NCBI RefSeq assembly: GCF_030013595.1 | Contig: NZ_CP122768.1 | From: Escherichia coli | Lineage (GTDB): Bacteria > Pseudomonadota > Gammaproteobacteria > Enterobacterales > Enterobacteriaceae | Direction: 5' to 3' (one strand) | DNA: 64,000 bases | In this document: piece by piece, positions 1 through 64,000 of the stretch | How the letters are laid out: every line of letters starts with the position of its first letter | How positions within the stretch are numbered: position 1 is the first letter of the stretch | The notes under the pieces: generated by a model | What the model saw: only the letters and a program-made list of their open reading frames with translations | Databases searched by the model: none | Told to the model about the DNA's origin: nothing | Program-made: the position numbers and the translations under genes

Positions 1-171
1 CTTCATAAAGAATACCGACTCGGCCGTAACATCTGATTCTTTTAAAAATTGATTCTTTTTCATAAGCCATCACACTTTTTTGTCGTTAGCCAGCAAGAGC
101 CGTTTACTGTTAATCTGTCAGGGAGCCACCTCCCTAACAGTAGCAGAGATCTGCTTTTATATATTTATGCA

Positions 172-585
172 TTAACTGCCACGATAGGTTGAATACCCAT
201 ATTGGCTAAGTAATAAAGGCACATGATAATGCTCGTTCACTTTATTGATATGAAATTCAACGGGGATCTCAGGGAAGAAACTTTCAAGATTTTGTTTCTT
301 GAAATAGTCCCCGGTTTTAAATACGACACGGTAATCGCCCGTAGTTGCAGTTTGCTCGGGCCACAGTGCCTTAATTCGTCCATCCTTATCTGTTTTGGCG
401 GTATTAAGTTGTAACCAGCCGTTATCCGCTTTCTTTTCAAGAGTGACTGTCACGTCGGCAGCGGGTTTTCCTGTTTGCTGGTTCAAAATGTGCACGCTAA
501 GAATGTTTTGTTGTGCAGCATAGACCAAAGAAGGTAATGAAAATGCAGCCGTTACTACGGAGAGTACTAAATAACGCTTTAACAT
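172..585 (-). CDS. hiuH: 5-hydroxyisourate hydrolase (transthyretin-like periplasmic protein)
   Basis: 137-aa ORF with signal peptide; recognised as HiuH/YedX; conserved position next to hprRS. Confidence 0.9.
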
Positions 586-717
586 GTTTATATCCTTGTC
601 ATGTGAATGAGTTTTGAGGATAGCGAAAAAGCGTCCAGGGTAACCTTACAGAAGCATTACAATTTTGTAATGAACCAGGCTGTTTCTATAACATATGATT
701 TATGGCATATTATTTTC

Positions 718-1389
718 ATGAAGATTTTACTTATTGAAGATAATCAAAGGACCCAGGAATGGGTAACGCAGGGGCTTTCCGAAGCGGGTTATGTCATTGA
801 TGCCGTTTCTGATGGCAGAGATGGGCTTTATCTTGCGCTGAAGGATGATTATGCATTGATCATTCTGGATATTATGCTTCCGGGTATGGATGGCTGGCAG
901 ATCTTACAAACGTTAAGAACAGCAAAGCAAACCCCTGTTATTTGCCTTACTGCAAGGGATTCTGTCGATGACAGAGTCAGAGGGCTGGAGAGTGGAGCAA
1001 ATGATTATCTGGTAAAACCTTTTTCATTTTCTGAGTTGCTGGCAAGGGTTCGGGCACAATTAAGGCAACATCACGCTTTGAATTCAACATTAGAAATCAG
1101 TGGCTTAAGAATGGACTCTGTTAGTCAAAGTGTGAGCAGGGACAATATCAGTATTACACTGACGCGCAAGGAGTTTCAGCTACTTTGGCTACTGGCCTCC
1201 AGAGCTGGCGAAATTATACCCAGAACGGTTATTGCGAGTGAAATTTGGGGAATCAACTTTGATAGTGATACCAATACGGTGGATGTCGCCATTCGCAGGC
1301 TCCGCGCAAAAGTTGATGATCCTTTTCCTGAAAAGCTAATCGCCACAATCCGGGGGATGGGCTATTCATTCGTAGCGGTAAAAAAATAA
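718..1389 (+). CDS. hprR: two-component response regulator (OmpR family)
   Basis: ORF track 607..1389; receiver domain begins at ATG 718 (MKILLIEDN); winged-helix C-terminus. Confidence 0.9.
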   Translation: MKILLIEDNQRTQEWVTQGLSEAGYVIDAVSDGRDGLYLALKDDYALIILDIMLPGMDGWQILQTLRTAKQTPVICLTARDSVDDRVRGLESGANDYLVKPFSFSELLARVRAQLRQHHALNSTLEISGLRMDSVSQSVSRDNISITLTRKEFQLLWLLASRAGEIIPRTVIASEIWGINFDSDTNTVDVAIRRLRAKVDDPFPEKLIATIRGMGYSFVAVKK

Positions 1390-2747
1390 TGAAAAGATTA
1401 TCTATAACCGTCCGTTTAACCTTGCTTTTTATATTGCTGCTGTCTGTTGCTGGCGCTGGAATTGTATGGACTCTCTATAATGGCCTGGCAAGTGAGTTGA
1501 AATGGCGCGATGATACAACACTCATTAACCGGACAGCGCAGATCAAGCAGTTGTTAATTGATGGGGTAAATCCAGATACGTTACCTGTGTACTTTAACCG
1601 GATGATGGATGTTAGTCAGGATATCTTGATCATTCATGGTGATGGCATCAATAAAATTGTTAACCGGACAAATGTCAGTGATGGCATGTTAAATAACATA
1701 CCTGCTAGTGAGACAATCAGCGCAGCTGGCATTTACAGAAGCATTATTAATGACACAGAGATAGATGCTTTACGAATTAATATTGATGAAGTTTCGCCAT
1801 CATTAACGGTTACTGTGGCTAAATTGGCTTCAGCCAGACATAACATGCTTGAACAGTATAAAATCAATAGCATTATAATTTGCATTGTCGCCATTATACT
1901 GTGCTCAGTATTAAGTCCGTTGTTAATCAGAACGGGGTTACGAGAGATCAAAAAGTTGAGTGGTGTAACGGAAGCGCTGAATTATAACGATAGCCGAGAG
2001 CCTGTTGAAGTTAGCGCATTACCGAGAGAACTAAAACCTCTTGGGCAGGCGTTGAATAAAATGCACCAAGCCTTAGTCAAAGATTTTGAACGCCTTAGTC
2101 AATTTGCTGACGATCTCGCTCATGAACTTAGAACGCCAATTAATGCATTACTGGGTCAGAATCAGGTTACGCTCAGTCAAACCAGAAGTATCGCTGAATA
2201 TCAAAAAACAATTGCCGGAAACATTGAAGAGCTGGAAAATATTTCGCGGTTAACAGAGAACATACTGTTTCTTGCCAGGGCAGATAAAAACAATGTTTTG
2301 GTGAAACTGGATTCGCTTTCTCTCAATAAGGAAGTCGAAAATTTGTTGGACTATCTTGAATACCTTTCAGACGAGAAAGAGATTTGCTTTAAGGTCGAGT
2401 GCAATCAGCAAATTTTTGCGGATAAAATTTTACTGCAACGAATGTTATCGAATCTTATTGTTAACGCTATTCGATATTCACCAGAAAAATCGCGCATTCT
2501 TATAACCAGTTTTCTTGATACCAACGGTTCTCTTAATATTGATATCGCCAGTCCTGGAACGAAAATTCATGAGCCTGAAAAACTCTTCCGTAGATTTTGG
2601 CGGGGAGATAATTCGCGTCATTCCGTAGGTCAGGGACTTGGTCTTTCTTTAGTCAAAGCGATTGCCGAATTGCATGGGGGAAGTGCTACGTATCACTATC
2701 TCAATAAGCATAATGTGTTCCGGATTACGTTACCGCAAAGAAATTAA
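1389..2747 (+). CDS. hprS: sensor histidine kinase
   Basis: 452-aa ORF; transmembrane N-terminus; H-box (ELRTPIN) and ATPase motifs; start overlaps hprR stop. Confidence 0.9.
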   Translation: MKRLSITVRLTLLFILLLSVAGAGIVWTLYNGLASELKWRDDTTLINRTAQIKQLLIDGVNPDTLPVYFNRMMDVSQDILIIHGDGINKIVNRTNVSDGMLNNIPASETISAAGIYRSIINDTEIDALRINIDEVSPSLTVTVAKLASARHNMLEQYKINSIIICIVAIILCSVLSPLLIRTGLREIKKLSGVTEALNYNDSREPVEVSALPRELKPLGQALNKMHQALVKDFERLSQFADDLAHELRTPINALLGQNQVTLSQTRSIAEYQKTIAGNIEELENISRLTENILFLARADKNNVLVKLDSLSLNKEVENLLDYLEYLSDEKEICFKVECNQQIFADKILLQRMLSNLIVNAIRYSPEKSRILITSFLDTNGSLNIDIASPGTKIHEPEKLFRRFWRGDNSRHSVGQGLGLSLVKAIAELHGGSATYHYLNKHNVFRITLPQRN

Positions 2748-2853
2748 CATAGGGCTTCAGTACGCCATAAATTAACCGTGAAAAACGCAGCCACGTCGTG
2801 AGTACTAACGCGGCTGCGATTGATTATGCGCTTACATTCAAACGTAACAGGGA

Positions 2854-3705
2854 TTAACCCGCGTAAGCTGCCAGCATTTCCTGCGCCGCCAGTTTACCCA
2901 ACGCATTCGCTGCGAAAGGACTGTCGCCGGTGAGAACTTTACGGTCCTTATGTACTCGCCCGGTGATGTCGTCATTAATGATGTTCATGCCCATTTTCTT
3001 CAGCTCTTCGCCAAAGTACCAGGTGAGATGACCCGGCATATAGCCTATCTCTGGTGTTTGTTTGTCTGCGGCGTCTGGGAATGCGCAAATGGAATAACCA
3101 TTCAGTGGGTTATCGCCGTGGCGAAGTGCCAGAAAAGCCGCCGGGCCGTGGCAAAGGGAGATAACAAAACGGTCATTTTTGATTGCCCACTGTAAAGCGG
3201 CAGCTACGTCCTGGCTTTCAGGTAAACCAATAAGTGCGCCATGACCACCAGGAACAAAGATTGCTGCATATTCGCTGTCAGCGTTGAGGCTGGCGACAAC
3301 ATCCGCGAGTTTCTTCGGATTGCGGAACAAAGATTTATGCTGCTCAAAGAATGGCATTACTTTTTCATCTTTGTGCGGCATAGCCCAGTATTCAAACTTG
3401 GTCATCAGACCGGAAATGGTCGCCACTTCGAATTCGAAACCTGCAGCGTGGAGATGATACAACGGCAGCAATGTTTCAATCGGATGGTTACCGGTCGAGA
3501 ACAGTTTTCCGTTATCGGTCGGCAAATAACGTTCGTCCGCGGCGATCACCAGAATTTTATGTTTACCGCGATACGGTTTTGGATAGTCCACGCCATCAAG
3601 ATCAGAGACAGGACTGGTATATTGGCTAAGCGAATATTCTGAAGGGAAGAATGCATTATCTTCAGCAATATCGACCTGCGGATTTTTACTTGTTTGAACA
3701 GTCAT
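2854..3705 (-). CDS. hchA: Hsp31 chaperone / glyoxalase III (DJ-1/PfpI family)
   Basis: 283-aa ORF recognised as HchA. Confidence 0.92.
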   Translation of the reverse strand: MTVQTSKNPQVDIAEDNAFFPSEYSLSQYTSPVSDLDGVDYPKPYRGKHKILVIAADERYLPTDNGKLFSTGNHPIETLLPLYHLHAAGFEFEVATISGLMTKFEYWAMPHKDEKVMPFFEQHKSLFRNPKKLADVVASLNADSEYAAIFVPGGHGALIGLPESQDVAAALQWAIKNDRFVISLCHGPAAFLALRHGDNPLNGYSICAFPDAADKQTPEIGYMPGHLTWYFGEELKKMGMNIINDDITGRVHKDRKVLTGDSPFAANALGKLAAQEMLAAYAG

Positions 3706-4295
3706 AGTGTATTCCTTATTGTTGCTTAGTTAGGGTAGTCACTATATTTGCGACTGAGCTGGTCGCTATTTTTAACCAGGCTGGAAAATTGAGTCAATAT
3801 ATCGAAAGCGGTAGTCGTGGGTGTAAGTATGTAATGATGATGCTGCACTGGTGTTGAATATTATTCACGCCAAATTTTCCTTATTGAGCTACGTCGTCGC
3901 AAGTGGCCTCAATGATTTTAGACCATTATCAGAGGTACGGGGCGGCGGGGAGAGATTTAGTGCTGTGGAATATCGTGGTGCTGATGAATATTTATATCCC
4001 GGATTGGCAGAGAAAAAGCTTTTTTCATGCACTATTTTTGCAAATATTTCTATATGGGGGGCGGTTTTGTTGCAGATTAATTCATAAAGAAATGCATTTG
4101 GGTGTTGGCTGGAAGAGACGCTGGTAGATTTTATTGAGCCAGGAGGGGCGGGGTAATGTGCTGTATCGATATGCTTTGGCAAATGCGTGTGCCGCAGATG
4201 GAGATGAAATGCCAATAAAAAAGCCTGAGTTCGATGAGGGACGAACTCAGGCTATTGTTAAGTTTTACAGTAACACGCCGCGGCGCGTTGGCTGA

Positions 4296-5483
4296 TTAGA
4301 ACTGGTAGACTAAGCCCACAGCTACGATATCATCGGTAGCGATGCCGTTTTCTTTGTAGAAGTCGTCGTCGTTGTCCAGCAGGTTGATTTTGTAATCAAC
4401 GTAGGTGGACATGTTTTTGTTGAAGTAGTAGGTCATACCAATATCAACATATTTAACCAGATCTTTGTTGGTGTAATGATGATTGCCCTGGCTGTCGAAG
4501 TTATCACTATTTACACCGCCTAAATCCTTACCTTTAGATTGCAGGTAAGCGATGGACGGGCGCAGACCGAAGTCGAACTGATACTGAGCAACCACTTCAA
4601 AGTTTTGGGTTTTGTTAGCGATCGCATCAGCATCACCGTAACCAGTCATGTTACGGGTTTCAGCATACATAGCTGCTAAGTAAACGTTATTAGCGTCGTA
4701 TTTAGCACCAACGGTCCATGCTTCTGCTGTTTCACCGCCAGCAGTTGCATCGAAGCGATCTCCATAACGAGTGTTATGAGTACCTTTGTGAACCTGATTG
4801 TCGGTACGGTCAGAGTTAGAGTAAGCAGCGCCCAGACTTAAACCAAAGTCAAAGTCATAGGAAGTGGACATACCGAAGCCGTCGCCGTTCTCTTTAGCTA
4901 ACTTACGGCCATTACCGTTACCAGAACCTTCCTGACCGAATAATCCATCATCTTCATTATTACCCTGATATTGCAGAGCAAAGTTCAGGCCATCGACCTG
5001 GCCAAAGAAGCCATTGTTACGGTAGGTTGCAACACCATTAGCACGACCGTTCATGAAGTTGTCGGCACCAGCATAGGTATCGCCACCAAATTCTGGCAGC
5101 ATATCGGTCCATGCTTCGATGTCATATACGACACCGTAGTTACGACCATAGTCGAAAGTACCATTCTGACCAAAGCCTAAACCTGCAAATGCCAGACGCG
5201 TTGCGGTATTACCTTTGTCGCTTTCAGGACCGTTTGCGCCAATGTTAAATTCCCACTGACCATAACCAGTGAATTGGTCAGCGATCTGAGTTTCACCTTT
5301 GAAACCGATACGGGCATATGACATGTCGCCATCGCTGCCAGCATCATCAGAGAAGTAGTGCAGGCCCGCTACTTTTCCGTACAAATCCAGTTTATTACCA
5401 TCTTTATTATAGACTTCAGCCGCATTTGCTGCGCCAGCAACTAATAACGCCGGGACCAGCATTGCCAGAACTTTTCTTTTCAT
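4296..5483 (-). CDS. yedS: OmpC/OmpF-family outer membrane porin, apparently intact
   Basis: ORF 4296..5513; signal peptide from ATG 5483 ([21 protein letters not shown]); porin motifs; C-terminal aromatic residue. Confidence 0.8.
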
Positions 5484-6111
5484 TATGTATTCCCTTGTGA
5501 TTATAATCTTCATGAATATATCAATAAGTGCTGTTATCCAAAAAAAAGCACATTTGGATACTATTCTATGAAGTTCATTTTATTTTAAAGATTACATGTA
5601 ACAAATGTATTTAAAAGATTTCAAAATGTTTCCAATCTGTTTAATATAATTCAGAATTATGAATTCTGAATATAAATATTCACGAATATTATGAATGCAT
5701 ATCAATATGTTATGAGTTGAGCGGAAACATAGGGAGTATCAATGATTGTTGTGCTAAACGGCTGGTGTGATCTCGCGCACATTAATGAAGGCATAAAAAA
5801 AGCCGGCATCATGCCGGCCCAAAAAATATAAACAAGACGATAAAAGGCTAATAACGGAAGCATCATGACACAGAATAATAAAAAGGGATAATTGTAATCA
5901 GTGCTAATATATTGATTGAATGAATTAATAAAGCCGATATCAAAGATAAATAAAATCGCTCAAAACGATTTTTCCTGTATTCACTGCCATTGCGCAAAAA
6001 TTATCTATTTGTTCAAAAAATGATTGAGTCTTGACTGGCTCATCCAATGTGGAAAAATGTGACTTTTATCACATAATAGTACTAAGTCTGAATTTTCCGG
6101 GTTATCTCAAA

Positions 6112-6414
6112 ATGGAATACGGTTCGACAAAGATGGAAGAGAGACTCACTCGCAGCCCTGGTGGCAAATTGGCTTTGTGGGCTTTCTATACATGGTGTGG
6201 CTATTTTGTCTGGGCAATGGCGCGTTACATCTGGGTGATGAGCCGGATCCCCGATGCCCCCGTGTCGGGATTTGAAAGCGATTTAGGCTCTACCGCGGGA
6301 AAGTGGTTAGGGGCACTGGTTGGCTTTTTATTTATGGCTCTGGTCGGGGCATTGTTAGGCAGCATTGCCTGGTACACCCGACCTCGTCCCGCACGTAGCA
6401 GACGCTATGAATAA
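6112..6414 (+). CDS. yedR: inner membrane protein
   Basis: ORF 6031..6414 opens on TTG; first ATG at 6112 (MEYGST); two hydrophobic helices. Confidence 0.7.
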
Positions 6415-6452
6415 AAACTGCTAAGGTTGCGACCCTTGGCAACGGAGCGCGT

Positions 6453-7148
6453 ATGGACGTACAACACTGGCAGGTACAGTTCGAAAACTGGTTGAAAAAC
6501 CATCATCAGCACCAGGACGCGGCCCATGACGTGTGTCATTTTCGCCGCGTCTGGGCTACGGCACAGAAGCTGGCGGCAGATGACGATGTCGATATGCTGG
6601 TGATTTTAACCGCCTGTTATTTTCACGATATTGTGAGCCTGGCGAAAGATCATCCGCAACGGCAGCGTTCTTCAATCCTGGCGGCAGAAGAGACGCGTCG
6701 CCTGCTCCGTGAAGAGTTCGTGCAATTTCCGGCGGAGAAAATTGAGGCCGTTTGTCATGCCATTGCCGCGCACAGTTTCAGCGCGCAAATCGCCCCCTTA
6801 ACAACGGAAGCTAAAATCGTCCAGGATGCGGATCGGCTGGAAGCCCTGGGGGCGATTGGCCTGGCGCGCGTGTTTGCCGTTTCAGGGGCATTGGGCGTGG
6901 CGCTGTTTGATGGCGAAGATCCGTTCGCACAGCATCGCCCGCTGGATGATAAACGCTACGCGCTGGATCATTTCCAGACTAAGTTGCTGAAGCTACCGCA
7001 AACCATGCAAACCGCAAGAGGCAAGCAGCTGGCGCAGCACAACGCGCAATTTTTAGTCGAGTTTATGGCGAAGCTCAGTGCCGAACTGGCGGGGGAGAAT
7101 GAAGGTGTCGATCACAAGGTGATAGATGCGTTTTCACCCGCGGGCTGA
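6453..7148 (+). CDS. yedJ: HD-domain phosphohydrolase
   Basis: 231-aa ORF with HD motif (CYFHDIV). Confidence 0.85.
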
Positions 7149-7214
7149 GCGCGTGGCCCTAAATGGCTGTAATTATGTTAACCTGTCGGCCATCTCAGAT
7201 GGCCGGTTAAATCT

Positions 7215-8633
7215 ATGCAGGAAAATATATCAGTAACCGATTTATACAGCACCGGGAATGCCGCACAGGCAATGCTGGAGAAACTGCTGCAAATTTATGA
7301 TGTTAAAACGCTGGTGGCGCAGCTTAATGGTGTGGGTGAGAATCACTGGAGCGCGGCAATTTTAAAACGTGCGCTGGCGAATGACTCGGCATGGCATCGT
7401 TTAAGTGAGAAAGAGTTCGCCCATCTGCAAACGTTGTTACCCAAACCACCGGCACATCATCCGCATTATGCGTTTCGCTTTATCGATCTATTTGCCGGAA
7501 TTGGCGGCATCCGTCGCGGTTTTGAATCGATTGGCGGACAGTGCGTGTTTACCAGCGAATGGAACAAACATGCGGTACGCACTTATAAAGCCAATCATTA
7601 TTGCGACCCGGCGACGCATCATTTTAATGAAGATATCCGCGACATCACCCTCAGCCATAAAGACGGCGTGAGTGATGAGGCGGCGGCGGAACATATTCGT
7701 CAACACATTCCTGAACACGATGTATTACTGGCGGGTTTTCCTTGTCAGCCATTTTCGCTGGCTGGCGTATCGAAAAAGAACTCGCTCGGGCGGGCGCATG
7801 GTTTTGCCTGCGATACCCAGGGCACGCTGTTCTTTGATGTGGTGCGCATTATCGACGCGCGTCGTCCGGCGATGTTTGTGCTCGAAAACGTCAAAAACCT
7901 GAAAAGTCACGATAAAGGAAAAACGTTCCGCATCATCATGCAGACGCTGGAGGAACTGGGCTATGACGTGGCTGATGCAGAAGATAACGGGCCGGACGAT
8001 CCGAAAATCATCGATGGTAAACATTTCCTGCCGCAGCACCGTGAACGCATCGTGCTGGTGGGGTTTCGTCGCGATCTGAATCTGAAAGCCGATTTTACCC
8101 TGCGTGATATCAGCGAATGTTTCCCTGCGCAGCGAGTGACGCTGGCCCAGCTGCTGGACCCGATGGTCGAGGCGAAATATATCCTGACGCCGGTGTTGTG
8201 GAAGTACCTCTATCGTTATGCGAAAAAACATCAGGCACGCGGTAACGGCTTCGGTTATGGAATGGTTTATCCGAACAATCCGCAAAGCGTCACGCGTACG
8301 CTGTCTGCGCGTTATTACAAAGATGGCGCGGAAATTTTAATCGATCGCGGTTGGGATATGGCCACGGGTGAGAAAGACTTTGACGATCCGCTGAATCATC
8401 AACATCGTCCACGTCGGTTAACGCCTCGGGAATGCGCGCGCTTAATGGGTTTTGAAGCGCCGGGAGAAGCGAAATTCCGCATTCCGGTTTCGGACACTCA
8501 GGCCTATCGCCAGTTCGGTAACTCGGTGGTCGTACCGGTCTTTGCCGCGGTGGCAAAACTGCTTGAGCCAAAAATCAAACAGGCGGTGGCGTTGCGTCAG
8601 CAAGAGGCACAACATGGCCGACGTTCACGATAA
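7215..8633 (+). CDS. dcm: DNA-cytosine C5 methyltransferase (CCWGG)
   Basis: 472-aa ORF; FxGxG SAM motif ([12 protein letters not shown]); catalytic PCQ ([11 protein letters not shown]). Confidence 0.95.
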
Positions 8634-9084
8634 GGCCACACGCAGCAAAAATATGCGCGCAATTGCCACGCGTGATACGGCGATTGAGAAGCGTCTCGCC
8701 AGTTTGTTAACCGGGCAGGGACTGGCGTTTCGCGTTCAGGACGCCAGTCTGCCCGGACGCCCGGATTTTGTCGTTGATGAATATCGCTGCGTGATATTTA
8801 CCCACGGCTGCTTCTGGCATCATCATCACTGCTATCTGTTTAAAGTGCCTGCGACTCGAACCGAGTTCTGGCTGGAGAAGATAGGTAAAAATGTTGAGCG
8901 GGATCGCCGTGATATCAGTCGCTTGCAGGAGCTTGACTGGCGTGTACTGATTGTCTGGGAGTGTGCGTTACGTGGGCGCGAGAAGCTGACGGATGAAGCG
9001 CTTACCGAGCGTCTGGAAGAGTGGATCTGCGGCGAAGGTGCCAGCGCGCAGATCGACACGCAGGGGATTCATTTACTCGCTTGA
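8614..9084 (+). CDS. vsr: very-short-patch repair endonuclease
   Basis: ATG at 8614 ([17 protein letters not shown]) overlapping dcm 3' end; 156 aa. Confidence 0.93.
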
Positions 9085-9993
9085 TGCGTCCTGAATAACT
9101 GGCGCAACTACGGGTTTGGCCGGGAAGAGATATTTTCCCAACGTGACCAGTACCACTGCGAAGACAATTACGCCGAGCGCCAGCCATTCAATCTTCGACA
9201 GCGTCTCTCCGCCCAGTCCCGTACCCAGCAAGACCGCGACCACCGGGTTAACGTAGGCGTAGCTGGTGGCGAGAGCCGGACTGACGTTGCGGATTAAATA
9301 CATATAAGCGTTAATGGCGATAATCGAACCAAACAGCGCCAGATAGCCGACCGCAAGGAAGCCTGAAAGGGAAGGGAGCGCCGTCAGTTTTTCACCCGCA
9401 ATTATCGACGCGATCATTAACACCACGCCTGCCGCCAGCATCTCAATCGCACCCGCCATCATCCCTACAGGTAAGGTAATGCGCGAGCCATAAACCGAGC
9501 CAAACGCCCAGCTAATCGAGCCGATTAAAATCAGAATCGCGCCCCACGGATTGCCGCTTAAATTTCCACCGCTATTGAGCATGATGATTCCGGCAAGCCC
9601 AATGGCGATACCCACCCATTCCAGTTTGCGCGTTTTAATGCCAAACAGGCGGCTGAAGCACAGGGTAAAGAGGGGCACGGTTGCAACCACTACGGCGGCG
9701 ATGCCGGAAGGAACATTTTGATGTTCGGCAACCGTCACCATGCCATTACCGACAGCCAGCAATAACAGGCCAATCAGCGCGGCATTGAGCAACGGACGTA
9801 GCGGGGGGAGTTTGTGTCCGCGCAGTAGCAAAAATGCCAGCAATAAAATACCGGCTGCCAGGAATCGAACGCCCGCCATCATTAACGGAGGCCAGCTTTC
9901 CACGCCAATCCGAATGACAAAATAGGTTGAGCCCCAAATGATATACAACGCAAACAGCGCGCCAAAAAGCGGTAACAACTGGCGGAAACGCAT
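9073..9993 (-). CDS. yedA: EamA/DMT-family transporter
   Basis: 306-aa polytopic membrane ORF. Confidence 0.88.
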   Translation of the reverse strand: MRFRQLLPLFGALFALYIIWGSTYFVIRIGVESWPPLMMAGVRFLAAGILLLAFLLLRGHKLPPLRPLLNAALIGLLLLAVGNGMVTVAEHQNVPSGIAAVVVATVPLFTLCFSRLFGIKTRKLEWVGIAIGLAGIIMLNSGGNLSGNPWGAILILIGSISWAFGSVYGSRITLPVGMMAGAIEMLAAGVVLMIASIIAGEKLTALPSLSGFLAVGYLALFGSIIAINAYMYLIRNVSPALATSYAYVNPVVAVLLGTGLGGETLSKIEWLALGVIVFAVVLVTLGKYLFPAKPVVAPVIQDASSE

Positions 9994-10165
9994 AATCCCT
10001 CACGGTGGAAATAAAAAGGTGGGTCATAGTAAACGTGAAAATCATTCTGCTGGCGAGAGATATAATTGCACTTGATTGTTAAAAAAATGTTGACCTGTGA
10101 AGCAAGTATCAGAGCTGCCGTTTTTGCTTCATACTTACACCCTTCAACAATAAAAATGAGAGGGA

Positions 10166-11083
10166 ATGCTTTTGGCCGGGAGTAGTTTACTGACGTTGCT
10201 CGATGATATCGCCACACTGCTGGACGATATTTCCGTGATGGGCAAACTGGCGGCGAAGAAAACCGCCGGTGTATTAGGGGATGACTTATCGCTCAATGCG
10301 CAACAAGTTTCAGGCGTGCGGGCCAACCGGGAACTTCCCGTGGTCTGGGGCGTGGCGAAAGGATCGCTGATCAATAAAGTGATTCTGGTGCCGCTGGCGC
10401 TGATCATCAGTGCGTTTATCCCGTGGGCGATTACGCCACTGTTGATGATTGGCGGCGCGTTTCTCTGCTTTGAAGGGGTAGAGAAAGTGCTGCATATGCT
10501 GGAGGCGCGTAAACATAAAGAAGATCCGGCGCAGAGTCAGCAACGTCTGGAGAAGCTGGCGGCGCAGGATCCGCTGAAGTTTGAAAAGGACAAAATAAAA
10601 GGGGCGATTCGTACCGATTTTATATTGTCTGCGGAAATTGTCGCCATCACGCTGGGGATTGTGGCCGAAGCGCCGTTGCTTAATCAGGTGCTGGTGCTTT
10701 CAGGCATCGCGCTGGTAGTGACCGTGGGCGTCTACGGTCTGGTAGGGGTTATCGTTAAGATTGATGACCTGGGGTATTGGCTGGCGGAAAAATCCAGCGC
10801 ACTGATGCAGGCATTAGGTAAAGGGTTATTGATCATTGCGCCCTGGCTGATGAAAGCGTTATCGATTGTCGGCACGCTGGCGATGTTCCTCGTCGGCGGT
10901 GGGATTGTGGTACATGGAATTGCGCCGCTGCATCACGCCATTGAACATTTCGCCGGGCAGCAAAGTGCAGTGGTGGCGATGATATTACCGACTGTTTTAA
11001 ATCTGATTCTTGGTTTTATCATCGGCGGCATCGTGGTGCTGGGAGTGAAAGCAGTAGCGAAAATGCGTGGTCAGGCACATTAA
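10166..11083 (+). CDS. yedI: DUF808 inner membrane protein
   Basis: 305-aa ORF, hydrophobic, conserved position. Confidence 0.85.
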
Positions 11084-11161
11084 TACTCGCACTGGCTATT
11101 ATGCAAAATTCGCCATCTTCAACTAAGGTGAACAAGTTTCACTCGAAAAAAGGAGGCGAGT

Positions 11162-11404
11162 ATGAGCTTTATGGTTAGTGAGGAAGTTACGGTTAAAGAG
11201 GGCGGCCCGCGGATGATTGTCACTGGATACTCCAGCGGTATGGTTGAGTGTCGTTGGTATGACGGTTACGGGGTCAAGCGGGAAGCTTTTCATGAAACCG
11301 AGCTTGTTCCGGGGAGGGGAGTCGTCCTGCGGAAGAAGTTTGAAAGGGTATCATTAACACCAGGCCGGATCACATCCGGCCTGGTGTACCAATGCCTGCA
11401 ATGA
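11162..11404 (+). CDS. yodC: small protein YodC, C-terminus altered by apparent frameshift
   Basis: 80-aa ORF; N-terminal 50 aa match recalled YodC; ORF then reads through the downstream hairpin. Confidence 0.6.
   Translation: MSFMVSEEVTVKEGGPRMIVTGYSSGMVECRWYDGYGVKREAFHETELVPGRGVVLRKKFERVSLTPGRITSGLVYQCLQ
11358..11386 (+). terminator. GC-rich palindromic hairpin (REP-like or terminator) downstream of the expected yodC end
   Basis: caccaggccggatcacatccggcctggtg is a perfect inverted repeat. Confidence 0.45.
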
Positions 11405-11513
11405 ATGATAGTCGCGTCTTATCATGCCACCATTATAAAATTATCGCTGTTTTGCGGTACGTTATCGCCGGGTTATGCCAGAATCATAAAAAAGCAGGTT
11501 GGGTGTCGTCAGG

Positions 11514-14038
<2,525 letters not shown>

Positions 14039-14217
14039 TTACCAGGATGATTCTCAAAACAGCACAAATTATCAAAGATGATTTTTTCGGGAGCGATCCC
14101 GTTGACGCCAGAGCCACCAAGGGGTGACGCGCGTCACATTTCTATTCATAAGTAGCGTTAATCATTCATATCACGAATATTTTCTTGTCAGCGAAAAAAA
14201 TTGCGGATAAGGTGATG

Positions 14218-14304
14218 AACACATCAGATTTCCTGGTGTAACGAATTTTTTAAGTGCTTCTTGCTTAAGCAAGTTTCATCCCGACCCCCTCAGGGTCGGG
14301 ATTT
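14218..14304 (+). ncRNA. dsrA: DsrA small regulatory RNA (Hfq-dependent)
   Basis: Sequence aacacatcagatttcctggtgtaacgaatttttt...cccgaccccctcagggtcgggattt matches DsrA including intrinsic terminator. Confidence 0.9.
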
Positions 14305-14317
14305 TTTTATTGTGCAT

Positions 14318-14545
14318 TCAACGATTCACTTCAGAGACGCTGAAGTCATGAATATCCAGTTCGAAGGCATCCGCCAATTCACGCCATGTATGATATTCAC
14401 GTCCATCGACGCTAACGTGTTCAGAATCGTTCTGGCTGCGATGAACTTCGCTTTCGCTAATTTCATTGATCGCCGCCAGCAGGGCATCGACATCGACGCT
14501 GACCTCACGTTTTGCGGTATCGCTGTACTCTTTTGCGGTTTTCAT
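14318..14545 (-). CDS. yodD: stress-induced small protein
   Basis: ORF 14318..14560; start at MKTAKEYSDTAK; 75 aa. Confidence 0.85.
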   Translation of the reverse strand: MKTAKEYSDTAKREVSVDVDALLAAINEISESEVHRSQNDSEHVSVDGREYHTWRELADAFELDIHDFSVSEVNR

Positions 14546-14617
14546 CATCTTTCCTCGCAACCGTTACTCTGTTGTTGCCGCCAGTCGTTAAGTCCGCCTG
14601 GCATCTCTTAAGTATAG

Positions 14618-14896
<279 letters not shown>

Positions 14897-14939
14897 TTTA
14901 ATTCAGCCTGACTGGTGGGAAACCACCAGTCAGAATGTG

Positions 14940-30223: not shown

Positions 30224-30637
30224 ATGAAAAAACTCGCAATTGCAGGCGCGCTCATGTTGCTGGCGGGCTGTGCCGAAGTCGAAAACTATAACAATGTCGT
30301 GAAAACCCCCGCGCCGGACTGGCTGGCGGGCTACTGGCAGACCAAAGGGCCGCAACGTGCGCTGGTCAGTCCGGAAGCGATAGGCAGCCTGATTGTCACT
30401 AAAGAGGGCGATACCCTCGATTGCCGTCAGTGGCAGCGGGTGATTGCCGTGCCGGGTAAATTGACATTGATGTCTGATGATCTCACTAACGTTACCGTAA
30501 AACGTGAGCTGTACGAGGTTGAGCGTGACGGTAACACCATTGAGTACGATGGTATGACGATGGAGCGTGTGGATCGCCCGACGGCAGAGTGTGCCGCCGC
30601 GCTGGATAAAGCGCCGTTACCGACGCCACTGCCGTAA
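30224..30637 (+). CDS. yedD: lipoprotein YedD
   Basis: ORF 30221..30637; lipobox LLAGC; 137 aa. Confidence 0.88.
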   Translation: MKKLAIAGALMLLAGCAEVENYNNVVKTPAPDWLAGYWQTKGPQRALVSPEAIGSLIVTKEGDTLDCRQWQRVIAVPGKLTLMSDDLTNVTVKRELYEVERDGNTIEYDGMTMERVDRPTAECAAALDKAPLPTPLP

Positions 30638-30670
30638 TGAAATCTCCCCGGCTTGCCGCCGGGGATGAAT

Positions 30671-32158
30671 TTAAATCACCTCTTCGATAACCCACACGCT
30701 GACGCTGCCGCCGTTGCAAAAGAAGGTCGCTTCGCCGTTTTCGTCAGTCACTACGCTCTCTTGCCGGTTCCCCAGAAAATCACGCCAGGTTTTATTGCCG
30801 TAATTCTCTCCCAGATGAATGGTTTTTTCGCCATCATCCCCGTTCGACATGACCACCACGCAGCCGGGATATTCGTCAGTGCCACTGCGGCTAAAGGCAA
30901 TGCAGTTCGGATGGTCGAAAAATAACGTCTGTACACCGTGGGCGAAACGCTGACGGGCGAGAATTAACTCATCAAGCTGTTCGATTATTGGCATATCTAT
31001 CGGATAGGTTTGCCCGTCACCACCGACATCTTCGTAATGCGCACCGTAGAGGTCCGGATAGAACACCGAAGGAACGCCATTTTCCCGCAACAAAATTAGA
31101 GCATACGCCAGCGGTTTAAACCACGGTTCGACCGGCGCTTCGAGGGCTTGCAACGGTTGGGTGTCATGATTGGCAACGAGGGTTACGGCGTGGAAAGGAT
31201 CGGCTTCCACTAATGTACCCGTGAAAATCTGCGTCATGTCGTAGTCGCGCCCCATGCGCGATGCTTCATGGAATTTCATCTGCAGCGGCGCATCAAACAG
31301 CATGGTTTTGCCTTCCACCTGATCAATATACGTTTGCAGTTTATCGACTTCATGCGACCAGTATTCAGCCACAATAAATAGCGGCTTTGGTGCAACTTCC
31401 TGTACGTGTTCGATCCACTCTTTATAAAACCACGCCGGAATATGTTTGACCGCATCAAGACGAAAACCGTCGCATTGCGTTTGTTCCATCACCCAGCGCG
31501 CCCAGTATTTAATCTCTTCCGTCACGGCATGATTGCGGAAATCGATATTCTCGCCCATCAGGTAATCGAAATTACCGAGTTCATCATCAACCTGATCGTT
31601 CCAGCCTTCGCCGGTGTAGTCGTTAACAATTTTAAAAATGCCATCTTCATCAGGGTTTTCGATATGGTCGATACCGCTAAAACATTTAAAATCCCAGATA
31701 AACTGCGAGTATTGCCCGGCACGTGCGGGGAAGGTGTAACGCGTCCAGCCTTCGCACTCAATGATTTCTTCGTCAATTTGCGTACGATCGTCAGCATTTA
31801 CACGCTGCACGCGAATAGCTTCTTTTTCATCCGCGCCCATTTTGTGATTGACTACCACGTCCAGCAGCACCGCAATGTCATTACGTTTCAGAGCGTCAAT
31901 GGCGGCCAGCAGTTGTGTTTTATCGCCATATTTAGTAGGGATGCTGCCTTTCTGATCAAACTCGCCTAAATCAAATAAATCATAGGAGTCGTAGCCGACC
32001 GAATACCCGCCCGATGCGCCTTTATAGGCGGGCGGCAACCAGACCATATTGATACCAATATCATTAAAACCGTCGGCGCGCTCGGCCAGTTCAGGCCAGA
32101 GCTTACCGCCTTCCGGGTAATACCAGTGAAAACATTGTAACAGCGTGGGATTACGCAT
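30671..32158 (-). CDS. amyA: cytoplasmic alpha-amylase
   Basis: 495-aa ORF, GH13 motifs. Confidence 0.93.
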
Positions 32159-32235
32159 TCTTCGACTCCATTCAAGGGGAACATTAGAAGCGTAGCCGTA
32201 ATCGGATTATTCGCGAGCCATCGGCTCGTTAAGAT

Positions 32236-32601
32236 TCAAAAGAGGTTATCCTGCGGAGCCAGCACAAAGCCGCCCTGATCGCCATAGGCACTTAACACCG
32301 ATTTTTGCATCGATGACTGACCGACCAGTTTCGCCAGTTCATCCATCCGAATCTGTAATAACTGCTTCACCTTGCTTTCGTTATCGAGAATCAGGCGCAG
32401 CATCGGGCGGAGTTGCTCCTGCATCGTGGTGGACGGCTCAACCTCTTCAGTCAGGTGTGCAATCTCCTGCACCGCATTCACATACGCCATTTCGCTGGCG
32501 ATGAGTTCGTCCCACTGTTCTTCCGTTGCCAGGCGTAACATGAGCTGGCTTTTTTCGACGAGTTGTTGCCAGGCGAAATACAAATGCGGTGCGTGGTTCA
32601 T
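32236..32601 (-). CDS. fliT: flagellar chaperone / FlhDC anti-activator FliT
   Basis: 121-aa ORF. Confidence 0.92.
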
Positions 32602-33011
32602 CAGACTGGGTCCTGAATCAAAGAAGGGGAGAGTAACGACTCTTTCCAGGCATCGGCAATATTGCGCATTAATGCTTCCACTTCTTCGACTGCGGAGACA
32701 TCGTTGCGTAAATTGGCTTGCAGCAAGCGCCTGACCATATAGCTATAAAGAGCAATCAAGTTTTGGGTTAATTCGTCTTTGCTCTCTTCATCAAGACTCA
32801 CCCGCAGCCCGTTCTCAATGATGTTGATCGCTTTTGACAAAGAGACGCCTTTGCCTTGCTGATTGTTGTCCTGCATAAACAGGCGCGCTCTAACCAGTGC
32901 GCTCAGCACTCCATCAAATAGCATGGTGACCAGCTGTTGCTGGCTGGCGCTCATTACGGCGCTTTCGACGCCAATTTGTGCATAGGCCTGGGTGCCTTTT
33001 GCCGCGTACAT
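32601..33011 (-). CDS. fliS: flagellin-specific chaperone FliS
   Basis: 136-aa ORF. Confidence 0.93.
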
Positions 33012-33035
33012 GACCTGTCTCCCGATAAATAATGA

Positions 33036-34442
33036 TTACTTGGAATTACTGTTGTTTTCGAACTGCTGCGTTAAGTAGCTGCTGGTGCTATTTAACGAGG
33101 TCATTAAAACGTCCAGTTGGGTAAATTGTTCTTTGTAGCGAGCGACCTGCGCATCAATGCGATCGCTGGCGGCGTTGTAGTCTTTAGTTAACTTATTCAG
33201 GGTCTTACTAACGCCATCGGTAGCGGCTTTAATAATGCCCGTTGTCGAAAGCCAACTGGTCAGGTTGCTGCCGATGGTGGTCGTGATGCCGGTTTTTTTA
33301 CCATCGCCAACAATCAATGCACCTACGCCGCTGGCATCTTTTTTCAATGCAGCGGTGAGTTTGTCGGCATCCAGCTCCAGTTTGCCATCGCTGGGATCGG
33401 TCGTGATACCAATCTGCGCCAACGTTTTATAGTTGGAAGAACTAACGGTATTACTCAGCATCGACTTCAACTGCGTCTGAATCGTCCGCAACGTGGAGTC
33501 GCCGAGCAGTGCGCCATTGCTAGAACTCTGGCTATCAGCTCCCGCATCTACGGCGGTGTATTTGGTCAGGCTGCTGAAGGTATCTATTAGCGAGTTATAG
33601 GCATTCACCCAGTCTTTAATCGCCGTTTGCGCTTTGGAGGTGTCCTGAGTGATGGTCAGCGTCTGGTTGCCCGTGGTGACATCGTTCAGGTTCAGGGTGA
33701 TGTTTTCCAGCGCGTCGCTGATGGTGTTGCTGCTGTTCTCGATGGCGACGTTGTTGACCGTCAGCTGCGCATTCTGGGCGGCGACCGAGACCTCCATGCC
33801 GTTGCTGCTGGCACTGGCGTCATAGCCTATAAAACTTTGTAGCGCATCATCACCGCTAACCGAGAGCGTCATCGCATTGTCAAGGCCGGTGTCATTTGAT
33901 GTGACTGACAGACGATATTCACCGTTACCCACGTTAATGATGCTCGCGCTAACACCCGATTTTGCGTTGTTGATGGCATCACGGATCCCGCTTAACGACG
34001 AGTTAGCCGCGCTGATATCAATGGTAATCGGATCTTTGTCGCCGCCTTGTTGAATGGTGAGTTTGCTGTCGCTGGTGGCGATCGCCGTTTTCGTATCGTC
34101 TCTGGTGGTACGCGTGGTCAGGGTTTGCGCCTGCGCCAGATGGGTGACGCTGATGGTGTATTTCCCGGCGATGGCGTTACCTGCGGTGGTGGCACTGAAC
34201 GCGGTGGTGCTGCTGGTGGTGCTGGTGGCGGAAAAAAGATCGGCTTTAGACAATGCAGTATTGGCGGTCTGGAAAGTCGTCAGCGCGCTTTTCAGCGTAC
34301 CGTAGGCGCTAAGTTTAGCGGTAAACGACGATTGCTGATTTGAAATAGGGGTTAGCGTCGCTTTTTGCGCGGCGGTGAGGCTATCAAGGATTGAACTTAA
34401 ATCCAGGCCTGACCCGACTCCCAGCGATGAAATACTTGCCAT
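33036..34442 (-). CDS. fliD: flagellar filament cap protein FliD
   Basis: 468-aa ORF. Confidence 0.93.
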   Translation of the reverse strand: MASISSLGVGSGLDLSSILDSLTAAQKATLTPISNQQSSFTAKLSAYGTLKSALTTFQTANTALSKADLFSATSTTSSTTAFSATTAGNAIAGKYTISVTHLAQAQTLTTRTTRDDTKTAIATSDSKLTIQQGGDKDPITIDISAANSSLSGIRDAINNAKSGVSASIINVGNGEYRLSVTSNDTGLDNAMTLSVSGDDALQSFIGYDASASSNGMEVSVAAQNAQLTVNNVAIENSSNTISDALENITLNLNDVTTGNQTLTITQDTSKAQTAIKDWVNAYNSLIDTFSSLTKYTAVDAGADSQSSSNGALLGDSTLRTIQTQLKSMLSNTVSSSNYKTLAQIGITTDPSDGKLELDADKLTAALKKDASGVGALIVGDGKKTGITTTIGSNLTSWLSTTGIIKAATDGVSKTLNKLTKDYNAASDRIDAQVARYKEQFTQLDVLMTSLNSTSSYLTQQFENNSNSK

Positions 34443-34485
34443 GCGATTTCCTTTTATCTTTCGACACGTAAAACGAATACCGGGG

Positions 34486-34512
34486 TTATCGGCCTGAATT
34501 GCGCAAAGTTTA
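34486..34512 (-). promoter_or_regulatory. sigma28 (FliA) class III promoter of fliDST
   Basis: Minus-strand TAAACTTT-N11-GCCGATAA matches sigma28 consensus. Confidence 0.7.
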
Positions 34513-34604
34513 CGTTTAATTGTTTTTTTTAATAGCGGGAATAAGGGGCAGAGAAAAGAGTATTTCGGCGACTAACAAAAAATGGCTGTTTGTGAAAAAA
34601 ATTC

Positions 34605-34631
34605 TAAAGGTTGTTTTACGACAGACGATAA
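34605..34631 (+). promoter_or_regulatory. sigma28 (FliA) class III promoter of fliC
   Basis: TAAAGGTT-N11-GACGATAA about 75 bp upstream of fliC start. Confidence 0.7.
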
Positions 34632-34707
34632 CAGGGTTGACGGCGATTGAGCCGACGGGTGGAAACCCAATACGTAATCAACGACTTGCAATATAGGATA
34701 ACGAATC

Positions 34708-36360
34708 ATGGCACAAGTCATTAATACCAACAGCCTCTCGCTGATCACTCAAAATAATATCAACAAGAACCAGTCTGCGCTGTCGAGTTCTATCGAGCGT
34801 CTGTCTTCTGGCTTGCGTATTAACAGCGCGAAGGATGACGCCGCAGGTCAGGCGATTGCTAACCGTTTTACTTCTAATATTAAAGGCCTGACTCAGGCTG
34901 CACGTAACGCCAACGACGGTATTTCTGTTGCACAGACCACCGAAGGCGCGCTGTCCGAAATCAACAACAACTTACAGCGTATTCGTGAACTGACGGTTCA
35001 GGCTTCTACCGGGACTAACTCTGATTCGGATCTGGACTCCATTCAGGACGAAATCAAATCCCGTCTGGACGAAATTGACCGCGTATCCGGTCAAACCCAG
35101 TTCAACGGTGTGAACGTACTGGCGAAAGACGGTTCGATGAAAATTCAGGTTGGTGCGAACGATGGCCAGACTATCACTATCGACCTGAAAAAAATTGACT
35201 CTGATACGCTGGGGCTGAGTGGGTTTAATGTGAATGGTGGCGGTTCTGTCGCTAACACTGCTGCATCTAAAGCTGACTTGGTAGCTGCTAATGCAACTGT
35301 GGTCGGCAACAAATATACTGTGAGTGCGGGTTACGATGCTGCTAAAGCGTCTGATTTGCTGGCTGGAGTTAGTGATGGTGATACTGTTCAGGCAACCATT
35401 AATAACGGCTTCGGAACGGCGGCTAGTGCAACGAATTACAAGTATGATAGTGCAAGTAAGTCTTACTCTTTTGATACCACAACGGCTTCAGCTGCCGATG
35501 TTCAGAAATATTTGACCCCAGGTGTTGGTGATACCGCTAAGGGCACTATTACTATCGATGGTTCTGCACAGGATGTTCAGATCAGTAGTGATGGTAAAAT
35601 TACGGCAAGCAATGGAGATAAACTCTACATTGATACAACTGGGCGCTTAACGAAAAACGGCTCTGGTGCATCTTTGACTGAGGCTAGTCTGTCCACACTT
35701 GCAGCCAATGATACCAAAGCGACAACCATTGACATCGGCGGTACCTCTATCTCCTTTACCGGTAATAGTACTACGCCGGACACTATTACTTATTCAGTAA
35801 CAGGTGCAAAAGTTGATCAGGCAGCTTTCGATAAAGCTGTATCAACCTCTGGAAACAATGTTGATTTCACTACCGCAGGTTATAGCGTAAACGGCACAAC
35901 TGGCGCTGTAACAAAAGGTGGTAATTCGGTTTATGTTGATAACAACGGGGCGTTGACCACATCTGATACTGTAGATTTTTACCTACAGGATGATGGTTCA
36001 GTGACTAACGGCAGCGGTAAGGCAGTTTATAAAGATGCTGACGGTAAATTGACGACAGATGCTGAAACAAAAGCAGCTACGACAGCCGATCCCCTGAAAG
36101 CTCTGGACGAAGCCATCAGCTCCATCGACAAATTCCGCTCCTCCCTCGGTGCCGTTCAAAACCGTCTGGATTCTGCGGTGACCAACCTGAACAACACCAC
36201 TACCAACCTGTCTGAAGCGCAGTCCCGTATTCAGGACGCCGACTATGCGACCGAAGTGTCCAATATGTCGAAAGCGCAGATCATTCAGCAGGCCGGTAAC
36301 TCCGTGCTGGCAAAAGCTAACCAGGTACCGCAGCAGGTTCTGTCTCTGCTGCAGGGTTAA
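34708..36360 (+). CDS. fliC: flagellin (H antigen), 550 aa
   Basis: Conserved N-terminus ([12 protein letters not shown]) and C-terminus ([12 protein letters not shown]) flanking a T/S/G/A-rich variable centre. Confidence 0.95.
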
Positions 36361-36402
36361 TCGTCGTACCTGATTAACTGAGACTGACGGCAACGCCAAA
36401 TT

Positions 36403-36502
<100 letters not shown>

Positions 36503-36533
36503 ACTTGAATGGTAATTTGTCAGCAACGTGCTT

Positions 36534-36557
36534 CCCCGCCACCGGCGGGGTTTTTTC
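36534..36557 (+). terminator. rho-independent terminator
   Basis: ccccgccaccggcgggg hairpin followed by tttttt. Confidence 0.7.
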
Positions 36558-36678
36558 TGTCCGCAATTTACCGGTAACCCCCAAATAACCCCTCATTTCA
36601 CCCACTAATCGTCCGATTAAAAACCCTGCAGAAACGGATAATCATGCCGATAACTCATATAACGCAGGGCTGTTTATC

Positions 36679-37398
36679 GTGAATTCACTCTATACCGCTG
36701 AAGGTGTAATGGATAAACACTCGCTGTGGCAGCGTTATGTCCCGCTGGTGCGTCACGAAGCATTGCGCCTGCAGGTTCGACTGCCCGCGAGCGTGGAACT
36801 AGACGATCTGCTACAGGCGGGCGGCATTGGGTTACTTAATGCCGTCGAACGCTATGACGCCCTACAAGGAACGGCATTTACAACTTACGCAGTGCAGCGT
36901 ATCCGTGGCGCTATGCTGGATGAACTTCGCAGCCGTGACTGGGTGCCGCGCAGCGTGCGACGCAACGCGCGTGAAGTGGCACAGGCAATAGGGCAACTGG
37001 AGCAGGAACTTGGCCGCAACGCCACGGAAACTGAGGTAGCGGAACGTTTAGGGATCGATATTGCCGATTATCGCCAAATGTTGCTCGACACCAATAACAG
37101 CCAGCTCTTCTCCTACGATGAGTGGCGCGAAGAGCACGGCGATAGCATCGAACTGGTTACTGATGATCATCAGCGAGAAAACCCGCTACAACAACTGCTG
37201 GACAGTAATCTGCGCCAGCGGGTGATGGAAGCCATCGAAACGTTGCCGGAGCGCGAAAAACTGGTATTAACCCTCTATTACCAGGAAGAGCTGAATCTCA
37301 AAGAGATTGGCGCGGTGCTGGAGGTCGGGGAGTCGCGGGTCAGTCAGTTACACAGCCAGGCCATTAAACGGTTACGCACTAAACTGGGTAAGTTATAA
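36679..37398 (+). CDS. fliA: flagellar sigma factor sigma28
   Basis: 239-aa ORF from GTG; sigma70 regions 2 and 4. Confidence 0.95.
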   Translation: MNSLYTAEGVMDKHSLWQRYVPLVRHEALRLQVRLPASVELDDLLQAGGIGLLNAVERYDALQGTAFTTYAVQRIRGAMLDELRSRDWVPRSVRRNAREVAQAIGQLEQELGRNATETEVAERLGIDIADYRQMLLDTNNSQLFSYDEWREEHGDSIELVTDDHQRENPLQQLLDSNLRQRVMEAIETLPEREKLVLTLYYQEELNLKEIGAVLEVGESRVSQLHSQAIKRLRTKLGKL

Positions 37399-37443
37399 CG
37401 TCAGTAAATGCCGCACTTTAACTTTGACTACCAGGAGTTCTTA

Positions 37444-37995
37444 ATGATGGTGCAGCACCTGAAAAGACGGCCATTAAGCCGCTATCTTAAAGACTTTAAA
37501 CACAGCCAGACCCATTGCGCGCATTGCCGTAAATTACTCGATCGTATTACCCTCGTTCGCGATGGCAAAATAGTGAATAAAATCGAGATTTCCCGCCTGG
37601 ACATGCTTCTTGATGAAAATAGCTGGCAAGTGGAACAAAAATCATGGGCGGCATTGTGCCGATTTTGCGGTGATTTACATTGTAAAACGCAGAGTGATTT
37701 TTTCGATATTATCGGCTTTAAGCAATTTCTTTTTGAGCAAACTGAAATGAGCCCTGGTACGGTGCGTGAATATGTCGTTCGTCTGCGCCGTTTGGGGAAT
37801 CATCTTCACGAGCAAAATATTACCCTCGATCAGCTGCAGGACGGTTTCCTTGATGAAATCCTCGCCCCGTGGCTGCCCACCACCAGCACCAACAATTACC
37901 GCATCGCGTTACGGAAGTATCAACACTATCAGCGTCAAACGTGTACCGGACTTGTGCAGAAATCCTCCAGCCTGCCTGCTTCTGATATATATTAA
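37444..37995 (+). CDS. fliZ: regulator FliZ
   Basis: ORF 37408..37995; start at MMVQHLKRRP; 183 aa. Confidence 0.9.
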   Translation: MMVQHLKRRPLSRYLKDFKHSQTHCAHCRKLLDRITLVRDGKIVNKIEISRLDMLLDENSWQVEQKSWAALCRFCGDLHCKTQSDFFDIIGFKQFLFEQTEMSPGTVREYVVRLRRLGNHLHEQNITLDQLQDGFLDEILAPWLPTTSTNNYRIALRKYQHYQRQTCTGLVQKSSSLPASDIY

Positions 37996-38082
37996 ATAAG
38001 AATAAGATGTAGCGGAGTTGTTTTTGTGTTTACAAACAATGGCTCTACACTGCAAACAGACATAACAACATTCGGGGTGAAT

Positions 38083-39974
<1,892 letters not shown>

Positions 39975-39988
39975 CTCCGGAAACGCTC

Positions 39989-40657
39989 ATGCAAGAAAGT
40001 ATACAACTGGTTATTGATTCCTTGCCGTTCCTGCTGAAAGGGGCTGGGTATACGCTGCAACTCAGTATCGGCGGCATGTTTTTTGGCTTACTGCTAGGGT
40101 TTATTCTCGCGCTGATGCGCCTTTCACCAATCTGGCCCGTGCGCTGGCTGGCGCGTTTTTATATCTCTATTTTTCGTGGTACGCCACTCATCGCACAACT
40201 GTTTATGATCTATTACGGCTTGCCGCAGTTTGGCATCGAACTAGATCCCATTCCGTCAGCAATGATTGGTCTGTCGCTAAACACTGCCGCCTATGCTGCC
40301 GAAACGCTGCGTGCCGCCATTTCTTCTATTGATAAAGGTCAGTGGGAAGCTGCTGCCAGTATTGGTATGACGCCGTGGCAGACCATGCGTCGCGCGATTT
40401 TGCCACAGGCGGCGCGGGTGGCGTTGCCGCCGCTGTCGAACAGCTTTATCAGCCTGGTAAAAGATACGTCGCTGGCCGCGACAATCCAGGTGCCGGAGCT
40501 GTTCCGTCAGGCGCAGTTGATTACCTCGCGCACGCTGGAAGTGTTCACCATGTACCTGGCGGCTTCGCTCATCTACTGGATCATGGCGACAGTATTATCG
40601 ACGTTGCAGAACCATTTTGAGAATCAACTTAATCGCCAGGAGAGAGAACCAAAATGA
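39989..40657 (+). CDS. tcyL: cystine ABC transporter permease
   Basis: 222-aa membrane ORF. Confidence 0.92.
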   Translation: MQESIQLVIDSLPFLLKGAGYTLQLSIGGMFFGLLLGFILALMRLSPIWPVRWLARFYISIFRGTPLIAQLFMIYYGLPQFGIELDPIPSAMIGLSLNTAAYAAETLRAAISSIDKGQWEAAASIGMTPWQTMRRAILPQAARVALPPLSNSFISLVKDTSLAATIQVPELFRQAQLITSRTLEVFTMYLAASLIYWIMATVLSTLQNHFENQLNRQEREPK

Positions 40658-41406
40658 GTGCCATTGAAGTCAAGAACCTGGTGAAAAAATTCCACGGTCA
40701 GACGGTGCTGCACGGTATCGACCTTGAGGTGAAGCCTGGCGAAGTAGTGGCAATTATCGGTCCAAGTGGTTCCGGCAAAACCACGTTGCTACGCAGCATA
40801 AATCTGCTGGAACAACCGGAAGCGGGAACCATCACCGTTGGCGATATCACCATTGATACTGCACGTTCATTAAGTCAGCAAAAATCGCTGATTCGCCAGT
40901 TGCGTCAGCACGTCGGGTTTGTCTTCCAGAACTTTAATTTGTTTCCGCATCGTACGGTGCTGGAAAACATTATTGAAGGGCCGGTGATCGTCAAAGGTGA
41001 ACCGAAAGAAGAGGCCACGGCGCGCGCTCGCGAGCTGTTGGCGAAAGTTGGGCTGGCAGGTAAAGAAACCAGCTATCCACGTCGTTTGTCTGGCGGTCAA
41101 CAGCAGCGTGTCGCGATTGCGCGAGCGCTGGCAATGCGTCCTGAAGTGATTTTGTTTGACGAGCCAACGTCGGCGCTGGATCCAGAGCTGGTGGGCGAAG
41201 TCCTGAACACCATCCGCCAGCTGGCGCAGGAAAAGCGCACCATGGTGATTGTGACGCACGAAATGAGCTTTGCCCGGGATGTTGCGGACCGGGCGATCTT
41301 TATGGACCAGGGGCGGATAGTCGAGCAGGGGGCCGCAAAAGCGTTATTTGCCGATCCCGAGCAGCCTCGCACCCGCCAGTTCCTCGAGAAGTTTCTGCTG
41401 CAATAA
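40654..41406 (+). CDS. tcyN: cystine ABC transporter ATP-binding protein
   Basis: 250-aa ORF; Walker A GPSGSGKT; signature LSGGQQQR. Confidence 0.93.
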   Translation: MSAIEVKNLVKKFHGQTVLHGIDLEVKPGEVVAIIGPSGSGKTTLLRSINLLEQPEAGTITVGDITIDTARSLSQQKSLIRQLRQHVGFVFQNFNLFPHRTVLENIIEGPVIVKGEPKEEATARARELLAKVGLAGKETSYPRRLSGGQQQRVAIARALAMRPEVILFDEPTSALDPELVGEVLNTIRQLAQEKRTMVIVTHEMSFARDVADRAIFMDQGRIVEQGAAKALFADPEQPRTRQFLEKFLLQ

Positions 41407-41635
41407 TAAGAAAAAATCAGCCCCGACGATTCACCTGTCGGGGCGGGACGCCATTTCAAGCGTAATAAAAGTGCTTAACAAATCAGCATAACTCATTAAT
41501 AACATAAGAGAATACGATAGCTTGCAAAAGTAATTCATTGCCTGAATAATATAAATTATATATAAATCTTATTTATGTGATAGTTTGAATTATCATTATA
41601 AATGATACTCACTCTCAGGGGCGTTGCGGTTTACT

Positions 41636-42358
41636 ATGCAGGATACGGATTTTTTCAGCTGGCGTCGCACGATGCTGTTGCGTTTTCAGAGGATGGAGGC
41701 CGCAGAAGAGGTCTACCATGAAATAGAGCTTCAGGCTCAGCAGCTGGAGTACGATTACTATTCGTTATGTGTTCGCCACCCGGTACCATTCACGCGACCT
41801 AAAGTGGCTTTCTACACCAATTACCCTGAGGCGTGGGTTAGTTATTATCAGGCAAAAAATTTTCTCGCAATTGATCCGGTGCTGAACCCTGAAAACTTTA
41901 GTCAGGGCCATTTAATGTGGAATGATGACTTATTCAGCGAAGCACAGCCGTTATGGGAAGCTGCGCGCGCACATGGTTTACGCCGCGGTGTCACTCAGTA
42001 TTTAATGCTGCCAAATCGGGCGCTGGGCTTTTTGTCCTTTTCCCGTTGCAGCACGCGCGAAATACCCATTCTTAGTGATGAACTGCAATTAAAAATGCAG
42101 TTACTGGTGCGCGAAAGTCTGATGGCTCTGATGCGTTTAAATGATGAAATAGTGATGACGCCAGAGATGAATTTCAGCAAGCGCGAAAAAGAAATTCTGA
42201 AATGGACGGCGGAAGGGAAGACATCAGCAGAGATAGCGATGATTTTGTCAATCTCTGAGAATACGGTCAATTTCCATCAGAAAAACATGCAGAAAAAAAT
42301 CAATGCACCAAATAAGACCCAGGTGGCCTGTTACGCGGCCGCTACTGGCTTAATTTGA
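41636..42358 (+). CDS. sdiA: LuxR-type AHL-responsive regulator
   Basis: ORF 41624..42358; start at MQDTDFFSWRR; 240 aa. Confidence 0.93.
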   Translation: MQDTDFFSWRRTMLLRFQRMEAAEEVYHEIELQAQQLEYDYYSLCVRHPVPFTRPKVAFYTNYPEAWVSYYQAKNFLAIDPVLNPENFSQGHLMWNDDLFSEAQPLWEAARAHGLRRGVTQYLMLPNRALGFLSFSRCSTREIPILSDELQLKMQLLVRESLMALMRLNDEIVMTPEMNFSKREKEILKWTAEGKTSAEIAMILSISENTVNFHQKNMQKKINAPNKTQVACYAAATGLI

Positions 42359-42385
42359 GCGCTTTTCTTTCTGCGTGCCAGATGC

Positions 42386-42421
42386 AAAAACCGGCTGAAA
42401 GGCACGCTCTCAGCCGGTTTT
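42386..42421. terminator. bidirectional rho-independent terminator between sdiA and yecF
   Basis: aaaaaccggctgaaaggcacgctctcagccggtttt: hairpin flanked by A- and T-runs. Confidence 0.75.
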
Positions 42422-42424
42422 ATA

Positions 42425-42649
42425 TTACTGACGGTAGGCTTGTTTAATTTGCTTAACCGTTTTGGAAAATACTGCAGCCTGGGTTTCGTCTTCGATCAGC
42501 GCAAGCTGTTTTTCCATCTTTAACATCACGCGGCCCGCGTCAGCTTGTCCCATCGCCTGCAGCATCAGCGTCAGCATCGCTTTCAGGCAGGAGACTTCAT
42601 TTGCCAGTTCTTGATTATTCTCGGCAGTAGAAAAATCAGGCGTACTCAT
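42425..42649 (-). CDS. yecF: DUF2594 small protein
   Basis: 74-aa ORF, conserved position. Confidence 0.85.
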
Positions 42650-43107
42650 TTATTTTCCTCGTCATGTTGCAATGAAAATTTGCGGTGAAAAATGTTAAGG
42701 CGGCGGAGTATACCATAAGCTTCGCTAAAAATAGCAGTGGTTGTTTTTTGAGCGTGATATCGGCAGTGCTATAAAATACGTTAATATAATGACCAATAAA
42801 TATTTTTATCATGAATGTTTTTTGCCCGTATTGTTCGGGTTAATTAATGTTACATATTCAGCGGGCTGATTTTCATTTTTGCTGAATAAAGTCAATTTTT
42901 GTCACATTTCATCGCAGGGCTTACAGTGAAACGATCCCGGAAGCCGTTGGTGACGGGCGTGACCATAACTGTGGACAATCGAATTTACAAAAACGAGAGA
43001 AAAATCGAATACCCACCATTTTTAACGTTTCAAAGTTGCAATAAAAACCGCTAATATACGAATGACTAACTATCAGTAGCGTTATCCCTATTTCTGGAGA
43101 TATTCCT

Positions 43108-43764
43108 TTGATCAACGTTCTACTTGTTGATGACCACGAACTGGTGCGCGCAGGGATACGACGCATTCTGGAAGATATAAAGGGTATAAAAGTCGTCGGT
43201 GAGGCATCGTGCGGTGAAGACGCCGTTAAGTGGTGCCGGGCAAATGCCGTTGACGTGGTGCTAATGGACATGAGTATGCCGGGCATTGGCGGTCTTGAGG
43301 CGACGCGTAAAATCGCGCGTTCCACAGCTGATGTCAAAATCATCATGCTTACCGTCCATACAGAAAACCCTTTACCAGCGAAAGTCATGCAGGCCGGTGC
43401 TGCGGGCTACCTCAGCAAAGGCGCGGCTCCGCAGGAAGTCGTGAGTGCGATCCGTTCTGTCTATTCAGGGCAGCGTTACATTGCTTCTGACATCGCTCAA
43501 CAAATGGCGTTAAGCCAGATCGAACCAGAAAAAACAGAAAGCCCATTTGCCAGTTTGTCTGAACGTGAATTGCAGATTATGCTGATGATCACCAAGGGCC
43601 AGAAGGTCAATGAGATCTCAGAACAGCTCAATCTCAGTCCGAAAACGGTGAACAGCTACCGCTATCGTATGTTCAGTAAACTAAACATTCATGGCGATGT
43701 TGAGCTGACTCACCTGGCAATTCGCCATGGTCTGTGTAATGCGGAGACATTATCAAGTCAGTGA
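43108..43764 (+). CDS. uvrY: response regulator UvrY (BarA partner)
   Basis: 218-aa ORF from TTG; receiver plus LuxR HTH. Confidence 0.93.
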
Positions 43765-45593
43765 GTGATCAGTTTGACGCAAAAGCGTTTTTAAAAACCG
43801 TAACCAGCCAGCCAGGCGTTTATCGCATGTATGATGCTGGTGGTACGGTTATCTATGTCGGCAAAGCGAAAGACCTGAAAAAACGGCTTTCCAGCTATTT
43901 CCGTAGCAACCTCGCTTCGCGCAAAACCGAAGCGCTGGTCGCCCAGATCCAGCAAATTGATGTAACGGTTACTCATACAGAAACCGAAGCGCTGTTGCTG
44001 GAACACAACTACATCAAACTCTATCAGCCGCGTTACAACGTTTTGCTACGCGATGATAAATCTTATCCTTTTATCTTCCTGAGTGGCGATACTCACCCGC
44101 GTCTGGCGATGCATCGTGGTGCGAAGCATGCCAAAGGTGAATATTTCGGCCCGTTCCCGAATGGCTATGCCGTACGTGAAACACTGGCGCTACTGCAAAA
44201 GATATTCCCCATTCGCCAGTGCGAAAATAGTGTTTATCGCAATCGCTCGCGTCCGTGTCTGCAATATCAGATAGGGCGCTGTCTGGGACCGTGCGTTGAA
44301 GGACTGGTGAGTGAAGAAGAATACGCTCAGCAGGTCGAGTATGTGCGCCTGTTTTTGTCTGGCAAAGATGATCAGGTGCTTACGCAACTCATTAGCCGTA
44401 TGGAAACTGCCAGCCAGAATCTGGAGTTTGAAGAAGCGGCACGTATTCGCGACCAAATTCAGGCGGTGCGACGCGTCACCGAAAAACAGTTTGTGTCCAA
44501 TACCGGCGACGACCTTGACGTTATTGGTGTGGCGTTCGATGCGGGCATGGCTTGTGTCCACGTATTGTTCATTCGTCAGGGTAAAGTGCTCGGCAGCCGC
44601 AGCTATTTCCCGAAAGTGCCTGGCGGTACGGAACTGAGCGAGGTGGTGGAAACCTTCGTAGGTCAGTTCTATTTACAAGGCAGCCAGATGCGCACCTTAC
44701 CGGGTGAGATCCTGCTCGATTTTAATCTTAGCGATAAAACGCTGCTCGCCGATTCCCTTTCAGAACTGGCGGGACGCAAGATTAATGTTCAAACTAAACC
44801 TCGCGGCGATCGGGCGCGTTATCTGAAACTCGCGCGCACCAATGCGGCGACGGCCTTAACCAGCAAACTTTCGCAGCAATCTACCGTTCACCAGCGACTG
44901 ACCGCACTTGCCAGCGTGTTGAAATTGCCGGAAGTGAAGCGGATGGAGTGCTTTGACATCAGCCATACCATGGGTGAACAAACCGTCGCTTCCTGTGTGG
45001 TGTTTGATGCTAACGGCCCGCTGCGTGCGGAGTATCGGCGCTATAACATTACTGGCATTACGCCGGGCGATGATTATGCGGCGATGAATCAGGTGCTGCG
45101 TCGGCGTTATGGTAAAGCCATCGACGACAGTAAGATCCCGGATGTGATCCTTATTGACGGCGGCAAAGGCCAGCTTGCGCAGGCGAAAAATGTCTTCGCC
45201 GAACTGGATGTCTCATGGGATAAAAATCATCCGCTGCTACTTGGCGTTGCCAAAGGAGCAGATAGGAAGGCTGGGCTGGAAACGCTGTTCTTTGAGCCGG
45301 AAGGTGAGGGATTCAGTTTGCCGCCAGATTCTCCCGCGCTGCATGTTATCCAGCATATTCGCGACGAATCACACGATCACGCGATTGGTGGGCACCGTAA
45401 AAAACGGGCGAAGGTCAAAAATACCAGTTCCCTGGAAACCATTGAAGGCGTCGGGCCAAAACGTCGGCAAATGTTGTTGAAATATATGGGCGGTTTGCAA
45501 GGTTTACGTAACGCCAGCGTTGAGGAAATTGCAAAAGTGCCGGGTATTTCGCAAGGTCTGGCAGAAAAGATCTTCTGGTCGTTGAAACATTGA
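43761..45593 (+). CDS. uvrC: excinuclease ABC subunit C
   Basis: 610-aa ORF; GIY-YIG N-terminus; overlaps uvrY stop. Confidence 0.95.
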
Positions 45594-45649
45594 TGTCTCT
45601 GTAGCAACATAGGGGTAATCTTACTGACAACAGATAGTTACCCGTCATT

Positions 45650-46198
45650 ATGCAATTTAATATCCCTACGTTGCTTACACTGTTCCGTGTCATCCTTATC
45701 CCATTCTTTGTATTGGTCTTTTATCTGCCTGTCACCTGGTCGCCGTTTGCCGCCGCGCTCATTTTCTGCGTCGCGGCGGTGACTGACTGGTTCGATGGTT
45801 TTCTGGCACGCCGCTGGAACCAGAGTACCCGGTTTGGTGCTTTCCTTGACCCTGTAGCAGATAAAGTTCTCGTGGCTATCGCCATGGTGCTGGTAACCGA
45901 GCATTATCACAGCTGGTGGGTGACCTTACCGGCAGCAACGATGATCGCCCGTGAAATTATTATTTCTGCGCTACGCGAATGGATGGCGGAGTTGGGTAAA
46001 CGCAGTAGCGTGGCTGTCTCCTGGATTGGGAAAGTGAAAACCACTGCCCAGATGGTGGCGCTGGCCTGGCTGCTGTGGCGTCCGAACATTTGGGTTGAGT
46101 ACGCCGGTATTGCACTTTTCTTTGTGGCTGCGGTACTGACTCTGTGGTCAATGTTGCAATATTTGAGCGCTGCGCGTGCAGATTTGCTTGATCAGTGA
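45650..46198 (+). CDS. pgsA: CDP-diacylglycerol--glycerol-3-phosphate 3-phosphatidyltransferase
   Basis: 182-aa membrane ORF. Confidence 0.93.
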
Positions 46199-46349
46199 TC
46201 GTTTCGGCGCAATTTTCAGCAAACGATCAAAAGTGGTGAAAAATATCGTTGACTCATCGCGCCAGGTAAGTAGAATGCAACGCATCGAACGGCGGCACTG
46301 ATTGCCAGACGATAATAAAATCAAGTTATTAACTGATTGCTTGATGAAT

Positions 46350-46425
<76 letters not shown>

Positions 46426-46479
46426 GTTTAAAAGGCATCGGCGTCAAGCGGATGTCTGGCTGAAAGGCCTGAAGAATTT

Positions 46480-46553
46480 GGCGCGTTAACAAAGCGGTTA
46501 TGTAGCGGATTGCAAATCCGTCTAGTCCGGTTCGACTCCGGAACGCGCCTCCA
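46480..46553 (+). tRNA. cysT: tRNA-Cys (anticodon GCA)
   Basis: ggcgcgttaacaaagcggttatgtagcggattGCAaatccgtctagtccggttcgactccggaacgcgcctcca. Confidence 0.95.
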
Positions 46554-46565
46554 CTTTCTTCCCGA

Positions 46566-46652
46566 GCCCGGATGGTGGAATCGGTAGACACAAGGGATTT
46601 AAAATCCCTCGGCGTTCGCGCTGTGCGGGTTCAAGTCCCGCTCCGGGTACCA
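46566..46652 (+). tRNA. leuZ: tRNA-Leu (anticodon TAA), long variable arm
   Basis: gcccggatggtggaatcggtagacacaagggattTAAaatccctcggcgttcgcgctgtgcgggttcaagtcccgctccgggtacca. Confidence 0.95.
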
Positions 46653-46694
46653 TGGGAAAGATGAGAATAAAATCAAAGCAATAAGCAGTGTCGT

Positions 46695-46720
46695 GAAACC
46701 ACCTTCGGGTGGTTTTTTTG
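46695..46720 (+). terminator. rho-independent terminator of the tRNA operon
   Basis: aaccaccttcgggtggtt hairpin followed by T-run. Confidence 0.75.
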
Positions 46721-46782
46721 TGTCTTCTTTCTCATTTCCGAAGATGCGTCCGAAGATGATTTTTCTCTGGACGCATCATCAT

Positions 46783-47799
46783 TCATTTTCTCTGGCCACC
46801 AACTACGGGCACTACTTTAACTTTTCGGTCATATGCTGCTGTCTGTCGTGGGTTCTTATGCCCGGAAATTGCTTGCTTCTCTTCCAGGCTGCCTTCCAGA
46901 TCAGAGATACCTTTTGCTTTCAGATCATGAAATGTGAAGTCTATTTGCAGATGAGGATATTTTTCCTGTGCTGCCGCTTTGACATCACGCCAACGAGAGT
47001 TAAAACCATCACGGGTGTACTTGCCTCCGGTAGTTTGATGAATCACAAACAGGCTACTGATTCCCGGTTTTAATGGCAGAGAACGAGCCAGAGCTATCGC
47101 TTTCTGCAGACGAGGCGACCAGGCTTTGATTTGCTTAACGCCGGTTTTTCCCTGACGAATGTAGATCCCGGAATCGAACAGCTGGTCTTTCTGTAATGAA
47201 AGTACATCACTCTGTCTGGCCACACATAAGTAGGCAATCTCCATTGCCACGCGAACAACATCAGGAGACACTTCATAAACGGCCTGATATTCTTCATCCG
47301 TAATATAACGTTCGCGTGCTGTCTCTTTAAACTGCTTAACTCCCTGACAAGGATTCCTCTGGACATAACCTCGTTCATAACCCCAACGGAATACCCTGGA
47401 CATAAAGCTTTTTTCCCTATTTGCCTGAGTTCGGCTTGATAAACCGCGTTGATCCATATAGCGCCGAATATGTTCAGGTTTGATTTTATCCGGGTCGATC
47501 TTCCCGAAGACAGGCAGAACTTTTCCGGAATATTTTGTGTAGTCTTTCCTGGTTTCGACTGCCAAATCCATAAAATCAGGGGAGGTCATGAATTGTTCCG
47601 CGAGCGCCTGAAAAGTATTTCTTTCTTTTTCGTCACCGACCGCTTTTTCATATGCCAGCCATACGGCTGATCGTGGCGCATCCAATGCGCACAGGCGTAT
47701 CGCTTTGTTATCTTTATTCCTGAATTCGTAGGCCGCTTTGCCCTGGTAAACACGAGGCGGCATCCAGTTATCTGCTGGGTTCTTTCTCTTTCCGGCCAT
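46783..47799 (-). CDS. int: phage tyrosine integrase
   Basis: ORF 46783..47826; likely start ATG 47799 with GGAG 9 nt upstream; C-terminal catalytic region. Confidence 0.8.
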   Translation of the reverse strand: MAGKRKNPADNWMPPRVYQGKAAYEFRNKDNKAIRLCALDAPRSAVWLAYEKAVGDEKERNTFQALAEQFMTSPDFMDLAVETRKDYTKYSGKVLPVFGKIDPDKIKPEHIRRYMDQRGLSSRTQANREKSFMSRVFRWGYERGYVQRNPCQGVKQFKETARERYITDEEYQAVYEVSPDVVRVAMEIAYLCVARQSDVLSLQKDQLFDSGIYIRQGKTGVKQIKAWSPRLQKAIALARSLPLKPGISSLFVIHQTTGGKYTRDGFNSRWRDVKAAAQEKYPHLQIDFTFHDLKAKGISDLEGSLEEKQAISGHKNPRQTAAYDRKVKVVPVVGGQRK

Positions 47800-48031
47800 T
47801 AAATATTGCTCCAAAATCAGGTTCATCTTCTTTTCGCGTCGTCACCTCCTGTAAATTGCGAAATTTTATTGGGTTCAAGAAATGGCCCCAGGTTGTTTTT
47901 GGGTGCCCGTCAGCCCTTTCCATGAAGAAAATTCCAGCCCGGCGAAGAGCCTCACATTGCTTTGATTTAAGTGGGCTTCCCGTCAGCTCGACCATTTCTT
48001 CTCTGGTGATTATGTCGTGATCGCTTTTCAT
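47768..48031 (-). CDS. small phage protein, DUF4224-like (excisionase-associated)
   Basis: 87-aa ORF overlapping int start, typical xis-like position. Confidence 0.5.
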   Translation of the reverse strand: MKSDHDIITREEMVELTGSPLKSKQCEALRRAGIFFMERADGHPKTTWGHFLNPIKFRNLQEVTTRKEDEPDFGAIFNGRKEKEPSR

Positions 48032-48240
48032 GGTCTTTCCTCATTATGTAGCTTATTGCGTCATCTGCCTTCTGGCAGGCACGGGCAATATCAGACTCGG
48101 TCAAAGTCTGTTTCCTGACGCTGGCCGACAGTCGGCCAATTTTGATATCAAATGCGGAGAGCAGAGTTGCTCCCGGTTGCCATCGCAGCATTGTGATCCT
48201 CCGGTTACTGGTGAAACGCAATGCTAGCGATGGTGAGTTT

Positions 48241-48423
48241 TTATTTCTGATTAGGCGTAATCAGTTCTGGTGGGGGGAATGCCGATTTCTCCCGCGTGAC
48301 CTTAATGTTTTCTGGCAGGTGTAGCCCAAGTTCGCAGCGACTCCGTGCTTCAATAATGCCATTGGTACCATCGGCAAGTACCAGGTGAACCGCGTCACCA
48401 CGCTTTAATGTGAGTTTAAGCAT
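48241..48423 (-). CDS. hypothetical phage protein
   Basis: 60-aa ORF abutting next gene. Confidence 0.4.
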   Translation of the reverse strand: MLKLTLKRGDAVHLVLADGTNGIIEARSRCELGLHLPENIKVTREKSAFPPPELITPNQK

Positions 48424-48992
48424 TAGCGTACCCTCAGCGAACGTTCGCCGCGTTCCAGATGTGCGCCTGGTACCGGGTTTAATAACTCGGCTGGTGGTGT
48501 TTCTCCACGCGCCAGTATTTCGGCGGCAACCGCCTCCGCAGATTCAATCACTTCTTTAATGGCTCGCTTGTTTGGTGTAATAACCGTTTCTACATCAACA
48601 AGTGACACGCCTTCATACTCATCCGGGATCTTATCTTTGCTATCGATAATTACCCGGATAGCCCCCTGTGCATCAGTAAATGTGTTTTTTGCGGTTTTTA
48701 GTTTATCCAGGCCAGCAGCTTGCAGGCAGGCGAGCATATGCTTCCGAATTGCTTTTTCCTTGCCTTCAAAGGACGTCTTACGGGTAGCCAGGCGAGACAT
48801 TTCTTCAGCGCAGGTACTGGCATTGCCCTGTAAATTACGGCAGATGACCATCATGGCGTCCAGTTTGTCTCCCAGTTCTCCTTCCATACCTTCAAGCGTG
48901 TCGGCGATCATCTCTGGCGTCAGTTCGTCGGAGGTTTCTAACAGGTCAATCAGACTGGCATATTCTTTTGCAATAGCGATAGCAGTGCTCAT
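48423..48992 (-). CDS. Siphovirus Gp157-like phage protein
   Basis: 189-aa acidic ORF; family assignment from recall, tentative. Confidence 0.5.
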   Translation of the reverse strand: MSTAIAIAKEYASLIDLLETSDELTPEMIADTLEGMEGELGDKLDAMMVICRNLQGNASTCAEEMSRLATRKTSFEGKEKAIRKHMLACLQAAGLDKLKTAKNTFTDAQGAIRVIIDSKDKIPDEYEGVSLVDVETVITPNKRAIKEVIESAEAVAAEILARGETPPAELLNPVPGAHLERGERSLRVR

Positions 48993-51214
48993 GCTGTTTG
49001 CTCCTGTGCTGCGGTGAGGGCGGTGAGGCGTTCGGTTTTGATTTCATTCAAACGGCGCAGGCGCGAACCAAGATAAGTTGAATACTCCTTATCACCTTTG
49101 GATTCTGCGGCCTTGCGGTGAACTTCTACTTCCCGCGCAATAAGGCCATAGACTTTATTAACTTCATTGGGGGTTACGGCTGCAGCCAGTGTTTTGGCAA
49201 CACCTGAGAGTCGTTCATCCAGTTCTTCACGCAGTCGGGTAGCATCCTCTGCTTTCTCGCTTGCCTTCTTAATACTGTATTCTGTATTCAGCTCGGCGGT
49301 GTAGGCACTATCGTTATGCATATCCATATAAACATCTGCCGCAAATCCCAGATGAGATAGTGCTTTGACGGTGGCATCAGTAAGAGACTTTTTGGAGGCC
49401 TCTTTTTCCATTACCAGTGCCCCTTTGTTATTTTTTGATATGTAATCCGTGTGGCCATATGACGGAATAAATCCTTTCACTCCGTTCCAGATGTACCAGA
49501 GATCTATCCGGATGGTGTGTACTGACAGGCAGAACAGGGAACCGTCAGCATCCCTGACAGGTTTTTGTCCAATAATTTTCCCTGTCTGATCCTGTATAGG
49601 TTCAAGTAATGGCACACCGCGATCCACTCGCTCCTCCTTGATTTCAACTCCCCAACCAATGCCTTCCATTCCCAGCACTTCAGTCGCACGCATCAAAATA
49701 TATTGTGCGCGTATGGAGTGCAGTCCTGCACCGTAATCATTATGTGTGACATACGCAGGATCGGTCCGCTGAACGCGATTCCAGATAGCCAAATTTGCTT
49801 TGCTCTGGTCATCATTCATTGCTGACAGATAATGCTCCATGCGAATTGATGCAGTTTTTTCCTCGGCATGGGGCGGCTCAACCAGCGCGTCAACGTTCTG
49901 CACCAGGTCTTTTACCTGCTCGCTAAGTTTTTCTTGTGGAGGAGTCTCTTCTGCCGGGGTAATAGCTGCAGGTTCCCTCTGTGATACGGCGTTATTTTCA
50001 GGTACGTCATACACATGGCGAGGCGTGACAAACTGCTCACGCAACTGCTGCAAACTACGTTCTCCAGCATTTGCTGCTTCGCTTTTTTCGCCCTGATTTG
50101 AGGGTGTTTCTGACATCATTCCATCAATTGAGAATCGCCCGCCGCCGTGGTTGGTGACTTTTACATCATCCTTTGGTGCTGTTTCCTTTGGCTTCTCTTC
50201 AACAGCATTTGCATCACGCTGCCCGTTAGCTTGCAGCCAGTTGTCGATGTGACTGCGCAGGGATTGCGGGAAGTGGTACGTGTCTTTTGCGGGGGCGCTC
50301 TGAATAACACCGAATACTGATGCGCGGTCATAGGCAAGGATCTGATCCGTTGTGCGCAAGGCCATTGACCAGCGTTTAAAATCCTCCCGATCCTGGCTGA
50401 TTATTTCGTCTGCCGCTTTCAGGACGCTGGGGGTGATTTTTTCCGGGCCAACGGGTAACAGGGCGCAGGCAATTTCACGATCCAGTGTGGCGTGAGTCTG
50501 TTGGTAAGGACGTGCGGATGCTGTTTCTGGTTTTACCTCCGGCAGCATTTCATCGCGTTTACCGGGATTCTCTACCCATTTTTTTATAAATTTGGAGATA
50601 GTCCAACTGGTCGGGTTTTGTTCCTGGGTATCGCAACTTGCCAAAATTGCATGTACCAGATTATTCAATCCAGCAATATGCATGTACTCGATGGGCTTAC
50701 ACGCCACCATGGCATCAAGAACGATGCGGTTAAACGCGTCAACCTCATCCTCACTGTCAGTATCACTGTTGTCGAGCATCTCCAGGTATTCACGCGTCTG
50801 CGCAAGCAATTCACTGTCGACTTCGTTGGCGTCGTGGCTGAACAGCAGGACGGCGGCGAAGCGTTCACGAGCCGGCAGTTTCATCAGGTCGTTAACCTGT
50901 GCGATATCTGCTGAACCGCTATCTGAATCAGCGGGGGTGTTAACTACCCATTTTTCGCCATCAAAACTGTGTTCTGTGGCAAACGTCTCATCAAACTCAC
51001 CGACGCCAGGGCGCGGTTGGCCCGGGGCATCTTCCCAGATTTTAGGTTTGAAATAGTTGTCGCCGTGGTCAGGGTAGGCTTCCCACAATTTGCCGATGAT
51101 GATGTTCTCGGCAACTTTTTTGTTAGGGGCGTCGATGGCGATGGCCAGCGCCGGGATCGCGCCGTTTTTGAGCGCGCCTTTTTTCGCTTCTAACAAGCCG
51201 TTAAAGATGGTCAT
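48989..51214 (-). CDS. large phage protein: acidic N-terminal region fused to Rad52-like single-strand annealing domain
   Basis: 741-aa ORF; C-terminal FCLSVHTIRIDL...SYGHTDY...KALSHLGFAADVY resembles Rad52/Sak core. Confidence 0.55.
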   Translation of the reverse strand: MTIFNGLLEAKKGALKNGAIPALAIAIDAPNKKVAENIIIGKLWEAYPDHGDNYFKPKIWEDAPGQPRPGVGEFDETFATEHSFDGEKWVVNTPADSDSGSADIAQVNDLMKLPARERFAAVLLFSHDANEVDSELLAQTREYLEMLDNSDTDSEDEVDAFNRIVLDAMVACKPIEYMHIAGLNNLVHAILASCDTQEQNPTSWTISKFIKKWVENPGKRDEMLPEVKPETASARPYQQTHATLDREIACALLPVGPEKITPSVLKAADEIISQDREDFKRWSMALRTTDQILAYDRASVFGVIQSAPAKDTYHFPQSLRSHIDNWLQANGQRDANAVEEKPKETAPKDDVKVTNHGGGRFSIDGMMSETPSNQGEKSEAANAGERSLQQLREQFVTPRHVYDVPENNAVSQREPAAITPAEETPPQEKLSEQVKDLVQNVDALVEPPHAEEKTASIRMEHYLSAMNDDQSKANLAIWNRVQRTDPAYVTHNDYGAGLHSIRAQYILMRATEVLGMEGIGWGVEIKEERVDRGVPLLEPIQDQTGKIIGQKPVRDADGSLFCLSVHTIRIDLWYIWNGVKGFIPSYGHTDYISKNNKGALVMEKEASKKSLTDATVKALSHLGFAADVYMDMHNDSAYTAELNTEYSIKKASEKAEDATRLREELDERLSGVAKTLAAAVTPNEVNKVYGLIAREVEVHRKAAESKGDKEYSTYLGSRLRRLNEIKTERLTALTAAQEQTA

Positions 51215-51244
51215 TGGTCTTTCCTCATTACAGGTCAGTGGTCT

Positions 51245-51565
51245 TTAGTAGGGGATTTCATCAGTATCTGGCGTGTATTCGATGCAAAGTAACTGCTGGA
51301 TTTTGTCATCGATAGCAGCAATACGCTGTTGGGCGTCGGCGACTGTTTTCTGTTTTTGCTCATACAGCTGCTCGACCTGCAAACCGATGATGTCGATTGG
51401 CTGGGGCTGGTTGACGGTAATTTCAATTTCGCGGCTTTCCAGAAGGATGTACCTGTCTGGAAAATTTTTTGACATATCAACAGTCGCAACAAGCAGCTTT
51501 TCGTGGCTGAAAGTTGAAGTTGCATAATTAATAAAGAGTGTTACTGGGATGGTGCGCGCTTCCAT
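51245..51565 (-). CDS. hypothetical phage protein
   Basis: 106-aa ORF with AAGGAG RBS. Confidence 0.5.
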   Translation of the reverse strand: MEARTIPVTLFINYATSTFSHEKLLVATVDMSKNFPDRYILLESREIEITVNQPQPIDIIGLQVEQLYEQKQKTVADAQQRIAAIDDKIQQLLCIEYTPDTDEIPY

Positions 51566-52561
51566 AGCGACTCCTTGGTGATGTATACTCGGGACCGATC
51601 AGCGAATATTGATCAGCTTCCATAGCGTCAGTGTCGTTGGTCTTTCCTCATCACAAGTTTGGTCACTTGTGATAAATCCGAATGGTTTGGTCGCCGTTCG
51701 GGGTAACTGGCCCGCCTTGTGCGGGTCTTTTGCTATCTAAAGGGTGCCGGTTACGTTTCCGGCGTCGTTATGTTTCCATCACGACCGTACGGGGCTGGTC
51801 TTTCCTGTTTTGAGCTGGTCAGGCTCATGGTCAACGCTGGTCAGGCGTGGTACTTCCTCCGGTCTTTCCCTGGTGTCACGCTGCGGGTTTGGCCTCTCCT
51901 GTTGGGGACTCAGGCACAGCGATAAAACCTGGCTGTGTGAAAAAATGGCCCATCGTGCGGACTGGGCAAAGGCTAAACACAGCAAATTGATGATGGGCGC
52001 CCGGAATCGAACCGGGTAACGGGCAGGGAGTTCCCGTTAAACACCTGTTCACCACAACCGGGAGCGCACTCCGCCATTTCAAAATTTAACGACAAAGCTC
52101 AAAGTTGAGTCGATGAAGTGCGCTCTCGTGTTGTAGCCAGGACTCTTCCCTGGTGGTCACACCGTATCGCCTTGATGGTGAATCAATCGCTCATACCTGG
52201 CTGTGGCTTGCACATTCCGGCTAGCTGCTATGGAGACAACGCGTTAAGGCTCCGCTTCCATCCAGACCGCTTCGACACATGTGCCATATGCCGGCGAAGT
52301 CTTTCCCTCTGTCATCGTGTTGGCGCCGACGCGCAAAATTTGATGCCGTCTTTCCGGCTGTCAGAACGTGTTTCTGAACAACTGCCGCTGGGTAAGCGTT
52401 GTTGATGAAAGTGACTTTACAATTTGTATTTGTAATGGTCAACGTATTTTTAAAAAATAATTTGTAGTTAGGGGCAAAAAAATATTCACTGTGTAAAGGT
52501 GTTTTTGTGTTAGGGGGAAAGTTGCATGCCAGCAGCGGCTGGCCTGGAAATTTGAACTGAA

Positions 52562-52975
52562 CTATTTTGTCTGGTTTTTGGCTTCAAGTAGTTCTTTTAG
52601 CAGTAGATCGAAGTGCTCTCTTTTTTCTTTTAGCTCATTGATTAATTTATTTTTTTCGCTCTCAGGCAGTCCTCTGAATAGTTGCAGTAGAGCCTGTTCT
52701 TGCGGGGTTAGTTCTTGATTGTAATTACCCGGGTGTAGCGTGGATTCATCCAAATATTCACCTTCATTCATGAAGAAAAAATGAACAGGGTATCCGGTCA
52801 CTTTTGCTAGCTTGTCTAATTTATCTTTTCTTGGAGTTACCCCATTACACCATGCCTGAACTGATTGAGCCGTAACCCCAATATGGCGAGCTAACTCAGA
52901 TTGAGACCAGCCTAAGTCTTTTAGAATCCGTTGTAGTCGGCTAGCAAAAGCCATGTTTTTCGTTTTTGTGTTCAT
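52562..52975 (-). CDS. phage repressor-like HTH protein (cI-like)
   Basis: ORF 52562..52990 opens on TTG; HTH (GWSQSELARHIGVTAQSVQAW); divergent from cro-like gene; start uncertain. Confidence 0.7.
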   Translation of the reverse strand: MNTKTKNMAFASRLQRILKDLGWSQSELARHIGVTAQSVQAWCNGVTPRKDKLDKLAKVTGYPVHFFFMNEGEYLDESTLHPGNYNQELTPQEQALLQLFRGLPESEKNKLINELKEKREHFDLLLKELLEAKNQTK

Positions 52976-52994
52976 ACCGTAAGGATACAAGGTT

Positions 52995-53060
52995 TAATTG
53001 TAGGGAGCATTGCAAATATAATTTGTAATTACAGTTATGATTTGTAATGATGGCGCGGAC
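52995..53060. promoter_or_regulatory. candidate operator/promoter region between divergent repressor and cro-like genes
   Basis: Repeated ATTTGTAAT half-sites (ttgcaaatataatttgtaattacagttatgatttgtaatga). Confidence 0.45.
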
Positions 53061-53073
53061 ACAAGGAGTCCAT

Positions 53074-53304
53074 ATGGATAAACAACTGCAAGACAAAATT
53101 CTTTCCGTAATGAGTCAATCCGAGTTAGGGCGGCGATTAGGGAAAAAACCACAAACGGTAAGCCTCTGGTTCAAAGGAAGGGTTCCCGGTGAAGAGGTTT
53201 TGCGCACATCTGAAGCTCTTGAATGGCGCGTGACCCCCCATGATCTTAGACCGGATCTTTACCCAAACCCAGATGACAGCTTGCCTAAAACGAAAGCAGC
53301 TTAA
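53074..53304 (+). CDS. Cro-like HTH regulator
   Basis: ORF 53047..53304; ATG 53074 after AAGGAG; HTH (SQSELGRRLGKKPQTVSLW). Confidence 0.7.
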   Translation: MDKQLQDKILSVMSQSELGRRLGKKPQTVSLWFKGRVPGEEVLRTSEALEWRVTPHDLRPDLYPNPDDSLPKTKAA

Positions 53305-53362
53305 CTGTTGGTGAGCCCCAAATCTGATTAAGCGTAATCAATTTTTAGCGACAGGAGACGCT

Positions 53363-53839
53363 ATGGAAAACCAAGAGGAATTACAAAAAGAGATTTTGAC
53401 CTGGGCGGCAAGGGCAGGGCAGGAACTCGTCACGATTGAAATCTGCCGGGCCTGGTTCAGTCAGGGACGCAATGATGAGTTGAGACTACATGAATTTGAG
53501 GACGCGGACGGCAATGTGGACTGGAGAGCCATCAACAACAATCGGCAGAAAATCTTTCGCTGGTTACGTGGCGAGACAACGGCGGCGCGCCGAAAAACTC
53601 AGGTGCTGGCCAGTGTGATGAAAGCCGTGCTACCCGCAGAACGGCGGGCGCGTCTGGAGTCGCCGGGCGATCCCGTTTTGCTGGCAACGCTGGCGGCAAA
53701 AGAAGGGGTGGAAGCGATTAACGCTGTACATCTCCACTTCGCGCCAGAGATAACTATTCAGGAAATTGACGAAGCAATAGCGGCGCTGGTAGCGACGCGA
53801 GGGGCAGTGATAAGCACTGCGCAAGGCCATCATGCATGA
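53363..53839 (+). CDS. hypothetical phage early protein
   Basis: 158-aa ORF after cro-like gene. Confidence 0.5.
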   Translation: MENQEELQKEILTWAARAGQELVTIEICRAWFSQGRNDELRLHEFEDADGNVDWRAINNNRQKIFRWLRGETTAARRKTQVLASVMKAVLPAERRARLESPGDPVLLATLAAKEGVEAINAVHLHFAPEITIQEIDEAIAALVATRGAVISTAQGHHA

Positions 53840-53878
53840 GCGCCTGACCAGCGTTTAACTTATACCGAGGAAAGACCG

Positions 53879-54103
53879 ATGTTAAGACATATTGACCGCA
53901 TTACCTGGCGTAACGGCTGGCACCTGAATGGACGCCCGGCACATGTTGCAGAGATCCAACCTATTTTTGATGGGCGTATGGCTGCCGCGCTTTCGGTGTG
54001 GGAGCAGTATGAATCCAGGAAGGTCGAGTTGCGCGACAAAGGGCTGAGCAATGCGGACTATGAAGCCGGTTGTCGTCAGATAGCCGAAGCTCTGGAGATC
54101 TGA
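53879..54103 (+). CDS. hypothetical phage protein
   Basis: 74-aa ORF preceded by conserved leader ...accgaggaaagaccgATG. Confidence 0.45.
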   Translation: MLRHIDRITWRNGWHLNGRPAHVAEIQPIFDGRMAAALSVWEQYESRKVELRDKGLSNADYEAGCRQIAEALEI

Positions 54104-54105
54104 GT

Positions 54106-55182
54106 ATGAGTCGTTTGCTGATTAACGAAAACCCCCTTCAGGTCCTGCCCACGTTGGCATGCACTATAGGGTTGAATGAAGCCATCGTTCTACAGCAAAT
54201 CCACTACTGGCTGAATTCATCTCAAAATTTCTTCGAAAATCGCCACTGGGTGTACAACAGTGTGACCGATTGGCAAGAACAATTCCCGTTCTGGAGCGAG
54301 TCGACAATAAAACGCGTGCTGGCCAATCTGGAAAAATTGAATGTGGTATTTACTGGGAACTTTAACAGTGATGCCTGGGATAAAACCAAGTGGTATTCAA
54401 TCAATTATGCCCAGTTATGTAAGATTGAAGAGACAACATTCCCTGTGGCCAATCGATTAGGTCAAGTTGACCCAATCGAAGAGGTCAATGTGACCCAAGC
54501 ATCAGGTCAAGTTGACCCATGCGCTAAGGTCAAAATGACCCAATCTCTTACAGAGAATACAACAGAGAGTACTACAGAGAGTACTACAGAGATAAAAGAT
54601 CCCCCTTACCCCCAAAAGGGGGAGGGCGAGGAAATCATTCTCGCTGACGCTCAAAAAGCTCTGAACTACTACAACGAGAAAGTCGGTACACGCTGCCGCG
54701 ACGTTAAACCGTTTGTCATGCTGCTGACTGCCACCACCACCCGCGCTGGTTACAGCGTGGCTGAGATTCAGTTAGTAATTCGTTGGGTTATTGCGACATG
54801 GCGCCGTCGTAGCGGAAGCGTGCCGAAACCTGCGAACATTTGCCGCGTAAACCGGTTTGACGGATATCTGGCTGACGCTGAGGCGTGGGCCACTGCTGAG
54901 GCTGCCGTTGACCCTGCTGAAGTTGTGAAGGGCTACAACGAGATTCTGGGCGACCTGCTACCTATAGCTGAAATTGATACTGACCGCCGTCGGGCAATCC
55001 TGCGCCTGCTGGCACATATGCGCACGCAAACTCTTGGCGCATTTATCGGCTACTTCGAAAAATTCCGCGATAACGCCCCAGACTTCTATTTCGGCGGCGA
55101 ATATCGCACCGGCTGGCGGGCAGGGTTTGATTACCTGATGAAGCCAGAAACACTGCGTAAAACCAGGGAAGGGGCATTATGA
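54106..55182 (+). CDS. phage replisome organizer (O-like initiator)
   Basis: ORF 54070..55182; ATG 54106 after GGAG; iterons inside the coding sequence. Confidence 0.7.
   Translation: MSRLLINENPLQVLPTLACTIGLNEAIVLQQIHYWLNSSQNFFENRHWVYNSVTDWQEQFPFWSESTIKRVLANLEKLNVVFTGNFNSDAWDKTKWYSINYAQLCKIEETTFPVANRLGQVDPIEEVNVTQASGQVDPCAKVKMTQSLTENTTESTTESTTEIKDPPYPQKGEGEEIILADAQKALNYYNEKVGTRCRDVKPFVMLLTATTTRAGYSVAEIQLVIRWVIATWRRRSGSVPKPANICRVNRFDGYLADAEAWATAEAAVDPAEVVKGYNEILGDLLPIAEIDTDRRRAILRLLAHMRTQTLGAFIGYFEKFRDNAPDFYFGGEYRTGWRAGFDYLMKPETLRKTREGAL
54459..54542 (+). repeat. four iterons AGGTCAAnnTGACCCA at 22-23 bp spacing (candidate ori)
   Basis: Copies at 54459, 54482, 54504 and 54527; followed by tandem acagagagtact repeats. 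Confidence 0.7.
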
Positions 55183-56570
55183 ATCCAGAAGAACTGGAAG
55201 CGATCGTTCTCGCTGGTCTGATTAACGGTGGCGCGACGCCTGACGCGTTTGATGTGATTGCCACTACTCCGGAGGAAGCCTTCAGCATCGTGTTTCACCG
55301 TCGCGCTTTCAGCGAAATCAAAAAGCAGGCACTGGCGAACGGCATGATCGACATGTTGTTTATCAGCGAAGCGCTGGGCGGTTCCAGCCTTGCGGATCTG
55401 TCTCAAATATCCCGGATCCCGGCAACGGTACCGAATCTGAAAGGCTATGCCGGGAAAATGGTGCGGGCATGGCGGAGCCGCAAAATGGCGGCATTGTTGC
55501 AATCTGGCGCGGATGGTATCCGTAACGCTGTAAACCAGAGTCAGCGTGATGAGGTTATTGAATCTCATGTTGCTCAGGTGCTGGATATGAGCGCCGCTAC
55601 CGGCACAGTCCAGCCGGTACACATCAAAGAGCTGTTACCGCTCTACATTGACACCGTTGATAAACGGATGTCTGGCGACGCGCAGGAAATGATGCTGAAA
55701 ACCGGAGTCGAGGATCTGGATGTCGCCCTGGGCGGTATCAACATGACCGACCTTGTTGTGGTTGCCGGTCGTCCAGGCATGGGGAAAACGGAATTTACCC
55801 TGAAGATTATCGATGGCGTTACCGCAGATGGCGGCGGCGCACTGTTTTTCAGCATGGAAATGGGCGCTCAGCAGATTGTTGAACGTACCGTTGCCGGGGC
55901 TGGGAATATGTCCACGTCGCGTCTGCGTAATCCAAAAGAAATGGACGATGAGGATTTGACCAGATTAACCGCCGCGCTTGCAATCATGCAGGATCGCGAT
56001 ATCTGGATTGTTGATGCCACTGATTTGACGATTGAGCAGATCCGCGCCATTGCAGAGACTCATAAACGCCGTTATCCGCACCTGAAGTTGATTGGTGTTG
56101 ATTACATGGGCCTGATCAAAAAACCGAAGGCCGAGCGCCACGATCTCGCTGTCGGGCATATCTCCCGCAACATGAAGACTATGGCCATGCGTCTGCATAC
56201 CCCTGTTTTTGCTCTTAGCCAGCTTTCCCGCCAGGTGGATTCTCGACCTGCTGGCCAGCGTCGCCCGGTGATGTCGGACCTGCGCGATTCCGGCAGTGTT
56301 GAGCAGGACGCTGACAGCATTTTGTTTTTGTACCGCGATGAAGTTTACACACCTGATTCACCTGCAAAGGGTATCGCCGAGGTGATTATCGGTAAAAACC
56401 GTTCTGGCGGGGCAGGTGAAATTATTTATCAGGAATTCCGGAATGGGCATTTCCTGCCAATTGATCAACACGTAGCACGCGAAAAATTACGCATCCAGAA
56501 GGAGGCAGAGCAACCGAGAAAACGTGAAAAACGGTATTCAAACAAAAACTTTAATACGGACCCATTTTAA
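55179..56570 (+). CDS. DnaB-family replicative helicase
   Basis: 463-aa ORF; Walker A GRPGMGKTEF. Confidence 0.85.
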   Translation: MNPEELEAIVLAGLINGGATPDAFDVIATTPEEAFSIVFHRRAFSEIKKQALANGMIDMLFISEALGGSSLADLSQISRIPATVPNLKGYAGKMVRAWRSRKMAALLQSGADGIRNAVNQSQRDEVIESHVAQVLDMSAATGTVQPVHIKELLPLYIDTVDKRMSGDAQEMMLKTGVEDLDVALGGINMTDLVVVAGRPGMGKTEFTLKIIDGVTADGGGALFFSMEMGAQQIVERTVAGAGNMSTSRLRNPKEMDDEDLTRLTAALAIMQDRDIWIVDATDLTIEQIRAIAETHKRRYPHLKLIGVDYMGLIKKPKAERHDLAVGHISRNMKTMAMRLHTPVFALSQLSRQVDSRPAGQRRPVMSDLRDSGSVEQDADSILFLYRDEVYTPDSPAKGIAEVIIGKNRSGGAGEIIYQEFRNGHFLPIDQHVAREKLRIQKEAEQPRKREKRYSNKNFNTDPF

Positions 56571-56608
56571 CCACGCATGACCAGCGTGAAATAACCGAGG
56601 AAAGACCA

Positions 56609-57019
56609 ATGACCACCATTTCAGGCAAATTAGAGTACCCGTCGGACAAAGGACACATAGACGACGGTAAAAACTATCTCGACGTCATTTTGTGGAATAT
56701 GAACGCCGGGCCACGTGCGCGCACTCGTGCGGTTTTTGTACCAAGACCCAAAGCAGGCAATTTTTCAACACCAGCTCAGCCTGCCCGTCAGGCATCCGTA
56801 GCCGCAGCGCCAGCAGTGAAATGTAAGGGTAAAACGCACATCGGGATCGCGATTCGCAGAAATGGTGAGCGGCAAGTGAAACTCCACGAAACAGCGACAA
56901 CCTGGTGTGCTTCACCGCATGAAACTTACGACAAGATAACCGGGCAGCGCATTGGTGCGCCTGGTCGCTGTCGCCTGCTGTTGAGCTCCATCACTCCGAT
57001 AGAAAAGAAAGGGGCGTGA
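56609..57019 (+). CDS. hypothetical phage protein
   Basis: 136-aa ORF preceded by conserved leader ...accgaggaaagaccaATG. Confidence 0.45.
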   Translation: MTTISGKLEYPSDKGHIDDGKNYLDVILWNMNAGPRARTRAVFVPRPKAGNFSTPAQPARQASVAAAPAVKCKGKTHIGIAIRRNGERQVKLHETATTWCASPHETYDKITGQRIGAPGRCRLLLSSITPIEKKGA

Positions 57020-57020
57020 T

Positions 57021-57257
57021 ATGACCGGGCAATCAGATTACCTGCCGCCCGGCTTACCACACAACCGCGCCAAATGGCCCCAGGAATACCAGCTTAAAGA
57101 GCACTACGACATGCGAGCGGCGGCGCTGATCCGCCAACTCTTTGAGAAACGTATTCCGAGGGGAAGCGTGATTGAGCAAATCGGAATGACGCCGGATACA
57201 TACCGGGAATTTTTCAGAGAGCGTCTGAACTACTGGAGAGGGGTGATGGAACAATGA
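57021..57257 (+). CDS. hypothetical phage protein
   Basis: 78-aa ORF tightly packed in operon. Confidence 0.4.
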   Translation: MTGQSDYLPPGLPHNRAKWPQEYQLKEHYDMRAAALIRQLFEKRIPRGSVIEQIGMTPDTYREFFRERLNYWRGVMEQ

Positions 57258-57565
57258 AATACAAACGGTGGGTGCGTGCGGAAGTCGTAATCATCAAACA
57301 ATGTGCAGGCAGCATGACAGTTGAACGTATAGGGCAGCTTATTGGCAGAACCGGTGCAGCGGTACGCACAAAAGCGCGCGAGCTGAAAATCTGTATGTAT
57401 CTGCGGGGTAATTATCATCAGTCAGCGAAATACTGCCAGGAGGATATCGAGCTGGCAAGGGAATTACATCAGTCGGGTATTAATCGCCAGGATATCGCGG
57501 AAAAACTCGAAATGCCGATCGGAGCGGTGAATCAGTTTGTTTATTTTGAGCGGAGGATTTCATGA
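57254..57565 (+). CDS. hypothetical phage protein, possible HTH
   Basis: 103-aa ORF overlapping neighbours by 4 nt. Confidence 0.4.
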   Translation: MKYKRWVRAEVVIIKQCAGSMTVERIGQLIGRTGAAVRTKARELKICMYLRGNYHQSAKYCQEDIELARELHQSGINRQDIAEKLEMPIGAVNQFVYFERRIS

Positions 57566-57786
57566 AAGAACTTTTTCTGGCATTTGTGCCCCGGTTTATT
57601 AATGACCAGATCGCACTGACTAATAATGGTGAACAATATGAAATTGCCTGCAGCATGGTGGATGTGAATCCTGGCGAACGGTATGACGCGATGTGTGACC
57701 TGAAAATATTTACCTGGCTGGGTTGGGCTATTCCGTGTGGAGAACCAACCAATATTCGCCCATTTGAGAGCAGGGAGGCTGTATGA
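57562..57786 (+). CDS. hypothetical phage protein
   Basis: 74-aa ORF. Confidence 0.35.
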   Translation: MKELFLAFVPRFINDQIALTNNGEQYEIACSMVDVNPGERYDAMCDLKIFTWLGWAIPCGEPTNIRPFESREAV

Positions 57787-57949
57787 GTGAATTGAAAATA
57801 CGAATGAACCCAAGTCGCAAGGCGATCAAATTTGCGCAGTGTGTCTTGCAGATGGCTGAAGGTGAATGTTATATAAAAGAGTGTCATGGATAACAAGGCA
57901 CTCACTATCAATGATTATCTGTTAAAAAAGCAATCGACAAGGAGTTGAA

Positions 57950-58207
57950 ATGCAGACTCAATTAAAGGTTAAAGGCGGTTATAGTCATTTTTTCTTCGCC
58001 AATATTGAAGTCTCACAAAGAGAGTCAAATGGCGGTTTGGTTGTCGTTAGGGATGTTAATATACCTATTACAACAACAACTCTCTCTCTGTTAGAGAATT
58101 ACGCTGTAGGGCAGGTGTTGACGTTAGAACAAAAGAATGGCGATTTTTTTGATGTGTATTACGTTGGAACTGATGGGAATAACTTTCAGTTTTCAACGCA
58201 CTGCTAA
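57950..58207 (+). CDS. hypothetical phage protein; its 3' end lies in left copy of a ~200-bp direct repeat
   Basis: 85-aa ORF with GGAG RBS. Confidence 0.45.
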   Translation: MQTQLKVKGGYSHFFFANIEVSQRESNGGLVVVRDVNIPITTTTLSLLENYAVGQVLTLEQKNGDFFDVYYVGTDGNNFQFSTHC

Positions 58208-58310
58208 TTTATCAAGGCCCTGTGAGCAGGGCCTTCGAAAGCCTACTAAAGTCTGTTTCATAGAGAGAGTTATTTGCGATTAAAAAGGTATTTGGTCACG
58301 ACCAGCACGA
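58114..58310. repeat. left copy of diverged ~200-bp direct repeat
   Basis: Aligns to 63183..63374 at roughly 85% identity with short indels. Confidence 0.7.
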
Positions 58311-58419
58311 TAGAGAATACATCTTTCAAAGTACCGCCCATATAAAACAGTTACATATGCACTTGATGACTAAGCTGGCACCAGGTTAACACCATGCGCC
58401 AGCTTGAAGGAGACTTCAG

Positions 58420-58593
58420 TTATTGGTTTCTGAGGAAAGCGATTCTTGAAAGGGTCATTTGCGTCTGGCAGTCGACCATTTTCTTGACTTCAGCATCTGT
58501 TCCTTTCTTGACTTCAGCATCTGTTCCCTGCATTGAAACTTTACCGCACATAGCATCCTTAGTTTTGATCCACTGGCGCTGAGAAGGCAGCAA
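58420..58593 (-). pseudogene. 3' fragment of lipoprotein gene split by IS629
   Basis: Joining across the IS with one copy of the ACT target duplication restores one frame to TAA at 58420..58422. Confidence 0.65.
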
Positions 58594-58649
58594 CTTGAAC
58601 CGCCCCGGAAATCCTGGAGACTAAACTCCCTGAGAAAGAGGTAAACAGG

Positions 58650-58976
58650 ATGACTAAAAATACTCGTTTTTCCCCCGAAGTCCGTCAGCGGGCGATTCGT
58701 ATGGTTCTGGAAAGTCAGGATGAATATGACTCACAGTGGGCGGCAATTTGTTCCATTGCCCCAAAGATTGGCTGTACGCCGGAGACTCTGCGTGTCTGGG
58801 TTCGCCAGCATGAGCGGGATACCGGGGGCGGTGATGGTGGGCTCACCAGCGCTGAACGTCAGCGTCTGAAAGAGCTGGAACGTGAAAATCGTGAACTGCG
58901 CCGCAGTAACGATATCCTTCGCCAGGCTTCCGCTTATTTTGCGAAGGCGGAGTTCGACCGCCTCTGGAAAAAATGA
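58650..58976 (+). CDS. IS3-family transposase OrfA
   Basis: 108-aa [25 protein letters not shown] recognised as IS629/IS1203 OrfA. Confidence 0.9.
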
Positions 58977-59863
58977 TGCCACTGCTGGATAAGCTGCGTG
59001 AGCAGTACGGGGTCGGACCGGTATGTAGCGAACTGCATATTGCCCCGTCAACGTATTACCATTGTCAGCAACAGCGACATCATCCGGATAAACGCAGTGC
59101 CCGTGCGCAGCACGATGACTGGCTGAAGAAAGAGATACAGCGCGTATACGATGAAAATCACCAGGTATACGGTGTGCGTAAAGTCTGGCGTCAGTTGTTA
59201 CGGGAAGGTATCAGAGTGGCCAGATGCACTGTGGCACGTCTCATGGCAGTTATGGGACTTGCCGGTGTTCTCCGGGGTAAAAAGGTCCGCACTACCGTCA
59301 GCCGGAAAGCCGTTGCCGCAGGCGACCGCGTAAACCGTCAGTTCGTGGCAGAACGACCTGACCAGCTGTGGGTGGCTGATTTTACTTACGTCAGCACATG
59401 GCAGGGCTTCGTCTATGTGGCGTTTATCATTGATGTGTTTGCCGGATACATCGTGGGGTGGCGGGTCTCATCGTCTATGGAAACGACATTCGTGCTGGAT
59501 GCGCTGGAGCAGGCGTTGTGGGCCCGTCGTCCGTCTGGCACCATCCATCACAGCGATAAAGGCTCTCAGTATGTGTCACTGGCCTATACGGAGCGACTAA
59601 AAGAAGCCGGATTACTGGCATCAACAGGGAGTACAGGCGACTCGTATGACAACGCGATGGCTGAGAGCATCAATGGTCTTTACAAAGCGGAGGTAATACA
59701 CCGTAAGAGCTGGAAAAAACGTGCAGAAGTGGAACTGGCCACACTAACGTGGGTGGACTGGTATAACAATCGACGATTGCTGGGAAGGCTGGGCCATACT
59801 CCTCCGGCAGAAGCAGAAAAAGCTTATTATGCTTCCATCGGAAACGATGATCTGGCAGCCTGA
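58973..59863 (+). CDS. IS3-family transposase OrfB (DDE integrase-like)
   Basis: 296-aa ORF overlapping orfA in -1 frame. Confidence 0.9.
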
Positions 59864-59905
59864 GTTCACAGATAAAACACTCTCCAGGAAACCCGGGGCG
59901 GTTCA

Positions 59906-60680
59906 ACTCTTTTTTCTTCGCCGGGGTTAACTTGCTCCAGACGGTATTCAAATCAGAGTCAGCATTTGCAAATGCCATTCGGGACTGATCAAGGCTTTCA
60001 GATTTTTGCGGCTGAAGTTGTGCCTGCCTCTCTTTTTGCTTCTCCGCCTCATACCTGGCCTGTTCCTGTGCCCTGAGTTGCACCTGTTGTTCCGCTTCAA
60101 TTTGACTCTGTTGGGCATCCTTAGCCTGCTGGATTTTCTGCTGCTCAACGATCGGGTTGATAATGGAAAGCGATGTCAGTAAAGCGGCGCCCACTGATAT
60201 CGGATTATCAGAAGAGGTTTTTACAAAAACGTTTTTCTGATCGTCGGTCGCCTGCACGGTGTAGGTGATACGCCTTGAAAAGGCGTTTGCGTTGTTCTCC
60301 AAAAACAGATTTTCCATTTGCTTATCGAGATTACGATTAAAATTCTTTCTGTAAGCATCTGAAAGCTGGACGTACTCGTTCGCAGGTAGAGTCATCGTCA
60401 CGGTCCCTTCACAAGTTTTCATTGTGCTGCCCGTGTCACTTGATGTTGTGGAGATTTCAGAGACGGCTAGTTTGATCTTGTCCAGTGTGCTTCGTTTGGT
60501 CTGATTAGTGACATCAGGGTATTTATCGACCTGTTCAGAGAGTCCTTCATAAGCAGATTTTTTTAATAAATCCATGAGAGCTGATTGGGTCATTTCCGAA
60601 GAACAACCGATCTCATCTTTTTTGTTATCACAGCCTGTAAGGGCAATGGCGAGTAAGAGTACTGAGTATTTTAATCTCAT
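59906..60680 (-). pseudogene. 5' fragment of lipoprotein gene split by IS629
   Basis: ORF 59670..60680 has lipobox LTGC; after codon 258 it reads into the IS629 right end. Confidence 0.7.
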
Positions 60681-61436
60681 GAATTCCCTTTAGAGTAAGG
60701 ATTGGTTTTTAAGACGCGGTCTGTAATCAGTTCCGAGAGCTACAGTAAACAACGCTGAGCACTGAACGCATCACAGGCAAGGTAAAAGGTGATATCGGCA
60801 AAGGCTGTGAAACCTTTAATTCAACAGATGGGAACGGTATGCACAGGATCCTGTAACGACGCTCCCAAAACTGGAAACCTGTAAGGCATGTTTTCGCTGC
60901 TGAACTTAATATACGAACCTGCACTATCATGAACATATTTTATATCGTTATACCCCGAGTGATTGTGCCCGGCAATGGATAGTGTCCTGGAGGAATTATT
61001 TCTAATGTAAAAGGAAGATATTTAATTTCGATGTGGGATTATTACCTGTCTATAAGAACAATGACTTTATCTGGCAGTAAGCAGACATCTATTAGCTTAC
61101 TGAAGGGGGGCTGTGATTTGACCATTAACGGCATGAGATATATTGTCTATTGGTGATTGTTCTGAGGCCGATATCACGTTAACGACCAAGTAAAATAACA
61201 TGAAAAATTATTTATTAATGATTGCCAGCATTAAATGTAGTGATACCTCATTAGCAGGGTGCTCCGCAATGACTGCGATGAACTAAAAAATCAGTCATAA
61301 CCATGAAAAAAACAAGTGTATCAGCGAAATTAAATCTGGTGAAAGCATTTAATTACTTGTTAATGACGCAATAAAAACATACTATGGAAATGTAACAGCT
61401 AATCTACAGTTCTTGTCAATAGGGGCGCACAAGAAA

Positions 61437-62027
61437 ATGTTAAATGAATTTAAGGAAAAGCTACTATCCGACGATATCCGCGATGTCTACCAACGATACC
61501 TTTTAGGACATGACATCTGGTATTTTCGGGAACAAAAAAAATCAATAACCTTTGCTAAAGATTATGATGAGTTTAAGCTATATATGTCTAAGAAGCTTGA
61601 AATTCATGTAAATAATATTGCAATTGTTGGAAGTGCTAAGATGGGATTCAGCTTGAGCCCTGATAAAAATTATCGAACATTTAACGATGAGTCAGATATA
61701 GACTTGGTTTTAGTATCCGACAGAATTTATAAATCTTCCTGGATGGCATTTATTGAATTACAATCAAAGAATTATTTGCCTGTATATGCTCCTGTAGCTA
61801 AAAATATTTTCAAAGGATTCGTGTCATTGAAGGAGTTAGATATTAGAGTCGATTTTTTTAATAAATGGTCCCGTAACGTTGAACCATTAAAAAAAGACAT
61901 TCAAACTATTTTTGGAATACCTAACGACATCAACTACAGAATTTATGACTCTTGGGAGTCCGTTGAACGCTATCACATAGCTGGGTTGAATAGTCTAAAA
62001 GATAAGTTACAAGGACAATTGATATGA
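61437..62027 (+). CDS. small Pol-beta-superfamily nucleotidyltransferase-like protein
   Basis: ORF 61413..62027 opens on TTG, first ATG 61437; IVGSAKMGFS...ESDIDLVLV fits the GS...DxD pattern; low GC; stop overlaps next start (ATGA). Confidence 0.65.
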   Translation: MLNEFKEKLLSDDIRDVYQRYLLGHDIWYFREQKKSITFAKDYDEFKLYMSKKLEIHVNNIAIVGSAKMGFSLSPDKNYRTFNDESDIDLVLVSDRIYKSSWMAFIELQSKNYLPVYAPVAKNIFKGFVSLKELDIRVDFFNKWSRNVEPLKKDIQTIFGIPNDINYRIYDSWESVERYHIAGLNSLKDKLQGQLI

Positions 62028-63082
62028 GAGCTATTGATCTAATTAAAGTTGAATCGAAAGACATTAAATGGTTGACGGATAATTTGAAATCAGGTGTTAT
62101 TACAGTTGATAATTCATATCAGAGAAAATATATCTGGCAGCAAAAAGACCAAGTGGCCTTAATTGAGACAATATTAATTGGCTACCCAATCCCTGAGATT
62201 TACCTTTGGGCAAATAATACTGATCCTGACACTGGAGATACTAAATATTCAATTGTAGATGGACAGCAAAGGCTAACCACAATCCAGCGATATTTAAATG
62301 ATGAGTTTAAGTTAAGCAAAGCAGCTATAGATGATAAAGAAGCCGACTATAGTGGGAAAATTTTTTCAGAATTGTCGGCAGATAACAAACGTGATTTTTG
62401 GCGATACCAATTCTCATCCAGATTTATTAATGAATCATTGAGATATGATGAGATTGCAAAGTTATTTTTACGTCTAAATAGAACAAATACTACGTTAAAT
62501 CCTCAAGAACTTCGTAATGCTGAATTTAATGGCGAGTTTTTAAGATTAGCCGAAGAAATTGCACAAAATGAATTTTGGGATAATTATAAGATATTTACTC
62601 AGTCAGATATCCGTCGGATGCAAGACATTCAATTCATCAGCACATTATTGATTTTCTTACGAATGGGTATTGAGCAGGATAATACACAAAAATCAATTAA
62701 TCGAGTGTATGATCAATACAATGAGAATTACCCTGAGGCGACTGAGGACAGAATTATCTTTAACGAAGTGTTAAGGATCATATCTCAAATTATCAACAAT
62801 AAACAAGTATTAGAATCAGTTGTAAAGAAAAAAGGCCATTTGTATTTTATATTTGTGCTGGCATACTATTATTTACAGCTTAGTAAATCTAAGCTTGTTG
62901 ATATGAATGTTATTAGTTCAAAGCTCGAGGATTTTTTTAATATTTATGAGTTAAATGAACAAGATAACCCCCATCCACTGGTTGAGGAATATAGATTCCT
63001 CAGCCAAGAGGGTTCAAAGAAGAGTCATAACAGACAGCGTAGATTTGATATTTTGAAAGAATTTTGCTCTTTACATGATTAA
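62024..63082 (+). CDS. DUF262 (ParB-like, GmrSD N-terminal type) protein; no recognisable nuclease domain
   Basis: 352-aa ORF with YQRKYIW and IVDGQQRLTT motifs; helical C-terminal half without HNH/DUF1524 motifs. Confidence 0.75.
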   Translation: MRAIDLIKVESKDIKWLTDNLKSGVITVDNSYQRKYIWQQKDQVALIETILIGYPIPEIYLWANNTDPDTGDTKYSIVDGQQRLTTIQRYLNDEFKLSKAAIDDKEADYSGKIFSELSADNKRDFWRYQFSSRFINESLRYDEIAKLFLRLNRTNTTLNPQELRNAEFNGEFLRLAEEIAQNEFWDNYKIFTQSDIRRMQDIQFISTLLIFLRMGIEQDNTQKSINRVYDQYNENYPEATEDRIIFNEVLRIISQIINNKQVLESVVKKKGHLYFIFVLAYYYLQLSKSKLVDMNVISSKLEDFFNIYELNEQDNPHPLVEEYRFLSQEGSKKSHNRQRRFDILKEFCSLHD

Positions 63083-63182
63083 ATGACGAAAGTGGGTTGT
63101 TTATAAGAATTGAATAAACAACCCATCATTTTAATGTACTCTGAATCCTCTCATTCTTAGTGAAATATTGTTTTTAGAACAC

Positions 63183-63374
63183 GTATTGACGTTAGAACAA
63201 AAAATAGATTTTTTTGTGATGTATTACGTTGGAGTTGATGGGATAATTATATGTTTTCAATACATTGTTAATTTATCAAGACCCTGCGACTAAGGTGTTC
63301 GAAAATCGACTAAAGTCTGTTTCATAGAGAGAGTTACTTGCGTTTAAAAAGGTATTTGGTCACGACCAACACGA
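63183..63374. repeat. right copy of diverged ~200-bp direct repeat (decayed copy of 3' end of 57950..58207 gene)
   Basis: Aligns to 58114..58310; reading frame broken by stops and indels. Confidence 0.7.
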
Positions 63375-63603
63375 GGCCGAATACCTCAGTTTAAGTACCG
63401 CTCATGTACAACAGTAACGTTTGCTGATAGTGTCGCATTATCTTGCAGAGGACGCAGGTTAAATAGAACAAGCATATGTACCTGGTTTTTGTAATATTGG
63501 GTATAACATATGCTTTATAGGAGCGCGCTCAATGACCAACCGAGAAAGAATCTCCTGACAGATACAGTTATTTTCACCCTCTCCATAACATAAGGGAGTT
63601 TTT

Positions 63604-64000
63604 ATGTCGGAAGTGAGTATCGTAGAAGACGCCCCACGCCCAGTAGTCGCCGAATTGGCAGATCTGTTACAAGCACAACCATTTCATCAGAATCAATATG
63701 ATAACTTATGTCGCTTTATGATTTATTTTTCCCTGGCTGAATCAAAGTTAACATCAATGGCTGCTGGCCTTGGTAGAACTGACGCACTGGCACAGGAACT
63801 GGTTGTGCATAACGGCATGGACAGTCAGACCATAGATGATTGCTATCGTTATTTTATACGACGCTATCGAGACAGCCCTGATAGCGATTACCGCTTCAAT
63901 AAACTGGCCCCGCCTGAGTATGTTAAGAATGCAATCAGAGAACGCTTTGTTACGCTACTTCAGATACAGTCTCCAACAATTGAAGATAAAATCAGCTTTG
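63604..64000 (+). CDS. hypothetical phage protein, 3' end beyond window
   Basis: Open frame from ATG 63604 (MSEVSIVEDAPRPVVAELADLL) with AGGGAG RBS, no stop before window end. Confidence 0.5.
   Translation, partial: MSEVSIVEDAPRPVVAELADLLQAQPFHQNQYDNLCRFMIYFSLAESKLTSMAAGLGRTDALAQELVVHNGMDSQTIDDCYRYFIRRYRDSPDSDYRFNKLAPPEYVKNAIRERFVTLLQIQSPTIEDKISF

Follow-up and report, generated by a model that had tools for sequence, protein, structure and literature searches.

Repeated 21-bp dyads on both sides of a Gifsy/DicA-type repressor gene as probable operators of an Escherichia coli prophage immunity switch

The stretch of DNA analysed here (the window, 64,000 nucleotides) is E. coli prophage, and the region of interest lies around a pair of divergent regulatory genes that are 98 bp apart. 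The repressor gene occupies 52562–52975 on the minus strand and encodes 137 aa. Facing away from it on the plus strand is a cro-like gene (53074–53304, 76 aa, YdaS family), which is preceded by the ribosome-binding site AAGGAG at 53064–53069. A cII-like gene of the YdaT family (53363–53839, plus strand) is the first gene to the right of the immunity-specific module, and the replication genes come next. The module itself, with the putative OL and PL, the repressor gene, the putative OR and cro, spans 52409–53319; these limits are those of the block that is replaced in the heteroimmune E. coli JX2, in which the flanks are near-identical.

The start of the repressor gene was placed at ATG 52975 because this codon is invariant in the relatives described below, while the start given by PGAP, ATG 52954, is absent in a Salmonella relative (L016). 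Pfam searches with the resulting protein return helix-turn-helix (HTH) families only, namely a short HTH_3 protein without an S24 peptidase domain, and its translation contains no Ala-Gly dipeptide. It aligns over its full length with both GtgR of Gifsy-2 (33% over 129 aa, E 5e-23) and DicA (32% over 134 aa, E 1e-17), and both alignments take in the C-terminal motif LLxLFxxLPESEK. Among solved structures, that of the 434 repressor DNA-binding domain is the closest (E 4.5e-5, residues 11–67 on 3–59). Judged by its sequence, the repressor is a short, non-cleavable protein of the Gifsy/DicA type with a 434-like helix-turn-helix. Orthology with RacR was considered and set aside, as only a 33-residue HTH segment aligns (39%).

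The initial annotation of this DNA reported ATTTGTAAT-type repeats on both sides of the repressor gene, and all the sequences that it quoted could be located in the window. On the left, TTTGTATTTGTAAT lies at 52423–52436, 126 bp past the repressor stop (52562); on the right, TTGCAAATATAATTTGTAATTACAGTTATGATTTGTAAT lies at 53010–53048, in the interval bounded by the start codons of the repressor gene (ATG 52975, minus strand) and the cro-like gene (ATG 53074, plus strand). The 64-kb window contains three exact copies of ATTTGTAAT (at 52428, 53021 and 53040), each adjoining the repressor gene. Taken as a bare 9-mer, this count is only modestly unusual and no more than suggestive: shuffled windows hold 0.77 exact copies on average, five out of 100 shuffles reach three, and the number of matches with one mismatch across the whole window (28 vs. 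21) is not unusual.

The picture changes when the surrounding bases are included. Every exact copy forms the right half of an inverted repeat of 21 bp, ATTACAAAT-N3-ATTTGTAAT, which has a 3-bp centre and TACAA-N7-TTGTA as its core. When as many as three mismatches are allowed, the full dyad is found three times, always in this region, against 0.02 expected, and none of 100 shuffles reaches three. These three strong dyads, labelled OLa, ORa and ORb below, match the consensus at 16–17 of 18 positions, and the next-best score anywhere in the window is 13/18, shared by five sites; the consensus was derived from the same sites that it scores, and the dyad symmetry and the evidence from relatives are independent of that. 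The core alone, with at most one mismatch, has four matches in the 64 kb (OLa, ORa, ORb and ORc), all of them within 52418–53046. When 23 distinct sites from the window and its relatives are pooled, the half-site consensus is A-T-T-T-G-T-A-(A/G)-T, in which T3, T4, G5 and A7 are nearly invariant.

Two candidate sites lie on the left. OLa (52416–52436, TTTACAATTTGTATTTGTAAT) scores 16/18, has a perfect core and is kept in the relatives. OLb (52448–52468, TTTTAAAAAATAATTTGTAGT), with its centre 32 bp from that of OLa, is a weaker dyad of 13/18, a score that in the window is the noise ceiling, OLb being one of the five sites that share it. At the OLb position, a better-matching site (14–15/18) is present in four of the five distinct relatives in which the OL side was examined, and the fifth (L016) has the window sequence with one change. 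On the right, the sites extend across the 98 bp that separate the repressor and cro-like genes. ORa (53009–53029, ATTGCAAATATAATTTGTAAT) scores 17/18 and ORb (53028–53048, ATTACAGTTATGATTTGTAAT) 16/18, their centres being 19 bp apart. ORc (52984–53004, GATACAAGGTTTAATTGTAGG) is a candidate third right operator, in which the core is perfect and the full consensus is matched at 11/18. Positions 52982–52995 and 52998–53002 are invariant across all relatives and the neighbouring bases vary; this invariance could instead be due to a promoter or to a translation signal. In place of three repeats, the total comes to five candidate sites, of which OL has two and OR three.

A promoter scan of 51500–53500 on both strands called a single sigma-70-like promoter. 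This PL-like promoter (52414–52442, minus strand) combines the −35 hexamer TTGACC (52442–52437) and the −10 hexamer TAAAGT (52419–52414) with a 17-bp spacer, which is the stretch that OLa occupies; OLb lies upstream. Transcription from it would start near 52407, and its hexamers in the relatives read TTGAC(C/G) and TA(A/G)A(G/T)T. Neither PR nor PRM was called by the same scan, and both are hand assignments. The candidate PR (53023–53051, plus strand) was read from the sequence as a −35 of TTGTAA (53023–53028), a 17-bp spacer and an extended −10, TGT-AATGAT (53043–53051), and an alternative −10, a perfect TATAAT, can be read at 53017–53022 on the same strand; both candidates would lie under ORa/ORb. 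The candidate −10 of PRM is TATCCT (52982–52987, minus strand), which falls in the invariant block, 7 nt before the first base (A) of ATG 52975, and would start transcription at that A. This position, together with the lack of a Shine-Dalgarno sequence upstream of ATG 52975, suggests that the repressor mRNA is probably leaderless, as is that of lambda cI. On this reading of PRM, the centres of ORc, ORa and ORb fall at about −19, −44 and −63 from the repressor start, close to the positions of lambda OR3, OR2 and OR1 relative to PRM.

The immunity region is widespread. Of 5,426 complete E. coli genomes, 479 carry the 1.1-kb segment, at 95–99.8% identity and always on the chromosome, and several of the carriers are labelled ST131. 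A DNA search of 50,697 phage records returned no phage isolate with the region, the hits being two partial matches (18% coverage) in Stenotrophomonas phages. Protein searches recovered repressor homologues that are 88% identical in Salmonella and 67–68% identical in Klebsiella pneumoniae and others. Among the close E. coli copies, 37 of 1108 columns vary, too few to footprint the sites alone, and within sites they differ at 53039 and 53040 alone (the ORb spacer and the innermost half-site base). More distant relatives were therefore used, namely the contigs that carry the protein-search homologues and one viral contig (repressor 67% identical), a set made up of Salmonella, Klebsiella and further genome and metagenome contigs.

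Every one of these relatives has two dyads 19 bp apart in the interval between cro and the repressor, and those that reach far enough also have one or two dyads, 32–33 bp apart where there are two, at the leftward promoter. The sites are kept in place while the DNA between them drifts. In OR, 48 of 61 columns inside sites are invariant vs. 10 of 26 outside them (Shine-Dalgarno excluded; Fisher p = 0.0005), and in OL the corresponding fractions are 28/42 and 16/49 (Fisher p = 0.0016). Every relative also has an ORF of 157 aa after the repressor gene, at the position of lambda rex (in L024 it is cut by the contig end). Since this ORF separates the repressor gene from PL, the OL sites travel with the promoter and not with the end of the repressor gene.

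A natural exchange of the module is provided by E. coli JX2, which matches the window up to ~52408, just left of the PL −10, and again from ~53320, just past the cro stop. Between these points it has a different repressor, 33% identical and from the same Gifsy-type family, and a different cro. The ATTTGTAAT-type dyad is absent from JX2, where the best score is 12/18 and falls within a coding region. JX2 has a dyad of its own instead, TAAC-N4-GTTA, with two copies downstream of the repressor (34 bp apart) and two in the cro/repressor interval. The repeats hence belong to an exchangeable immunity module and change together with the regulators, and this co-replacement is the strongest evidence for putative operators that sequence analysis can obtain.

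Three other explanations of the repeats have to be weighed against operators of the repressor. That short AT-rich words resemble one another by chance would be in keeping with the five shuffles that reach three exact 9-mers. This is effectively refuted by the dyad count, which no shuffle reaches, by the confinement of all matches to 650 bp and by the retention of their positions in relatives with repressors that are just 67% identical. The repeats might also be promoter elements that recur (hexamers of the TTG... and TAAT kinds, in AT-rich DNA that holds three promoters), with no dedicated binding protein. In favour of this, TTGTAA and TAAT are similar to −35 and −10 hexamers, the DNA between the genes is rich in A and T, and the 9-mer count is, as noted, only modestly above chance. 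Promoters, however, need no 21-bp dyad with a fixed N3 spacing, which is seen here at three to five sites; JX2 has its promoters in the same places with a completely different dyad, and OLb and ORc keep the dyad core with no evident promoter role. We regard this explanation as very improbable.

A somewhat larger, though still slight, probability attaches to the dyads being bound mainly by the cro-like YdaS protein, or by another phage or host factor, with the repressor reading a different sequence. Cro is also an HTH protein and was swapped along with the sites in JX2, so the co-variation seen there cannot separate Cro from the repressor. On the other hand, a search for another repeated dyad common to the OL and OR regions found none, and a repressor that maintains lysogeny needs a site of just this kind, inside the spacer of PL. 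The recognition helix of the repressor, which is 434-like, would, moreover, fit the ACAA/TTGT core, and in characterised lambdoid switches Cro and repressor share their operators, which also counts against binding by Cro only.

With a probability of roughly 0.85, we therefore read the ATTTGTAAT repeats as half-sites of 21-bp dyad operators that serve the immunity switch of a lambdoid prophage. The initial annotation had proposed an OL/OR arrangement in which both sides share one operator half-site. The OL/OR interpretation is supported as far as predicted operators allow: the same dyad occurs at the leftward promoter and in the divergent interval, its position is kept in homoimmune relatives, and it is replaced with the repressor and cro in JX2. 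The single half-site, by contrast, gives way to a larger unit, the complete dyad with its TACAA-N7-TTGTA core.

Under this reading, a dimer of the 137-aa repressor would bind the two sites at PL, with OLa between the −35 and −10 hexamers and OLb 32 bp upstream, as well as up to three sites (ORb, ORa and ORc) in the 98-bp interval between repressor and cro. With OLa, ORa and ORb occupied, the early operons on the left and on the right would be silenced, and lysogeny and immunity would be kept. From ~44 bp upstream of the repressor ATG, ORa may activate the repressor transcript, and from ~19 bp upstream ORc may limit it, since lambda OR2 and OR3 act on PRM from these same positions. The cro-like protein of the YdaS family probably acts through the same sites in the lytic direction. 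Within this scheme we infer the binding protein, the assignment of PR and PRM, the autoregulation and the route of induction. The immunity specificity is an uncharacterised one within a well-known kind of switch.

Induction probably proceeds by an antirepressor rather than by cleavage. Scans of the 64-kb window for a LexA box, with the 20-bp consensus (at most three mismatches) and with CTGT-N8-ACAG, found none, and the prophage runs past the window end. No antirepressor was found among the ORFs at 56.6–60.7 kb, and an IS3 element lies at 58650–59863. In APEC20/16, the immunity region of which is 99.8% identical, a LexA box (TACTGTATAAATGTACAG) stands 22 bp upstream of a 59-aa ORF that belongs to a PHROG of unknown function. 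No similarity was detected between this ORF and the presumed GftA of Gifsy-2, an ORF of 73 aa that lies downstream of dinI.

The transcript from PL would enter a stretch of ~850 nt with no annotated gene (51566–52407) that is conserved in the relatives. This leader has GTCTTTCC-N3/4-TGTCA repeats, which appear in the RNA as six or more UGACA-N-GGAAAGAC repeats. It also has a tRNA-like T-arm, at which mosaic junctions between relatives fall, and ARAGORN makes no call for the tRNA-like element. On the PL strand there is a full-length, sub-threshold match to RprA (34 bits vs. a gathering score of 70), and in the homologue of this host small RNA at 51938–52048 (minus strand) the 3′ half and the terminator are very similar to those of E. 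coli RprA when K-12 and the window are compared. Rfam gives no match above any gathering score over the region, and folding of the leader gives a z-score of −2.1 and no convincing global structure. We consider it a speculative and rather unlikely possibility that OL/PL gates this conserved, ORF-free leader, in place of an N-type antiterminator gene, as a mimic or sponge of a host regulatory RNA or as an RNA-based antitermination device. If this were true, a prophage switch would control such a host regulatory RNA mimic or sponge or such a device.

Defined operators would offer a handle for predicting homoimmunity and heteroimmunity among such prophages, as well as reporters for prophage induction and a means of studying how short, non-cleavable repressors of the Gifsy/DicA type read DNA. 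Conceptually, they add nothing beyond the lambda, Gifsy and DicA paradigms, with which, and with several other phages, the locus can be compared in some detail.

The gene order is that of lambda, i.e. PL/OL, a slot at the rex position, the repressor, OR with the divergent candidates for PRM and PR, cro and a cII-like gene, and the predicted operator is likewise repeated to the left and right of the repressor gene (OL1–3/cI/OR1–3/cro in lambda). The locus departs from lambda in that the repressor is 137 aa long and has no S24 domain for self-cleavage, the candidate operators are dyads of 21 bp (17 bp in lambda), the OL sites found number two (three in lambda), and PL is followed by the ORF-free leader of ~850 nt and not by an N gene. 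The racR-ydaS-ydaT region of Rac shares the combination of YdaS-family cro-like and YdaT-family cII-like genes and the divergent layout. Two phages with other repressors of this family show the layout as well: Salmonella phage SPN3UB has repeats of its own, of the TCAAATTTAATCGATA type, at both the OL and the OR position, with the same 19-bp distance at OR, and Klebsiella phage ST16-OXA48phi5.1 has its own repeat, ACAAG-N5-CTTGT, common to the two positions.

Phage 434 is similar in the DNA-binding domain of its repressor and in the ACAA...TTGT core of its operators. The 434 operators are 14 bp long, ACAA-N6-TTGT, with the half-sites ACAA/TTGT, whereas here a 21-bp dyad surrounds the core ACAA-N7-TTGT and the repressor is without the cleavable C-terminal domain; its recognition helix has Ala in place of both Gln28 and Gln33 of 434. 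The N7 spacing, the 21-bp dyad and the missing C-terminal peptidase domain place this repressor and its candidate operators outside the 434 type, so that the resemblance is one of mechanism and not of membership.

In Qin, the cryptic prophage of E. coli K-12, the repeat TGTTAGTCAT..CTAA is found both in the dicC-dicA interval and at the promoter downstream of dicA, upstream of ydfA, an arrangement like the one described here. DicA represses the promoter downstream of its own gene, and this repression is relieved by the antirepressor Rem (PMC10448788). The operator sequence in Qin differs from ours, and Qin is defective, with a left operon (dicBp) that encodes DicB and DicF. The repressors of Gifsy-1, -2 and -3 in Salmonella (GfoR, GtgR and GfhR) are alike in their length of ~136 aa, in having HTH_3 only and no Ala-Gly cleavage site, and in the C-terminal LLxLFxxLPExEK, and they differ from the present system in operator sequence and immunity specificity. 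Homologues of the Gifsy repressors are found in most E. coli genomes (PMC3121763), and the Gifsy repressors themselves are not cleaved but are displaced from DNA by small LexA-controlled antirepressors (Lemire et al., 2011; PMC3121763).

The DNA between PL, the inferred leftward promoter of the prophage, and the first open reading frame (ORF) of the left operon is a leader of ~850 bp (51566-52407), which lacks annotated genes and any convincing ORF. A sub-threshold Rfam match to the small RNA RprA lies within it at 51938-52048 on the minus strand, which is that of the PL transcript, ~360-470 nt 3' of PL. The match is full-length, with a score of 34 bits (gathering score, 70) and an E of 0.055 when 1.1 kb was searched, and the 3' half of the element with its terminator (AUUUGCUGUGUUUAGCCUUUGCCCAGUCCGCACGAUGGGCCAUUUUUU) closely matches E. 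coli K-12 RprA. Most E. coli relatives carry this RprA-like element, as does the heteroimmune E. coli JX2, which shares the flanks and carries a different repressor and cro, and other sequence takes its place in three relatives' contigs (L005, L017 and L016, the last from Salmonella). The literature on RprA together with prophages, or on RprA-like RNAs, yielded no account of the element found in the window.

Overlapping the RprA-like element is a tRNA-like element (51992-52072, minus strand), a weak tRNA-Sec match with a T-arm, CCCGGTTCGATTCCGGG, at ~52005-52021 on the same strand; ARAGORN called no tRNA here. Relatives begin to diverge directly after the tRNA-like element, which therefore marks a mosaic junction, and it may be the relic of an att site. 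A GTCTTTCC-N3/4-TGTCA repeat, read in the PL transcript as UGACA-N-GGAAAGAC, also occurs at least five to six times on the plus strand of the leader, starting near 51640, 51798, 51862, 52143, 52299 and 52348. These repeats are conserved in relatives, and the z-score for folding of the leader is only -2.1. Three terminator-like hairpins lie on the plus strand, opposite the PL transcript, at 51709-51800, the strongest being GGCCCGCCTTGTGCGGGTCTTTTGC (51709-51727), and they are overlapped by weak Rfam matches of the isrK, isrB and Trp-leader types. This stretch could encode an antisense small RNA just 5' of the first left-operon ORF.

Within the immunity region, a 33-bp stretch of the cro-like gene, at its 3' end (53268-53300), is 100% identical to a CRISPR spacer; the arrays that carry this spacer belong to two or more E. 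coli genomes, among them 2020S05-013-9 and 23CRST004. The cro-like gene is intact in the window and is annotated as frameshifted in E. coli APEC20/16 (L025 20775-21006), a relative whose immunity region is 99.8% identical to that of the window; lysogeny is probably locked in some copies of the prophage. APEC20/16 also carries a near-consensus LexA box, TACTGTATAAATGTACAG, 22 bp 5' of a 59-aa ORF assigned to phrog_340 (box and ORF, L025 33397-33614), and a second LexA-like box at L025 32007. The 59-aa ORF is a candidate SOS-controlled antirepressor. It has no similarity to the 73-aa ORF 3' of dinI in Gifsy-2, which we take to be GftA. The equivalent DNA of the window's prophage would fall past the window end.

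The early right region of the window is interrupted by an IS3-family element (58650-59863) with HTH_Tnp_1 and rve ORFs, and near the matching position APEC20/16 encodes an ORF6N-domain protein. Beyond the left-operon genes, the window has a tRNA-Gly, tRNA-Cys and tRNA-Leu cluster (46350-46652), whereas relatives sharing the immunity region are located at tRNA-Ser adjoining mtfA, and therefore one immunity module may be combined with different integration modules.

All fetched relatives whose repressor is only 67-88% identical have a 157-aa ORF between repressor and PL (L016, L019 and L023, e.g. L019 2431-2904; the L024 contig stops 27 codons into it), which the window does not have. This ORF, which has no recorded Pfam match and occupies the position held by rex in lambda, may serve in exclusion or defence. 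The initial ~45 nt of the inferred PL transcript (52365-52407; CATCAACAACGCTTACCCAGCGGCAGTTGTTCAGAAA...) are kept in heteroimmune JX2 too, and can form an AACAAC/GTTGTT hairpin. This element may act as a signal resembling nut or put, and a similar CATCGACAAC...GTTGTC element follows the respective PL regions of Gifsy-2 and Klebsiella phi5.1, phages with repressors of the same Gifsy/DicA-type family.

Follow-up and report, generated by a model that had tools for sequence, protein, structure and literature searches.

The leader that precedes a 74-aa open reading frame in the early region of an Escherichia coli lambdoid prophage is one of a set of similar sequences placed at the starts of several early genes of this element. 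We think it fairly likely that this leader serves two purposes, as a translation-initiation region and as the target of a predicted phage-encoded, trans-acting antisense sRNA. According to this proposal, the leader block is conserved beyond the needs of ribosome binding because it is the target of the sRNA. The candidate RNA, not described before, is encoded by the prophage itself, on the strand opposite to the left operon.

Prophage context and early region

The window, i.e., the whole stretch of 64,000 nucleotides that was analyzed, is a piece of E. coli chromosome with DsrA, rseX, and the glyW-cysT-leuZ tRNA genes. The last of these, leuZ, is the integration site of a lambdoid prophage that starts at about 46650. 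The features of its early region are the following.

int, minus strand, annotated in the near-identical H1
47768-48031, minus strand, DUF4224/xis gene (excisionase-like)
48423-48992, minus strand, Gp157 gene
48989-51214, minus strand, gene of a 741-aa exonuclease (exo)
51245-51565, minus strand, 106-aa ORF
51566-52560, gene-free stretch of about 1 kb
52414..52442, minus strand, PL promoter TTGACC-17-TAAAGT (promoter scan; flanking operator-like ATTTGTA repeats)
52562-52954, minus strand, cI-like gene
53074-53304, plus strand, cro-like gene
53363-53839, plus strand, YdaT/cII-like gene (stop codon 53837-53839)
53879-54103, plus strand, 74-aa ORF
54106-55182, plus strand, O-like gene
55179-56570, plus strand, DnaB gene (stop codon 56568-56570)
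56609-57019, plus strand, 136-aa ORF

Of 5426 complete E. coli genomes, 479 (about 9%) have this early region at 95-100% identity. Among isolated phages, the 74-aa gene is present only in Pectobacterium phage ZF40 and in the pair BUCT708/709, all of which have the synteny of the whole early region in common with the window prophage. The prophage group is also represented in Serratia, Citrobacter, Enterobacter, and Pectobacterium phages.

Several other elements were observed along the prophage. Operator-like ATTTGTA(AT) repeats lie on both sides of the cI-like gene (52420-52470 and 53005-53050), in the positions of OL at PL and of OR between cI and cro. There is an inverted repeat TGATTA-N5-TAATCA 5' of ydaT (about 53325-53341). 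Within the O-like gene, four iteron-like repeats GGTCAA-NN-TGACCCA (54458-54545, plus strand) are probably the phage replication origin, and they are followed by tandem ACAGAGAGTACT repeats (about 54560-54595). The prophage also has an IS3-family element at 58650-59863 (ALIL pseudoknot, 119 bits), downstream of which there are LprI-like and DUF262 cargo genes. In a near-identical prophage of strain HCP5S3_I2, the IS3 is inside the exonuclease gene instead.

A motif repeated at the starts of early genes

The motif GAGGAAAGACC has five exact copies and one copy with a single mismatch in the 64 kb. These six matches at up to one mismatch compare with 0.56 expected, and none of 100 shuffles reached six. 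The leader of roughly 35 nt that an earlier note on this DNA had described before the ORFs starting at 53879 and 56609 is thus real, and can be read directly in front of both. The other conserved part of the leader, TGACCAGCGT, has four exact matches, and its 10 matches at up to one mismatch, against 3.4 expected, represent only a marginal excess. All six copies of GAGGAAAGACC are within 48032-56607, i.e., in the prophage early region, and they are co-oriented with transcription, so that the left operon has minus-strand copies and the right one plus-strand copies. We list them below together with GGGAAAGACC and, for those next to a start codon, with the energy of the duplex predicted with the sRNA seed presented further on.

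48029-48042, minus strand, GAGGAAAGACC (motif 48032-48042) adjoining the DUF4224/xis ATG with no gap; seed duplex -25.1 kcal/mol
51212-51226, minus strand, GAGGAAAGACC, a, and the ATG of the 741-aa exonuclease gene, reading taatGAGGAAAGACCaATG; seed duplex -33.0 kcal/mol
51639-51649, minus strand, exact copy of GAGGAAAGACC in the gene-free stretch
51797-51807, minus strand, CAGGAAAGACC, one mismatch to GAGGAAAGACC, no gene after it
51861-51870, minus strand, GGGAAAGACC, further copy, no gene after it
53867-53881, plus strand, GAGGAAAGACC (motif 53867-53877), g, and the ATG of the 74-aa gene; seed duplex -25.6 kcal/mol
56597-56611, plus strand, GAGGAAAGACC (motif 56597-56607), a, and the ATG of the 136-aa gene; seed duplex -31.0 kcal/mol

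Thus four genes of the window (xis, exo, 74-aa, and 136-aa) have a copy 0-1 nt away from the ATG. In the copy of the 74-aa gene (53867..53881), which is a predicted target of the sRNA, the Shine-Dalgarno (SD) sequence, spacer, and start codon are all included. The motif holds the SD core GAGG 8 nt before the ATG, and the early genes at whose start codons it is found, at a distance of 0-3 nt, are unrelated to one another, in line with the earlier suggestion of a translation-initiation signal. The other role suggested in that note, RNA processing, is not needed to explain any of these observations. The cI, cro, ydaT, and 106-aa genes have another SD context (ACAAGGAGT / ACAGGAGA), while the translationally coupled genes have neither the motif nor this other context.

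The earlier note had also pointed to an inverse-orientation copy before the 741-aa gene at 51214, which is present and is explained by the leftward operon, and to degenerate copies in 51600-51880. This region has an exact copy, a one-mismatch copy, and GGGAAAGACC, and what it also includes, and was not recognized, is the predicted antisense sRNA gene. The copy of xis (48032-48042) was missing from that list. The earlier reading is supported in part; it overlooked the hairpin upstream of the motif, the predicted antisense sRNA gene, and the leftward operon. The signal is best read as a common target for a trans-acting RNA, beyond a shared ribosome-binding site.

The motif is also conserved in relatives of the prophage. 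Searching with a strict pattern for the whole leader gave 76 IMG/VR loci, in which it always precedes homologs of the 74-aa or of the 136-aa gene. A scan of genome contigs gave just four loci. The shorter sequence GGAAAGACC has 494 occurrences in 77 related loci (780 kb), when roughly 6 are expected by chance, although here and below the counts of loci overstate independence since many are near-identical prophages of Enterobacteriaceae. These copies precede at least 10 unrelated gene families, on top of forming gene-free arrays, and their strand polarity around the cI/cro divergence point is near-perfect. ZF40 and BUCT708, whose genomes are complete, have the motif in the early region alone, apart from a few stray matches that look like chance. 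Finally, heteroimmune relatives, which have unrelated cI genes and operators, keep the motif.

A hairpin upstream of the motif

The sequence TGACCAGCGT corresponds to the loop and the 3' arm of a small hairpin (hairpin A), with the loop YUGACCA in the two right-arm leaders. Additional copies are found in the leader of the PL transcript.

53837..53857, plus strand, hairpin A copy 1, stem GCGC/GCGU (extendable to 7 bp), loop CUGACCA at 53844-53850; read as GCGC-CTGACCA-GCGT (53840-53854), directly 3' of the ydaT stop codon
56572..56588, plus strand, hairpin A copy 2, stem CACGC/GCGUG, loop AUGACCA; read as ACGC-ATGACCA-GCGT (56573-56587), just 3' of the dnaB stop codon
51812-51826, minus strand, hairpin A in the PL leader, GAGC-CUGACCA-GCUC
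51834-51848, minus strand, hairpin A in the PL leader, ACGC-CUGACCA-GCGU

Between this hairpin, with its stem of 4-7 bp, and the single-stranded block that follows, GAGGAAAGACC(A)AUG, there are 10-16 nt. In the minimum free energy fold of the single sequence, both copies of hairpin A form and the SD block is largely open. We collected 168 distinct leader-associated sites across the relatives; the four stem positions are paired in 88-96% of them, compared with 37% at other TGACC sites. The stems of relatives are varied (GCGC/GCGC, GAGC/GCUC, GGGC/GCCC, ACGG/CCGU, GGGA/UCCU, GAGU/ACUC, and others) and include G.U pairs on the sense strand. This covariation, together with the sense-strand G.U pairs, shows that hairpin A is an RNA element in the mRNA sense.

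A predicted antisense sRNA gene in the PL leader region

The gene-free stretch upstream of the 106-aa ORF has, on the plus strand, the elements of a small RNA gene.

51585-51590, plus strand, -10 hexamer TATACT of the predicted sRNA promoter
about 51597-51737, plus strand, predicted antisense sRNA of about 140 nt with deduced ends (covariance model, terminator, fold)
51633-51649, plus strand, single-stranded sRNA seed GUCGUUGGUCUUUCCUC
51650-51673, plus strand, hairpin HP1, loop UUGGUC
51678-51701, plus strand, hairpin HP2, loop UUUGGUCG
51709-51727, plus strand, stem of an intrinsic terminator, then UUUU at 51728-51731 (terminator scan)

The core of the seed, UUGGUCUUUCCUC, is the exact complement of the motif. 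Located a short distance upstream of the 106-aa gene, the sRNA gene is convergent with PL and antisense to its leader. A Rho-independent terminator with a U tail is present on the same strand, as expected of a trans-acting sRNA, and this terminator has no plus-strand gene upstream of it.

The -10 TATA.T, the seed, the T-run, the UUGGUC loop of each hairpin, and a GGGUAA linker do not vary in an alignment of 25 distinct homologs made with MAFFT. HP1 and HP2 are 98.2% paired in these sequences, with double changes at 15 of 18 pairs (0 of 500 shuffles), whereas controls in which the hairpins were slid gave 33-53% pairing. When the comparison included 47 distinct sequences, in an alignment fitted to a covariance model, the values were 96.4% and 18 of 20 pairs (again 0 of 500 shuffles). 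G.U pairs account for 73 of 435 cells, such that pairing is 98% on the plus strand and 82% on the PL-sense strand; this asymmetry fixes the plus-strand orientation of the sRNA.

The covariance model, built from the seed, HP1, and HP2, has a single strong match in the 64 kb (51631-51708, 94.5 bits, E = 8e-25). Of 70 related sources, 66 also have one strong match, which in every case is on the strand opposite to the left operon. Downstream, a GC-rich hairpin with a T-run is found in all 44 distinct loci (44/44), where several stems show compensating changes. Upstream, the hexamer TATA[ACT]T is present in 43 of the 44, and in 42 it is 24-32 nt 5' of the model match; the positions T1, A2, T3, A4, and T6 are invariant among the 25 aligned homologs. 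In many relatives the hexamer is TATAAT, often in the extended form TGATATAAT/TGATATACT. The -10 of the window is 47 nt 5' of the match because of an insertion in this copy. The 5' region of this sRNA copy (51600-51632, plus strand) has an internal duplication (GCTTCCATAGCG at 51556-51567 and at 51616-51627), which makes the 5' hairpin longer than that of most relatives and accounts for the distant -10. The promoter was missed by the consensus promoter scan because its -35 is poor.

The RNA of the window folds with -61.9 kcal/mol (z = -6.8). According to this prediction, a 5' GAUCAG takes up the UUGGUC half of the seed, so that only UUUCCUC stays open. ZF40 has a counterpart (L080 5223-5362) with TATAAT, the seed, a UUUGGUC-loop hairpin, and a perfect terminator, GCCUGCC-UAAC-GGCGGGC-UUUUUU. 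It is located inside the annotated gp08 ORF (L080 4919-5407, GTG start 5407). This annotation probably over-extends the ORF, as the homolog of the 106-aa ORF of the window would begin at the ATG at 5212. As annotated, the ZF40 gp08 ORF probably overlies the predicted sRNA gene.

None of the Rfam families matched 51597-51737 at the gathering score, and a permissive scan of 51200-53100 gave only chance-level matches, such as Trp_leader with 19 bits on the terminator. Nothing of this kind is listed in a 2025 review of phage sRNAs (PMC12197685), and a literature search by sequence string gave only matches to unrelated eukaryotic primers.

Other elements of the PL leader

The PL transcript passes through extra leader units at 51797..51870 (minus strand), located in its untranslated leader and with no gene after them, and it is antisense to the sRNA gene. 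In relatives, the PL leaders have arrays of motif and hairpin units longer than that of the window. The start of the PL leader (CAUCAACNACGC...GCGGCAGUUGUUCAGAAAC) is conserved among heteroimmune relatives. It has two hairpins with an invariant GAAAGA hexaloop on the minus strand (hairpin B), GCCG-GAAAGA-CGGC at 52345-52358 and GAGG-GAAAGA-CUUC at 52296-52309, within the first ~50-110 nt of the transcript. Their loop is closed by G-C and they are preceded by (C)UGACAG. The stems covary in relatives and the hairpins look boxB-like, but they have no counterpart in the right arm. We rejected them as sRNA targets: the loop stays GAAAGA in the clade with the GGUCUUGCC seed, and hairpin B is therefore treated as a separate element of the PL leader.

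Two further observations concern the same leader. There is an intrinsic terminator in the PL sense (51962>51948) inside its untranslated part. A tRNA-like segment at 51992-52075 (minus strand), with the T-arm CCCGGUUCGAUUCCGGG and acceptor-like ends, is found in ZF40 (L080 ~5440-5500) and in some relatives while missing in others, which indicates an insert in the PL leader. ARAGORN made no call on this segment, and the tRNA-Sec model gave only 19 bits. By analogy with the precursors of P1 C4 and P4 CI, it might be an RNase P-type processing signal. We discarded a match to RprA (RF00034) at 51938-52048 (minus strand), whose 34 bits (E = 0.095) are well below the gathering score of 70; blastn of this RprA-like element against E. 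coli genomes retrieved only prophage copies and no chromosomal rprA.

Predicted pairing and co-variation between the sRNA and the leaders

Duplex energies were computed from seed-only duplexes; full-length versions gave unrealistically long interior loops. The seed of the window forms duplexes of 11-19 nt with the four distant gene starts, with energies of -25 to -33 kcal/mol, compared with -6.6 to -16.1 kcal/mol for phage gene starts lacking the motif and -11.6 +/- 3.5 kcal/mol (minimum -22.1) for 86 host ORF starts. Over all comparisons, the energies were -25 to -37 kcal/mol for cognate duplexes, -15 to -24 for non-cognate ones, and -7 to -20 for non-motif phage genes, and cognate duplexes were better than cross-clade ones by 5-15 kcal/mol. 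At the exo and 136-aa genes, the duplex GAGGAAAGACCAAUGAC : GUCGUUGGUCUUUCCUC spans from the SD through AUG+2, which may explain why many motif genes start with AUGACC.

Targets and seeds change together across clades. A clade formed by ZF40 and about 28 ZF40-like loci has GGCAAGACC at nearly all its start-proximal copies, in both arms, and GGUCUUGCC as the seed, while the other loci have the A/U version in both. Loci with GGAAAGACC targets all have the GGTCTTTCC seed, those with GGCAAGACC targets (about 29) all have the GGTCTTGCC seed, and the main variants are never mixed within a locus. The A/U and C/G clades thus represent a natural compensatory double mutant. The A/C switch may have been a single evolutionary event and, since the seed is necessarily the complement of one leader copy, gene conversion or co-evolution with a protein could also give a concerted change. 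In a third subgroup of three IMG/VR loci (L136, L141, and L145), we observed the seed ...GGUCUUUCCUA(A/G) and a leader of the 74-aa gene, UUUAGGAAAGACC, that has UAGG in place of GAGG and matches this seed; the other targets in these loci have CAGG, AAGG, or GAGG, so the co-variation of the flank is only partial.

The rare single-base variants of the targets are about 15 wobble-compatible changes (A>G, C>U) and about 5 others, with no G>A, in numbers that are small and not fully independent. Such a bias is expected from pairing with a fixed RNA and not from recognition by a protein. The UUGGUC(A) loops of the sRNA and the UGACCA loop of the leader hairpin, all of them invariant, are complementary to each other. 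Finally, the covariance model has weak matches on the antisense strand of the leaders, so that a leader resembles the reverse complement, in diverged form, of the seed and HP1 together.

Alternative explanations

The motif might instead be a translational operator or enhancer bound by a phage or host protein, in the manner of T4 RegA, which acts on early mRNAs, with the antisense RNA acting only in cis on the 5' UTR of the 106-aa gene. We consider this improbable. The occurrence of the motif only at start codons of unrelated early genes would be natural for such an operator, but no RNA-binding domain was found in the ten early proteins scanned (Pfam, PHROGs). The concerted A>C change in all copies of one clade would fit co-evolution with a protein just as well, whereas the bias toward A>G and C>U without any G>A points to pairing with a fixed RNA and is unexpected for a protein. 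The unresolved function of the similar SAS elements (PMC3203893) leaves room for a protein, yet here the motif has an exact complement with the architecture of an sRNA, as identified by the model in 66/70 sources and by the -10 in 43/44 loci.

It is also unlikely, in our opinion, that the leader works with no trans factor at all, as an efficient ribosome-binding cassette placed after intergenic gaps and homogenized by duplication or recombination at module boundaries, with the hairpin as a 3' stabilizer of the upstream cistron. The hairpin is indeed directly 3' of stop codons, and genes with overlapping stop and start lack the leader. The same leader precedes non-homologous genes after dnaB (the 136-aa, 222-aa, and 225-aa families), which places it at mosaic joints. 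A cassette would not account for the conservation of AAAGACCA, which has no role in pairing with rRNA, nor for the wobble-biased variants, for sRNA loops that are invariant and complementary, or for the copies of the untranslated PL leader that have no gene after them. Highly improbable is a DNA site, either a transcription-polar site for a phage protein, similar to the L5 stoperators, or part of a phage-specific promoter. The motif does have the asymmetry, the intergenic position, and, in both arms, the orientation with transcription that would fit such a site. However, it is shared by heteroimmune relatives, whose cI and operators differ, the neighboring hairpin shows compensation of the RNA type including sense-strand G.U, no sigma-70-like promoter is called at the leaders, and the 0-3 nt distance to the ATG fits translation.

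Some more specific identities were considered and rejected. The leader is not a promoter, given that no sigma-70-like site was called there. As for a nut site, the boxA-like GCGUUUAAC is absent from the second leader, the GAAAGA-loop hairpins are found only in the PL leader, the right arm has no boxB-type hairpin, and no N-like family was found among the ten early proteins scanned (Pfam, PHROGs). A CsrA sponge was discarded upon inspection of the sequence, where the loops are GAAAGA and UGACCA and not of the CsrA-binding type, ANGGAN. We also set aside, and do not rely on, pairing of the motif with 16S rRNA. The E. coli 16S rRNA presumably contains UGGUCUUG near 985, complementary to CAAGACCA, in a segment that we take to be helical in the ribosome and to differ in Pectobacterium.

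Proposed mechanism and significance

We return to the leader as the probable target of an antisense sRNA. What we infer from the elements described above is that the prophage makes this sRNA and that it works in trans as a repressor. In the four target genes (xis, exo, 74-aa, and 136-aa), SD and AUG would be covered by an 11-19 bp duplex with the seed GUCGUUGGUCUUUCCUC, and the loop-loop contact between UUGGUC(A) and UGACCA may nucleate the binding. Occlusion of SD and AUG would repress the translation of excision, recombination, and replication genes together, and the neighbors of the 136-aa gene would be repressed as well. The starts of the O-like and DnaB genes abut or overlap the preceding stop, and hence their translation would depend on that of the 74-aa gene and be repressed along with it. 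The cI, cro, and cII-like genes would be spared because of their different SD context.

The sRNA would accumulate while PL is repressed. More speculatively, the firing of PL might interfere with the sRNA promoter and at the same time supply decoy sites, as the units in the PL leader may be decoy or attenuation sites for the sRNA. A further possibility, which we put forward only tentatively, is a second, RNA-based immunity. The prophage would express the sRNA constitutively and silence its own excision, recombination, and replication genes as well as those of superinfecting relatives of any cI type, with at least two specificity types (A/U and C/G), and the PL arrays would act as a sponge. Upon induction, this promoter-proximal sponge and the interference by the convergent PL would release the targets.

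If the proposal is true, a single small RNA co-ordinately gates excision, recombination, and replication in this prophage group, and cross-immunity between heteroimmune phages becomes possible. Start-associated repeats of phages have so far been without a known partner; here there is a concrete sRNA candidate that co-varies with the repeat.

Comparison with known systems

Small antisense RNAs are found in the early or immunity regions of lambdoid phages, where P22 Sar/Sas, lambda OOP and aQ, and BTP1 STnc6030 modulate the translation or stability of phage mRNAs, and some of them mediate superinfection exclusion (PMC12197685). Each of these RNAs acts on a single overlapping or adjacent gene, and none has been described with a leader repeated across multiple genes.

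The stoperators of L5 (Cluster A) are many asymmetric 13-bp copies in short intergenic regions, oriented with transcription. They are DNA sites of the immunity repressor that act on transcription elongation. In contrast, the motif described here is common to heteroimmune phages and is tied to start codons and to an RNA hairpin. Site specificity does not track the immunity type as it does in L5, since relatives with unrelated cI and operators keep the motif.

Functionally, the closest systems are the antisense immunity RNAs C4, CI, and CA. Citron and Schuster reportedly described in 1990 the pairing of the C4 antisense RNA near the ribosome-binding site, as well as its specificity types. The P4 CI RNA and the N15 CA RNA follow the antisense logic of C4. 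In P1 and P7, C4 is a structured phage sRNA whose exposed parts pair around the ribosome-binding site of its own mRNA and block a lytic function, and base differences in the RNA, with matching differences in the target, define the P1 and P7 types (PMC12197685). These types parallel the GGAAAGACC/GGUCUUUCC and GGCAAGACC/GGUCUUGCC types found here. However, C4, CI, and CA are processed from the transcript that they regulate, within one operon, whereas the sRNA proposed here is convergent with PL, would be made from a predicted promoter of its own up to its own terminator, and has four to seven targets, all gene starts, dispersed over both early operons. The Rfam C4 model (RF01695) matched neither the sequence nor the structure of 51597-51737, nor of 51200-53100 in the permissive scan. 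The sRNA is thus not a member of the C4 family.

In terms of the leader itself, the best parallel is with the start-associated sequences (SAS) that Pope et al. (2011) described in mycobacteriophages of Cluster K. These asymmetric repeats have about 13 bp and an SD core and are placed a few bp before unrelated starts, in one orientation and only in the non-structural part of the genome; about half of the copies have a second conserved element just upstream (ESAS), and the partner, RNA or protein, was left open (PMC3203893). The leader described here matches this anatomy point for point, except for the sequence and the upstream element. The SAS consensus is GGGATAGGAGCCC, in phages of another host phylum, and differs from our leader. 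Moreover, the 17-bp inverted repeats of ESAS do not support RNA pairing (PMC3203893), while those of hairpin A do. The relation between the two is one of analogy and not of membership. No complementary RNA has been reported for SAS, whereas here a candidate sRNA is identified, and if the RNA-immunity reading were true it would provide a testable mechanism for SAS-type repeats in other phages.

What the first reader, a model, noticed from the sequence alone, without database searches (positions are those of the whole stretch)
54459..54592. Iteron array and tandem repeat inside the replisome organizer gene
Four AGGTCAAnnTGACCCA iterons at 22-23 bp spacing, then 2.5 copies of acagagagtact (encoding TESTTESTTE) and an A/T-richer stretch. 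This matches a lambda-like origin embedded in the initiator gene.
Basis: partly seen in the sequence, partly recalled or inferred. Interest (0 to 1): 0.4.

Follow-up and report, generated by a model that had tools for sequence, protein, structure and literature searches.

The report
Prophage replication origin inside initiator gene
The repeats are real and are most likely the replication origin of an E. coli P22/lambda-type prophage, lying inside the gene of the protein that binds it. That layout is textbook, but the initiator's DNA-binding half and one origin element are shared with phages of Gram-positive bacteria.

Summary
Observation confirmed. Four AGGTCAAnnTGACCCA repeats start at 54459, 54482, 54504 and 54527. 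A 12-bp tandem array (3.7 copies) follows at 54549-54592. All lie in the linker-coding middle of a 358-aa gene (54106-55182) that abuts a DnaB-like helicase gene.

The lambda-like origin reading is supported by comparison, not by experiment:
- The iterons are read in two alternating frames, so they are DNA repeats.
- In 81 related genes, residues at the start of the predicted recognition helix co-vary with the iteron half-site.
- The modelled N-domain is a winged helix closest to the plasmid pSK41 RepA_N origin-binding domain.
- The C-terminus and the helicase are homologous to P22 gp18 and gp12.
- The annotated P22 origin has the same layout, including the same CCCCCTTACCCCC-AAAGGGGGA palindrome. 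I therefore extend the origin to 54623.

The 12-mer array corresponds to the lambda/P22 "A/T-rich" region. Its CAGAGA units are conserved at the DNA level in many initiator genes of Firmicutes and Proteobacteria phages: frames shift, and GAG:GAA is 50:4 against 122:273 elsewhere. Its composition stays constant, and it is not A/T-rich relative to low-GC hosts.

Verdict: an ordinary kind of element and a new member of it, with one moderately interesting side result.

The parts
54106..55182 (+). Replication initiator gene (358 aa). RefSeq calls it 'hypothetical protein' in this genome and 'replication protein RepO' for near-identical alleles.
   Evidence: ORF and translation. PHROG 428 'replication initiation protein', E 1.5e-72. 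No Pfam, NCBIfam or PDB sequence hit. RefSeq annotation.
54106..54456 (+). N-terminal winged-helix domain (aa 1-117), inferred to bind the iterons. The predicted recognition helix spans residues 65-77.
54392..54433 (.). Low-stability stretch on the left of the iterons (GC about 0.32). Whether it belongs to the origin is not established.
   Evidence: Nearest-neighbour stability profile and composition.
54459..54474 (.). Iteron 1, AGGTCAAGTTGACCCA
   Evidence: read in frame phase 2
54482..54497 (.). Iteron 2, AGGTCAATGTGACCCA
   Evidence: read in frame phase 1
54504..54519 (.). Iteron 3, AGGTCAAGTTGACCCA
   Evidence: read in frame phase 2
54527..54542 (.). Iteron 4, AGGTCAAAATGACCCA. It matches 15 of 16 bases of the Staphylococcus-phage iteron AGGTCAAAATGACCCG.
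54549..54600 (.). 12-bp tandem array (ACAGAGA-nTACn, 3.7 copies) plus ATAAAAGAT. The top strand is purine-rich. This is the proposed unwinding and helicase-entry region, the counterpart of the lambda/P22 'A/T-rich' region.
   Evidence: TRF. Stability minimum. Conserved CAGAGA module in relatives. Alignment with the P22 and lambda origins.
54601..54623 (.). G/C palindrome CCCCCTTACCCCCAAAAGGGGGA at the right boundary of the origin. The annotated P22 origin has the same element, read there in a different frame.
   Evidence: It is kept in relatives that carry three different N-domain types.
54598..55182 (+). C-terminal domain (aa 165-358). Its last 92 residues (from nt 54907) are homologous to the C-terminus of P22 gp18. 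It is inferred to recruit the helicase.
   Evidence: BLASTP to P22 gp18: 38% over 92 aa, E 7e-18. PHROG 345 'O-like' on aa 264-357. This C-domain is always followed by an abutting DnaB-like gene, 8 of 8 against 1 of 83. It has 659 relatives fused to at least 3 N-domain types.
55179..56570 (+). DnaB-like replicative helicase gene, overlapping the initiator stop codon
   Evidence: Pfam DnaB_C 2e-69 and DnaB 5e-07. 46% identical to P22 gp12, E 8e-137.
53879..54103 (+). Small conserved ORF (74 aa) directly upstream of the initiator. Its function is unknown and its role in the module is untested.
   Evidence: PHROG 2465, E 9e-42. A gene of the same size sits in the same position in L006, L007, L008 and L213.

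Best explanation
Window 54459-54623 is the origin of replication of a lambdoid (P22-type) prophage. It lies in the linker-coding middle of its own initiator gene (54106-55182).

Inferred mechanism:
1. The N-terminal winged-helix domain (aa 1-117) binds as an oligomer to the four semi-palindromic iterons (GGTCA-n3-TGACC, one every 22-23 bp).
2. The resulting nucleoprotein complex destabilises the adjacent purine-rich 12-bp repeat array (54549-54600), which is bounded on the right by a G/C palindrome (54601-54623).
3. The C-terminal domain, related to the C-terminus of P22 gp18, brings in the phage-encoded DnaB-like helicase made from the abutting gene (55179-56570). The host primase and polymerase then take over.

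Shown here: the anatomy, the DNA-level nature of both repeat sets, the fold of the N-domain, the homologies to P22, and the co-variation patterns.

Inferred, not shown: binding, unwinding, helicase recruitment and origin activity.
For: 1. The repeats are real and non-random.
2. The iterons alternate between two reading frames (phases 2, 1, 2, 1), so they are repeats of DNA, not of peptide.
3. Position: they lie between two domains of a phage replication initiator (PHROG 428), which is followed by a DnaB-like helicase gene.
5. Specificity co-variation: in 81 distinct genes, the residues after FPFW (S64-E65-S66 here) track the iteron half-site. ES goes with GGTCA in E. coli, Klebsiella, Staphylococcus and Bacillus lineages; ER with GGACA; EN with GTACCCA; [LV][IM] with GTATCA; and so on.
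6. Module swapping: an E. coli allele with a different, distantly related N-domain has different iterons (GGAAAACCAC) but the same 12-mer array, palindrome, C-domain and helicase.
7. This C-domain is always followed by an abutting helicase gene: 8 of 8 against 1 of 83, p = 1e-10.
8. P22: gp18 C-terminus 38% identical (E 7e-18) and gp12 46% identical (E 8e-137). The annotated P22 rep_origin inside gene 18 has iterons, then an ACAAAAGACAAT tandem, then CCCCCTTACCCCCTAAAGGGGGA.
9. Lambda has the same order of elements: iterons, then ACAAAAGA-rich tract, then inverted repeat (PMC7466680).
10. The 12-mer array is one of the two least stable stretches of the gene.
11. Natural alleles vary by whole units: 2, 4 or 6 iterons and 2.7 or 3.7 copies of the 12-mer. 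Lambda and Stx-phage origins differ in the same way, with 4 against 6 iterons.
Against: - There is no experimental evidence of binding or of origin activity for this element or any close relative in the material I could read.
- The initiator is not a sequence-level member of lambda O (PF04492) or of RepA_N (PF06970).
- The putative unwinding region is only moderately A/T-rich (GC 0.38). In low-GC relatives the homologous module is no less stable than the rest of the gene. Its role as a simple unwinding element is therefore not secure.
- Relatives with a PF13730 N-domain and the same C-domain lack the CAGAGA array.
- This prophage copy carries IS insertions, so the phage as a whole may be defective even though the replication genes are intact.
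Confidence: 0.78

Rival explanations
1. The repeats are protein-level features only: a repetitive, flexible Thr/Glu-rich linker between two domains, with no cis-acting role in the DNA.
For: The 12-mer period is a multiple of 3 and encodes TE(N/S)T repeats. Copy number varies between alleles without breaking the frame. In relatives most CAGAGA units (102 of 117) are read in the same T/P/S-Glu frame. In pSK41 Rep the central region is a dispensable linker at the protein level (PMC5703833).
Against: The iterons have a 22-23 bp period and alternate between two frames. The same CAGAGA-containing DNA is read in other frames in 15 of 117 units, giving Q-R or R-D/E instead of T-E. In the linker, Glu is encoded GAG:GAA = 50:4, against 122:273 in the rest of the same genes (p = 7e-19). 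The residue before Glu varies (T, P, S, A) while its codon keeps -CA. CCCCCTTACCCCC is read in different frames here and in P22.
Confidence: 0.04
2. The iterons are initiator-binding sites used mainly for control (autoregulation, copy-number control by handcuffing, or exclusion of related phages), and the site where replication starts lies elsewhere.
For: Iterons of plasmids and of lambda also mediate control and inhibition phenotypes (title and abstract of PMC3349717). RepA_N NTDs form tetramers (PMC5703833). No direct evidence places the start site here.
Against: The whole three-part layout (iterons, purine-rich repeats, palindrome) matches the lambda and P22 origins. No second iteron cluster exists in the window. 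The two roles are not exclusive.
Confidence: 0.08
3. The iterons are the origin, but the 12-mer array is not the unwinding site. It would be a slippage-prone recombination joint where modules are exchanged, kept similar by frequent exchange, and melting would occur elsewhere, for example in the A/T-richer 54392-54433.
For: The mosaic breakpoint between alleles falls exactly at the boundary between iterons and 12-mers. Copy number is polymorphic. The module is not less stable than its surroundings in low-GC relatives. PF13730-type relatives do without it. The left flank is equally unstable.
Against: The module is conserved at the DNA level between Firmicutes and Proteobacteria phages whose flanking coding DNA has diverged to 44-60% protein identity. 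It holds the same position as the lambda tract described in the cited paper as crucial for unwinding (PMC7466680) and as the equivalent tract inside the annotated P22 origin, and it resembles their ACAAAAGA units.
Confidence: 0.12

Closest known systems
Phage P22 replication module (gene 18 initiator, gene 12 DnaB-like helicase, origin inside gene 18)
   Same: The initiator gene is directly followed by a DnaB-like helicase gene (46% identity, E 8e-137). The last 92 residues of the initiator are homologous (38%, E 7e-18). The origin lies inside the gene with the same order of elements: 4 direct repeats at about 22 bp, a tandem purine-rich 12-mer (ACAAAAGACAAT against ACAGAGAGTACT), then CCCCCTTACCCCC-AAAGGGGGA.
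   Different: The N-terminal DNA-binding domain is unrelated at sequence level: P22 has PF04492, the window protein has none. The iterons differ (TCGGTAAAAC against GGTCAAnnTGACC). The window protein has about 90 extra residues between the linker and the shared tail.
Phage lambda ori-lambda and O protein (and the Stx-phage variants)
   Same: The origin is in the middle of the initiator gene: four iterons with internal symmetry, then a purine-rich, easily melted tract, then an inverted repeat. N-terminal domain and iterons form one specificity unit. Iteron number varies between relatives, 4 against 6.
   Different: No homology is detectable to the lambda O N-domain (hhalign probability 0.07%). 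The partner is a phage-encoded helicase, not a P-type loader of host DnaB. The tract next to the iterons is 38% GC with CAGAGA units, not a strongly A/T-rich run.
RepA_N theta replicons of Gram-positive plasmids (pSK41, pTZ2162) and the Vibrio cholerae PLE RepA
   Different: There is no match to Pfam PF06970. The context is a prophage early operon, not a plasmid. The C-domain is paired with a phage helicase, whereas the pSK41 CTD binds DnaG primase. No antisense-RNA control region was seen.
Bacillus phage SPP1 replisome organizer G38P and oriL
   Same: The origin is embedded in the organizer gene and consists of iterons (AB boxes) plus an adjacent unwinding element. The organizer works with a phage-encoded helicase (PMC5737612).
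   Different: SPP1 also needs a separate loader (G39P). No sequence relation was tested or found. The window protein gave no Pfam hit at all.
Initiators of Staphylococcus, Bacillus and Listeria temperate phages annotated 'DnaD-like helicase loader' or 'replication initiation protein' (for example phage P954 gp20)
   Same: The N-domain belongs to the same family (about 56-61% identity in the alignments, 52% in the tblastn match). Iterons have the same type and position, in some Staphylococcus phages nearly the same sequence. The same junction and CAGAGA module follow.
   Different: The C-terminal domains differ (DnaD/DnaB_2 or Phg_2220_C), as do the downstream partners (a loader plus helicase, or none). 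I know of no experimental origin mapping for these, and none turned up in my searches.

Membership tests
Lambda-type origin embedded in the initiator gene (architecture) | Three or more direct repeats with internal dyad symmetry in the middle of the initiator gene | tested here: met
   Four exact matches at 22-23 bp spacing against 0.36 expected by chance. They lie at codons 118-146 of 358.
Lambda-type origin embedded in the initiator gene (architecture) | Easily melted A/T-rich tract directly next to the iterons on the distal side | tested here: inconclusive
   54547-54601 is one of the two least stable 40-mers of the gene, but GC is still 0.38. The homologous module in low-GC relatives is not less stable than its gene.
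Lambda-type origin embedded in the initiator gene (architecture) | Inverted repeat bounding the tract on the far side | tested here: met
   CCCCC-N4-GGGGG at 54609-54622 (single-strand fold -8 kcal/mol, z -1.9). The same element occurs in P22 (z -3.0).
Lambda-type origin embedded in the initiator gene (architecture) | Initiator-dependent replication of the cloned segment | not testable with these tools
   Needs an experiment.
Lambda O / P22 gp18 protein family (Pfam PF04492 Phage_rep_O) | N-terminal Phage_rep_O domain | tested here: not met
   No Pfam hit at E <= 0.01, whereas lambda O and P22 gp18 score 6e-36 and 7e-38. hhalign of the N-domain profile against lambda O gives probability 0.07%.
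P22 gene 18/12-type 'initiator plus own helicase' module | C-terminal region homologous to gp18 and an abutting DnaB-like helicase gene homologous to gp12 | tested here: met
   38% over 92 aa (E 7e-18) and 46% over 459 aa (E 8e-137). The C-domain always occurs with an abutting helicase gene, 8 of 8 against 1 of 83.
RepA_N replication initiators (Pfam PF06970) | Sequence match to the RepA_N domain model | tested here: not met
   No hit for the window protein or for any of 24 family members, even at E <= 10.
RepA_N replication initiators (Pfam PF06970) | Winged-helix NTD with the RepA_N/DnaD-NTD fold | tested here: met
RepA_N replication initiators (Pfam PF06970) | [quoted passage not shown] | tested here: met
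   GGTCA-AAA-TGACC in iteron 4 and in most relatives. The definition is taken from PMC7145576 and PMC5703833.
DnaD-like helicase loader (the PHROG 6493 label given to homologues) | DnaD C-terminal (DDBH2, DnaB_2) domain | tested here: not met
   The window protein has no DnaB_2, DnaD or Phg_2220_C hit. The Staphylococcus homologue has DnaB_2, and the Klebsiella and Bacillus homologues have Phg_2220_C. Only the N-domain is shared.

The most novel reading that the evidence does not exclude
The 12-mer array would not be a generic A/T-rich unwinding tract. It would be a sequence-specific origin element: CAGAGA units spaced 11-12 bp apart, preceded in most relatives by a CCAATACC junction. This element is conserved at the DNA level in many phage initiator genes of both Firmicutes and Proteobacteria, and lambda and P22 carry ACAAAAGA units in the same position. 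It keeps about 40% GC whatever the host composition. It travels with one N-domain superfamily regardless of the C-domain and helicase partner. That would point to recognition, as double- or single-stranded DNA, by the conserved part of the initiator or by a universal replisome component, in the way DnaA-trios are read at bacterial oriC.
Probability: 0.3. Interest if true: 0.6.

Novelty: new member of a known kind. Interest (0 to 1): 0.35.

Why it matters
**For annotation.** A gene labelled 'hypothetical protein' can be called the prophage replication initiator. Its origin can be placed at 54459-54623. Relatives of the gene occur in 74 of 5,426 complete E. coli genomes, 23 of them with a full-length copy.

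**For biology.** The locus is a clean natural example of modular origin evolution. An origin-recognition unit (N-domain plus iterons) of a family common in Gram-positive phages is joined, at a conserved DNA element, to a P22-type helicase-recruiting unit.

**Two by-products are testable:**
- A simple residue-to-base correspondence at the start of the recognition helix. Glu-Ser goes with GGTCA, Glu-Arg with GGACA, and several more pairs follow the same rule. This could serve as a specificity code for this initiator family.
- A CAGAGA repeat module conserved as DNA across phyla. Its function (melting, helicase entry, priming or protein binding) is unknown.

Tried and rejected
- **Sequence classification of the initiator failed.** Pfam, NCBIfam and PDB sequence searches gave nothing. 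The first two family scans used a start coordinate one base off and returned errors.
- **An RNA explanation is unsupported.** Rfam found nothing relevant in 52000-57000.
- **No host-factor sites.** There is no sigma-70-like promoter near the origin. There is no DnaA box (TTWTNCACA) or IHF consensus in 53800-55300.
- **The minus-strand terminator-like hairpin** at 54623-54600 is not above the chance count, so I only note it.
- **Single-linkage clustering** of N- and C-domains merged almost everything and told me little. I replaced it with direct comparisons.
- **My first codon test was partly circular,** because it anchored the linker on the motif itself. I repeated it with the linker defined only by the end of the periodic array.
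- **I first misread P0001** as a different N-domain type. Its sequence shows it is the two-iteron allele of the window gene.
- **Literature.** Searches for 'TENTTE' and for 'CAGAGA' plus 'iterons' returned nothing relevant. The RepA_N review by Weaver et al. 2009 is not held.
- **Plasmids.** The tblastn search found homologues mainly on Bacillus and Lactobacillaceae phage-plasmids, and none among the listed hits that I recognised as experimentally characterised.
- **The idea that the CAGAGA module is universal was rejected.** PF13730-type initiators with the same C-domain lack it.
Full report
**Observation**

AGGTCAAnnTGACCCA occurs at 54459, 54482, 54504 and 54527, with spacing of 23, 22 and 23 bp. 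It occurs nowhere else in the 64-kb window. At up to two mismatches, 0.36 matches are expected by chance and no shuffle reaches the observed number. Tandem Repeats Finder reports a period-23 array (54449-54545) and a period-12 array (54549-54592, 3.7 copies, unit TACAGAGAGTAC). Each 16-mer is itself a small palindrome, GGTCA-n3-TGACC. The four copies start at codon phases 2, 1, 2 and 1 of the enclosing gene, so they encode two different peptides (GQVDP and EVNVTQ/KVKMTQ). They are therefore repeats of DNA, not of protein.

**Setting**

The window is E. coli chromosome and is 100% identical to NZ_CM149870. A lambdoid prophage is inserted after pgsA and a tRNA-Gly/Cys/Leu cluster, from about 45.4 kb onwards. 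The repeats lie in a 358-aa gene (54106-55182) that RefSeq calls 'hypothetical protein' here and 'replication protein RepO' for near-identical alleles. The gene order is:
- a cI-like repressor (52562-52990, minus strand)
- a Cro/YdaS-like gene
- a CII/YdaT-like gene
- a 74-aa ORF
- the initiator
- a DnaB-like helicase gene (55179-56570) that overlaps the initiator's stop codon

The protein matches PHROG 428 'replication initiation protein' (E 1.5e-72). It matches nothing in Pfam, NCBIfam or the PDB by sequence.

**The protein is a chimera of two units, and the repeats sit at the joint**

- Residues 1-142 are 52% identical to initiators of Staphylococcus phages and 47-54% identical, over slightly shorter stretches, to those of Bacillus and Listeria phages (labelled 'DnaD-like helicase loader' and similar).
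- Residues 165-358 match enterobacterial prophage proteins.
- The last 92 residues are 38% identical to the C-terminus of P22 gp18 (E 7e-18).
- The helicase is 46% identical to P22 gp12 (E 8e-137).
- The C-domain has 659 relatives in Enterobacteriaceae. They are fused to at least three different N-domain types: the window type, a 'MNILPLL' type and a PF13730 type.
- Among 91 distinct related genes, a C-domain like this one is always followed by an abutting DnaB-like gene. The count is 8 of 8 against 1 of 83 for other C-domains (p = 1e-10). C-domain identity and helicase identity rise and fall together.

I infer that the C-domain recruits the phage's own helicase, as proposed for P22-type modules. 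This step is inferred, not shown.

**The N-domain is the likely iteron binder**

The RepA_N literature describes the layout seen here. The NTD binds four 'Rep boxes' located centrally in the rep gene. The central protein segment encoded by the origin is a linker. [quoted passage not shown] At sequence level, however, the family is neither RepA_N (PF06970) nor lambda O (PF04492; hhalign probability 0.07%).

**Comparative evidence that N-domain and iterons form one specificity unit**

1. A protein-anchored search found 552 relatives of the N-domain in IMG/VR. This search is unbiased with respect to the linker. Of about 50 non-redundant loci read, nearly all have 3-6 repeats at 22-23 bp directly after the domain, built on an nnnCAAAATGnnn core.
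2. In 81 distinct genes, the three residues after the conserved FPFW motif co-vary with the iteron half-site. Here these are S64-E65-S66, at the start of the predicted recognition helix.
   - (S/G)ES goes with GGTCA in E. coli, Klebsiella, Staphylococcus and Bacillus lineages.
   - SER goes with GGACA.
   - SEN goes with GTACCCA.
   - S[LV][IM] goes with GTATCA.
   - SAM and STM go with GTGTTCA.
   - SNV goes with TTGCTCA.
   - SIR goes with ATGGCCA.
   - One pair of closely related Staphylococcus phage proteins differs in just this way.
3. An E. coli allele (CFSAN061769) carries a different N-domain, only distantly related (hhalign 94%, 22% identity). It has different iterons (GGAAAACCAC, three copies). 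From the first base of the 12-mer array onward it is near-identical to the window.
4. Alleles differ by whole units: 2 iterons (HY220605, P0001), 4 (the window, E24377A, SE11) or 6 (L130), and 2.7 or 3.7 copies of the 12-mer. Lambda and Stx-phage origins differ in the same way, and two iterons plus the A/T-rich tract are the minimal lambda origin (PMC7466680).

The lineages in point 2 are not independent, and I did not run a phylogeny-aware test.

**Comparison with known origins**

The annotated origin of P22 lies inside gene 18. It consists of TCGGTAAAAC repeats, then cacaaaagacaatatacaaaagacaataaatacaaata (a 12-bp tandem of ACAAAAGACAAT), then CCCCCTTACCCCCTAAAGGGGGA. The window has, in the same order, its iterons, the ACAGAGAGTACT tandem, and CCCCCTTACCCCCAAAAGGGGGA at 54601-54623.

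The shared 13-mer is read as P-L-P-P in P22 and as P-P-Y-P here, so it too is conserved as DNA. Lambda follows the same plan: iterons, then ACACAAAAGACACTATTACAAAAGAAAAAAGAAAAGA, then an inverted repeat.

I therefore extend the origin to 54623. I read the 12-mer array as the counterpart of the lambda/P22 'A/T-rich' unwinding region. It is one of the two least stable 40-mers in the gene and is 72% purine on the top strand.

**The 12-mer array is more than an A/T-rich stretch**

About 100 of these carry the motif directly 3' of a 22-24 bp periodic array, and at least 15 different iteron sequences are represented. The rest look like chance hits.
- In the unbiased, protein-anchored set, the 60 nt after the last iteron hold 40 CAGAGA hexamers in 1,200 nt. 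The rest of the same genes hold 7 in 16,107 nt, a 77-fold difference. The spacing between hexamers is mostly 11-12 bp.
- Conservation is at the DNA level. Of 117 units, 15 are read in other frames (Q-R or R-D/E instead of T/P/S-E). The same 16-mer AGAGAATACACAGAGA is translated E-N-T-Q-R in some genes and R-E-Y-T-E in others.
- Glutamate in the linker is encoded GAG:GAA = 50:4, against 122:273 elsewhere in the same genes (odds ratio 28, p = 7e-19).
- The module keeps about 40% GC whatever the host. It is among the least stable parts of enterobacterial genes but is not less stable than the rest of low-GC Firmicutes-phage genes.
- It is not universal. PF13730-type initiators with the same C-domain have their own A-tract iterons and a different intervening sequence, though they keep the G/C palindrome.

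I found no description of this module in the papers I could search. Absence from that library does not prove novelty.

**Mechanism, with its status**

- Shown: the anatomy, the DNA-level nature of both repeat sets, the fold of the N-domain, the homologies to P22, and the co-variation and module-swapping patterns.
- Inferred from lambda, P22, SPP1 and RepA_N precedents: N-domain oligomers bind the four iterons. The complex melts or remodels the adjacent 12-mer array, up to the G/C palindrome. The C-domain delivers the phage helicase, and host primase and polymerase follow.
- Unknown: whether the CAGAGA units are read by a protein, and which one.

This prophage copy carries IS elements, so the phage may be defective. 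The initiator, origin and helicase are nevertheless intact, and the gene is 100% identical in one further genome and 98-99% identical in about twenty others.

**Verdict**

The element is a new member of a well-known kind: a lambdoid, P22-type origin inside its initiator gene. It has an unusual origin-recognition half of RepA_N-like fold, shared with Gram-positive phages. The more interesting residue is the CAGAGA module conserved across phyla, together with the apparent residue-to-iteron code. Both need experiments.

Noticed in passing
window 54601-54623 (minus strand 54623->54590): On the minus strand the G/C palindrome is followed by TCTTTTATCT, which looks like an intrinsic terminator for antisense transcription running into the origin. 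P22 has the same arrangement: hairpin, then a T-rich complement of the purine tract. The count of such sites in the region is not above chance (3 found, 3.2 expected).
   Followed up: partly
window 53879-54103 (+): A 74-aa ORF (PHROG 2465, function unknown) sits directly upstream of the initiator. A gene of the same size holds the same position in alleles with all three N-domain types (L006, L007, L008, L213). It therefore travels with the C-domain and helicase half of the module and could be an accessory replication or regulatory protein.
   Followed up: no
window 53047-53304 and 53363-53839 (+): The genes in the Cro and CII positions of the early right operon match Pfam 'YdaS toxin' and 'YdaT toxin' (RefSeq labels the second 'toxin YdaT family protein'). 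PHROGs calls the second one a CII-like activator. The toxin labels look misleading in this context.
   Followed up: no
window 54106-54456 versus 54624-55182: The N-domain and origin part of the gene is lower in GC (0.44-0.46, with stretches at 0.32-0.43) than the C-domain part (0.55) and the helicase gene (0.52). This fits a different, lower-GC ancestry for the origin-recognition half. The closest non-enterobacterial relatives are Firmicutes phages, and one Staphylococcus-phage iteron matches iteron 4 at 15 of 16 bases.
   Followed up: partly
window 40072-41280, 48657-49870, 61882-63110: There are three IS insertions: ISVsa5 (IS4-like) splitting yecU, an IS3-family element in the prophage recombination region, and another IS3-family element further right. 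Just beyond the window a further ISVsa5 splits the terminase large-subunit gene, so this prophage copy is probably defective.
   Followed up: partly
window 60124-61769 (+) and 58420-59367 (-): Cargo genes lie inside the prophage late-early region: a hypothetical gene plus a DUF262-domain gene (a domain I recall from GmrSD-type anti-phage nucleases; not checked here) and an LprI-family lysozyme-inhibitor gene.
   Followed up: no
window 1654-2830 (-): RefSeq annotates ompC as a frameshifted pseudogene in this strain.
   Followed up: no
L213 2270-2400 (Salmonella prophage; relatives with a PF13730 N-domain): A third initiator type with the same C-domain and helicase has its own A-tract semi-palindromic iterons (GTGCCACCAAAAAGCACAG and variants). 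In place of the CAGAGA array it has a direct repeat of GAACCAGTCA. This is a natural comparison case for testing what the middle element does.
   Followed up: partly

Follow-up and report, generated by a model that had tools for sequence, protein, structure and literature searches.

The window analysed here, a stretch of 64,000 nucleotides of Escherichia coli DNA, contains a prophage in which an intact 85-aa phage gene (A) is followed by a lipoprotein gene split by an insertion sequence, an AT-rich pair of genes, and then a second, damaged version of the sequence found at the end of the 85-aa gene (Table 1). The two versions are old, decaying copies of the junction between two phage genes. Each is a convergent junction, made up of the 3' end of the 85-aa gene on the plus strand, a spacer with a terminator hairpin (t) and the tail of a 201-aa gene on the minus strand (m in the left copy, m* in the right).

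Table 1. Features of the repeat-bracketed region, in window coordinates
Feature	Position	Strand	Basis or remark
85-aa phage gene (A), intact; left edge of variable region	57950..58207	+	open reading frame
Left repeat copy (3' end of A, hairpin spacer t, relic m)	58107..58365	.	alignment
Strong terminator-like hairpin between convergent genes, intact, left copy	58212..58238	.	fold
Relic m, last ~27 codons of 201-aa gene, left copy	58270..58365	-	in-frame stop upstream
LprI gene terminator hairpin	58373..58404	-	fold -25.8 kcal/mol, z -5.0
LprI-family lipoprotein gene, 3' part	58420..58595	-	matches nt 1-176 of intact L001 gene
IS629 (IS3 family)	58596..59905	+	inverted repeats; target duplication ACT
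LprI gene, 5' part	59906..60680	-	matches nt 172-948 of L001 gene
LprI upstream region, constant left flank of cargo	60681..61116	.	comparison with relatives
Variable AT-rich two-gene cargo	61117..63147	+	GC 0.328
196-aa protein, MNT-like nucleotidyltransferase candidate	61437..62027	+	reading frame listed from TTG at 61413
352-aa DUF262/ParB-like (GmrSD_N) protein	62024..63082	+	VDGQQR motif; Pfam GmrSD_N, 1e-24
Cargo operon terminator hairpin, then CAUCAUUUUA	63092..63126	+	fold -16 kcal/mol, z -3.8
A', 5'-truncated, frameshifted relic of 85-aa gene, right copy	63148..63271	+	indels and stop
Right copy of spacer t, decayed hairpin	63272..63333	.	83.9% identity to left copy
m*, right-copy relic of 201-aa gene end, internal stop	63334..63429	-	translation
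Right flank: spacer and start of 182-aa gene (from 63605), runs off window	63430..64000	+	comparison with relatives

A preliminary description of this DNA had reported direct repeats of about 85% identity at 58114..58310 and 63183..63374. These are real, with 166 of 198 columns identical in a global alignment (83.8%, 7 gap columns) and 249 nt matched at 80.7% by blastn (E=3e-60). A repeat search returned three collinear pieces at a spacing of 5064-5068, and the repeat proves longer than first noted, at ~260 bp (58107-58365 against 63175-63430, 79.7% over 261 columns), and set against its relatives the right copy begins at ~63148. Nor is it the tail of the 85-aa gene alone, as had been thought; it spans the whole convergent junction, including the hairpin and the end of the 201-aa gene (~27 codons, minus strand). 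The best-conserved part is a core of ~70 nt (58244-58312 / 63308-63376), which in the intact 201-aa gene encodes the C-terminus.

The 85-aa gene has 21 homologues, nearly all of 85 aa, in E. coli, E. albertii, Klebsiella and Raoultella, always between replication genes and the DUF1367/Q region. The left repeat copy is 100% identical in L001 and L006/L008/L010-L014 and in L004, L005 and L009 carries a single mismatch, located in m. Its m relic translates as QVHM*LFYMGGTLKDVFSIVLVVTKYLFNRK*, against the intact EDLTLQLYMGGTLTEVFGLVLVVTKYLFKRK* in L002. The 201-aa gene is intact in L002, L003, L009-14 and L023-24, whereas in the window each copy is cut short or carries a stop. The m relic adjoins LprI in L002 and L003 too. 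All three parts of the right copy have degenerated: A' can be followed as ...VLTLEQK-DFF-VYYVG-DG... before a frameshift, so the earlier view of it as a second, decayed version of that gene's 3' part is borne out; the hairpin has decayed; and m*, which reads YQQTLLLYMSGT*TEVFGLVLVVTKYLFKRK*, has a stop codon that is also present in the relative L007.

It is improbable that the repeat persists because each copy has a function, for example as an insulator or terminator, as a small RNA, or as an open reading frame for a hydrophobic peptide of 23 codons. The core is its best-conserved part, the left hairpin is strong (-17 kcal/mol, z -3.4; 0/200 shuffles equally good), and the left relic can be read on the minus strand as a 23-codon candidate frame starting with ATG (MGGTL...KYLFNRK). 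However, shuffled sequence folds as well as the right hairpin (-4.5 kcal/mol, z 0.09), an in-frame stop interrupts the right relic, and 1 nt is deleted from the L003 copy beside LprI. No Shine-Dalgarno sequence precedes the ATG of the 23-codon frame, and the conserved core coincides with true C-terminal coding sequence.

The 4.9 kb between the copies had been regarded as a single cassette, but only 61117-63147 is variable. The LprI gene, which has an LprI Pfam match in relatives, and ~400 bp upstream of it are constant across most of them, with the upstream region 92-97% identical in L002-L006, L009-L014 and L026. The splitting of this gene by IS629 is as first described: in L001 the site is uninterrupted and the gene intact, and the window has the 3-bp ACT duplicated. 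This copy shares 98.9% identity with the IS629 of Stx phages, and is an unrelated, independent and later insertion. We rejected a transposition target-site duplication as the source of the repeats, which at ~260 bp and ~80% identity do not abut a transposon; the only such duplication is that of IS629.

The variable segment is compositionally foreign, with 32.8% GC against 0.514 (51%) for the backbone replication genes, and among relatives of the prophage family it is found only in L001 and L008. Its terminator hairpin is strong and followed by a U-run, and a promoter-like site at 61118-61146 matches the consensus at 9/12 positions, in a region with fewer such matches than shuffled sequence. 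The description of the two genes as a nucleotidyltransferase (NTase) and a DUF262 protein holds for the second; for the first it is tentative. Across 30 homologues of the 196-aa protein, down to 32% identity, G65, D87 and D89 are invariant and S66 nearly so (>=90%), which agrees with the MNT (Pol-beta superfamily) catalytic motif hG[GS] ... [DE]x[DE]; the protein has no PADLOC match. The 352-aa protein has a GmrSD_N domain over residues 22-168 only, and a Pfam search found no DUF1524 nuclease domain in it. In PADLOC it matches NsnA (4.3e-41, profile positions 48-379 of 385) and PD-T4-2_A (2.5e-19).

The GmrSD_N/ParB-like domain and the VDGQQR NTP-binding motif place this protein with the DUF262 defence proteins of Menshen (NsnA), PD-T4-2 and GmrSD/BrxU/SspE (PMC12065111, PMC10952713), although its partner differs, being an upstream MNT-like candidate of ~196 aa with a putative NTase fold. 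The protein resembles the ParB-DUF262 protein NsnA of Menshen (NsnABC), but the transducer NsnB and the inPIN-nuclease effector NsnC are not adjacent, the 196-aa gene being its sole companion in the unit. PD-T4-2 combines a DUF262 protein with a HEPN-domain partner (PMC10952713); identity with that system was rejected, as the partner here has neither a HEPN domain nor a PD-T4-2_B match. A type IV restriction system of the GmrSD/BrxU kind was also rejected, the DUF1524 His-Me nuclease being neither fused nor paired. The two genes are adjacent also in Yersinia, Enterobacter, Teredinibacter and Ferruginibacter, and these related units consist of just two genes. Because of the DUF262 domain, the presence of the Yersinia copy in the P2 gpA-portal hotspot and the TIR neighbour of the Ferruginibacter copy, the pair can be associated with defence, and by this association it is most likely a candidate anti-phage system.

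Comparison with related prophages, the check proposed in the preliminary description, found the same frame with at least eight contents, while the flanks are 96-100% identical among relatives. In 20 loci of E. coli/E. albertii type the slot starts after a 74-aa gene, followed by the 85-aa gene or by ORF6N (ST131 type), and wherever the right end is intact it stops before genes for a 77-aa protein (minus strand), a 213-aa protein and DUF1367; L025 is truncated by an insertion sequence. Besides the NTase-DUF262 pair, the slot holds a 232-aa protein; a 65-aa protein, a GIY-YIG protein and a 134-aa protein; a 339-aa protein matching PD-T7-5 (PADLOC, 1.8e-102); a 455-aa protein matching PD-T7-3 (PADLOC, 3.7e-165); a five-gene set that includes PD-T4-3 (5.7e-138), PDC-S39 (3.9e-265) and PDC-S31; or a GIY-YIG protein with a 251-aa protein, DUF6650 and a 125-aa protein. 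The PADLOC matches to PD-T7-5, PD-T7-3, PD-T4-3 and PDC-S39 are near full-length. In L007 and L015 it is empty. The slot is a hotspot for accessory defence genes, a known phenomenon, and the prophage family that carries it is common in E. coli.

At the empty sites the 182-aa gene lies 334 nt after the 85-aa gene. Their sequence matches the left copy exactly as far as ~58244 and is near-identical to the right copy from ~63343 on, sharing the m* stop, and the right flank of the window is 98.9-99.5% identical to that of L007 and L015, where it directly follows A-t-m*. Between these parts lies a patch of ~30 nt with ~10 positions unlike both window copies, so the empty site is not the simple crossover product of the window's very arrangement. 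The earlier suggestion of insertion into a phage gene is not upheld, the left 85-aa gene being intact and 100% identical to the gene of the empty-site relatives.

A recent event in place, in which arrival of LprI, NTase and DUF262 genes in or beside the 85-aa gene created a duplication whose right copy has decayed since, would account for foreign AT-rich DNA bracketed by direct repeats and for the empty sites, but is very unlikely. LprI and the adjoining m relic are common to nearly all relatives whatever their cargo, and the empty-site lineage has the same m* allele, stop codon included. Homologues of A' precede the 201-aa gene or R182 in L002, L005, L023, L024 and L026, and the breakpoint of A', near nt 113-133 of the 85-aa gene, is common to different cargoes. 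As this relic, A'-t-(201aa or m*), also borders unrelated cargoes in L002, L005, L023 and L026, with its 5' breakpoint unchanged, and as the copies differ by ~20% in a backbone whose identity among relatives is 96-100%, the duplication is older than the cargo of the window.

The edges of the cargo are staggered, falling by relative at 61076, 61086, 61088, 61109 or 61116 on the left and at 63144-63149, 63265 or 63303 on the right. We consider it highly improbable that a site-specific mobile cassette, of the integron, island or satellite kind, moves here as a unit with the repeats as its att-like sites. Direct repeats do flank an exchangeable block that is missing from some relatives, as in integron and att-flanked cassettes. 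Here, however, no integrase or recombinase lies between them, the prophage integrase being 10 kb away and the sole transposase belonging to IS629 with its own 3-bp duplication. There are no fixed cut sites; the variation boundaries are spread over tens to >100 nt, the left ones 2.7 kb inside the bracketed block; and the repeats are gene relics of decaying coding sequence. Chance similarity between two stretches of 35-40% GC is excluded by the blastn E-value, by 300 shuffles (mean 51% identity, maximum 55.7%, against 83.8% for the true pair) and by the recovery of the junction sequence, with collinear homologues, from 449 of 5426 complete E. coli genomes (median 2 copies per genome).

We therefore prefer to read the repeats as two diverged copies of one junction in a lambdoid prophage family, framing a cargo slot that is swapped by recombination, and hold this to be probable. 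An old duplication, or the joining of two phage lineages' versions of the junction, would have left relic copies in a lambdoid family of Rac/YdaS-YdaT type. These copies now enclose an accessory slot that has the replication module on one side and the DUF1367/YbcO/Q module on the other. LprI occupies the left of this slot and the segment to its right is the defence-gene hotspot, its content probably replaced through recombination between related phages and prophages, with LprI and its upstream region as the left homology arm and the A'-t-m relic as the right. In the window, a backbone like that of L007 (A-t-m*-182aa) probably received m-LprI-cargo-A'-t from a relative, with the right crossover inside the ~85-nt tail of the 201-aa gene. 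The cargo is an AT-rich operon that resembles a moron and carries a terminator of its own.

Staggered boundaries, together with the lack of a recombinase, point to homologous exchange between related phages rather than site-specific insertion, and we infer both this mechanism and the direction of events. The stagger also implies that some exchanges used other arms, and that the first acquisitions must have been illegitimate events. At ~80% identity the repeat copies are themselves a poor RecA substrate. A donor with an identical A'-t segment was not found, the closest sequences having 90-93% identity over 114-157 nt.

Mosaicism by relaxed homologous recombination, in which modules are exchanged between temperate phages and resident prophages, likewise involves short, diverged shared segments at module borders, and the tolerance of phage recombination for 12-17% divergence speaks for such exchange (De Paepe et al. 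2014, PMC3945230). However, the divergence of ~20% between the copies in cis is at or beyond that range, and no single-strand annealing (Rad52-like) recombinase was recognised among the prophage's open reading frames of >=150 aa, which yielded only a Gam-like protein and a 741-aa exonuclease.

The wider reading, that the slot is an uncatalogued, widespread lambdoid hotspot with relic repeats as arms and that its cargo pair is a new two-gene anti-phage system, is possible but remains tentative as a joint claim. The prophage family in question occurs in ~8% of complete E. coli genomes, those of the ST131 lineage among them, and on this reading its relic junction repeats would serve as standing homology arms for cargo swapping. 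The NTase would then replace the HEPN partner of PD-T4-2, with the DUF262 NTPase sensing phage DNA and the NTase acting as effector or regulator.

The window is a clear example of a known phenomenon, the prophage defence hotspot with moron-type cargo, and not a new kind of element. As in the defence hotspots of P2 and P4 prophages (Rousset et al. 2022, PMC9122126; Vassallo et al. 2022, PMC9519451), the position between conserved phage genes is fixed, cargo turns over rapidly among close relatives and includes homologues of validated defence systems (PD-T7-5, PD-T7-3 and PD-T4-3), and one cargo, the window's own pair, is shared with the P2 hotspot of Yersinia; homologous recombination in conserved flanks has been proposed as the mechanism of exchange there (PMC9122126). 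The slot differs in belonging to a lambdoid family with YdaS/YdaT and DnaB-type replication, in lying between the replication and nin/Q modules, in sharing its space with a constant LprI lipoprotein gene, and in its right anchor, which is a gene-relic pair duplicated from the left edge and holds no functional gene.

The morons of lambdoid phages, a concept of Juhala and Hendrix, are autonomous units of deviant base composition between genes that are adjacent in relatives, usually without framing by duplicated relics of neighbouring genes. The window cargo resembles them in lying between genes adjacent in L007/L015, in its base composition, and in having its own terminator and a promoter-like site, though here the promoter is a consensus match only and duplicated relics of neighbouring genes do frame the slot.

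The two stretches first described as diverged direct repeats (58114-58310 and 63183-63374) align with 166 of 198 columns identical (83.8%, 7 gap columns), against a maximum of 55.7% identity in 300 shuffles, and blastn between the left and right repeat returns 249 nt at 80.7% (E=3e-60), confirming them as a real repeat pair. The repeat search places them in three collinear blocks with a spacing of 5064-5068 nt, and the repeat is longer than first noted (79.7% over 261 columns; Table), with the right copy starting at ~63148 when judged against relatives. Each copy consists of the tail of the 85-aa phage gene (A on the left, its relic A' on the right), a spacer (t) and a minus-strand relic of the end of a 201-aa gene (m on the left, m* on the right). 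The 85-aa gene is genuine: its 21 homologues, nearly all of precisely that length, come from E. coli, E. albertii, Klebsiella and Raoultella. The 201-aa gene is found intact in related prophages, adjoining an ImmA/IrrE (Peptidase_M78) gene. The translations of m show that the repeat unit is a duplicated convergent-gene junction, and more than the end of the 85-aa gene alone. Every part of the right copy is dead: A' lacks its 5' end and contains indels and a stop, the right-hand hairpin is no more stable than shuffled sequence (z 0.09), and m* has an internal stop. The preliminary description was therefore right to see a decayed duplicate of the 85-aa gene end, but drew the unit too narrowly, as it spans the whole convergent junction including the end of the 201-aa gene.

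Coordinates of features in the window, translations of the m relics, and slot arrangements in related prophages (cargo in square brackets)
Feature	Position or loci	Strand	Description
Integrase	46783-47826	-	prophage left end (46783-51214)
Mu Gam-like protein	48423-48992	-	prophage left end
741-aa exonuclease	48989-51214	-	prophage left end
78-aa phage gene	57021-57257		DNA polymerase III theta subunit family (phrog_1105, 1.9e-29)
A, 85-aa gene	57950-58207	+	last ~100 nt form first of three repeat parts
Repeat, left copy	58107-58365		
t spacer, left	58212-58238 (hairpin)		62 nt; strong hairpin, -17 kcal/mol, z -3.4
t patch	58244-58275; 63308-63339		~30 nt
m, left copy		-	final ~27 codons of 201-aa gene; QVHM*LFYMGGTLKDVFSIVLVVTKYLFNRK*
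LprI tandem duplication	58480-58527		perfect, 24 bp; in-frame 8-aa repeat GTDAEVKK x2
IS629	58596-59905		interrupts LprI-family lipoprotein gene; 3-bp target duplication ACT
Variable segment	61117-63147		two overlapping genes
Promoter-like site	61118-61146		cargo's left edge; consensus match only
Gene pair	61437-63082		196-aa MNT-like (candidate NTase) and 352-aa DUF262 protein
Cargo terminator hairpin	63092-63126		with U-run; -16 kcal/mol, z -3.8
Repeat, right copy	63175-63430		
m*, right copy			YQQTLLLYMSGT*TEVFGLVLVVTKYLFKRK*
201-aa gene end, intact	L002		EDLTLQLYMGGTLTEVFGLVLVVTKYLFKRK*
Type I	L007, L015		A-t-m*-182aa; empty site, neither LprI nor cargo
Type II	window, L001, L008		A-t-m-LprI-[196aa+DUF262]-A'-t-m*-182aa
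Type III	L009-L014		A-t-m-LprI-[339aa]-t-201aa-ImmA
Type IV	L002, ST131 type		ORF6N-m-LprI-[232aa]-A'-t-201aa-ImmA
Type V	L003		ORF6N-m-LprI-[65aa, GIY-YIG, 134aa]-t-201aa-ImmA
Type VI	L004, L006		A-t-m-LprI-[455aa]; no second junction copy
Type VII	L005, L026		A-t-m-LprI-[186aa, HNH, GIY-YIG, ...]-A'
Type VIII	L023, L024		A-t-m-(LprI remnant)-[GIY-YIG, 251aa, DUF6650, 125aa]-A'-t-201aa-ImmA
Single locus	L025		left end as in other loci; IS after left junction, prophage truncated there

These hairpins were established by folding, as a generic terminator scan overlooked them because they lack a strict T-run right after the stem. A conserved ~110-nt hairpin segment (CAGTCCGCT...AGCGGACTG) lies upstream of A' in four lineages of differing cargo (L002 7925-8025, L005, L023 and L026), and in the window the cargo's own terminator stands in its place; the segment may be more of the decayed 5' portion of A', or else a terminator that these lineages share.

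The prophage family, recognised by a 74-aa gene, the replication genes and the DUF1367/YbcO/Q module, occurs in 452 of the 5426 complete E. coli genomes, for the most part of ST131 type; 449 genomes carry the junction sequence, the median being two copies each. Comparison of 20 related E. coli/E. albertii-type loci reveals the same frame recurring around different contents, so that the variable cargo and empty site anticipated for related prophages are both seen. PADLOC matches near full length relate three of the cargo proteins to PD-T7-5 (339 aa, 1.8e-102), PD-T7-3 (455 aa, 3.7e-165) and PD-T4-3 (the 268-aa GIY-YIG protein, 5.7e-138), all experimentally validated systems (Vassallo et al. 2022, PMC9519451), and another two cargo proteins have matches to PDC-S39 and PDC-S31, which are candidate systems. 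The presence of these close homologues marks the slot as a defence hotspot. Searches of INPHARED with the whole region at ≥85% identity gave IS629 as the sole match to an isolated phage, and our literature search found no description of the slot as a hotspot. In ST131-type relatives (L002 3475-4757) a 73-aa ORF and an ORF6N/anti-repressor gene replace the left-edge 85-aa gene, leaving only the right-edge A', so that the left edge, too, can be exchanged. A theta-like gene is present in the window (Table), and Klebsiella relatives also have such genes, adjoining the 85-aa gene.

At the empty site, the junction is identical to the left copy of the window up to ~58244 and matches the right copy from ~63343 onwards. 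There m*, with its stop codon, is identical, and identity to the right side of the window is 98.9-99.5% over the spacer and the 182-aa gene. A simple crossover between the two copies of the window is nevertheless ruled out as its origin by the ~30-nt t patch, which is unlike both, so neither arrangement gave rise directly to the other. The simplest reading is that an L007-like backbone (A-t-m*-182aa) would have received m-LprI-cargo-A'-t from a relative through homologous recombination, with the right crossover falling within the last ~85 nt of the 201-aa gene; the first entry of new cargo must be through illegitimate events. Phage recombination tolerates 12-17% sequence divergence (De Paepe et al. 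2014, PMC3945230), and homologous exchange has been suggested to operate at the P2/P4 hotspots (PMC9122126). The sampled relatives included no donor whose A'-t segment is identical, and no Rad52-like/RecT single-strand annealing recombinase was recognised in early-region ORFs of at least 150 aa of the prophage, where the search yielded just the Gam-like protein and the 741-aa exonuclease. A site-specific cassette mechanism is argued against by the staggered cargo boundaries (left at 61076, 61086, 61088, 61109 or 61116; right at 63144-63149, 63265 or 63303), by the lack of a recombinase inside the slot and by the decay of the repeats themselves.

Lineages of unrelated cargo have in common the A' relic and its 5' breakpoint, which lies near gene nt 113-133. 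Divergence between the copies in the window is ~20%, against 0-4% for the backbone among relatives, so the duplication is old or the two copies derive from different phage lineages. The arrival of the NTase-DUF262 cargo did not make it. Of the earlier proposal that cargo was inserted or exchanged by recombination into a phage gene, the exchange and the empty site stand, while the unit, target and timing of the duplication do not. An ancestral arrangement in which the 85-aa gene directly faces an intact 201-aa gene is absent from the 26 related loci compared, and the genes downstream of the Klebsiella and Raoultella 85-aa homologues are unrelated. Within t, the ~30-nt patch is nearly identical in both window copies between flanks that are ~20% different, which may reflect gene conversion between the copies in cis or allele shuffling. 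A third allele of it, resembling that of L002, is found in the empty-site relatives (L007 9295-9330).

The variable segment of the window has a GC content of 0.328, against 0.514 in the replication genes. Its 352-aa DUF262 protein matches Pfam GmrSD_N (1e-24) over residues 22-168 only, with no DUF1524 nuclease domain found by Pfam, and has PADLOC matches to NsnA (4e-41) and PD-T4-2_A (2.5e-19); it carries the VDGQQR NTP-binding motif described in PMC10952713. The absence of NsnB and NsnC rules out Menshen as the identity of the cargo, that of a HEPN partner rules out PD-T4-2, and that of a DUF1524 domain rules out GmrSD. The cargo is a distinct two-gene DUF262 arrangement that matches no complete known system. 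The 196-aa and ~350-aa genes are conserved as neighbours across distant bacteria, from Enterobacteriaceae to Bacteroidota, including Enterobacter, Teredinibacter and Ferruginibacter, the last with a TIR gene ~3 kb downstream, and in Yersinia the pair occupies the classic P2 hotspot, flanked by P2 gpA and the portal gene. The literature searched gave no description of an NTase+DUF262 system, and we consider the pair a candidate new two-gene defence system.

Functionally the slot is of the same kind as the P2 and P4 prophage defence hotspots, with moron-like cargo, but it belongs to a different phage family and slot position, its right anchor is a relic duplicate of the left junction, and a constant LprI gene shares the slot. 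No new type of mobile element is revealed. At the sequence level, a lambdoid prophage family carried by the ST131 pandemic lineage maintains a swap-in slot for defence genes, framed by dead copies of a neighbouring gene junction, within which at least three validated systems alternate. The slot can therefore be mined by position for new systems, the candidates being the NTase-like and DUF262 pair, the 232-aa ST131 protein, the 251-aa/DUF6650 set and a 329-aa protein.

LprI and ~400 bp upstream of it (ending at 61076-61116) are 92-97% identical in most relatives, irrespective of the adjoining cargo. The gene is uninterrupted in L001, the near-identical prophage of strain HCP5S3_I2, and the IS629 insertion is late and independent. 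Owing to the 24-bp tandem duplication, LprI has 315 aa in the window and in L001 and L008; other relatives have a 307-aa version. The slots of relatives also gather IS elements (L001 7383-8611; L008 10513-11721 and 14271-15499; L025 7498-8666). In L001 and L008 an IS3-family element lies within the A' relic, at the window equivalent of ~63184, and L008 has a DDE_Tnp_1 IS upstream of LprI; in L025 chromosomal genes follow the truncated prophage.

Follow-up and report, generated by a model that had tools for sequence, protein, structure and literature searches.

The locus raises the question of whether a prophage lipoprotein gene has been split by an insertion sequence (IS) and, if so, what the strain has lost with it. 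The window, i.e., the whole 64,000-nucleotide stretch of DNA that was analyzed, is a part of an Escherichia coli chromosome with a lambdoid prophage beside a tRNA-Gly/Cys/Leu cluster, downstream of uvrC-pgsA. The best explanation of the locus as a whole, which we consider very probable, is that an IS629/IS1203 element inserted recently in codon 259 of a prophage gene for an LprI lipoprotein and disrupted it. Every coordinate in the earlier note on this DNA was reproduced, and its central claim was borne out: an IS629-type element has split a lipoprotein gene and is flanked by a 3-bp target duplication, with ACT on both sides.

The split gene and the inserted element

The gene is a monocistronic open reading frame on the minus strand that starts at 60680 and opens with MRLKYSVLLLAIALTGC (open reading frame list and translation); a scan for consensus promoters and terminators of this minus-strand gene gave nothing convincing. 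The features of the locus are as follows.

58420..58595, minus strand: 3' fragment of the lipoprotein gene, opening with the second AGT of the duplication and continuing from the remainder of codon 259 through codon 315 to TAA
58480-58527, minus strand: perfect 24-bp tandem duplication (GTDAEVKK twice) within the LprI domain (TRF score 96, 100% match)
58593..58595: copy 1 of the target-site duplication, ACT on the plus strand and AGT on the gene strand
58596..59905, plus strand: complete IS629/IS1203 isoform (IS3 family), 1310 bp, assigned from length and inverted repeats
58650..58976, plus strand: IS orfA, 108 aa, HTH_Tnp_1 (Pfam 2.4e-12; NCBIfam transpos_IS3)
58931..59047, plus strand: ALIL pseudoknot at the orfA/orfB overlap (Rfam RF01497, 119.2 bits vs a gathering score of 50)
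58973..59863, plus strand: IS orfB, 296 aa, HTH_21 and rve DDE integrase core (Pfam rve 8.5e-28; NCBIfam transpos_IS3 3.9e-94)
59670..60680, minus strand: present frame, a 336-aa chimera (open reading frame list)
59906..59908: copy 2 of the target-site duplication, ACT
59906..60680, minus strand: 5' fragment of the lipoprotein gene, codons 1-258 and the first base of codon 259
60630..60680, minus strand: signal peptide MRLKYSVLLLAIALTG, then the predicted lipid-modified Cys17 (codon 60632-60630), from the sequence

The last native codon before the right end of the IS is codon 258 (GAG, 59909-59907). The in silico excision proposed in the earlier note, i.e., deletion of 58596..59908 (equivalent to 58593..59905), restores one frame of 948 nt and 315 aa that ends at TAA 58422..58420. 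The present frame instead joins the 258 native residues to 78 IS-encoded residues, which are unrelated and contain additional cysteines, and its stop codon lies within the IS. The 5' fragment encodes the signal peptide, an N-terminal α/β domain, a Q/E-rich helix, and LprI helix 1, and the 3' fragment, which was defined by in silico excision, Pfam, and alignment, encodes LprI helices 2 and 3 with both conserved cysteines of the domain (C274 and C300); the insertion removes these two helices and both cysteines from the protein. The reconstructed protein has 315 residues rather than the usual 307 because this allele carries the 24-bp tandem duplication. The duplication is missing from 30 of the 30 aligned homologues, is also present in the intact allele of two pig strains, and predates the IS insertion.

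The IS has TGAACCGCCCCGG at its start and the reverse complement at its end. It has TG...CA termini and imperfect terminal inverted repeats, in which 13/13 and 22/25 positions match, the left one at 58596 and the right one ending at 59905; the end motif occurs at these two places only in the 64-kb window, vs 0.08 occurrences expected by chance. The ACT/ACT duplication agrees with the 3 to 4 bp known for IS629 (PMC3271280), and the ACT is present in a single copy in the empty site of the closest relative (L003). A 5-bp overlap of BLAST blocks suggested a 5-bp duplication (AGTTG), which was rejected: the additional TG belongs to the canonical end of the IS, and 3 bp was chosen because only 3 bp yields a 1310-bp element. 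Both orfA and orfB are intact, and they overlap. Over its full length the IS is 98.4 to 99.9% identical to RefSeq copies of the IS1203 family, for which an identity of at least 95% was taken as the threshold. The values are 99.8 to 99.9% for copies from pig E. coli strains annotated as "IS3-like element IS1203 family" and 98.4 to 98.6% for copies from O157:H7, so that the element is closer to the pig-strain isoforms (99.9%) than to those of O157:H7 (98.5%). The ALIL pseudoknot has the role of a -1 frameshift stimulator.

The empty site and the age of the insertion

In L003 the same site is uninterrupted (...AAAAAAGAGTTGCTGCC...), and the flanks are 99.9% identical on both sides; the 5' fragment is likewise 99.9% identical to the intact gene of this relative. 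That gene is a 948-nt coding sequence (WP_112024906.1) identical to the reconstruction at 947 of 948 nt, and the two proteins differ by one residue (E29D). Two E. coli strains from pigs carry WP_112024906.1 as a single intact coding sequence within this same prophage. The commoner allele of 307 aa (WP_001237642.1) is 93 to 95% identical to the reconstructed protein.

The earlier note had made its reading depend on the reconstructed frame being conserved as a single protein in a relative. In the search for intact homologues, at least 438 E. coli genomes, together with genomes from across Enterobacterales, were found to encode this frame as a single annotated protein without interruption. The gene is carried by approximately 8% of complete E. 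coli genomes, many strains labeled ST131 among them. The site is uninterrupted in 440 of the 5,426 complete genomes of this species, and the two IS junctions were absent from every one of the 5,426. The insertion is recent and strain specific, since the IS and the duplication are perfect, a near-identical prophage (99.5 to 99.9%) has the empty site, and the junctions are absent from all these genomes.

The intact protein and its genomic setting

In the intact protein, an N-terminal α/β domain is followed by a Q/E-rich helix of variable length and, at the C terminus, by the three-helix LprI/DUF1311 domain. It begins with a type II signal peptide (MRLK-YSVLLLAIA-LTG-C17) that has a positively charged n-region and a hydrophobic h-region; the lipobox is L-T-G-C, in agreement with the pattern [LVI][ASTVI][GAS]C, and the predicted mature N terminus is C-D-N, with Asp at position +2. 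Cys17 is kept in 31 of 31 homologues, and the residue at +2 is Asp in most enterobacterial members and Gly in Proteus and Morganella. Asp at +2 is a LolCDE avoidance signal that leads to inner-membrane retention (PMC5727369), and such a location is predicted here. Five cysteines (C17, C26, C90, C274, and C300) are invariant in the alignment, and members of the family, in all of which the lipobox Cys is conserved, are 300 to 333 aa long. The Q/E-rich helical region described in the earlier note is correct; it is a variable-length linker and not the functional domain.

The LprI domain (PF07007) spans aa 230 to 312 (Pfam; 34.9 bits vs a cutoff of 22, E = 2.1e-8) and has the helical fold and the conserved Cys pair of DUF1311; the IS sits inside it, a point that the earlier note, as with the tandem duplication, had missed. 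The gene is under purifying selection, with a dN/dS of 0.16 overall, 0.06 for the LprI domain (vs Citrobacter), and 0.11 for the N-terminal domain; constraint is strongest in the LprI domain. The predicted model shows a well-folded N-terminal domain (pLDDT above 90). The protein matches PHROG 5094 (E = 3e-181), which is labeled "unknown function," and its name "lysozyme inhibitor LprI family protein" is a domain-based annotation only. Searches of PDB sequences with the protein, the family profile, and the profile of the C-terminal domain gave nothing significant, and Foldseek gave no match to the PDB at E < 0.1; there were only weak NTF2-like matches, which recurred for the N-terminal domain. 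No PADLOC model matched the lipoprotein, and no MliC domain (PF09864) was matched in Pfam at E ≤ 0.1.

The earlier note placed the gene inside an accessory cassette, and this placement holds: the gene lies on the strand opposite to its neighbors in an AT-rich cassette that separates Q from the replication genes of the lambdoid prophage. The GC content is 44.8% for the gene, 37.6% for the cassette, and 49 to 50% for the window. The neighbors here are phage genes and a DUF262 pair, and different genes adjoin it in BCE-1 and S42. Position, strand, atypical GC content, and variable neighbors in related prophages are those of a prophage moron. The Citrobacter and Morganella orthologues have ordinary chromosomal genes around them, their 6-kb flanks contain no phage genes, and the Morganella orthologue adjoins yfhM-pbpC, an envelope/peptidoglycan locus. 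A tblastn search of 50,697 GenBank phage genomes with the protein gave no match. Known members of the lipoprotein family come from prophages (PHROG 5094) and from chromosomes, and none comes from an isolated phage.

Effect of the insertion and candidate functions

The event itself was the transposition of a complete IS629/IS1203 copy into codon 259, by which the AGT of the gene strand was duplicated. Because the LprI domain is destroyed, the resulting allele is very probably null or severely crippled. The intact protein would carry a type II signal peptide, be lipidated on Cys17, and be retained in the inner membrane through Asp+2, facing the periplasm, where a long helical spacer would hold the N-terminal α/β domain apart from the disulfide-containing DUF1311 domain. 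The latter may bind and block a peptidoglycan glycosidase that reaches the periplasm, such as a lysozyme-like muramidase or a lytic transglycosylase. [quoted passage not shown]

This glycosidase-blocking mechanism, the likeliest of those considered, is put forward tentatively, at somewhat less than an even chance. Its precedents are the DUF1311/LprI proteins that confer periplasmic immunity to cell-wall T6SS effectors in EHEC (Etsi4/Etse4; PMC12981562), with further cases in Salmonella Dublin (PMC8867033), in Pantoea (PMC9796082), and among the WHIX effectors (PMC12135965). Like Etsi4, TsiV3 of V. cholerae (PDB accession number 4NSR), and SED_RS06230 of Salmonella Dublin, which have a three- or four-helix domain and neutralize cell-wall-degrading effectors, the protein is predicted to be periplasmic and has a small helical DUF1311-type domain. 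Those proteins, however, are single-domain proteins of approximately 90 to 150 aa encoded next to their effectors, whereas the present one has 315 aa, a predicted lipid anchor, an extra N-terminal domain with a spacer, and no effector neighbor. The word immunity is therefore used by domain analogy only, since no effector gene lies beside the gene here or beside its Citrobacter and Morganella orthologues, the neighbors of which are housekeeping genes. The M. tuberculosis LprI (Rv1541c) is also a lipoprotein with a PF07007 domain, but it has in addition an MliC domain, to which its lysozyme inhibition is attributed (PMC7933661) and which was not detected here.

A second function is suggested by Salmonella ScwA (SL1344_0490), the single characterized enterobacterial protein of similar layout that the analysis turned up, which raises MltD and lyses cells if overproduced, without giving lysozyme protection (PMC7933661); the lack of such protection speaks against the glycosidase-blocking mechanism. 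By analogy, the intact lipoprotein could modulate the cell's own peptidoglycan hydrolases, e.g., MltD, in amount or stability, and the IS would abolish this effect. Compared by description, ScwA is alike in being an enterobacterial periplasmic protein encoded by a low-GC gene that was acquired horizontally. It has an N-terminal domain and a C-terminal LprI domain, and its four conserved cysteines are arranged 2+2 in the manner of C26/C90 and C274/C300; the position of the Morganella orthologue beside yfhM-pbpC also fits a role of this type. However, ScwA (275 aa, type I signal peptide) is encoded between ybaP and copA and not in a prophage, and it and its orthologues (275 to 278 aa) are soluble proteins and not lipoproteins, in contrast to the family of 300 to 333 aa with its invariant lipobox Cys, and we regard the ScwA-like function as unlikely. 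An exhaustive HMM search gave 544 representative proteins at E ≤ 1e-3. Matches of 275 to 278 aa among them were considered as ScwA and rejected, being Succinivibrionaceae proteins of another architecture with a Cys-rich N-terminal domain.

The insertion may also not amount to a knockout, if the N-terminal domain and the spacer are the working part and loss of the LprI domain is tolerated or selected. The N-terminal domain is indeed modeled with a pLDDT above 90, and this reading would account for independent disruptions within a few bases of one another: in CP088658.1 an IS911-like element (target-site duplication TTG) lies 2 bp away, in a protein cluster of 166 member sequences, and frameshifts directly after PAKKK occur in Citrobacter (P0084) and "Ca. 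Pantoea" (P0098). Given these truncations at the same spot in other strains, the N-terminal part could be functional alone. The frameshifts, however, are located within an A6 homopolymer and are possibly sequencing errors, the LprI domain has the lower dN/dS (0.06 vs 0.11 for the N-terminal domain), the site is intact in 440 genomes, and the chimera gains 78 unrelated residues with extra cysteines; tolerated truncation is thus decidedly improbable. Codons 255 to 259 read AAG AAA AAA GAG TTG, and IS629, the IS911-like element, and the frameshifts all hit this stretch. In a combined reading, the "orphan immunity" lipoprotein would act against T6SS muramidases or phage tail lysozymes, and these codons would be a recurrent inactivation hotspot at which lineages repeatedly switch the protection off; we give this combination a similarly low probability.

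The earlier note suggested an inactivated surface or exclusion lipoprotein, and this part of it did not hold up. Many lambdoid morons are exclusion lipoproteins, and a lipoprotein of the Cor, Llp, TraT, or Bor type, acting at the outer surface to block a phage receptor or conjugation, would suit a prophage-borne gene in an accessory cassette that adjoins a DUF262 protein matching defense models (PADLOC NsnA, 4.3e-41). Yet the Asp+2 residue predicts retention in the inner membrane, the orthologues of Citrobacter and Morganella lie in the chromosome and the flanks examined are free of phage genes, and the 50,697 phage genomes hold no homologue. Beyond the signal peptide, the protein has no similarity in Pfam, NCBIfam, PHROG, or PADLOC to Cor, Llp, Bor, TraT, TrbK, or any other exclusion or surface lipoprotein; the TrbK match (E = 0.083, aa 8 to 29) covers the signal peptide only. 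Such a function is very unlikely. Although IS copies often cause mis-joins in assemblies, an assembly chimera or a chance juxtaposition of reading frames without any real insertion is effectively refuted by the exact 3-bp duplication, the complete 1310-bp element, and the collinearity of both flanks with an uninterrupted gene of a nearly identical prophage, nothing was found in its favor, and its probability is negligible.

With the insertion of IS629/IS1203 as the preferred reading, the case resembles other inactivations by this element in E. coli prophages in its length of 1310 bp, its inverted repeats of approximately 25 bp, the orfA/orfB pseudoknot, the 3-bp duplication, and the prophage target; 62% of the IS629 copies of O157:H7 sit in prophages (PMC3271280). 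It differs from the known cases in its site, since this insertion is absent from all of the 5,426 complete E. coli genomes searched. An IS knockout of this kind is ordinary, well understood, and already known, with nothing new in kind. The insertion is a clean, recent IS629/IS1203 strain marker that tells the source strain from its nearest sequenced relatives, and it has little importance beyond strain typing. The disrupted gene, on the other hand, belongs to a widespread, uncharacterized family of enterobacterial lipoproteins; it is split here and intact as WP_112024906.1 and WP_001237642.1, and this natural knockout and its isogenic-like intact relatives form a possible test pair for protection by a DUF1311 lipoprotein against peptidoglycan-degrading effectors. 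The nearest sequenced relatives carry other IS insertions in the same prophage.

The split gene and the inserted element

The lipoprotein gene starts at position 60680 on the minus strand (beginning MRLKYSVLLLAIALTGC..., from the minus-strand reading of 58300-60800 and the ORF listing), and its reading frame passes codon 258 (GAG, 59909-59907) and one further base before it enters the right end of an IS element (TGAACCGCCCCGGG...) that has ACT on both sides (58593-95 and 59906-08). As the earlier note had proposed, in silico removal of the element and one ACT restores a single frame of 948 nt, which codes for 315 aa and terminates at TAA (58422-58420); all coordinates of that note, namely those of the element, its flanks, and the restored frame, were reproduced.

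Features of the inserted IS629/IS1203 element
58596..59905, IS element, exactly 1310 bp, termini matching at 13/13 and 22/25 positions
58650-58976, orfA, 108 aa, HTH_Tnp_1 protein
58973-59863, orfB, 296 aa, HTH_21 and rve DDE core (NCBIfam transpos_IS3, 3.9e-94)
58931-59047, ALIL frameshift pseudoknot (Rfam, 119 bits)

The copy is complete and looks transposition-competent, and its end motif does not occur again in the window (0.08 expected by chance). IS1203 is an isoform of IS629. Compared from end to end, the element shows 99.8-99.9% identity to copies that carry the annotation "IS3-like element IS1203 family" in the pig E. coli UMNF18 and O139:H1 W13-16, versus 98.4-98.6% for O157:H7 copies. 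IS629 generates duplications of 3-4 bp without a sequence-specific target, and 62% of the O157:H7 copies are located in prophages (PMC3271280).

The gene itself contains a perfect 24-bp tandem duplication (58480-58527; GTDAEVKK twice) in the loop that joins helices 2 and 3 of the LprI domain; this duplication is common only to the window and two UK pig isolates. Another E. coli allele (P0002) has an unrelated 8-aa duplication (AEQQVQLR twice) within the Q-rich spacer, and short in-frame duplications apparently arise readily in this gene.

The empty site and the prophage cassette

The 948-nt reconstruction matches 585 complete E. coli genomes, with at least 438 matches spanning 80% or more of the gene; among the matches listed, all sit under a CDS named "lysozyme inhibitor LprI family protein", and the frame is thus present in relatives as an intact single CDS. 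The pig isolates HCP5S3_I2 and LCP30S3_I5 carry a 948-nt allele (947/948 identical; WP_112024906.1, E29D) in a prophage that is 99.5% identical to the window across 24 kb. The window sequences on either side of the IS align to this locus without a break and with only one AGT, as in a classic empty site. A 159-bp probe spanning the site detected the uninterrupted form in 440 of 5,426 genomes, and 300-bp probes spanning each junction found neither junction in any of the 5,426. Because of the empty site in relatives and these two counts, the insertion is real, recent, and strain-specific. Prophage accessory genes in E. coli are routinely disrupted by IS elements, and both components, the IS629/IS1203 element and the RefSeq-annotated protein family, are already catalogued; only this particular insertion allele is unlisted.

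In an annotated relative, the prophage follows dcyD-tcyLN-sdiA-uvrY-uvrC-pgsA and tRNA-Gly/Cys/Leu, and begins with the integrase, recombination genes, the repressor region, and replication genes, among them that of the replicative DNA helicase; these are followed by small genes, by the oppositely oriented lipoprotein gene, by a 204-aa ORF with a DUF262 protein, and by DUF1367, DUF1364, and Q. The GC content is 44.8% for the lipoprotein gene, 37.6% for the cassette without the IS, and 49-50% for the window, and the neighbours of the gene differ in other prophages (e.g., an ORF6N protein and ImmA/IrrE), so that "accessory cassette" is a fair label. Direct repeats of ~220-245 bp (80-86% identical; 58142-58360 and 63207-63424) bracket this AT-rich cassette with its lipoprotein gene, 204-aa ORF, and DUF262 ORF. 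The 3' end of an 85-aa ORF (57950-58207) is covered by the first copy, and a degenerate relic of that coding sequence (ORF 63168-63293) lies within the second; the repeats resemble a scar left by recombination that inserted or exchanged the cassette.

The 204-aa ORF (61413-62027, plus strand) and the DUF262 ORF (62024-63082, plus strand) overlap by 4 bp and are divergent from the lipoprotein gene. The former matches only phrog_32008, a PHROG label without function, and the latter matches PADLOC NsnA (4.3e-41), PD-T4-2_A (2.5e-19), and SspE-like models; the pair is a candidate two-gene anti-phage defence system of the prophage. The 732-bp intergenic region (60681-61412) between this pair and the lipoprotein gene contains no convincing ORF, and a consensus scan of it gave a lone promoter-like site (61118-61146, plus strand).

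The relatives have IS insertions at other places instead, namely within an exonuclease gene, following the DUF262 gene, and in yecU, consistent with ongoing IS activity in the lineage. IS3-family copies lie in or beside the same cassette of related prophages: in BCE-1 (locus L001, 7490-8799), where an IS629-like copy (96% identical) is ~450 bp upstream of an intact lipoprotein gene; in S42 (L002, 6004-7568), adjoining ORF6N; and in HCP5S3_I2 (L003, 5258-6486 and 18456-18947), after the DUF262 gene and within the exonuclease gene. IS elements land repeatedly in the cassette region.

The protein family, the effect of the insertion, and predicted function

The protein has a Pfam LprI domain (PF07007, formerly DUF1311) at residues 230-312 (34.9 bits, cut-off 22) and matches PHROG 5094 ("unknown function") at 3e-181. 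Homologous proteins, 300-333 aa long, are encoded by E. coli, Citrobacter, Enterobacter, Pseudescherichia, Yersinia rohdei, Pantoea, Erwinia, Kluyvera, Proteus, and Morganella. An exhaustive HMM search recovered, at E <= 1e-3, 544 representatives of 50%-identity clusters, the majority of which share the two-domain length. In the AlphaFold model (pLDDT 84), an α/β domain (29-155), for which only weak NTF2-like matches were found, is followed by a single long helix (160-221) and three C-terminal helices (230-249, 253-274, and 291-313). Cys17 (lipobox), Cys26, Cys90, Cys274, and Cys300 are invariant in a 31-member alignment, in which the QRQWI motif is nearly fully conserved (Q263-I267 invariant) and the length of the Q/E-rich spacer is highly variable. 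The gene is under purifying selection, with a dN/dS against Citrobacter of 0.16 overall, 0.11 for the N-terminal domain, 0.27 for the spacer, and 0.06 for the LprI domain.

The IS enters between helices 1 and 2 of the LprI domain; both conserved cysteines of this part and the QRQWI motif are lost from the reading frame, to which 78 IS-encoded residues are added. Because the most constrained domain is destroyed, the split gene is very probably a null or severely crippled allele. Since it forms a monocistronic unit on its strand, its neighbours should be free of polar effects.

The Citrobacter orthologue is surrounded by ordinary chromosomal genes, with an iron ABC transporter on one side and MFS/amn genes on the other, and that of Morganella is immediately downstream of the α-2-macroglobulin (yfhM)-pbpC pair (L013-L015, 3332-7002), a locus for periplasmic defence and peptidoglycan repair; this context weakly hints at an envelope or peptidoglycan role. 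Because it shares about 85% identity with the Citrobacter protein, the E. coli prophage copy looks like a captured chromosomal gene.

The mature protein begins with Cys-Asp-Asn, and because Asp at +2 is a LolCDE-avoidance signal (PMC5727369), the E. coli protein should stay at the periplasmic face of the inner membrane; this residue is not family-wide, being Gly in Proteus and Morganella. DUF1311/LprI domains have been linked, experimentally or through their genetic neighbourhood, to immunity in the periplasm against T6SS effectors that degrade the cell wall, as with Etsi4 of EHEC (PMC12981562), in Salmonella Dublin (PMC8867033) and Pantoea (PMC9796082), and with WHIX effectors (PMC12135965). 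We tentatively favour, as a judgement by domain analogy, a similar role in which the lipoprotein would bind exogenous peptidoglycan glycosidases. Two points count against an immunity-like binder: Salmonella ScwA, which has a similar layout and four Cys, raises MltD and gives no lysozyme protection, and the activity of M. tuberculosis LprI is attributed to an MliC domain, which the prophage protein lacks (PMC7933661). A ScwA-like regulator of endogenous hydrolases is in our judgement unlikely, and the surface or exclusion lipoprotein suggested earlier is most improbable, as it finds no profile support in Pfam, NCBIfam, PHROG, or PADLOC searches and Asp at +2 predicts the inner membrane rather than the surface.

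Lesions at codons 255-259

The mildly interesting remainder is that independent lesions in other strains gather at codons 255-259 (59900-59915). This clustering was noted post hoc; the codons may be a lesion hotspot, and part of the clustering may be homopolymer sequencing error. Frameshifts directly after PAKKK (an A6 run) occur in the Citrobacter freundii and Ca. Pantoea bituminis homologues (P0084 and P0098, respectively). In E. coli CP088658.1, an IS911-like IS3-family element of 1250 bp (L004, 4778-6027; target-site duplication TTG) is inserted 2 bp away from the position of IS629, and the interrupted protein (P0071, 259 aa) belongs to a cluster of 166 member sequences.

Follow-up and report, generated by a model that had tools for sequence, protein, structure and literature searches.

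A rare in-frame 24-bp tandem duplication in a prophage LprI-family lipoprotein gene of Escherichia coli that was split by an IS1203-type element

In the window analysed here, 64,000 nucleotides of an Escherichia coli contig (NZ_CP122768.1), a 24-bp unit, TTTCTTGACTTCAGCATCTGTTCC, stands twice head-to-tail at 58480-58527, near the 3' end of a 315-codon lipoprotein gene of the LprI/DUF1311 (PF07007) family on the minus strand of a lambdoid prophage. We read this array as a recent in-frame 24-bp duplication, probably of single origin and near-neutral, in a gene later split by an IS1203-type element, and put the probability of this reading at about 0.85. It is proposed that a replication or repair error duplicated the 24 bp in one lineage of this prophage allele, and that the duplication would then have been inherited along with the prophage; the IS1203-type element later entered at codon 258/259 and left the repeat in a promoterless 3' remnant.

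Tandem Repeats Finder returned a single array at 58480-58527, with a period of 24, 2.0 copies, 100% matches and 0 indels, and a repeat search gave two 24-nt copies, both at 100%, at the same positions. The preliminary description had placed a perfect 24-bp tandem duplication at 58481-58528, with a t/c difference at its last position; the duplication itself stands, the coordinates were rotated by one base, and the apparent difference arose because the register was shifted by one base from the perfect one. In the correct register the array stops at exactly 2.0 copies, position 58479 being T against the unit's last base C (58503), and position 58528 at the other edge being C against the unit's first base T (58504). 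The two copies, in plus-strand order, are as follows.

58480..58503, minus strand: 24-bp copy 1, encoding the second GTDAEVKK, residues 289-296 of the reconstructed 315-aa protein (repeat finders, translation)
58504..58527, minus strand: 24-bp copy 2, encoding the first GTDAEVKK, residues 281-288 (repeat finders; alignment with the one-copy E24377A allele leaves a clean 24-nt gap)

The two are indistinguishable, and either may be the newer. The minus-strand unit is codon-aligned (GGA ACA GAT GCT GAA GTC AAG AAA, giving GTDAEVKK), and translation confirmed the in-frame doubling of this octapeptide on the minus strand that had been described beforehand; the minus-strand ORF at 58420-58593 contains ...MQGTDAEVKKGTDAEVKKMVDCQ..., and the overlapping plus-strand ORF at 58394-58582 has 62 aa only. 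A 23-mer of the repeat occurs 2 times in the window and found 0 matches, with up to 3 mismatches allowed, in 100 dinucleotide-preserving shuffles, which excludes a chance origin.

The array had been assigned to a lipoprotein 3' fragment, and this assignment holds: 58420-58595 is the 3' end of an LprI-family gene whose 5' part lies at 59906-60680, past a 1310-bp insertion sequence. The parts of the interrupted locus are listed below.

58420..58595, minus strand: 3' fragment of the lipoprotein gene, codons 258/259-315, with the stop codon at 58420-58422 (reconstruction, PF07007, identity to the intact gene)
59906..60680, minus strand: 5' fragment of the lipoprotein gene, with signal peptide and lipobox (LTGC, Cys17), N-terminal alpha/beta domain, Q-rich long helix and first LprI helix (ORF list, reconstruction, AlphaFold)
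58596..59905, plus strand: IS3-family element of IS1203 (IS629) type, 1310 bp (inverted repeats, IS3 transposase, identity to named copies)
58650-58976 and 58973-59863: orfA and orfB, overlapping, within the IS (ORF list)
58593..58595, no strand: left copy of the target-site duplication ACT (flank of the IS end; ACT occurs once in the empty-site loci L003-L005)
59906..59908, no strand: right copy of the target-site duplication ACT (flank of the IS end)

As found, the 5' fragment continues into the IS and forms a 336-aa ORF (59670-60680). With the IS and one ACT removed, 58420-58595 and 59909-60680 join into an intact frame of 948 nt and 315 codons, and 768 nt of the reconstruction are 100% identical to an uninterrupted gene on NZ_CM149870.1 (two complete pig-derived E. 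coli genomes). The intact gene is annotated as 'lysozyme inhibitor LprI family protein', and RefSeq WP_112024906.1 is the reconstructed protein; the two-copy protein is thus not new but already in RefSeq. Its signal peptide and lipobox, MRLKYSVLLLAIALTG-C17 (…LLLAIALTG-C17), were read from the sequence, and C17 is invariant among the aligned orthologues, which identifies a bacterial lipoprotein. PF07007 matched residues 230-312 (profile positions 15-106 of 106) with 34.9 bits in the two-copy form against 33.5 in the one-copy form (cut-off 22), so the insert does not lower the score, and no family matched in a search of the lipoprotein against NCBIfam profiles. The pattern QRxW...C...G...C...R, conserved in the orthologue alignment, is present, and C274 and C300 (C292 in one-copy proteins), which flank the inter-helix loop, are invariant in the 27 aligned sequences. 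By profile, fold and cysteine pattern the host protein is a member of LprI/DUF1311, and by family name a putative lysozyme inhibitor. It shares the profile match, the helical fold and the cysteine pattern with this family, of which PP0307 of Pseudomonas putida has been solved (3GI7), but is a lipoprotein of 307/315 aa whose LprI domain is preceded by an additional N-terminal alpha/beta domain and a long Q-rich helix; in the two-copy allele, moreover, the conserved cysteines are separated by 25 residues instead of 17. The Q-rich long helix (window ~59990-60150, codons ~180-230) differs much in length between genera and is the source of almost all length differences in the family, whose full-length proteins have 293-333 aa.

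The insertion sequence has terminal inverted repeats of 26 nt, imperfect and 88% complementary, at 58595-58620 and 59881-59906. Its OrfB scored 315.9 bits against the NCBIfam IS3 transposase profile NF033516 (cut-off 160), and across all 1310 nt the element matches, at 99.9% identity, copies that bear the annotation 'IS3-like element IS1203 family transposase', several of which come from porcine E. coli. In its length of 1310 bp, inverted repeats, overlapping orfA and orfB, 3-bp duplication and 99.9% identity it agrees with IS1203/IS629 of the IS3 family, and compared with insertional disruption by IS1203/IS629 in E. coli, there is nothing unusual in the window's copy. Relatives with an empty site are the loci L001 and L003-L005; an insertion at this site was absent from the complete E. 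coli genomes that carry the two-copy junction, and exact look-up did not find the 336-aa read-through ORF. Strain HCP5S3_I2, whose prophage is otherwise 99.9% identical to the window's, has a different IS3-family insertion there (L001, 9663-10891), at a distance of ~3.3 kb from the LprI gene; the window does not have it at the corresponding 63178-63184, thus these two prophages gained IS elements independently.

The LprI gene is transcribed opposite to its neighbours and lies between replication genes (YdaS/YdaT, a DnaB-type helicase) and a DUF262/GmrSD_N gene with antiterminator Q, in a prophage that follows a tRNA-Gly/Cys/Leu cluster at 46350-46652. The lipoprotein gene had no match among deposited phage genomes, so the prophage label comes from the neighbouring genes only. 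The cluster consists of tRNA-Gly(GCC), tRNA-Cys(GCA) and tRNA-Leu(TAA) and is directly followed by a 347-aa minus-strand ORF (46783-47826); this ORF and the tRNA cluster are probably the integrase and attachment site of the prophage, and the window upstream of ~46 kb is ordinary chromosome. A direct repeat of ~185-240 nt, 80% identical and with its copies 5064 nt apart (58176-58360 and 63240-63424), encloses the LprI gene, a 204-aa ORF (61413-62027) and the DUF262/GmrSD_N gene (62024-63082), and may mark an accessory cassette that is swapped in the prophage. The 204-aa ORF overlaps the start of the gene for the 352-aa DUF262/GmrSD_N-domain protein (61413-63082 together), and the two are a possible anti-phage defence pair; in E24377A and in the locus L027, HNH and GIY-YIG (LEM-3-like) genes stand in place of this pair.

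Comparison with homologues indicates that one copy is the ancestral and two copies the rare derived state. The copy number in homologues had been set beforehand as the check on the duplication, and what was found is one copy nearly everywhere rather than two copies throughout. A 131-nt query around the repeat returned one-copy alleles as two joined pieces spanning 107 nt, so the count of matches covered to at least 80% was unusable for copy number and was replaced by a junction query of 54 nt, in which each 28-mer crosses the copy junction and one-copy alleles cannot seed a match. The 131 nt were present at ≥99% identity in 441 of 5426 complete E. coli genomes, and all 60 matches listed span 107 nt (131 minus 24), that is, one copy. 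The two-copy junction was found in 2 of the 441, HCP5S3_I2 and LCP30S3_I5, near-identical pig isolates from one site in which the gene is uninterrupted; the other 439 have one copy. The junction was also absent from the 25 other records, beyond H1 and H2, that are ≥99% identical to the reconstructed gene. Scans with the exact 24-nt unit gave one copy with the same flanks in 18 of 18 metagenome loci and in the 1 locus found among species representatives (Escherichia whittamii).

At the protein level, every one of 113 homologue-cluster representatives that retains its C-terminus has one G[TSN][DE]xxxxx octapeptide, these representatives coming from E. coli, Citrobacter, Enterobacter, Yersinia, Pseudescherichia, Pantoea, Erwinia, Proteus, Morganella and other genera. 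In an alignment of 27 sequences (at least 8 genera) the 8-residue insert is present in the window's allele (P0114) only, and the cysteine spacing is C-x17-C in the other 26 sequences against C-x25-C in the two-copy allele, with the loop glycine invariant. In the DNA alignment with E24377A the 3' region is near-identical apart from a clean gap of 24 nt, and the one substitution lies just beyond the coding part; across the 131 nt around the repeat this indel is the sole difference between one-copy alleles and the window's, which bears out the in-frame length variant that had been described. No 3-copy protein was found by exact look-up, nor three or more copies among the 19 scan loci and the 441 genomes, and hence nothing points to a copy number that is still changing; the survey covered 24 of 44 index blocks and 40 of 304 cluster members. 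At the 3' end of the gene, in the LprI core (window 58440-58570), alleles whose remaining gene sequence diverges by 2-3% have 100% identical DNA (60 matches listed), which suggests strong constraint or recombination there.

The 315-aa two-copy protein recurs unchanged on at least 24 further contigs (24-25), listed in 44 index blocks, and lies in the same prophage neighbourhood in every context shown. In two of these relatives (L004 and L005) the sequence flanking the IS position matches the window's at 100% (8176 nt on one side, 4097 or 862 nt on the other), and both have two copies and no IS; the duplication thus preceded the IS insertion. The nearest one-copy allele found, P0126 (L027), belongs to a related prophage and is set apart from the window's allele by the 24-nt indel and by 14 substitutions, none of which lies beyond nt 635 of the gene. 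An exact one-copy counterpart of the window's allele was absent from the protein collection by exact look-up, so the immediate ancestor is unseen and the single origin is a matter of parsimony. The simplest reading of this distribution would be that the duplication arose once and then spread vertically or with the prophage.

Slippage is the usual explanation for short tandem duplications, and the suggestion of the preliminary description that the repeat is a slippage-type variant remains plausible on this ground, while microhomology at the duplication junction is 0 nt and three or more copies were not found. The mark of a slipped-strand duplication, a short direct repeat at the two ends of the segment that carries the array beyond 2.0 copies, is missing here. 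Single-strand DNA folding of the one-copy region gave z = 0.09 and 0.01 on the two strands, that is, no unusual hairpin potential; a hairpin as the cause of the duplication end points is ruled out by these values near 0 on both strands. We infer the mechanism only in general terms, as duplication by replication or repair with slippage plausible, since microhomology is lacking at the junction and unusual hairpin potential in the one-copy sequence. Like other short in-frame tandem duplications, the array consists of perfect head-to-tail copies with a length that is a multiple of three, is codon-aligned and is polymorphic between alleles, but it differs from replication-slippage or microhomology-mediated ones in having no flanking microhomology. 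In another E. coli allele (P0002; L025, 1501-2448) there is an independent perfect 24-bp in-frame duplication in the Q-rich helix (AEQQVQLR x2) with a 3-nt GCG microhomology, at a site corresponding to ~60070-60095 of the window, where the window's allele has one copy.

The effect on the protein was modelled with AlphaFold from orthologue alignments, with a mean pLDDT of 84.2 for the one-copy and 82.8 for the two-copy form. The modelled elements around the repeat are as follows.

One-copy model: second LprI helix 253-274; loop 275-282 (8 residues); third helix 283-305; no low-confidence stretch in the loop
Two-copy model: second LprI helix 253-274; loop 275-290 (16 residues); third helix 291-313; pLDDT below 50 at 280-285

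The octapeptide doubling would thus lengthen the loop joining LprI helices 2 and 3 from 8 to 16 residues, and the extra octapeptide is predicted to extend a loop between helices tied by the conserved cysteine pair, with the domain kept. The C-terminal helical domain of the one-copy model was superposed by Foldseek on the PDB chain 3gi7_A with a probability of 1.00, a target TM of 0.64 and an rmsd of 3.5 A over 90 columns, with a weak E-value of 0.3 due to the use of the whole 307-aa model as the query; when the C-terminal domain was compared with the PDB by sequence, only chance matches came up (E 0.24). Since the helices are predicted to be kept, the two-copy variant is probably tolerated and near-neutral. 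On the other hand, the region that received the insert, between invariant cysteines, is the best conserved of the whole protein, and the insert could be deleterious rather than neutral. In the window itself the effect on the loop is moot, because the IS cuts off the promoter, the signal peptide, the N-terminal domain and the first LprI helix; the repeat lies in a dead, promoterless 3' remnant, and the duplication has no present function there.

Several other explanations of the repeat were weighed. The bare appearance of a direct repeat, and nothing else, would suggest a sequencing or assembly artefact or a non-coding plus-strand element such as paired protein-binding sites, an idea that can practically be dismissed: the same 48 nt of two-copy sequence are present in independent assemblies (L001, L003, L004 and L005), which rules out an assembly artefact, and the repeat is codon-aligned in a conserved coding region of which homologues have one copy. 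Only slightly less remote is the view that the two-copy state is the original one, from which the widespread one-copy alleles arose by deletion. Perfect tandem repeats are easily reduced in this way, and the LprI profile fits the longer loop slightly better, as the two scores given above show, but every other E. coli allele and all other genera examined have one copy with an invariant C-x17-C, the two-copy state is confined to one allele, and its copies are identical at all 24 positions, third codon positions included.

Slippage or RecA-independent deletion can act on two perfect tandem copies, and it could be asked whether the array is a hypervariable, VNTR-like contingency repeat whose slipped-strand expansion and contraction tunes or switches the lipoprotein. 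Besides this capacity to slip or delete, the second, independent 24-bp in-frame duplication in the same gene (P0002) speaks for such a repeat; we nevertheless regard a contingency function as very unlikely. In place of the several copy-number states of a VNTR or contingency locus there is one copy, or two in a single allele, the latter limited to one exact protein in one prophage context; a 3-copy allele was found neither by look-up nor in the scan loci and genomes, and a unit that is a multiple of 3 cannot switch the frame. Nor do we give much credence to an adaptive loop-length variant, in which the longer loop would alter the target of the LprI-type domain, a lysozyme or peptidoglycan-hydrolase effector, and be selected in the carrier lineage. 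[quoted passage not shown] Against this, the allele is seldom found (in 2 of the 441 complete genomes), the window's gene is inactivated by the IS, and in the model the added residues form a disordered loop. Equally improbable, in our estimate, is the more specific form of this idea, that the octapeptide doubling was selected because the doubled inter-helix loop between the conserved cysteines would give an LprI-type inhibitor or immunity domain another specificity and change which lysozyme or peptidoglycan hydrolase the lipoprotein neutralises; the gene may be prone to 8-codon duplications of this kind, as P0002 has a second, independent one.

There is nothing in the recent, probably single and near-neutral duplication that would surprise a specialist, and apart from the survival of the allele in intact form on a few dozen contigs, nothing speaks for an adaptive loop. 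The repeat is genuine but ordinary: an in-frame duplication specific to one allele, in an accessory prophage gene already lost to an IS here. The two-copy allele together with the IS1203 insertion site marks a narrow prophage lineage, and as a natural loop-insertion variant the allele is usable to gauge how far the inter-helix loop of LprI/DUF1311 proteins tolerates insertion.

Follow-up and report, generated by a model that had tools for sequence, protein, structure and literature searches.

A small MNT-like nucleotidyltransferase (NTase) and an NsnA-like DUF262 protein are encoded by two overlapping genes, gene 1 and gene 2, in a 64,000-nucleotide stretch of Escherichia coli DNA (the window), and the pair is best read as a variant of the DUF262-based defence systems with an NTase as partner, a defence role that is suggested by context. 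We tentatively regard it as a self-contained, horizontally mobile two-gene module, most likely shielding its lysogen from other phages or mobile DNA. Bacterial immunity employs DUF262/ParB-like sensors as a chassis time and again (GmrSD, BrxU, SspE, Menshen, Dazbog, and PD-T4-2) and, to our knowledge, every described immune version pairs the sensor with a nuclease or an RNase. In the present family, the partner of this chassis is a nucleotidyltransferase, joined in one clade by a dedicated cytosine methylase. Should the pair serve in defence, it would bring a new effector chemistry to the DUF262 chassis, provide a small two-protein model (~550 aa in total) for DUF262-to-partner signalling, and offer, in its methylase-linked and methylase-free forms, a natural comparison by which the sensed DNA feature becomes experimentally testable. 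Furthermore, the pair would fill an unannotated cargo slot of prophages and of the P2 hotspot that current defence finders skip.

Gene pair, prophage setting, and spread

The original prediction of two low-GC, overlapping genes in a prophage slot is borne out by the open reading frames and their ATGA overlap (Table 1), by the composition of the pair (32-35% GC versus ~50% in the adjoining prophage genes), and by the PHROGs annotation of the surroundings. The ATG of gene 1 is also the RefSeq-annotated start in a 99.8%-identical E. coli copy. Judged from the sequence of the junction, where the AAGGA lies 8 nt from the ATG of gene 2, translation of the two genes is coupled, and few-base overlaps or gaps between them are also seen in related loci.

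Table 1. Coordinates of the gene pair, its predicted motifs, and its flanking elements in the window
Feature	Position	Strand	Description
Left direct repeat	58107..58360	.	~250 bp; repeat families 80-86% identity, pairwise alignment 87% mean column identity
Gene 1	61437..62027	+	196 aa from ATG, small MNT-like nucleotidyltransferase; alternative TTG start at 61413
Predicted NTase active-site motif codons	61629..61703	+	G65-S66-x-K68-x-G70-x-S72 ... S86-D87-x-D89
Coupling junction	62011..62027	+	Shine-Dalgarno AAGGA (62011-62015) within the 3' end of gene 1; ATGA overlap (62024-62027), read from the sequence
Gene 2	62024..63082	+	352 aa, NsnA-like; DUF262 (ParB-like NTPase) domain, then helical C-terminal domain
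DUF262 motif I	62120..62137	+	QRKYIW (Q33, R34, W38); Q33/R34/W38 in 77/77 homologues
DUF262 motif II	62258..62272	+	DGQQR (D79-R83); predicted NTP-binding and hydrolysis centre, kept in 74-77/77 homologues
DUF262 motif III	62465..62479	+	FLRLN (F148, R150, N152); kept in 75-76/77 homologues
13-bp hairpin	63092..63126	+	Directly 3' of the gene 2 stop; likely intrinsic terminator
Right direct repeat	63175..63424	.	Degenerate remnant of ORF 57950-58207 (3' end) and of the sequence following it

The location is that of a lambdoid prophage, 3' of the replication genes: upstream of the pair, the window encodes an integrase, an exonuclease, a repressor, a CII-like protein, an O-like initiator, and a DnaB-like helicase (PHROGs), and a Q antiterminator, lysis genes, and a terminase lie downstream in the annotated E. 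coli copy. The pair is low-GC cargo of this prophage and is flanked by direct repeats, the cassette between them comprising an IS3, an LprI-like gene, and the two genes. After the gene 2 stop come the hairpin, the repeat remnant with its remnant ORF (63168-63293), and then a prophage ORF at 63604, which has no PHROG match and is represented in related loci by a homologous ORF of 182 aa. The hairpin folds as RNA at -16 kcal/mol (z = -3.45), none of 200 shuffles folding as well, and was missed by a consensus terminator scan because its loop is 9 nt; the operon likely ends at this candidate terminator. A promoter scan 5' of gene 1 gave nothing exceeding the shuffled background. This version of the pair is rare, since it occurs in 2 of 5,426 complete E. 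coli genomes.

Both genes are far beyond chance open reading frames, each having many homologues and the two being adjacent in more than 80 independent loci. Gene 2 directly follows gene 1 in every one of the 25 loci retrieved at first and in 61 of the 69 loci of species-representative genomes, and these loci belong to Proteobacteria, Bacteroidota, Bacillota, Actinomycetota, Planctomycetota, Nitrospirota, Synergistota, Acidobacteriota, Ignavibacteria, and Cloacimonadota. At 50% identity and E <= 1e-10, the NTase-DUF262 family amounts to ~870 clusters from at least ten phyla. The two genes are almost always inherited together, and the pairwise identities of their products co-diverge (r = 0.89; Mantel test, 0/999 permutations). 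No conserved gene was found downstream of the pair in related loci. Carriers include prophages and other mobile elements; homologues of gene 1 are present on only two plasmids and in none of 50,697 deposited phage genomes. In two Massilia loci and one Pseudomonas locus (Pseudomonas neustonica), gene 1 is disrupted next to an intact gene 2, with sequencing or assembly indels as a possible cause. An NTase-DUF262 fusion on the viral contig L022 was discounted as Rosetta-stone evidence because it is probably a homopolymer error: compared with the near-identical L021, it carries two 1-nt deletions in A-runs of the junction.

The two proteins and the nearest named systems

The DUF262 motifs YQRKYIW (beginning at residue 32) and DGQQR, by which gene 2 had been recognized in the original prediction, are in place, and the assignment can be refined to a Menshen NsnA-like protein. 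Indeed, using the motif definition of PMC12065111, all three motifs are found, and the PADLOC NsnA profile matches gene 2 at 4.3e-41 over nearly its whole length (residues 9-348 of 352, profile positions 48-379 of 385). The match of PADLOC PD-T4-2_A is weaker (2.5e-19, residues 22-312), Pfam GmrSD_N matches at 1e-24, and the top structural matches are BrxU and SspE. The C-terminal half is helical and devoid of a DUF1524/HNH (His-Me finger) nuclease domain, in agreement with the lack of C-terminal nuclease motifs noted at the outset; a recognizable toxic domain was not found in the protein, nor an Rx4-6H motif among its conserved positions. By its sequence, gene 2 thus encodes an NsnA-like protein with a predicted ParB-type DUF262 NTPase domain, in which the three NTP motifs are intact, and a nuclease-free helical domain.

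The GS...DxD signature proposed for gene 1 (IVGSAKMGFS...ESDIDLVLV, residues 62-93) follows the Pol-beta pattern hG[GS] ... [DE]h[DE]h, with VGS at 64-66 and SDIDLV at 86-91, and is well preserved: 84-85 of 86 distinct members of the family retain G65, S66, D87, and D89, and the motif residues are invariant in alignment A1. As to a third catalytic carboxylate on a following strand, no further invariant Asp or Glu was seen in the family, strand 128-130 reading F-V-S and D171 and E174 being only partly conserved. The structural model (pLDDT 95) contains the core alpha-beta-alpha-beta-alpha-beta NTase fold; its first matches are minimal nucleotidyltransferases, and the best ones are of MNT type, including 8xeh_E (the MNT of a HEPN-MNT complex) and 5yep_A (an MNT antitoxin). 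On the basis of this model, gene 1 encodes a small, MNT-like nucleotidyltransferase of the Pol-beta superfamily with a predicted GS/DxD centre that is intact. Of the kinships initially considered, that with MNT-type enzymes is the closest one in the model, rather than those with CD-NTase/SMODS or AbiEii. With additional helices at both termini, the protein is about twice as large as an MNT, and sequence profiles do not link it to MNTs. More broadly, the Pfam NTase profiles (NTP_transf_2, Polbeta, etc.) do not match the window protein, NTP_transf_2 detects 0/57 family members at E <= 0.001 but gives sub-threshold hits, in keeping with the fold, to 12/57 at E <= 0.1 (best 1.9e-3), a PDB sequence-profile search with the gene 1 alignment returned nothing relevant, and no family of PADLOC-DB v2.0.0 matches at E <= 1. 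The pI is near neutral in the gene 1 family and acidic in the gene 2 family, which is uninformative.

The GS-to-DxD spacing of 20 residues exceeds that of typical MNTs, and the DUF262 pocket binds nucleotides (PMC12065111). Both features would suit a CBASS-like signalling in which the NTase makes a nucleotide second messenger upon infection and the NTP pocket of the DUF262 protein, then the effector, binds it. We consider this scheme highly improbable; the pair does not have the CBASS composition of a CD-NTase/SMODS enzyme with a nucleotide-activated effector, nor the AbiE composition of a DUF1814 NTase toxin with an AbiEi antitoxin.

As anticipated, no named system corresponds to the pair: PADLOC-DB v2.0.0 holds no model for gene 1 and none that fits both genes, and no published description of an NTase with DUF262 pairing was found in the literature, the papers on Hailong, HEC-05/06, and GmrS1/GmrSD2 included. 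Menshen (NsnABC; Millman 2022, PMC12065111) comes close, as its NsnA has the architecture of gene 2 (ParB-DUF262 plus a helical ParBDB-like domain) and the same presumed role of DNA sensor and NTP switch. However, its ABC-ATPase NsnB (AAA_15/DUF3696) was not found immediately downstream of gene 2, the ORF at 63604 being judged here by PHROG, and there is no third gene and hence no inPIN nuclease NsnC, gene 1 being without a PADLOC match. Instead, the pair has its nucleotidyltransferase upstream and, by the look of the junction, translationally coupled. For want of NsnB and NsnC, the pair was not assigned to Menshen. The full-length NsnA match would also be expected of a decayed Menshen, with gene 2 an orphan NsnA left after the loss of NsnB and NsnC and gene 1 an unrelated neighbour. 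This vanishingly improbable explanation is effectively refuted by the synteny data, the same gene order recurring with co-divergence in more than 80 loci of many phyla; moreover, nothing NsnB-like is found in the window, a terminator-like hairpin follows gene 2, and in Menshen NsnB and NsnC lie downstream of NsnA (PMC12065111), with no small upstream gene.

PD-T4-2 (Vassallo 2022) is likewise a two-gene system with a nuclease-less DUF262 protein, and its PD-T4-2_A profile does match gene 2; operons of ParB and HEPN genes, with or without a DNA methylase, were catalogued by Anantharaman et al. 2013 (PMC3710099). Yet the HEPN partner is missing here, gene 1 having an alpha/beta NTase fold in place of the HEPN helical bundle, and the partner of the pair is located upstream. 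GmrSD, BrxU, and SspE share with gene 2 the N-terminal DUF262 motifs QRxxxW, DGQQR, and FxxxN, but gene 2 carries no DUF1524/HNH domain and is a separate polypeptide with an NTase partner. Compared with the HEPN-MNT type VII toxin-antitoxin (TA) systems (HI0073/HI0074, SO_3166/SO_3165), the partner of the NTase is a DUF262 protein rather than a HEPN protein, and the Rx4-6H motif is lacking. Two further candidates were set aside as unrelated: WonAB of the Vibrio WASA-1 prophage, which consists of an ABC-ATPase and a PD-(D/E)xK nuclease according to its paper, and GrwAB, a GmrSD-like restriction system.

Defence-type contexts and methylase linkage

One E. coli homologue of the pair lies between gpA and the portal gene of P2-like prophages, and the P2 gpA-gpQ site is a published defence hotspot (PMC9122126); this version is absent from the 5,426 complete E. 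coli genomes. In Ferruginibacter, a TIR-domain gene is found ~3 kb downstream of the pair. Elsewhere, PADLOC gave mixed results for the neighbours of ten further proteins, with no uniform defence-island signal, and many loci have no recognizable defence neighbours.

In a mainly Bacillota clade (~22 loci), an orthologous C5 cytosine methylase is encoded -13 to +4 nt upstream of gene 1, orthology being indicated by 51% identity between the Bacillus and viral contig proteins versus 25% to another C5 methylase. Two Bacteroidota loci have an adjacent C5 methylase of a different kind. The cognate methylase of restriction-modification (RM) logic is thus present in these loci but not with the pair in the window, where the sole C5-methylase-like ORF (7215-8633) is 52 kb away; a methylase or other modification gene is missing at most loci.

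This operonic association, the carriage of the pair by prophages and other mobile elements, and a weak match of TIGR03187 (DGQHR domain) to gene 2 (E = 3.6e-4, short of the cut-off) would be consistent with a module for DNA modification or DNA metabolism, in which the ParB-like NTPase would help a DNA-acting enzyme, together in some lineages with the C5 methylase, and benefit the element, for example in counter-defence. Such help is given by DndB in the Dnd modification system and by DpdB in the Dpd modification system. We find a non-defence function quite improbable: most loci, including that of the window, have no modification gene, the nearest profile matches of gene 2 are the defence proteins NsnA and PD-T4-2_A, one version occupies the P2 hotspot, a site of defence cargo, and no homologue of gene 1 was found in the 50,697 deposited phage genomes, although virulent phages typically carry counter-defence and hypermodification genes.

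Possible roles of the two proteins

In the defence reading that we favour, the DUF262 protein would be the sensor and an NTP-driven switch, reading a DNA feature that is probably the cytosine-modification state because one large clade has its own C5 methylase in the operon. In SspE and GmrSD, DUF262 serves as sensor/NTPase, and the same is predicted for Menshen (PMC12065111). The NTase would act as the catalytic output and, once licensed, may transfer an NMP onto tRNA or another RNA, a DNA end, or a protein, so that the infection is stopped. In PD-T4-2, the corresponding slot belongs to HEPN RNases, in Menshen to NsnB/NsnC, and in GmrSD, BrxU, and SspE to the DUF1524 nuclease; here, the NTase would occupy it. 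A precedent for a nucleotidyltransferase as growth-arresting effector, which this reading borrows, is provided by the NTases of AbiE and MenAT (AbiEii and MenT; DUF1814). Being without an adjacent methylase, the window copy would be directed at DNA that is modified or foreign in another way, or else depend on a methylase of the host. Counting against the defence reading are the many loci with no recognizable defence neighbours, the scarcity of gene 1 homologues on plasmids and their absence from deposited phage genomes, and the rarity of the window version.

A more specific RM-like logic devoid of restriction nuclease is possible, though doubtful. Here, the DUF262 NTPase would read cytosine methylation, the dedicated C5 methylase of the three-gene form would mark self, and the minimal Pol-beta NTase would be the output, for instance by NMP-capping of DNA ends or tRNA or by AMPylation of a phage or host protein. 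The two-gene forms of the prophage and of the P2 hotspot might then be methylase-free derivatives directed against modified or foreign DNA.

The kinship of gene 1 with MNTs also raises the reverse assignment of roles, in which the NTase would be an MNT-style regulator that NMPylates (e.g. AMPylates) the DUF262 protein and thereby keeps it off until infection relieves the modification; the DUF262 protein would be the effector, for example a ParB-like clamp or a nickase blocking DNA transactions, and the pair a defence or an addiction (TA) module. Its nearest structural relatives are indeed protein-AMPylating antitoxins and not toxins, the NTase gene comes first and appears translationally coupled as in MNT-HEPN operons, where the upstream position is that of the antitoxin, and the co-divergence of the two proteins fits a direct enzyme-substrate pair, for which the near-invariant Y128, Y323, T49, and T154 of gene 2 are possible acceptor sites. 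We nevertheless judge this assignment unlikely, as gene 2 has no recognizable toxic domain and DUF262 is a sensor/NTPase, not a killer, in every characterized relative (PMC12065111, PMC10952713). The Massilia and Pseudomonas loci in which gene 1 is broken and gene 2 intact argue against an essential antitoxin as well, with little weight given the possible indel errors. Finally, distant gene 1-like NTases exist without a DUF262 partner, either embedded between HmaB and HmaC or next to a SIR2-APAZ/short-pAgo system, which suggests that the NTase is able to work by itself as an output module.

The coupled pair and its prophage setting

The two low-GC ORFs that the original prediction placed, with an ATGA overlap, in a prophage accessory slot are found in the sequence with the coordinates and overlap it described. 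Indeed, the start of gene 2, encoding an NsnA-like DUF262 protein, overlaps the stop codon of gene 1, encoding a small MNT-like nucleotidyltransferase (NTase), an AAGGA lies 8 nt 5' of the gene 2 ATG, and the GC content is 32-35% over the pair versus about 50% in the surrounding genes. The ATG of gene 1 is the RefSeq choice in a 99.8%-identical E. coli copy, and RNA folding gives a 13-bp hairpin directly 3' of the gene 2 stop (-16 kcal/mol, z = -3.45). A promoter scan of the AT-rich region 5' of gene 1 returned none exceeding shuffled background; this region contains a pair of very short ORFs, encoding 28 aa and 23 aa (MKNYLLMIASIKC... and MKKTSVSAKLNL..., window 61210-61380).

Upstream of the pair, PHROGs profiles identify an integrase, an exonuclease, a repressor, a CII-like protein, an O-like initiator and a DnaB-like helicase, while a Q antiterminator, lysis genes and a terminase follow downstream in the annotated E. 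coli copy. Because of these genes on both sides, we regard the pair as lambdoid-prophage cargo lodged between the replication module and the late-control module, in line with the predicted accessory location. The cargo block comprises an IS3 element, a minus-strand LprI-family gene and the pair. A direct repeat flanks this block on both sides; in its right copy, the 3' end of ORF 57950-58207 and the sequence downstream of that ORF survive as a degenerate remnant, and the repeat looks like the scar of a cassette insertion or exchange via recombination. The IS3 element sits inside the 3' end of the LprI-family gene, ORF 59670-60680 continuing into it; the annotated E. coli relative (L001) has an uninterrupted LprI-family gene and instead carries another IS3 copy downstream of the pair. 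A perfect 24-bp tandem duplication (TTTCTTGACTTCAGCATCTGTTCC x2, window 58480-58527) is present just 5' of the IS3 left end.

Coordinates of the gene pair, its flanking elements in the window and distant gene 1-like NTases at other loci
Feature	Sequence	Position	Details
Gene 1	window	61437-62027	196 aa from ATG
Alternative gene 1 start	window	61413	in-frame TTG
Gene 2	window	62024-63082	352 aa
Direct repeat, left copy	window	58107-58360	~250 bp; diverged, 80-87% identity
Direct repeat, right copy	window	63175-63424	as left copy
IS3-family element	window	58595-59906	26-bp inverted repeats
IS3 orfA	window	58650-58976	
IS3 orfB	window	58973-59863	
Distant gene 1-like NTase	L070, L071	~5900-6720	L070: between HmaB (1e-92) and HmaC (3e-79)
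Distant gene 1-like NTase	L073	5803-6576	adjoins SIR2-APAZ/short-pAgo pair

Distribution and co-inheritance

Gene 1 is immediately followed by gene 2 on the same strand in all 25 loci fetched first, which include an E. coli lambdoid prophage, P2-like prophages and 12 IMG/VR viral contigs as well as loci from Ferruginibacter, Bacillus, Variovorax, Paenibacillus, Dokdonia and Massilia. With one genome scanned per species (GTDB r220), the pair is adjacent in 61 of 69 loci, found in Gamma-, Alpha- and Betaproteobacteria, Bacteroidota, Bacillota, Actinomycetota, Planctomycetota, Nitrospirota, Synergistota, Acidobacteriota, Ignavibacteria and Cloacimonadota. Furthermore, pairwise identities of gene 1 and gene 2 are correlated (r = 0.89 over 77 loci; Mantel 0/999), and the two genes form a coupled, co-inherited unit. 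An apparent single-ORF NTase-DUF262 fusion (L022 5806-7725, IMG/VR contig 2910832237_000010) was not counted: it departs from the near-identical L021 only where two single bases are missing from homopolymer A-runs, at the junction of the genes, and probably reflects a misassembly and not a genuine fusion. In some loci, frameshifts split one partner and leave the other intact; the split gene is gene 1 in L013 and L034 (Massilia) and in L033 (Pseudomonas neustonica), and gene 2 in L053 (Anaerococcus). Either genuine decay or indels introduced in assembly could account for these loci, which bear on whether either protein is toxic alone.

The version of the pair in the window occurs in 2 of 5,426 complete E. 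coli genomes and the P2-type version in none of them. No gene 1 homolog is encoded in deposited phage genomes, and only 2 plasmids carry one. In P2-like prophages, the E. coli homolog P0048 (49% identical) and its DUF262 partner occupy the interval from gpA to the portal gene, which is the P2 defence hotspot already published (PMC9122126).

Assignment of the two proteins and comparison with known systems

At the level of Pfam profiles, the predicted DUF262 domain of gene 2 is confirmed, residues 22-168 matching GmrSD_N (1e-24); gene 1 has no significant match in Pfam, NCBIfam or PADLOC. The sole match of gene 1 is phrog_32008 (7e-10), of unknown function, and its 121 relatives of ~195-210 aa, retrieved among 5.8 billion proteins, are devoid of Pfam domains. 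Searched exhaustively with a profile, 1.84 billion cluster representatives expand this family to 1,543 clusters (E <= 1e-3), of which 874 reach E <= 1e-10. Residues G65, S72, P75, S86, D87 and D89 are invariant in the gene 1 alignment, and the hhGSxKxGxS...F...SDxD core is kept in 84-85 of 86 distinct family sequences, distant ones included; a third conserved carboxylate was not identified. Foldseek against AFDB50 matches gene 1 to 158 proteins of ~200 aa, many labelled nucleotidyltransferase, and when 57 family members are scanned singly, NTP_transf_2 appears below threshold in 12 and no other Pfam family recurs. We accept the original NTase proposal for gene 1 as a remote but consistent assignment, the enzyme being MNT-like and its GS/DxD centre intact.

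Gene 2 matches the PADLOC NsnA profile over essentially its full length (4.3e-41), PD-T4-2_A less strongly (2.5e-19) and other DUF262-containing models more weakly. The DUF262 motifs QRxxxW, DGQQR and F-x-R-x-N are all present in at least 74 of 77 homologs, and longer variants at other loci also lack a nuclease domain, which bears out the description of gene 2 as a DUF262 protein without C-terminal nuclease. In Menshen, NsnA is the component that combines DUF262 with ParBDB (PMC12065111). The defining NsnB and NsnC are both absent here, which sets the module apart from Menshen; a decayed Menshen is a less likely reading. The module likewise differs from GmrSD/BrxU/SspE by the absence of their nuclease, from PD-T4-2 and HEPN-MNT by that of HEPN, and it does not have the defining features of AbiE or CBASS, CBASS-like signalling by the NTase being also less likely. 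As predicted, the pairing does not correspond to a named system: PADLOC-DB v2.0.0 holds no model for gene 1, and full-text searches of PMC open-access papers and bioRxiv, together with targeted reading, retrieved no account of a DUF262 + nucleotidyltransferase system. We classify the module as a putative DUF262-based defence system in which the partner brings a new chemistry and one form, of three genes, is RM-like.

The methylase-linked clade and proposed mechanism

This three-gene form is a conserved operon that associates the pair with an orthologous C5 cytosine methylase encoded directly 5' of it in about 22 loci (L006-L008, L021-L022, L035, L037-L039, L041-L051, L053 and L056; gaps of -13 to +4 nt), mostly from Bacillota, joined by a Synergistes MAG and by one MAG with a Proteobacteria label. 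Identity is 51% between the Bacillus and the viral-contig methylases versus 25% to another C5 methylase in the same element. The Bacillus operon is an island flanked by guaA and a purine permease. Motif IV was inspected in Bacillus L006 and viral contig L022 and reads GPPCPDFS in both, versus the usual PCQ; the PADLOC profiles that best match the methylase are MTase_II and DruM. A different C5 methylase occupies the same position in two Bacteroidota loci. One clade of the pair thus has a dedicated C5 methylase. A DNA-modification role for the module is a less likely reading.

Based on the coupling and co-inheritance, the intact motifs of the NsnA-like DUF262 NTPase and of the MNT-like NTase, the absence of nuclease in either protein and the methylase of one clade, we infer that the DUF262 protein acts as a DNA-state sensor and NTP switch, by analogy with SspE, GmrSD and the proposal made for NsnA. 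The output enzyme would be the NTase, taking the place that belongs to HEPN RNases in PD-T4-2 and in the operons of ParB + HEPN (+ methylase) described by Anantharaman et al. (PMC3710099). The main alternative is an MNT-style model, where NMPylation by the NTase would restrain the DUF262 protein. The structural neighbours of gene 1 and the gene order speak for this model; against it, gene 2 is without any recognisable toxic domain and gene 1-like NTases without DUF262 partner exist. The latter are distant proteins of ~260-290 aa with an N-terminal extension (see table), L071 having the ORF arrangement of L070 by sequence, and the Hma-embedded NTase may be an unrecognised single-gene candidate. 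Other loci lack recognisable defence neighbours. With the DUF262 protein as putative sensor and the NTase as putative output, the methylase-linked clade implies self/non-self discrimination via cytosine methylation.

At a distance of 52 kb, the window also contains a 472-aa ORF (7215-8633) that matches the C5-methylase profile built here (E 1.2e-14). Judged by size and context, this ORF is probably the host dcm gene, and it could be relevant should cytosine methylation be what the module reads.

Follow-up and report, generated by a model that had tools for sequence, protein, structure and literature searches.

Lambdoid phages are said to carry morons (a concept that goes under the names of Hendrix and Juhala), accessory genes that reportedly have a promoter and a terminator of their own and are inserted between core genes. 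H-NS reportedly binds and silences, by preference, horizontally acquired DNA whose AT content exceeds that of the enterobacterial genome, a view dating from 2006 that goes under the names of Navarre and Lucchini. Hotspot systems of P2-like prophages and P4-like satellites were cloned with their native promoters by Rousset et al. 2022 (PMC9122126), in the main text of which DUF262 and GmrSD are unmentioned. Menshen (NsnABC; Millman 2022) consists of NsnA, the ABC ATPase NsnB and the effector NsnC, according to PMC12065111, where NsnA is described with a ParB-DUF262 domain and a C-terminal DNA-binding domain.

Here we consider 756 bp (60681-61436) in a window of Escherichia coli DNA, by which we mean the whole 64-kb stretch that was analysed. 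The region lies in a lambdoid prophage, in a module between the replication genes and the Q antiterminator, and separates a gene for an LprI-family lipoprotein from a two-gene cassette on the opposite strand (Table 1). In NZ_CM149870, which is 99.9% identical over the region, the gene order is repressor-like HTH, YdaT-family, replication protein, DnaB-type helicase, several small genes, LprI (opposite strand), a hypothetical 196-aa gene, DUF262 and, further on, DUF1367, DUF1364 and the Q antiterminator.

We think it probable that 60681-61436 is a composite spacer between two divergently oriented moron units in a swappable cargo module of lambdoid prophages. Given that three independent sets of relatives cut the region, the 756 bp can be divided into an LprI upstream region, a decayed joint, an orphan filler and a cassette leader. 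On the left, ~225 bp (in close relatives, as many as 436 bp) would be the upstream region of LprI, moving with LprI and holding its ribosome-binding site and presumably its promoter. The rightmost ~95 bp would be the promoter and short leader of a foreign cassette, with which they move into P2-like hotspots and integrase-associated islands. Between them, 155-225 bp of non-conserved AT-rich filler would lie at the joint where cargoes were exchanged by recombination.

As in morons, two accessory units (LprI and the two-gene cassette) are found between the replication and Q modules, with a base composition unlike that of the phage backbone. A promoter-like site that is conserved precedes the cassette and a hairpin follows it, and there is a presence/absence polymorphism that includes an empty site. 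Unlike in morons, the promoter and the terminator are putative here, the hairpin being without a good T-run, and gain or loss between the ~250-bp direct repeats affects both units at once, with the cargo beside LprI swapped separately.

Table 1. Coordinates of the features in and around the spacer (window positions)
Feature	Position	Strand	Basis or remark
Direct repeat ('linker'), left copy, ~250 bp	58107-58360	+	80% identical to 63175-63424
LprI gene, 3' part	~58420-58594	-	split from the 5' part by IS3
IS3-family element	58595-59906		junctions mapped against intact loci; 3-4 bp overlap at junctions
LprI-family lipoprotein gene, 5' part	59907-60680	-	PGAP product name; Pfam PF07007 in intact copies
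LprI-linked upstream segment	60681-60905	-	45.8% GC; co-inherited with LprI
LprI Shine-Dalgarno AAGGG	complement of 60686-60690	-	sequence
IS10 target site CGCTGAGCA	60753-60761		fits IS10 hotspot consensus NGCTNAGCN; empty in the window, IS10-occupied in other strains
Segment shared with closer E. coli prophages only	60906-61116		left recombination joint of the variable cargo slot
Orphan AT-rich filler	61117-61271		36.1% GC
Weak colinear similarity segment	61272-61341	+	matches the upstream region of one related cassette (L007/L008)
Cassette promoter/leader, candidate	61342-61436	+	moves with the cassette into unrelated contexts
-35 TTGTTA	61357-61362	+	positionally conserved
-10 TACTAT	61380-61385	+	17-nt spacer from -35; 51 nt before ATG
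Shine-Dalgarno-like GGGG	61422-61425	+	G-rich; sequence
MNT (minimal nucleotidyltransferase)-like protein, 196 aa	61437-62027	+	first cassette gene
NsnA-like ParB/DUF262 (GmrSD_N) protein, 352 aa	62024-63082	+	second cassette gene; 4-nt overlap with the first
11-bp hairpin GGGTTGTTTAT / ATAAACAACCC	63094-63124	+	just after the cassette; read from sequence
Direct repeat ('linker'), right copy	63175-63424	+	with the left copy brackets LprI, spacer and cassette

Extent and base composition of the spacer

The region is a real, correctly delimited and ordinary non-coding region. On the left, the LprI ATG lies at 60680 (minus strand), with AAGGG before it and a lipoprotein signal peptide after it. 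On the right, the ATG at 61437 is the start common to a family of ~195-aa proteins and is also the choice of PGAP. The longest ORF inside is 69 aa (60727-60936, minus strand), and 60681-61412 is the longest internal gap of the window without an ORF of at least 80 aa. PGAP/RefSeq annotates no gene in the region in the two genomes that have all of it, and PGAP called none here among the listed genomes of the 441 that share its first 436 bp.

The GC content of the 756 bp is 38.6%, versus 49.2% in the window, which places it at the 5th percentile of 756-bp windows; the replication genes at 54106-56570 have 51.3%. Rather than being uniform, the region forms a gradient. The LprI-linked segment has a GC content of 45.8% and the adjacent LprI gene one of 44.8%, followed by 37.4% in 60906-61116, 36.1% in the orphan filler and ~32.7% in 61272-61436, from where low GC continues into the two cassette genes (32.6%). 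A single 2.4-kb block, 61000-63424, has 33.2%. The low GC reflects the composition of the imported cargo (61117 to ~63160) together with the decayed joint at 60906-61116.

A first-pass annotation of this DNA had described a stretch with no convincing ORF and clearly lower GC, continuing into the two cassette genes. The absence of a convincing ORF is borne out: the 69-aa frame has no family match, and family searches, periodicity, stops and frameshifts, and PGAP calls brought up no conserved coding gene. The lower GC is confirmed for the 756 bp as a whole, from ~60906 onwards and in the cassette, and fails for the first 225 bp.

Base composition bears on the possibility that the AT-rich stretch and the cassette form a putative nucleation or silencing region for H-NS (or StpA/Hha), to which we would give somewhat less than an even chance, and which would add to the mosaic reading rather than replace it. 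Like xenogeneic targets of H-NS, this is a horizontally acquired AT-rich block (33-37% GC) that includes an intergenic region: an unbroken 2.4 kb has 33.2% GC, against ~50% in host and prophage, and GC is clearly under the host average from 60906 on. Weak promoter-like sites such as H-NS is known to suppress are also numerous on both strands. However, the left third is not AT-rich, and the high-affinity motif TCGATAAATT (at most one mismatch) has no match inside 60681-61436, the nearest lying at 60520-60529 and 61667-61676. Permanently silenced cargo would also not be expected to keep a promoter-like site across contexts. Silencing of 60906-63424 by H-NS is plausible by base composition.

The LprI unit and its upstream segment

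The first 225 bp of the spacer go with LprI. The segment accompanies LprI wherever an IMG/VR locus still has upstream sequence, and prophages with a divergent LprI (86-88% protein identity, full alignment) share with the window only 60681 to ~60835-60909. Identity to these divergent relatives is 82% in the 50 nt before LprI (-50 to 0), 74-75% from -150 to -50 and 63% from -225 to -150, against a neutral yardstick of 67-73% at the 4-fold degenerate sites of LprI. The segment therefore seems to drift at a roughly neutral rate and to be conserved above that rate only in the proximal part, which holds the ribosome-binding site. The upstream segments of the relatives have no positionally conserved sigma-70 site; we infer that LprI is transcribed from within its own conserved upstream segment.

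The LprI gene is interrupted in the window by an IS3-family element that carries a programmed-frameshift ALIL pseudoknot (Rfam). It is uninterrupted in NZ_CM149870, which has IS3 copies elsewhere, and in L009. The 3' part of the gene also contains a perfect 24-bp tandem duplication (TTTCTTGACTTCAGCATCTGTTCC twice, at 58480-58527), which gives a repeated 'GTDAEVKK' in the protein.

A second type of insertion sequence is found in the upstream segment of other strains. In L010 (CP057738), an IS10 (L010 3983-5322) is flanked by a 9-bp duplication of CGCTGAGCA, and the insertion point is 73-81 bp upstream of LprI. At this target, at 60750, homology breaks or rearranges in four further loci (L011, L013, L014 and L061).

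In a different setting (L039), LprI lies beside tail-fibre genes and an intact, divergent 119-aa ORF (2994-3353, on the minus strand of the locus). Window positions 60828-60849 are homologous to the beginning of this ORF and to the DNA ahead of it, which suggests that a piece of a former neighbour may have travelled along with the LprI unit.

The same segment holds most of what could be taken for a small or decayed gene hidden in the spacer, namely the 69-aa ORF, a ~36-aa ORF of divergent relatives or a divergent remnant from 60828; we regard such a gene as very improbable. The 69-aa ORF is intact in the window and in the SK1144-type prophage, and several divergent loci have an open frame of ~36 codons that ends 57 nt before LprI. 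However, variable columns in an alignment of 25 LprI-upstream sequences have no 3-periodicity (0.119, 0.108 and 0.106 by phase), and every frame is stopped in some lineage, with 1-nt and 4-nt deletions in L045 and L050 and internal stops in L026 and L028. In the frame of the 69-aa ORF, amino acid identity (counted from translations) is ~46%, well below the ~72-75% identity of the nucleotides, whereas purifying selection on a protein would give the reverse. The first ~7 codons of the intact L039 ORF align with the window (MGTVCTG... at 60828), but past these codons the 119-aa protein has no significant match in the window. Searches of the open frames against Pfam, NCBIfam and PHROG, and a tblastn search of the candidate remnant against phages, gave nothing.

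Several more specific candidates in the spacer were discarded. A metallophosphoesterase-like pseudogene on the minus strand ('AGHNHSGY...') has no match in Pfam, NCBIfam or PHROG or by tblastn against phages, and its frame is unconserved in divergent relatives. A pseudogene of the L039 119-aa gene was rejected because sharing is confined to the upstream DNA and the first ~7 codons, and tblastn gave no significant match. Two plus-strand ORFs (61201-61287, 28 aa; 61304-61375, 23 aa) have no Shine-Dalgarno sequence and no family match and were taken to be chance ORFs, and the inverted repeats I21 and I22 (14 nt) inside the region were judged to be chance matches.

The recombination joint and the orphan filler

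To the right of the LprI-linked segment the region is a mosaic, with homology to other prophages that ends at 60953, 61076, 61088 or 61116, depending on the genome. The first 273, 396 or 436 bp of the spacer are shared by 441-560 of 5426 complete E. coli genomes, in which other genes follow the shared part. Carriers of 60906-61116 are mostly of the prophage type of O25:H4 strains such as JJ1887. Between the window and SK1144, 60681-60995 differ by 4 substitutions and 60996-61116 by 27, and no homology is left beyond that point.

The filler that follows is present only where the same cassette sits in the same prophage. Searches with 61117-61271 gave no match in phages or plasmids or, by distant blastn, in other E. 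coli, and the segment does not resemble the DNA upstream of related cassettes. In IMG/VR, a scan for exact 27-mers recovered the same lineage only. From 61275 on, a weak similarity to the upstream region in L007/L008 appears (62% identity over 60 nt, E ~0.01-0.02), and 61272-61341 may be the outer margin of the cassette unit in a decayed state.

The cassette and its candidate promoter

The cassette is rare in E. coli, being found in 2 of 5426 complete genomes. Relatives with 49-91% protein identity occur in Enterobacter, Vibrio, Photobacterium, Yersinia and Serratia, in P2-like prophage hotspots and beside integrase genes (L003, L005, L006, L007, L015, L053 and L055-L059). Their contexts include two intervals of P2-like prophages, from the replication gene gpA to the portal gene and from tail gene S to V, as well as an Enterobacter chromosome and integrase-adjacent sites. 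In these other contexts, homology to the cassette gives out ~20 bp after the stop codon.

The second cassette protein matches Pfam GmrSD_N (1e-24) and the PADLOC models NsnA (4.3e-41, over positions 48-379 of 385) and PD-T4-2_A (2.5e-19); the 196-aa MNT-like protein has no PADLOC match. Residues D87 and D89 of the 196-aa protein are invariant, and the DUF262 protein carries a DGQQR motif. As in Menshen, there is a protein that fits the NsnA model end to end, with the ParB-DUF262 domain and the DNA-binding domain at the C-terminus. Unlike Menshen, the cassette is without NsnB and NsnC and has the 196-aa protein as a partner instead, and an ATPase gene was looked for near the cassette in at least 10 loci and found among the neighbours in none. 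Given the lack of NsnB and NsnC, the cassette is not a canonical Menshen system. Since the pair recurs in variable hotspots of P2-like prophages, it is a reasonable candidate for a defence system, and it may be an undescribed defence pair.

In the anti-phage hotspots of P2-like prophages, relatives of the same cassette each have a short upstream leader of their own. The slot considered here differs in that its prophage is lambdoid and its place is between the replication and Q modules, and in that the spacer is 756 bp long rather than ~100 bp as in L003. The greater length is explained by the upstream region of the neighbour and the filler that the spacer contains.

Nucleotide homology to cassettes elsewhere (~77-83% identity in other contexts) begins at 61342 in L015, 61367 in L007, 61409 in L005 and 61433-61437 in L003 and L006. 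Promoter-like hexamers are at the same aligned position in five of six independent genomic contexts with unrelated surroundings. The site in the window, TTGTTA-17-TACTAT, is aligned with TTGTTA-17-TAAGAT in L015, TTGTCA-17-TATTCT in L005 and L003, TTGTTA-17-TAGTAT in L006 and a weaker TTGCTT-17-TACTGT in L007. It scores 8/12 against the consensus, with a spacing of the hexamers that is conserved along with their position, and it is the only promoter-like site of the region that has comparative support. About a dozen other matches on both strands score equally at 8/12, and so many weak matches are as expected of AT-rich DNA. Farther upstream, at 61118-61146, there is also a TTGACC-17-TATTGT site. 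A scan with a threshold of 9/12 gave fewer sites than in shuffled sequence and passed over the cassette site, which is brought out by alignment instead. The upstream regions of the distant cassettes L055 and L057 (Yersinia and another E. coli clade; 49-57% protein identity) are unalignable, so that the conservation of the promoter-like site covers the closer clade only.

Judging from this conservation, we suspect that the hexamers act as a sigma-70 promoter, from which the 5' UTR of the cassette would be ~45-50 nt long, and that the cassette is probably expressed in lysogens. The candidate promoter and leader would then be the only supported functional element of the spacer. The native promoter of this uncharacterised, widespread two-gene cassette is probably at ~61342-61436, which would be useful for cloning with native expression. 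Downstream of the cassette, the hairpin has a 9-nt loop and a poor T-run and falls below the criteria of the terminator scan; it is possibly a weak terminator.

These comparisons also bear on the earlier suggestion that the 756 bp are the promoter region of foreign cargo. The foreign origin is upheld by the GC content of the cassette, its rarity in E. coli, its relatives in other genera and their location in P2-like hotspots and integrase-adjacent sites. A promoter is supported in the last ~95 bp, by the conserved hexamers, and not in the remaining upstream DNA. The notion of a single upstream region of the cassette has to be given up: the left 225-436 bp belong with LprI, which has the opposite orientation, and are common to hundreds of prophages with other cargo, and the middle ~155-225 bp are orphan sequence at a recombination joint. 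A long AT-rich spacer of this kind should not be taken for one functional unit.

It could be asked whether the spacer encodes a non-coding RNA, be it an sRNA, a transcript antisense to LprI or to the cassette, or a riboswitch or structured 5' leader by which the cassette is controlled; we consider this very unlikely. The non-coding stretch is long, spacers of similar length (~450-1190 bp) are found at the same slot in other prophages, and there are conserved blocks in the ~50 nt before the cassette ATG (GTTCTTG...ATA.GGCGC). However, an Rfam search of 56000-64000, with E values up to 1, matched only the IS3 pseudoknot. Fold z-scores against shuffled sequences were not significant in any segment tried (+1.42 for 61117-61436, plus strand; -1.22 for 60681-60910, minus strand; +0.15 for 60681-61116, plus strand). 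RNAalifold predicted no pairs in the cassette leader, and in the LprI-upstream alignment one of 39 pairs was compensatory, with a covariation term of +0.3.

Cargo exchange in the prophage module

At the level of the whole module, LprI, spacer and cassette are an insertion/deletion polymorphism between the ~250-bp direct repeats. In E. coli JNE151685 this prophage occurs without LprI and without the cassette, and here identical flanks enclose an empty site. A single chimeric copy of the repeat is left (L062, NZ_AP027258.1, 2940-3230), of which the left part corresponds to copy 1 and the right part to copy 2, and the module was therefore gained or lost by recombination between the linkers.

Within otherwise colinear prophages the cargo varies as well. 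The SK1144-type prophage (L002) has the same repeat-bracketed layout with different cargo, and in the IMG/VR loci L017, L019/L021 and L023, as in L002, other cargo occupies the slot that is equivalent to 61117-63160. The alternatives comprise a 221-aa protein (T5orf172/GIY-YIG-like by eye), a lipoprotein gene with 411-aa and GIY-YIG-like genes, and a 232-aa protein. The sequence comparison argues that the cargo beside LprI is exchanged separately from the whole module, apparently at joints inside the spacer. This documents a cargo-exchange slot in a common E. coli lambdoid prophage, also in O25:H4 strains such as JJ1887.

The alternative cargoes are preceded by non-coding spacers of ~0.45-1.2 kb. 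It would be tempting to see in the long AT-rich spacers beside LprI, of 756 bp here and ~1.0-1.2 kb in other lineages, a dedicated landing pad for the exchange of defence cargo, or in 61117-61271 a regulatory RNA or H-NS-dependent switch that couples expression of the cassette to the state of the prophage; we hold both to be extremely unlikely. The spacer itself poses no new biological question, and its practical value is small. The right copy of the repeat holds a truncated remnant of the 3' end of an 85-aa gene that is found at 57950-58207.
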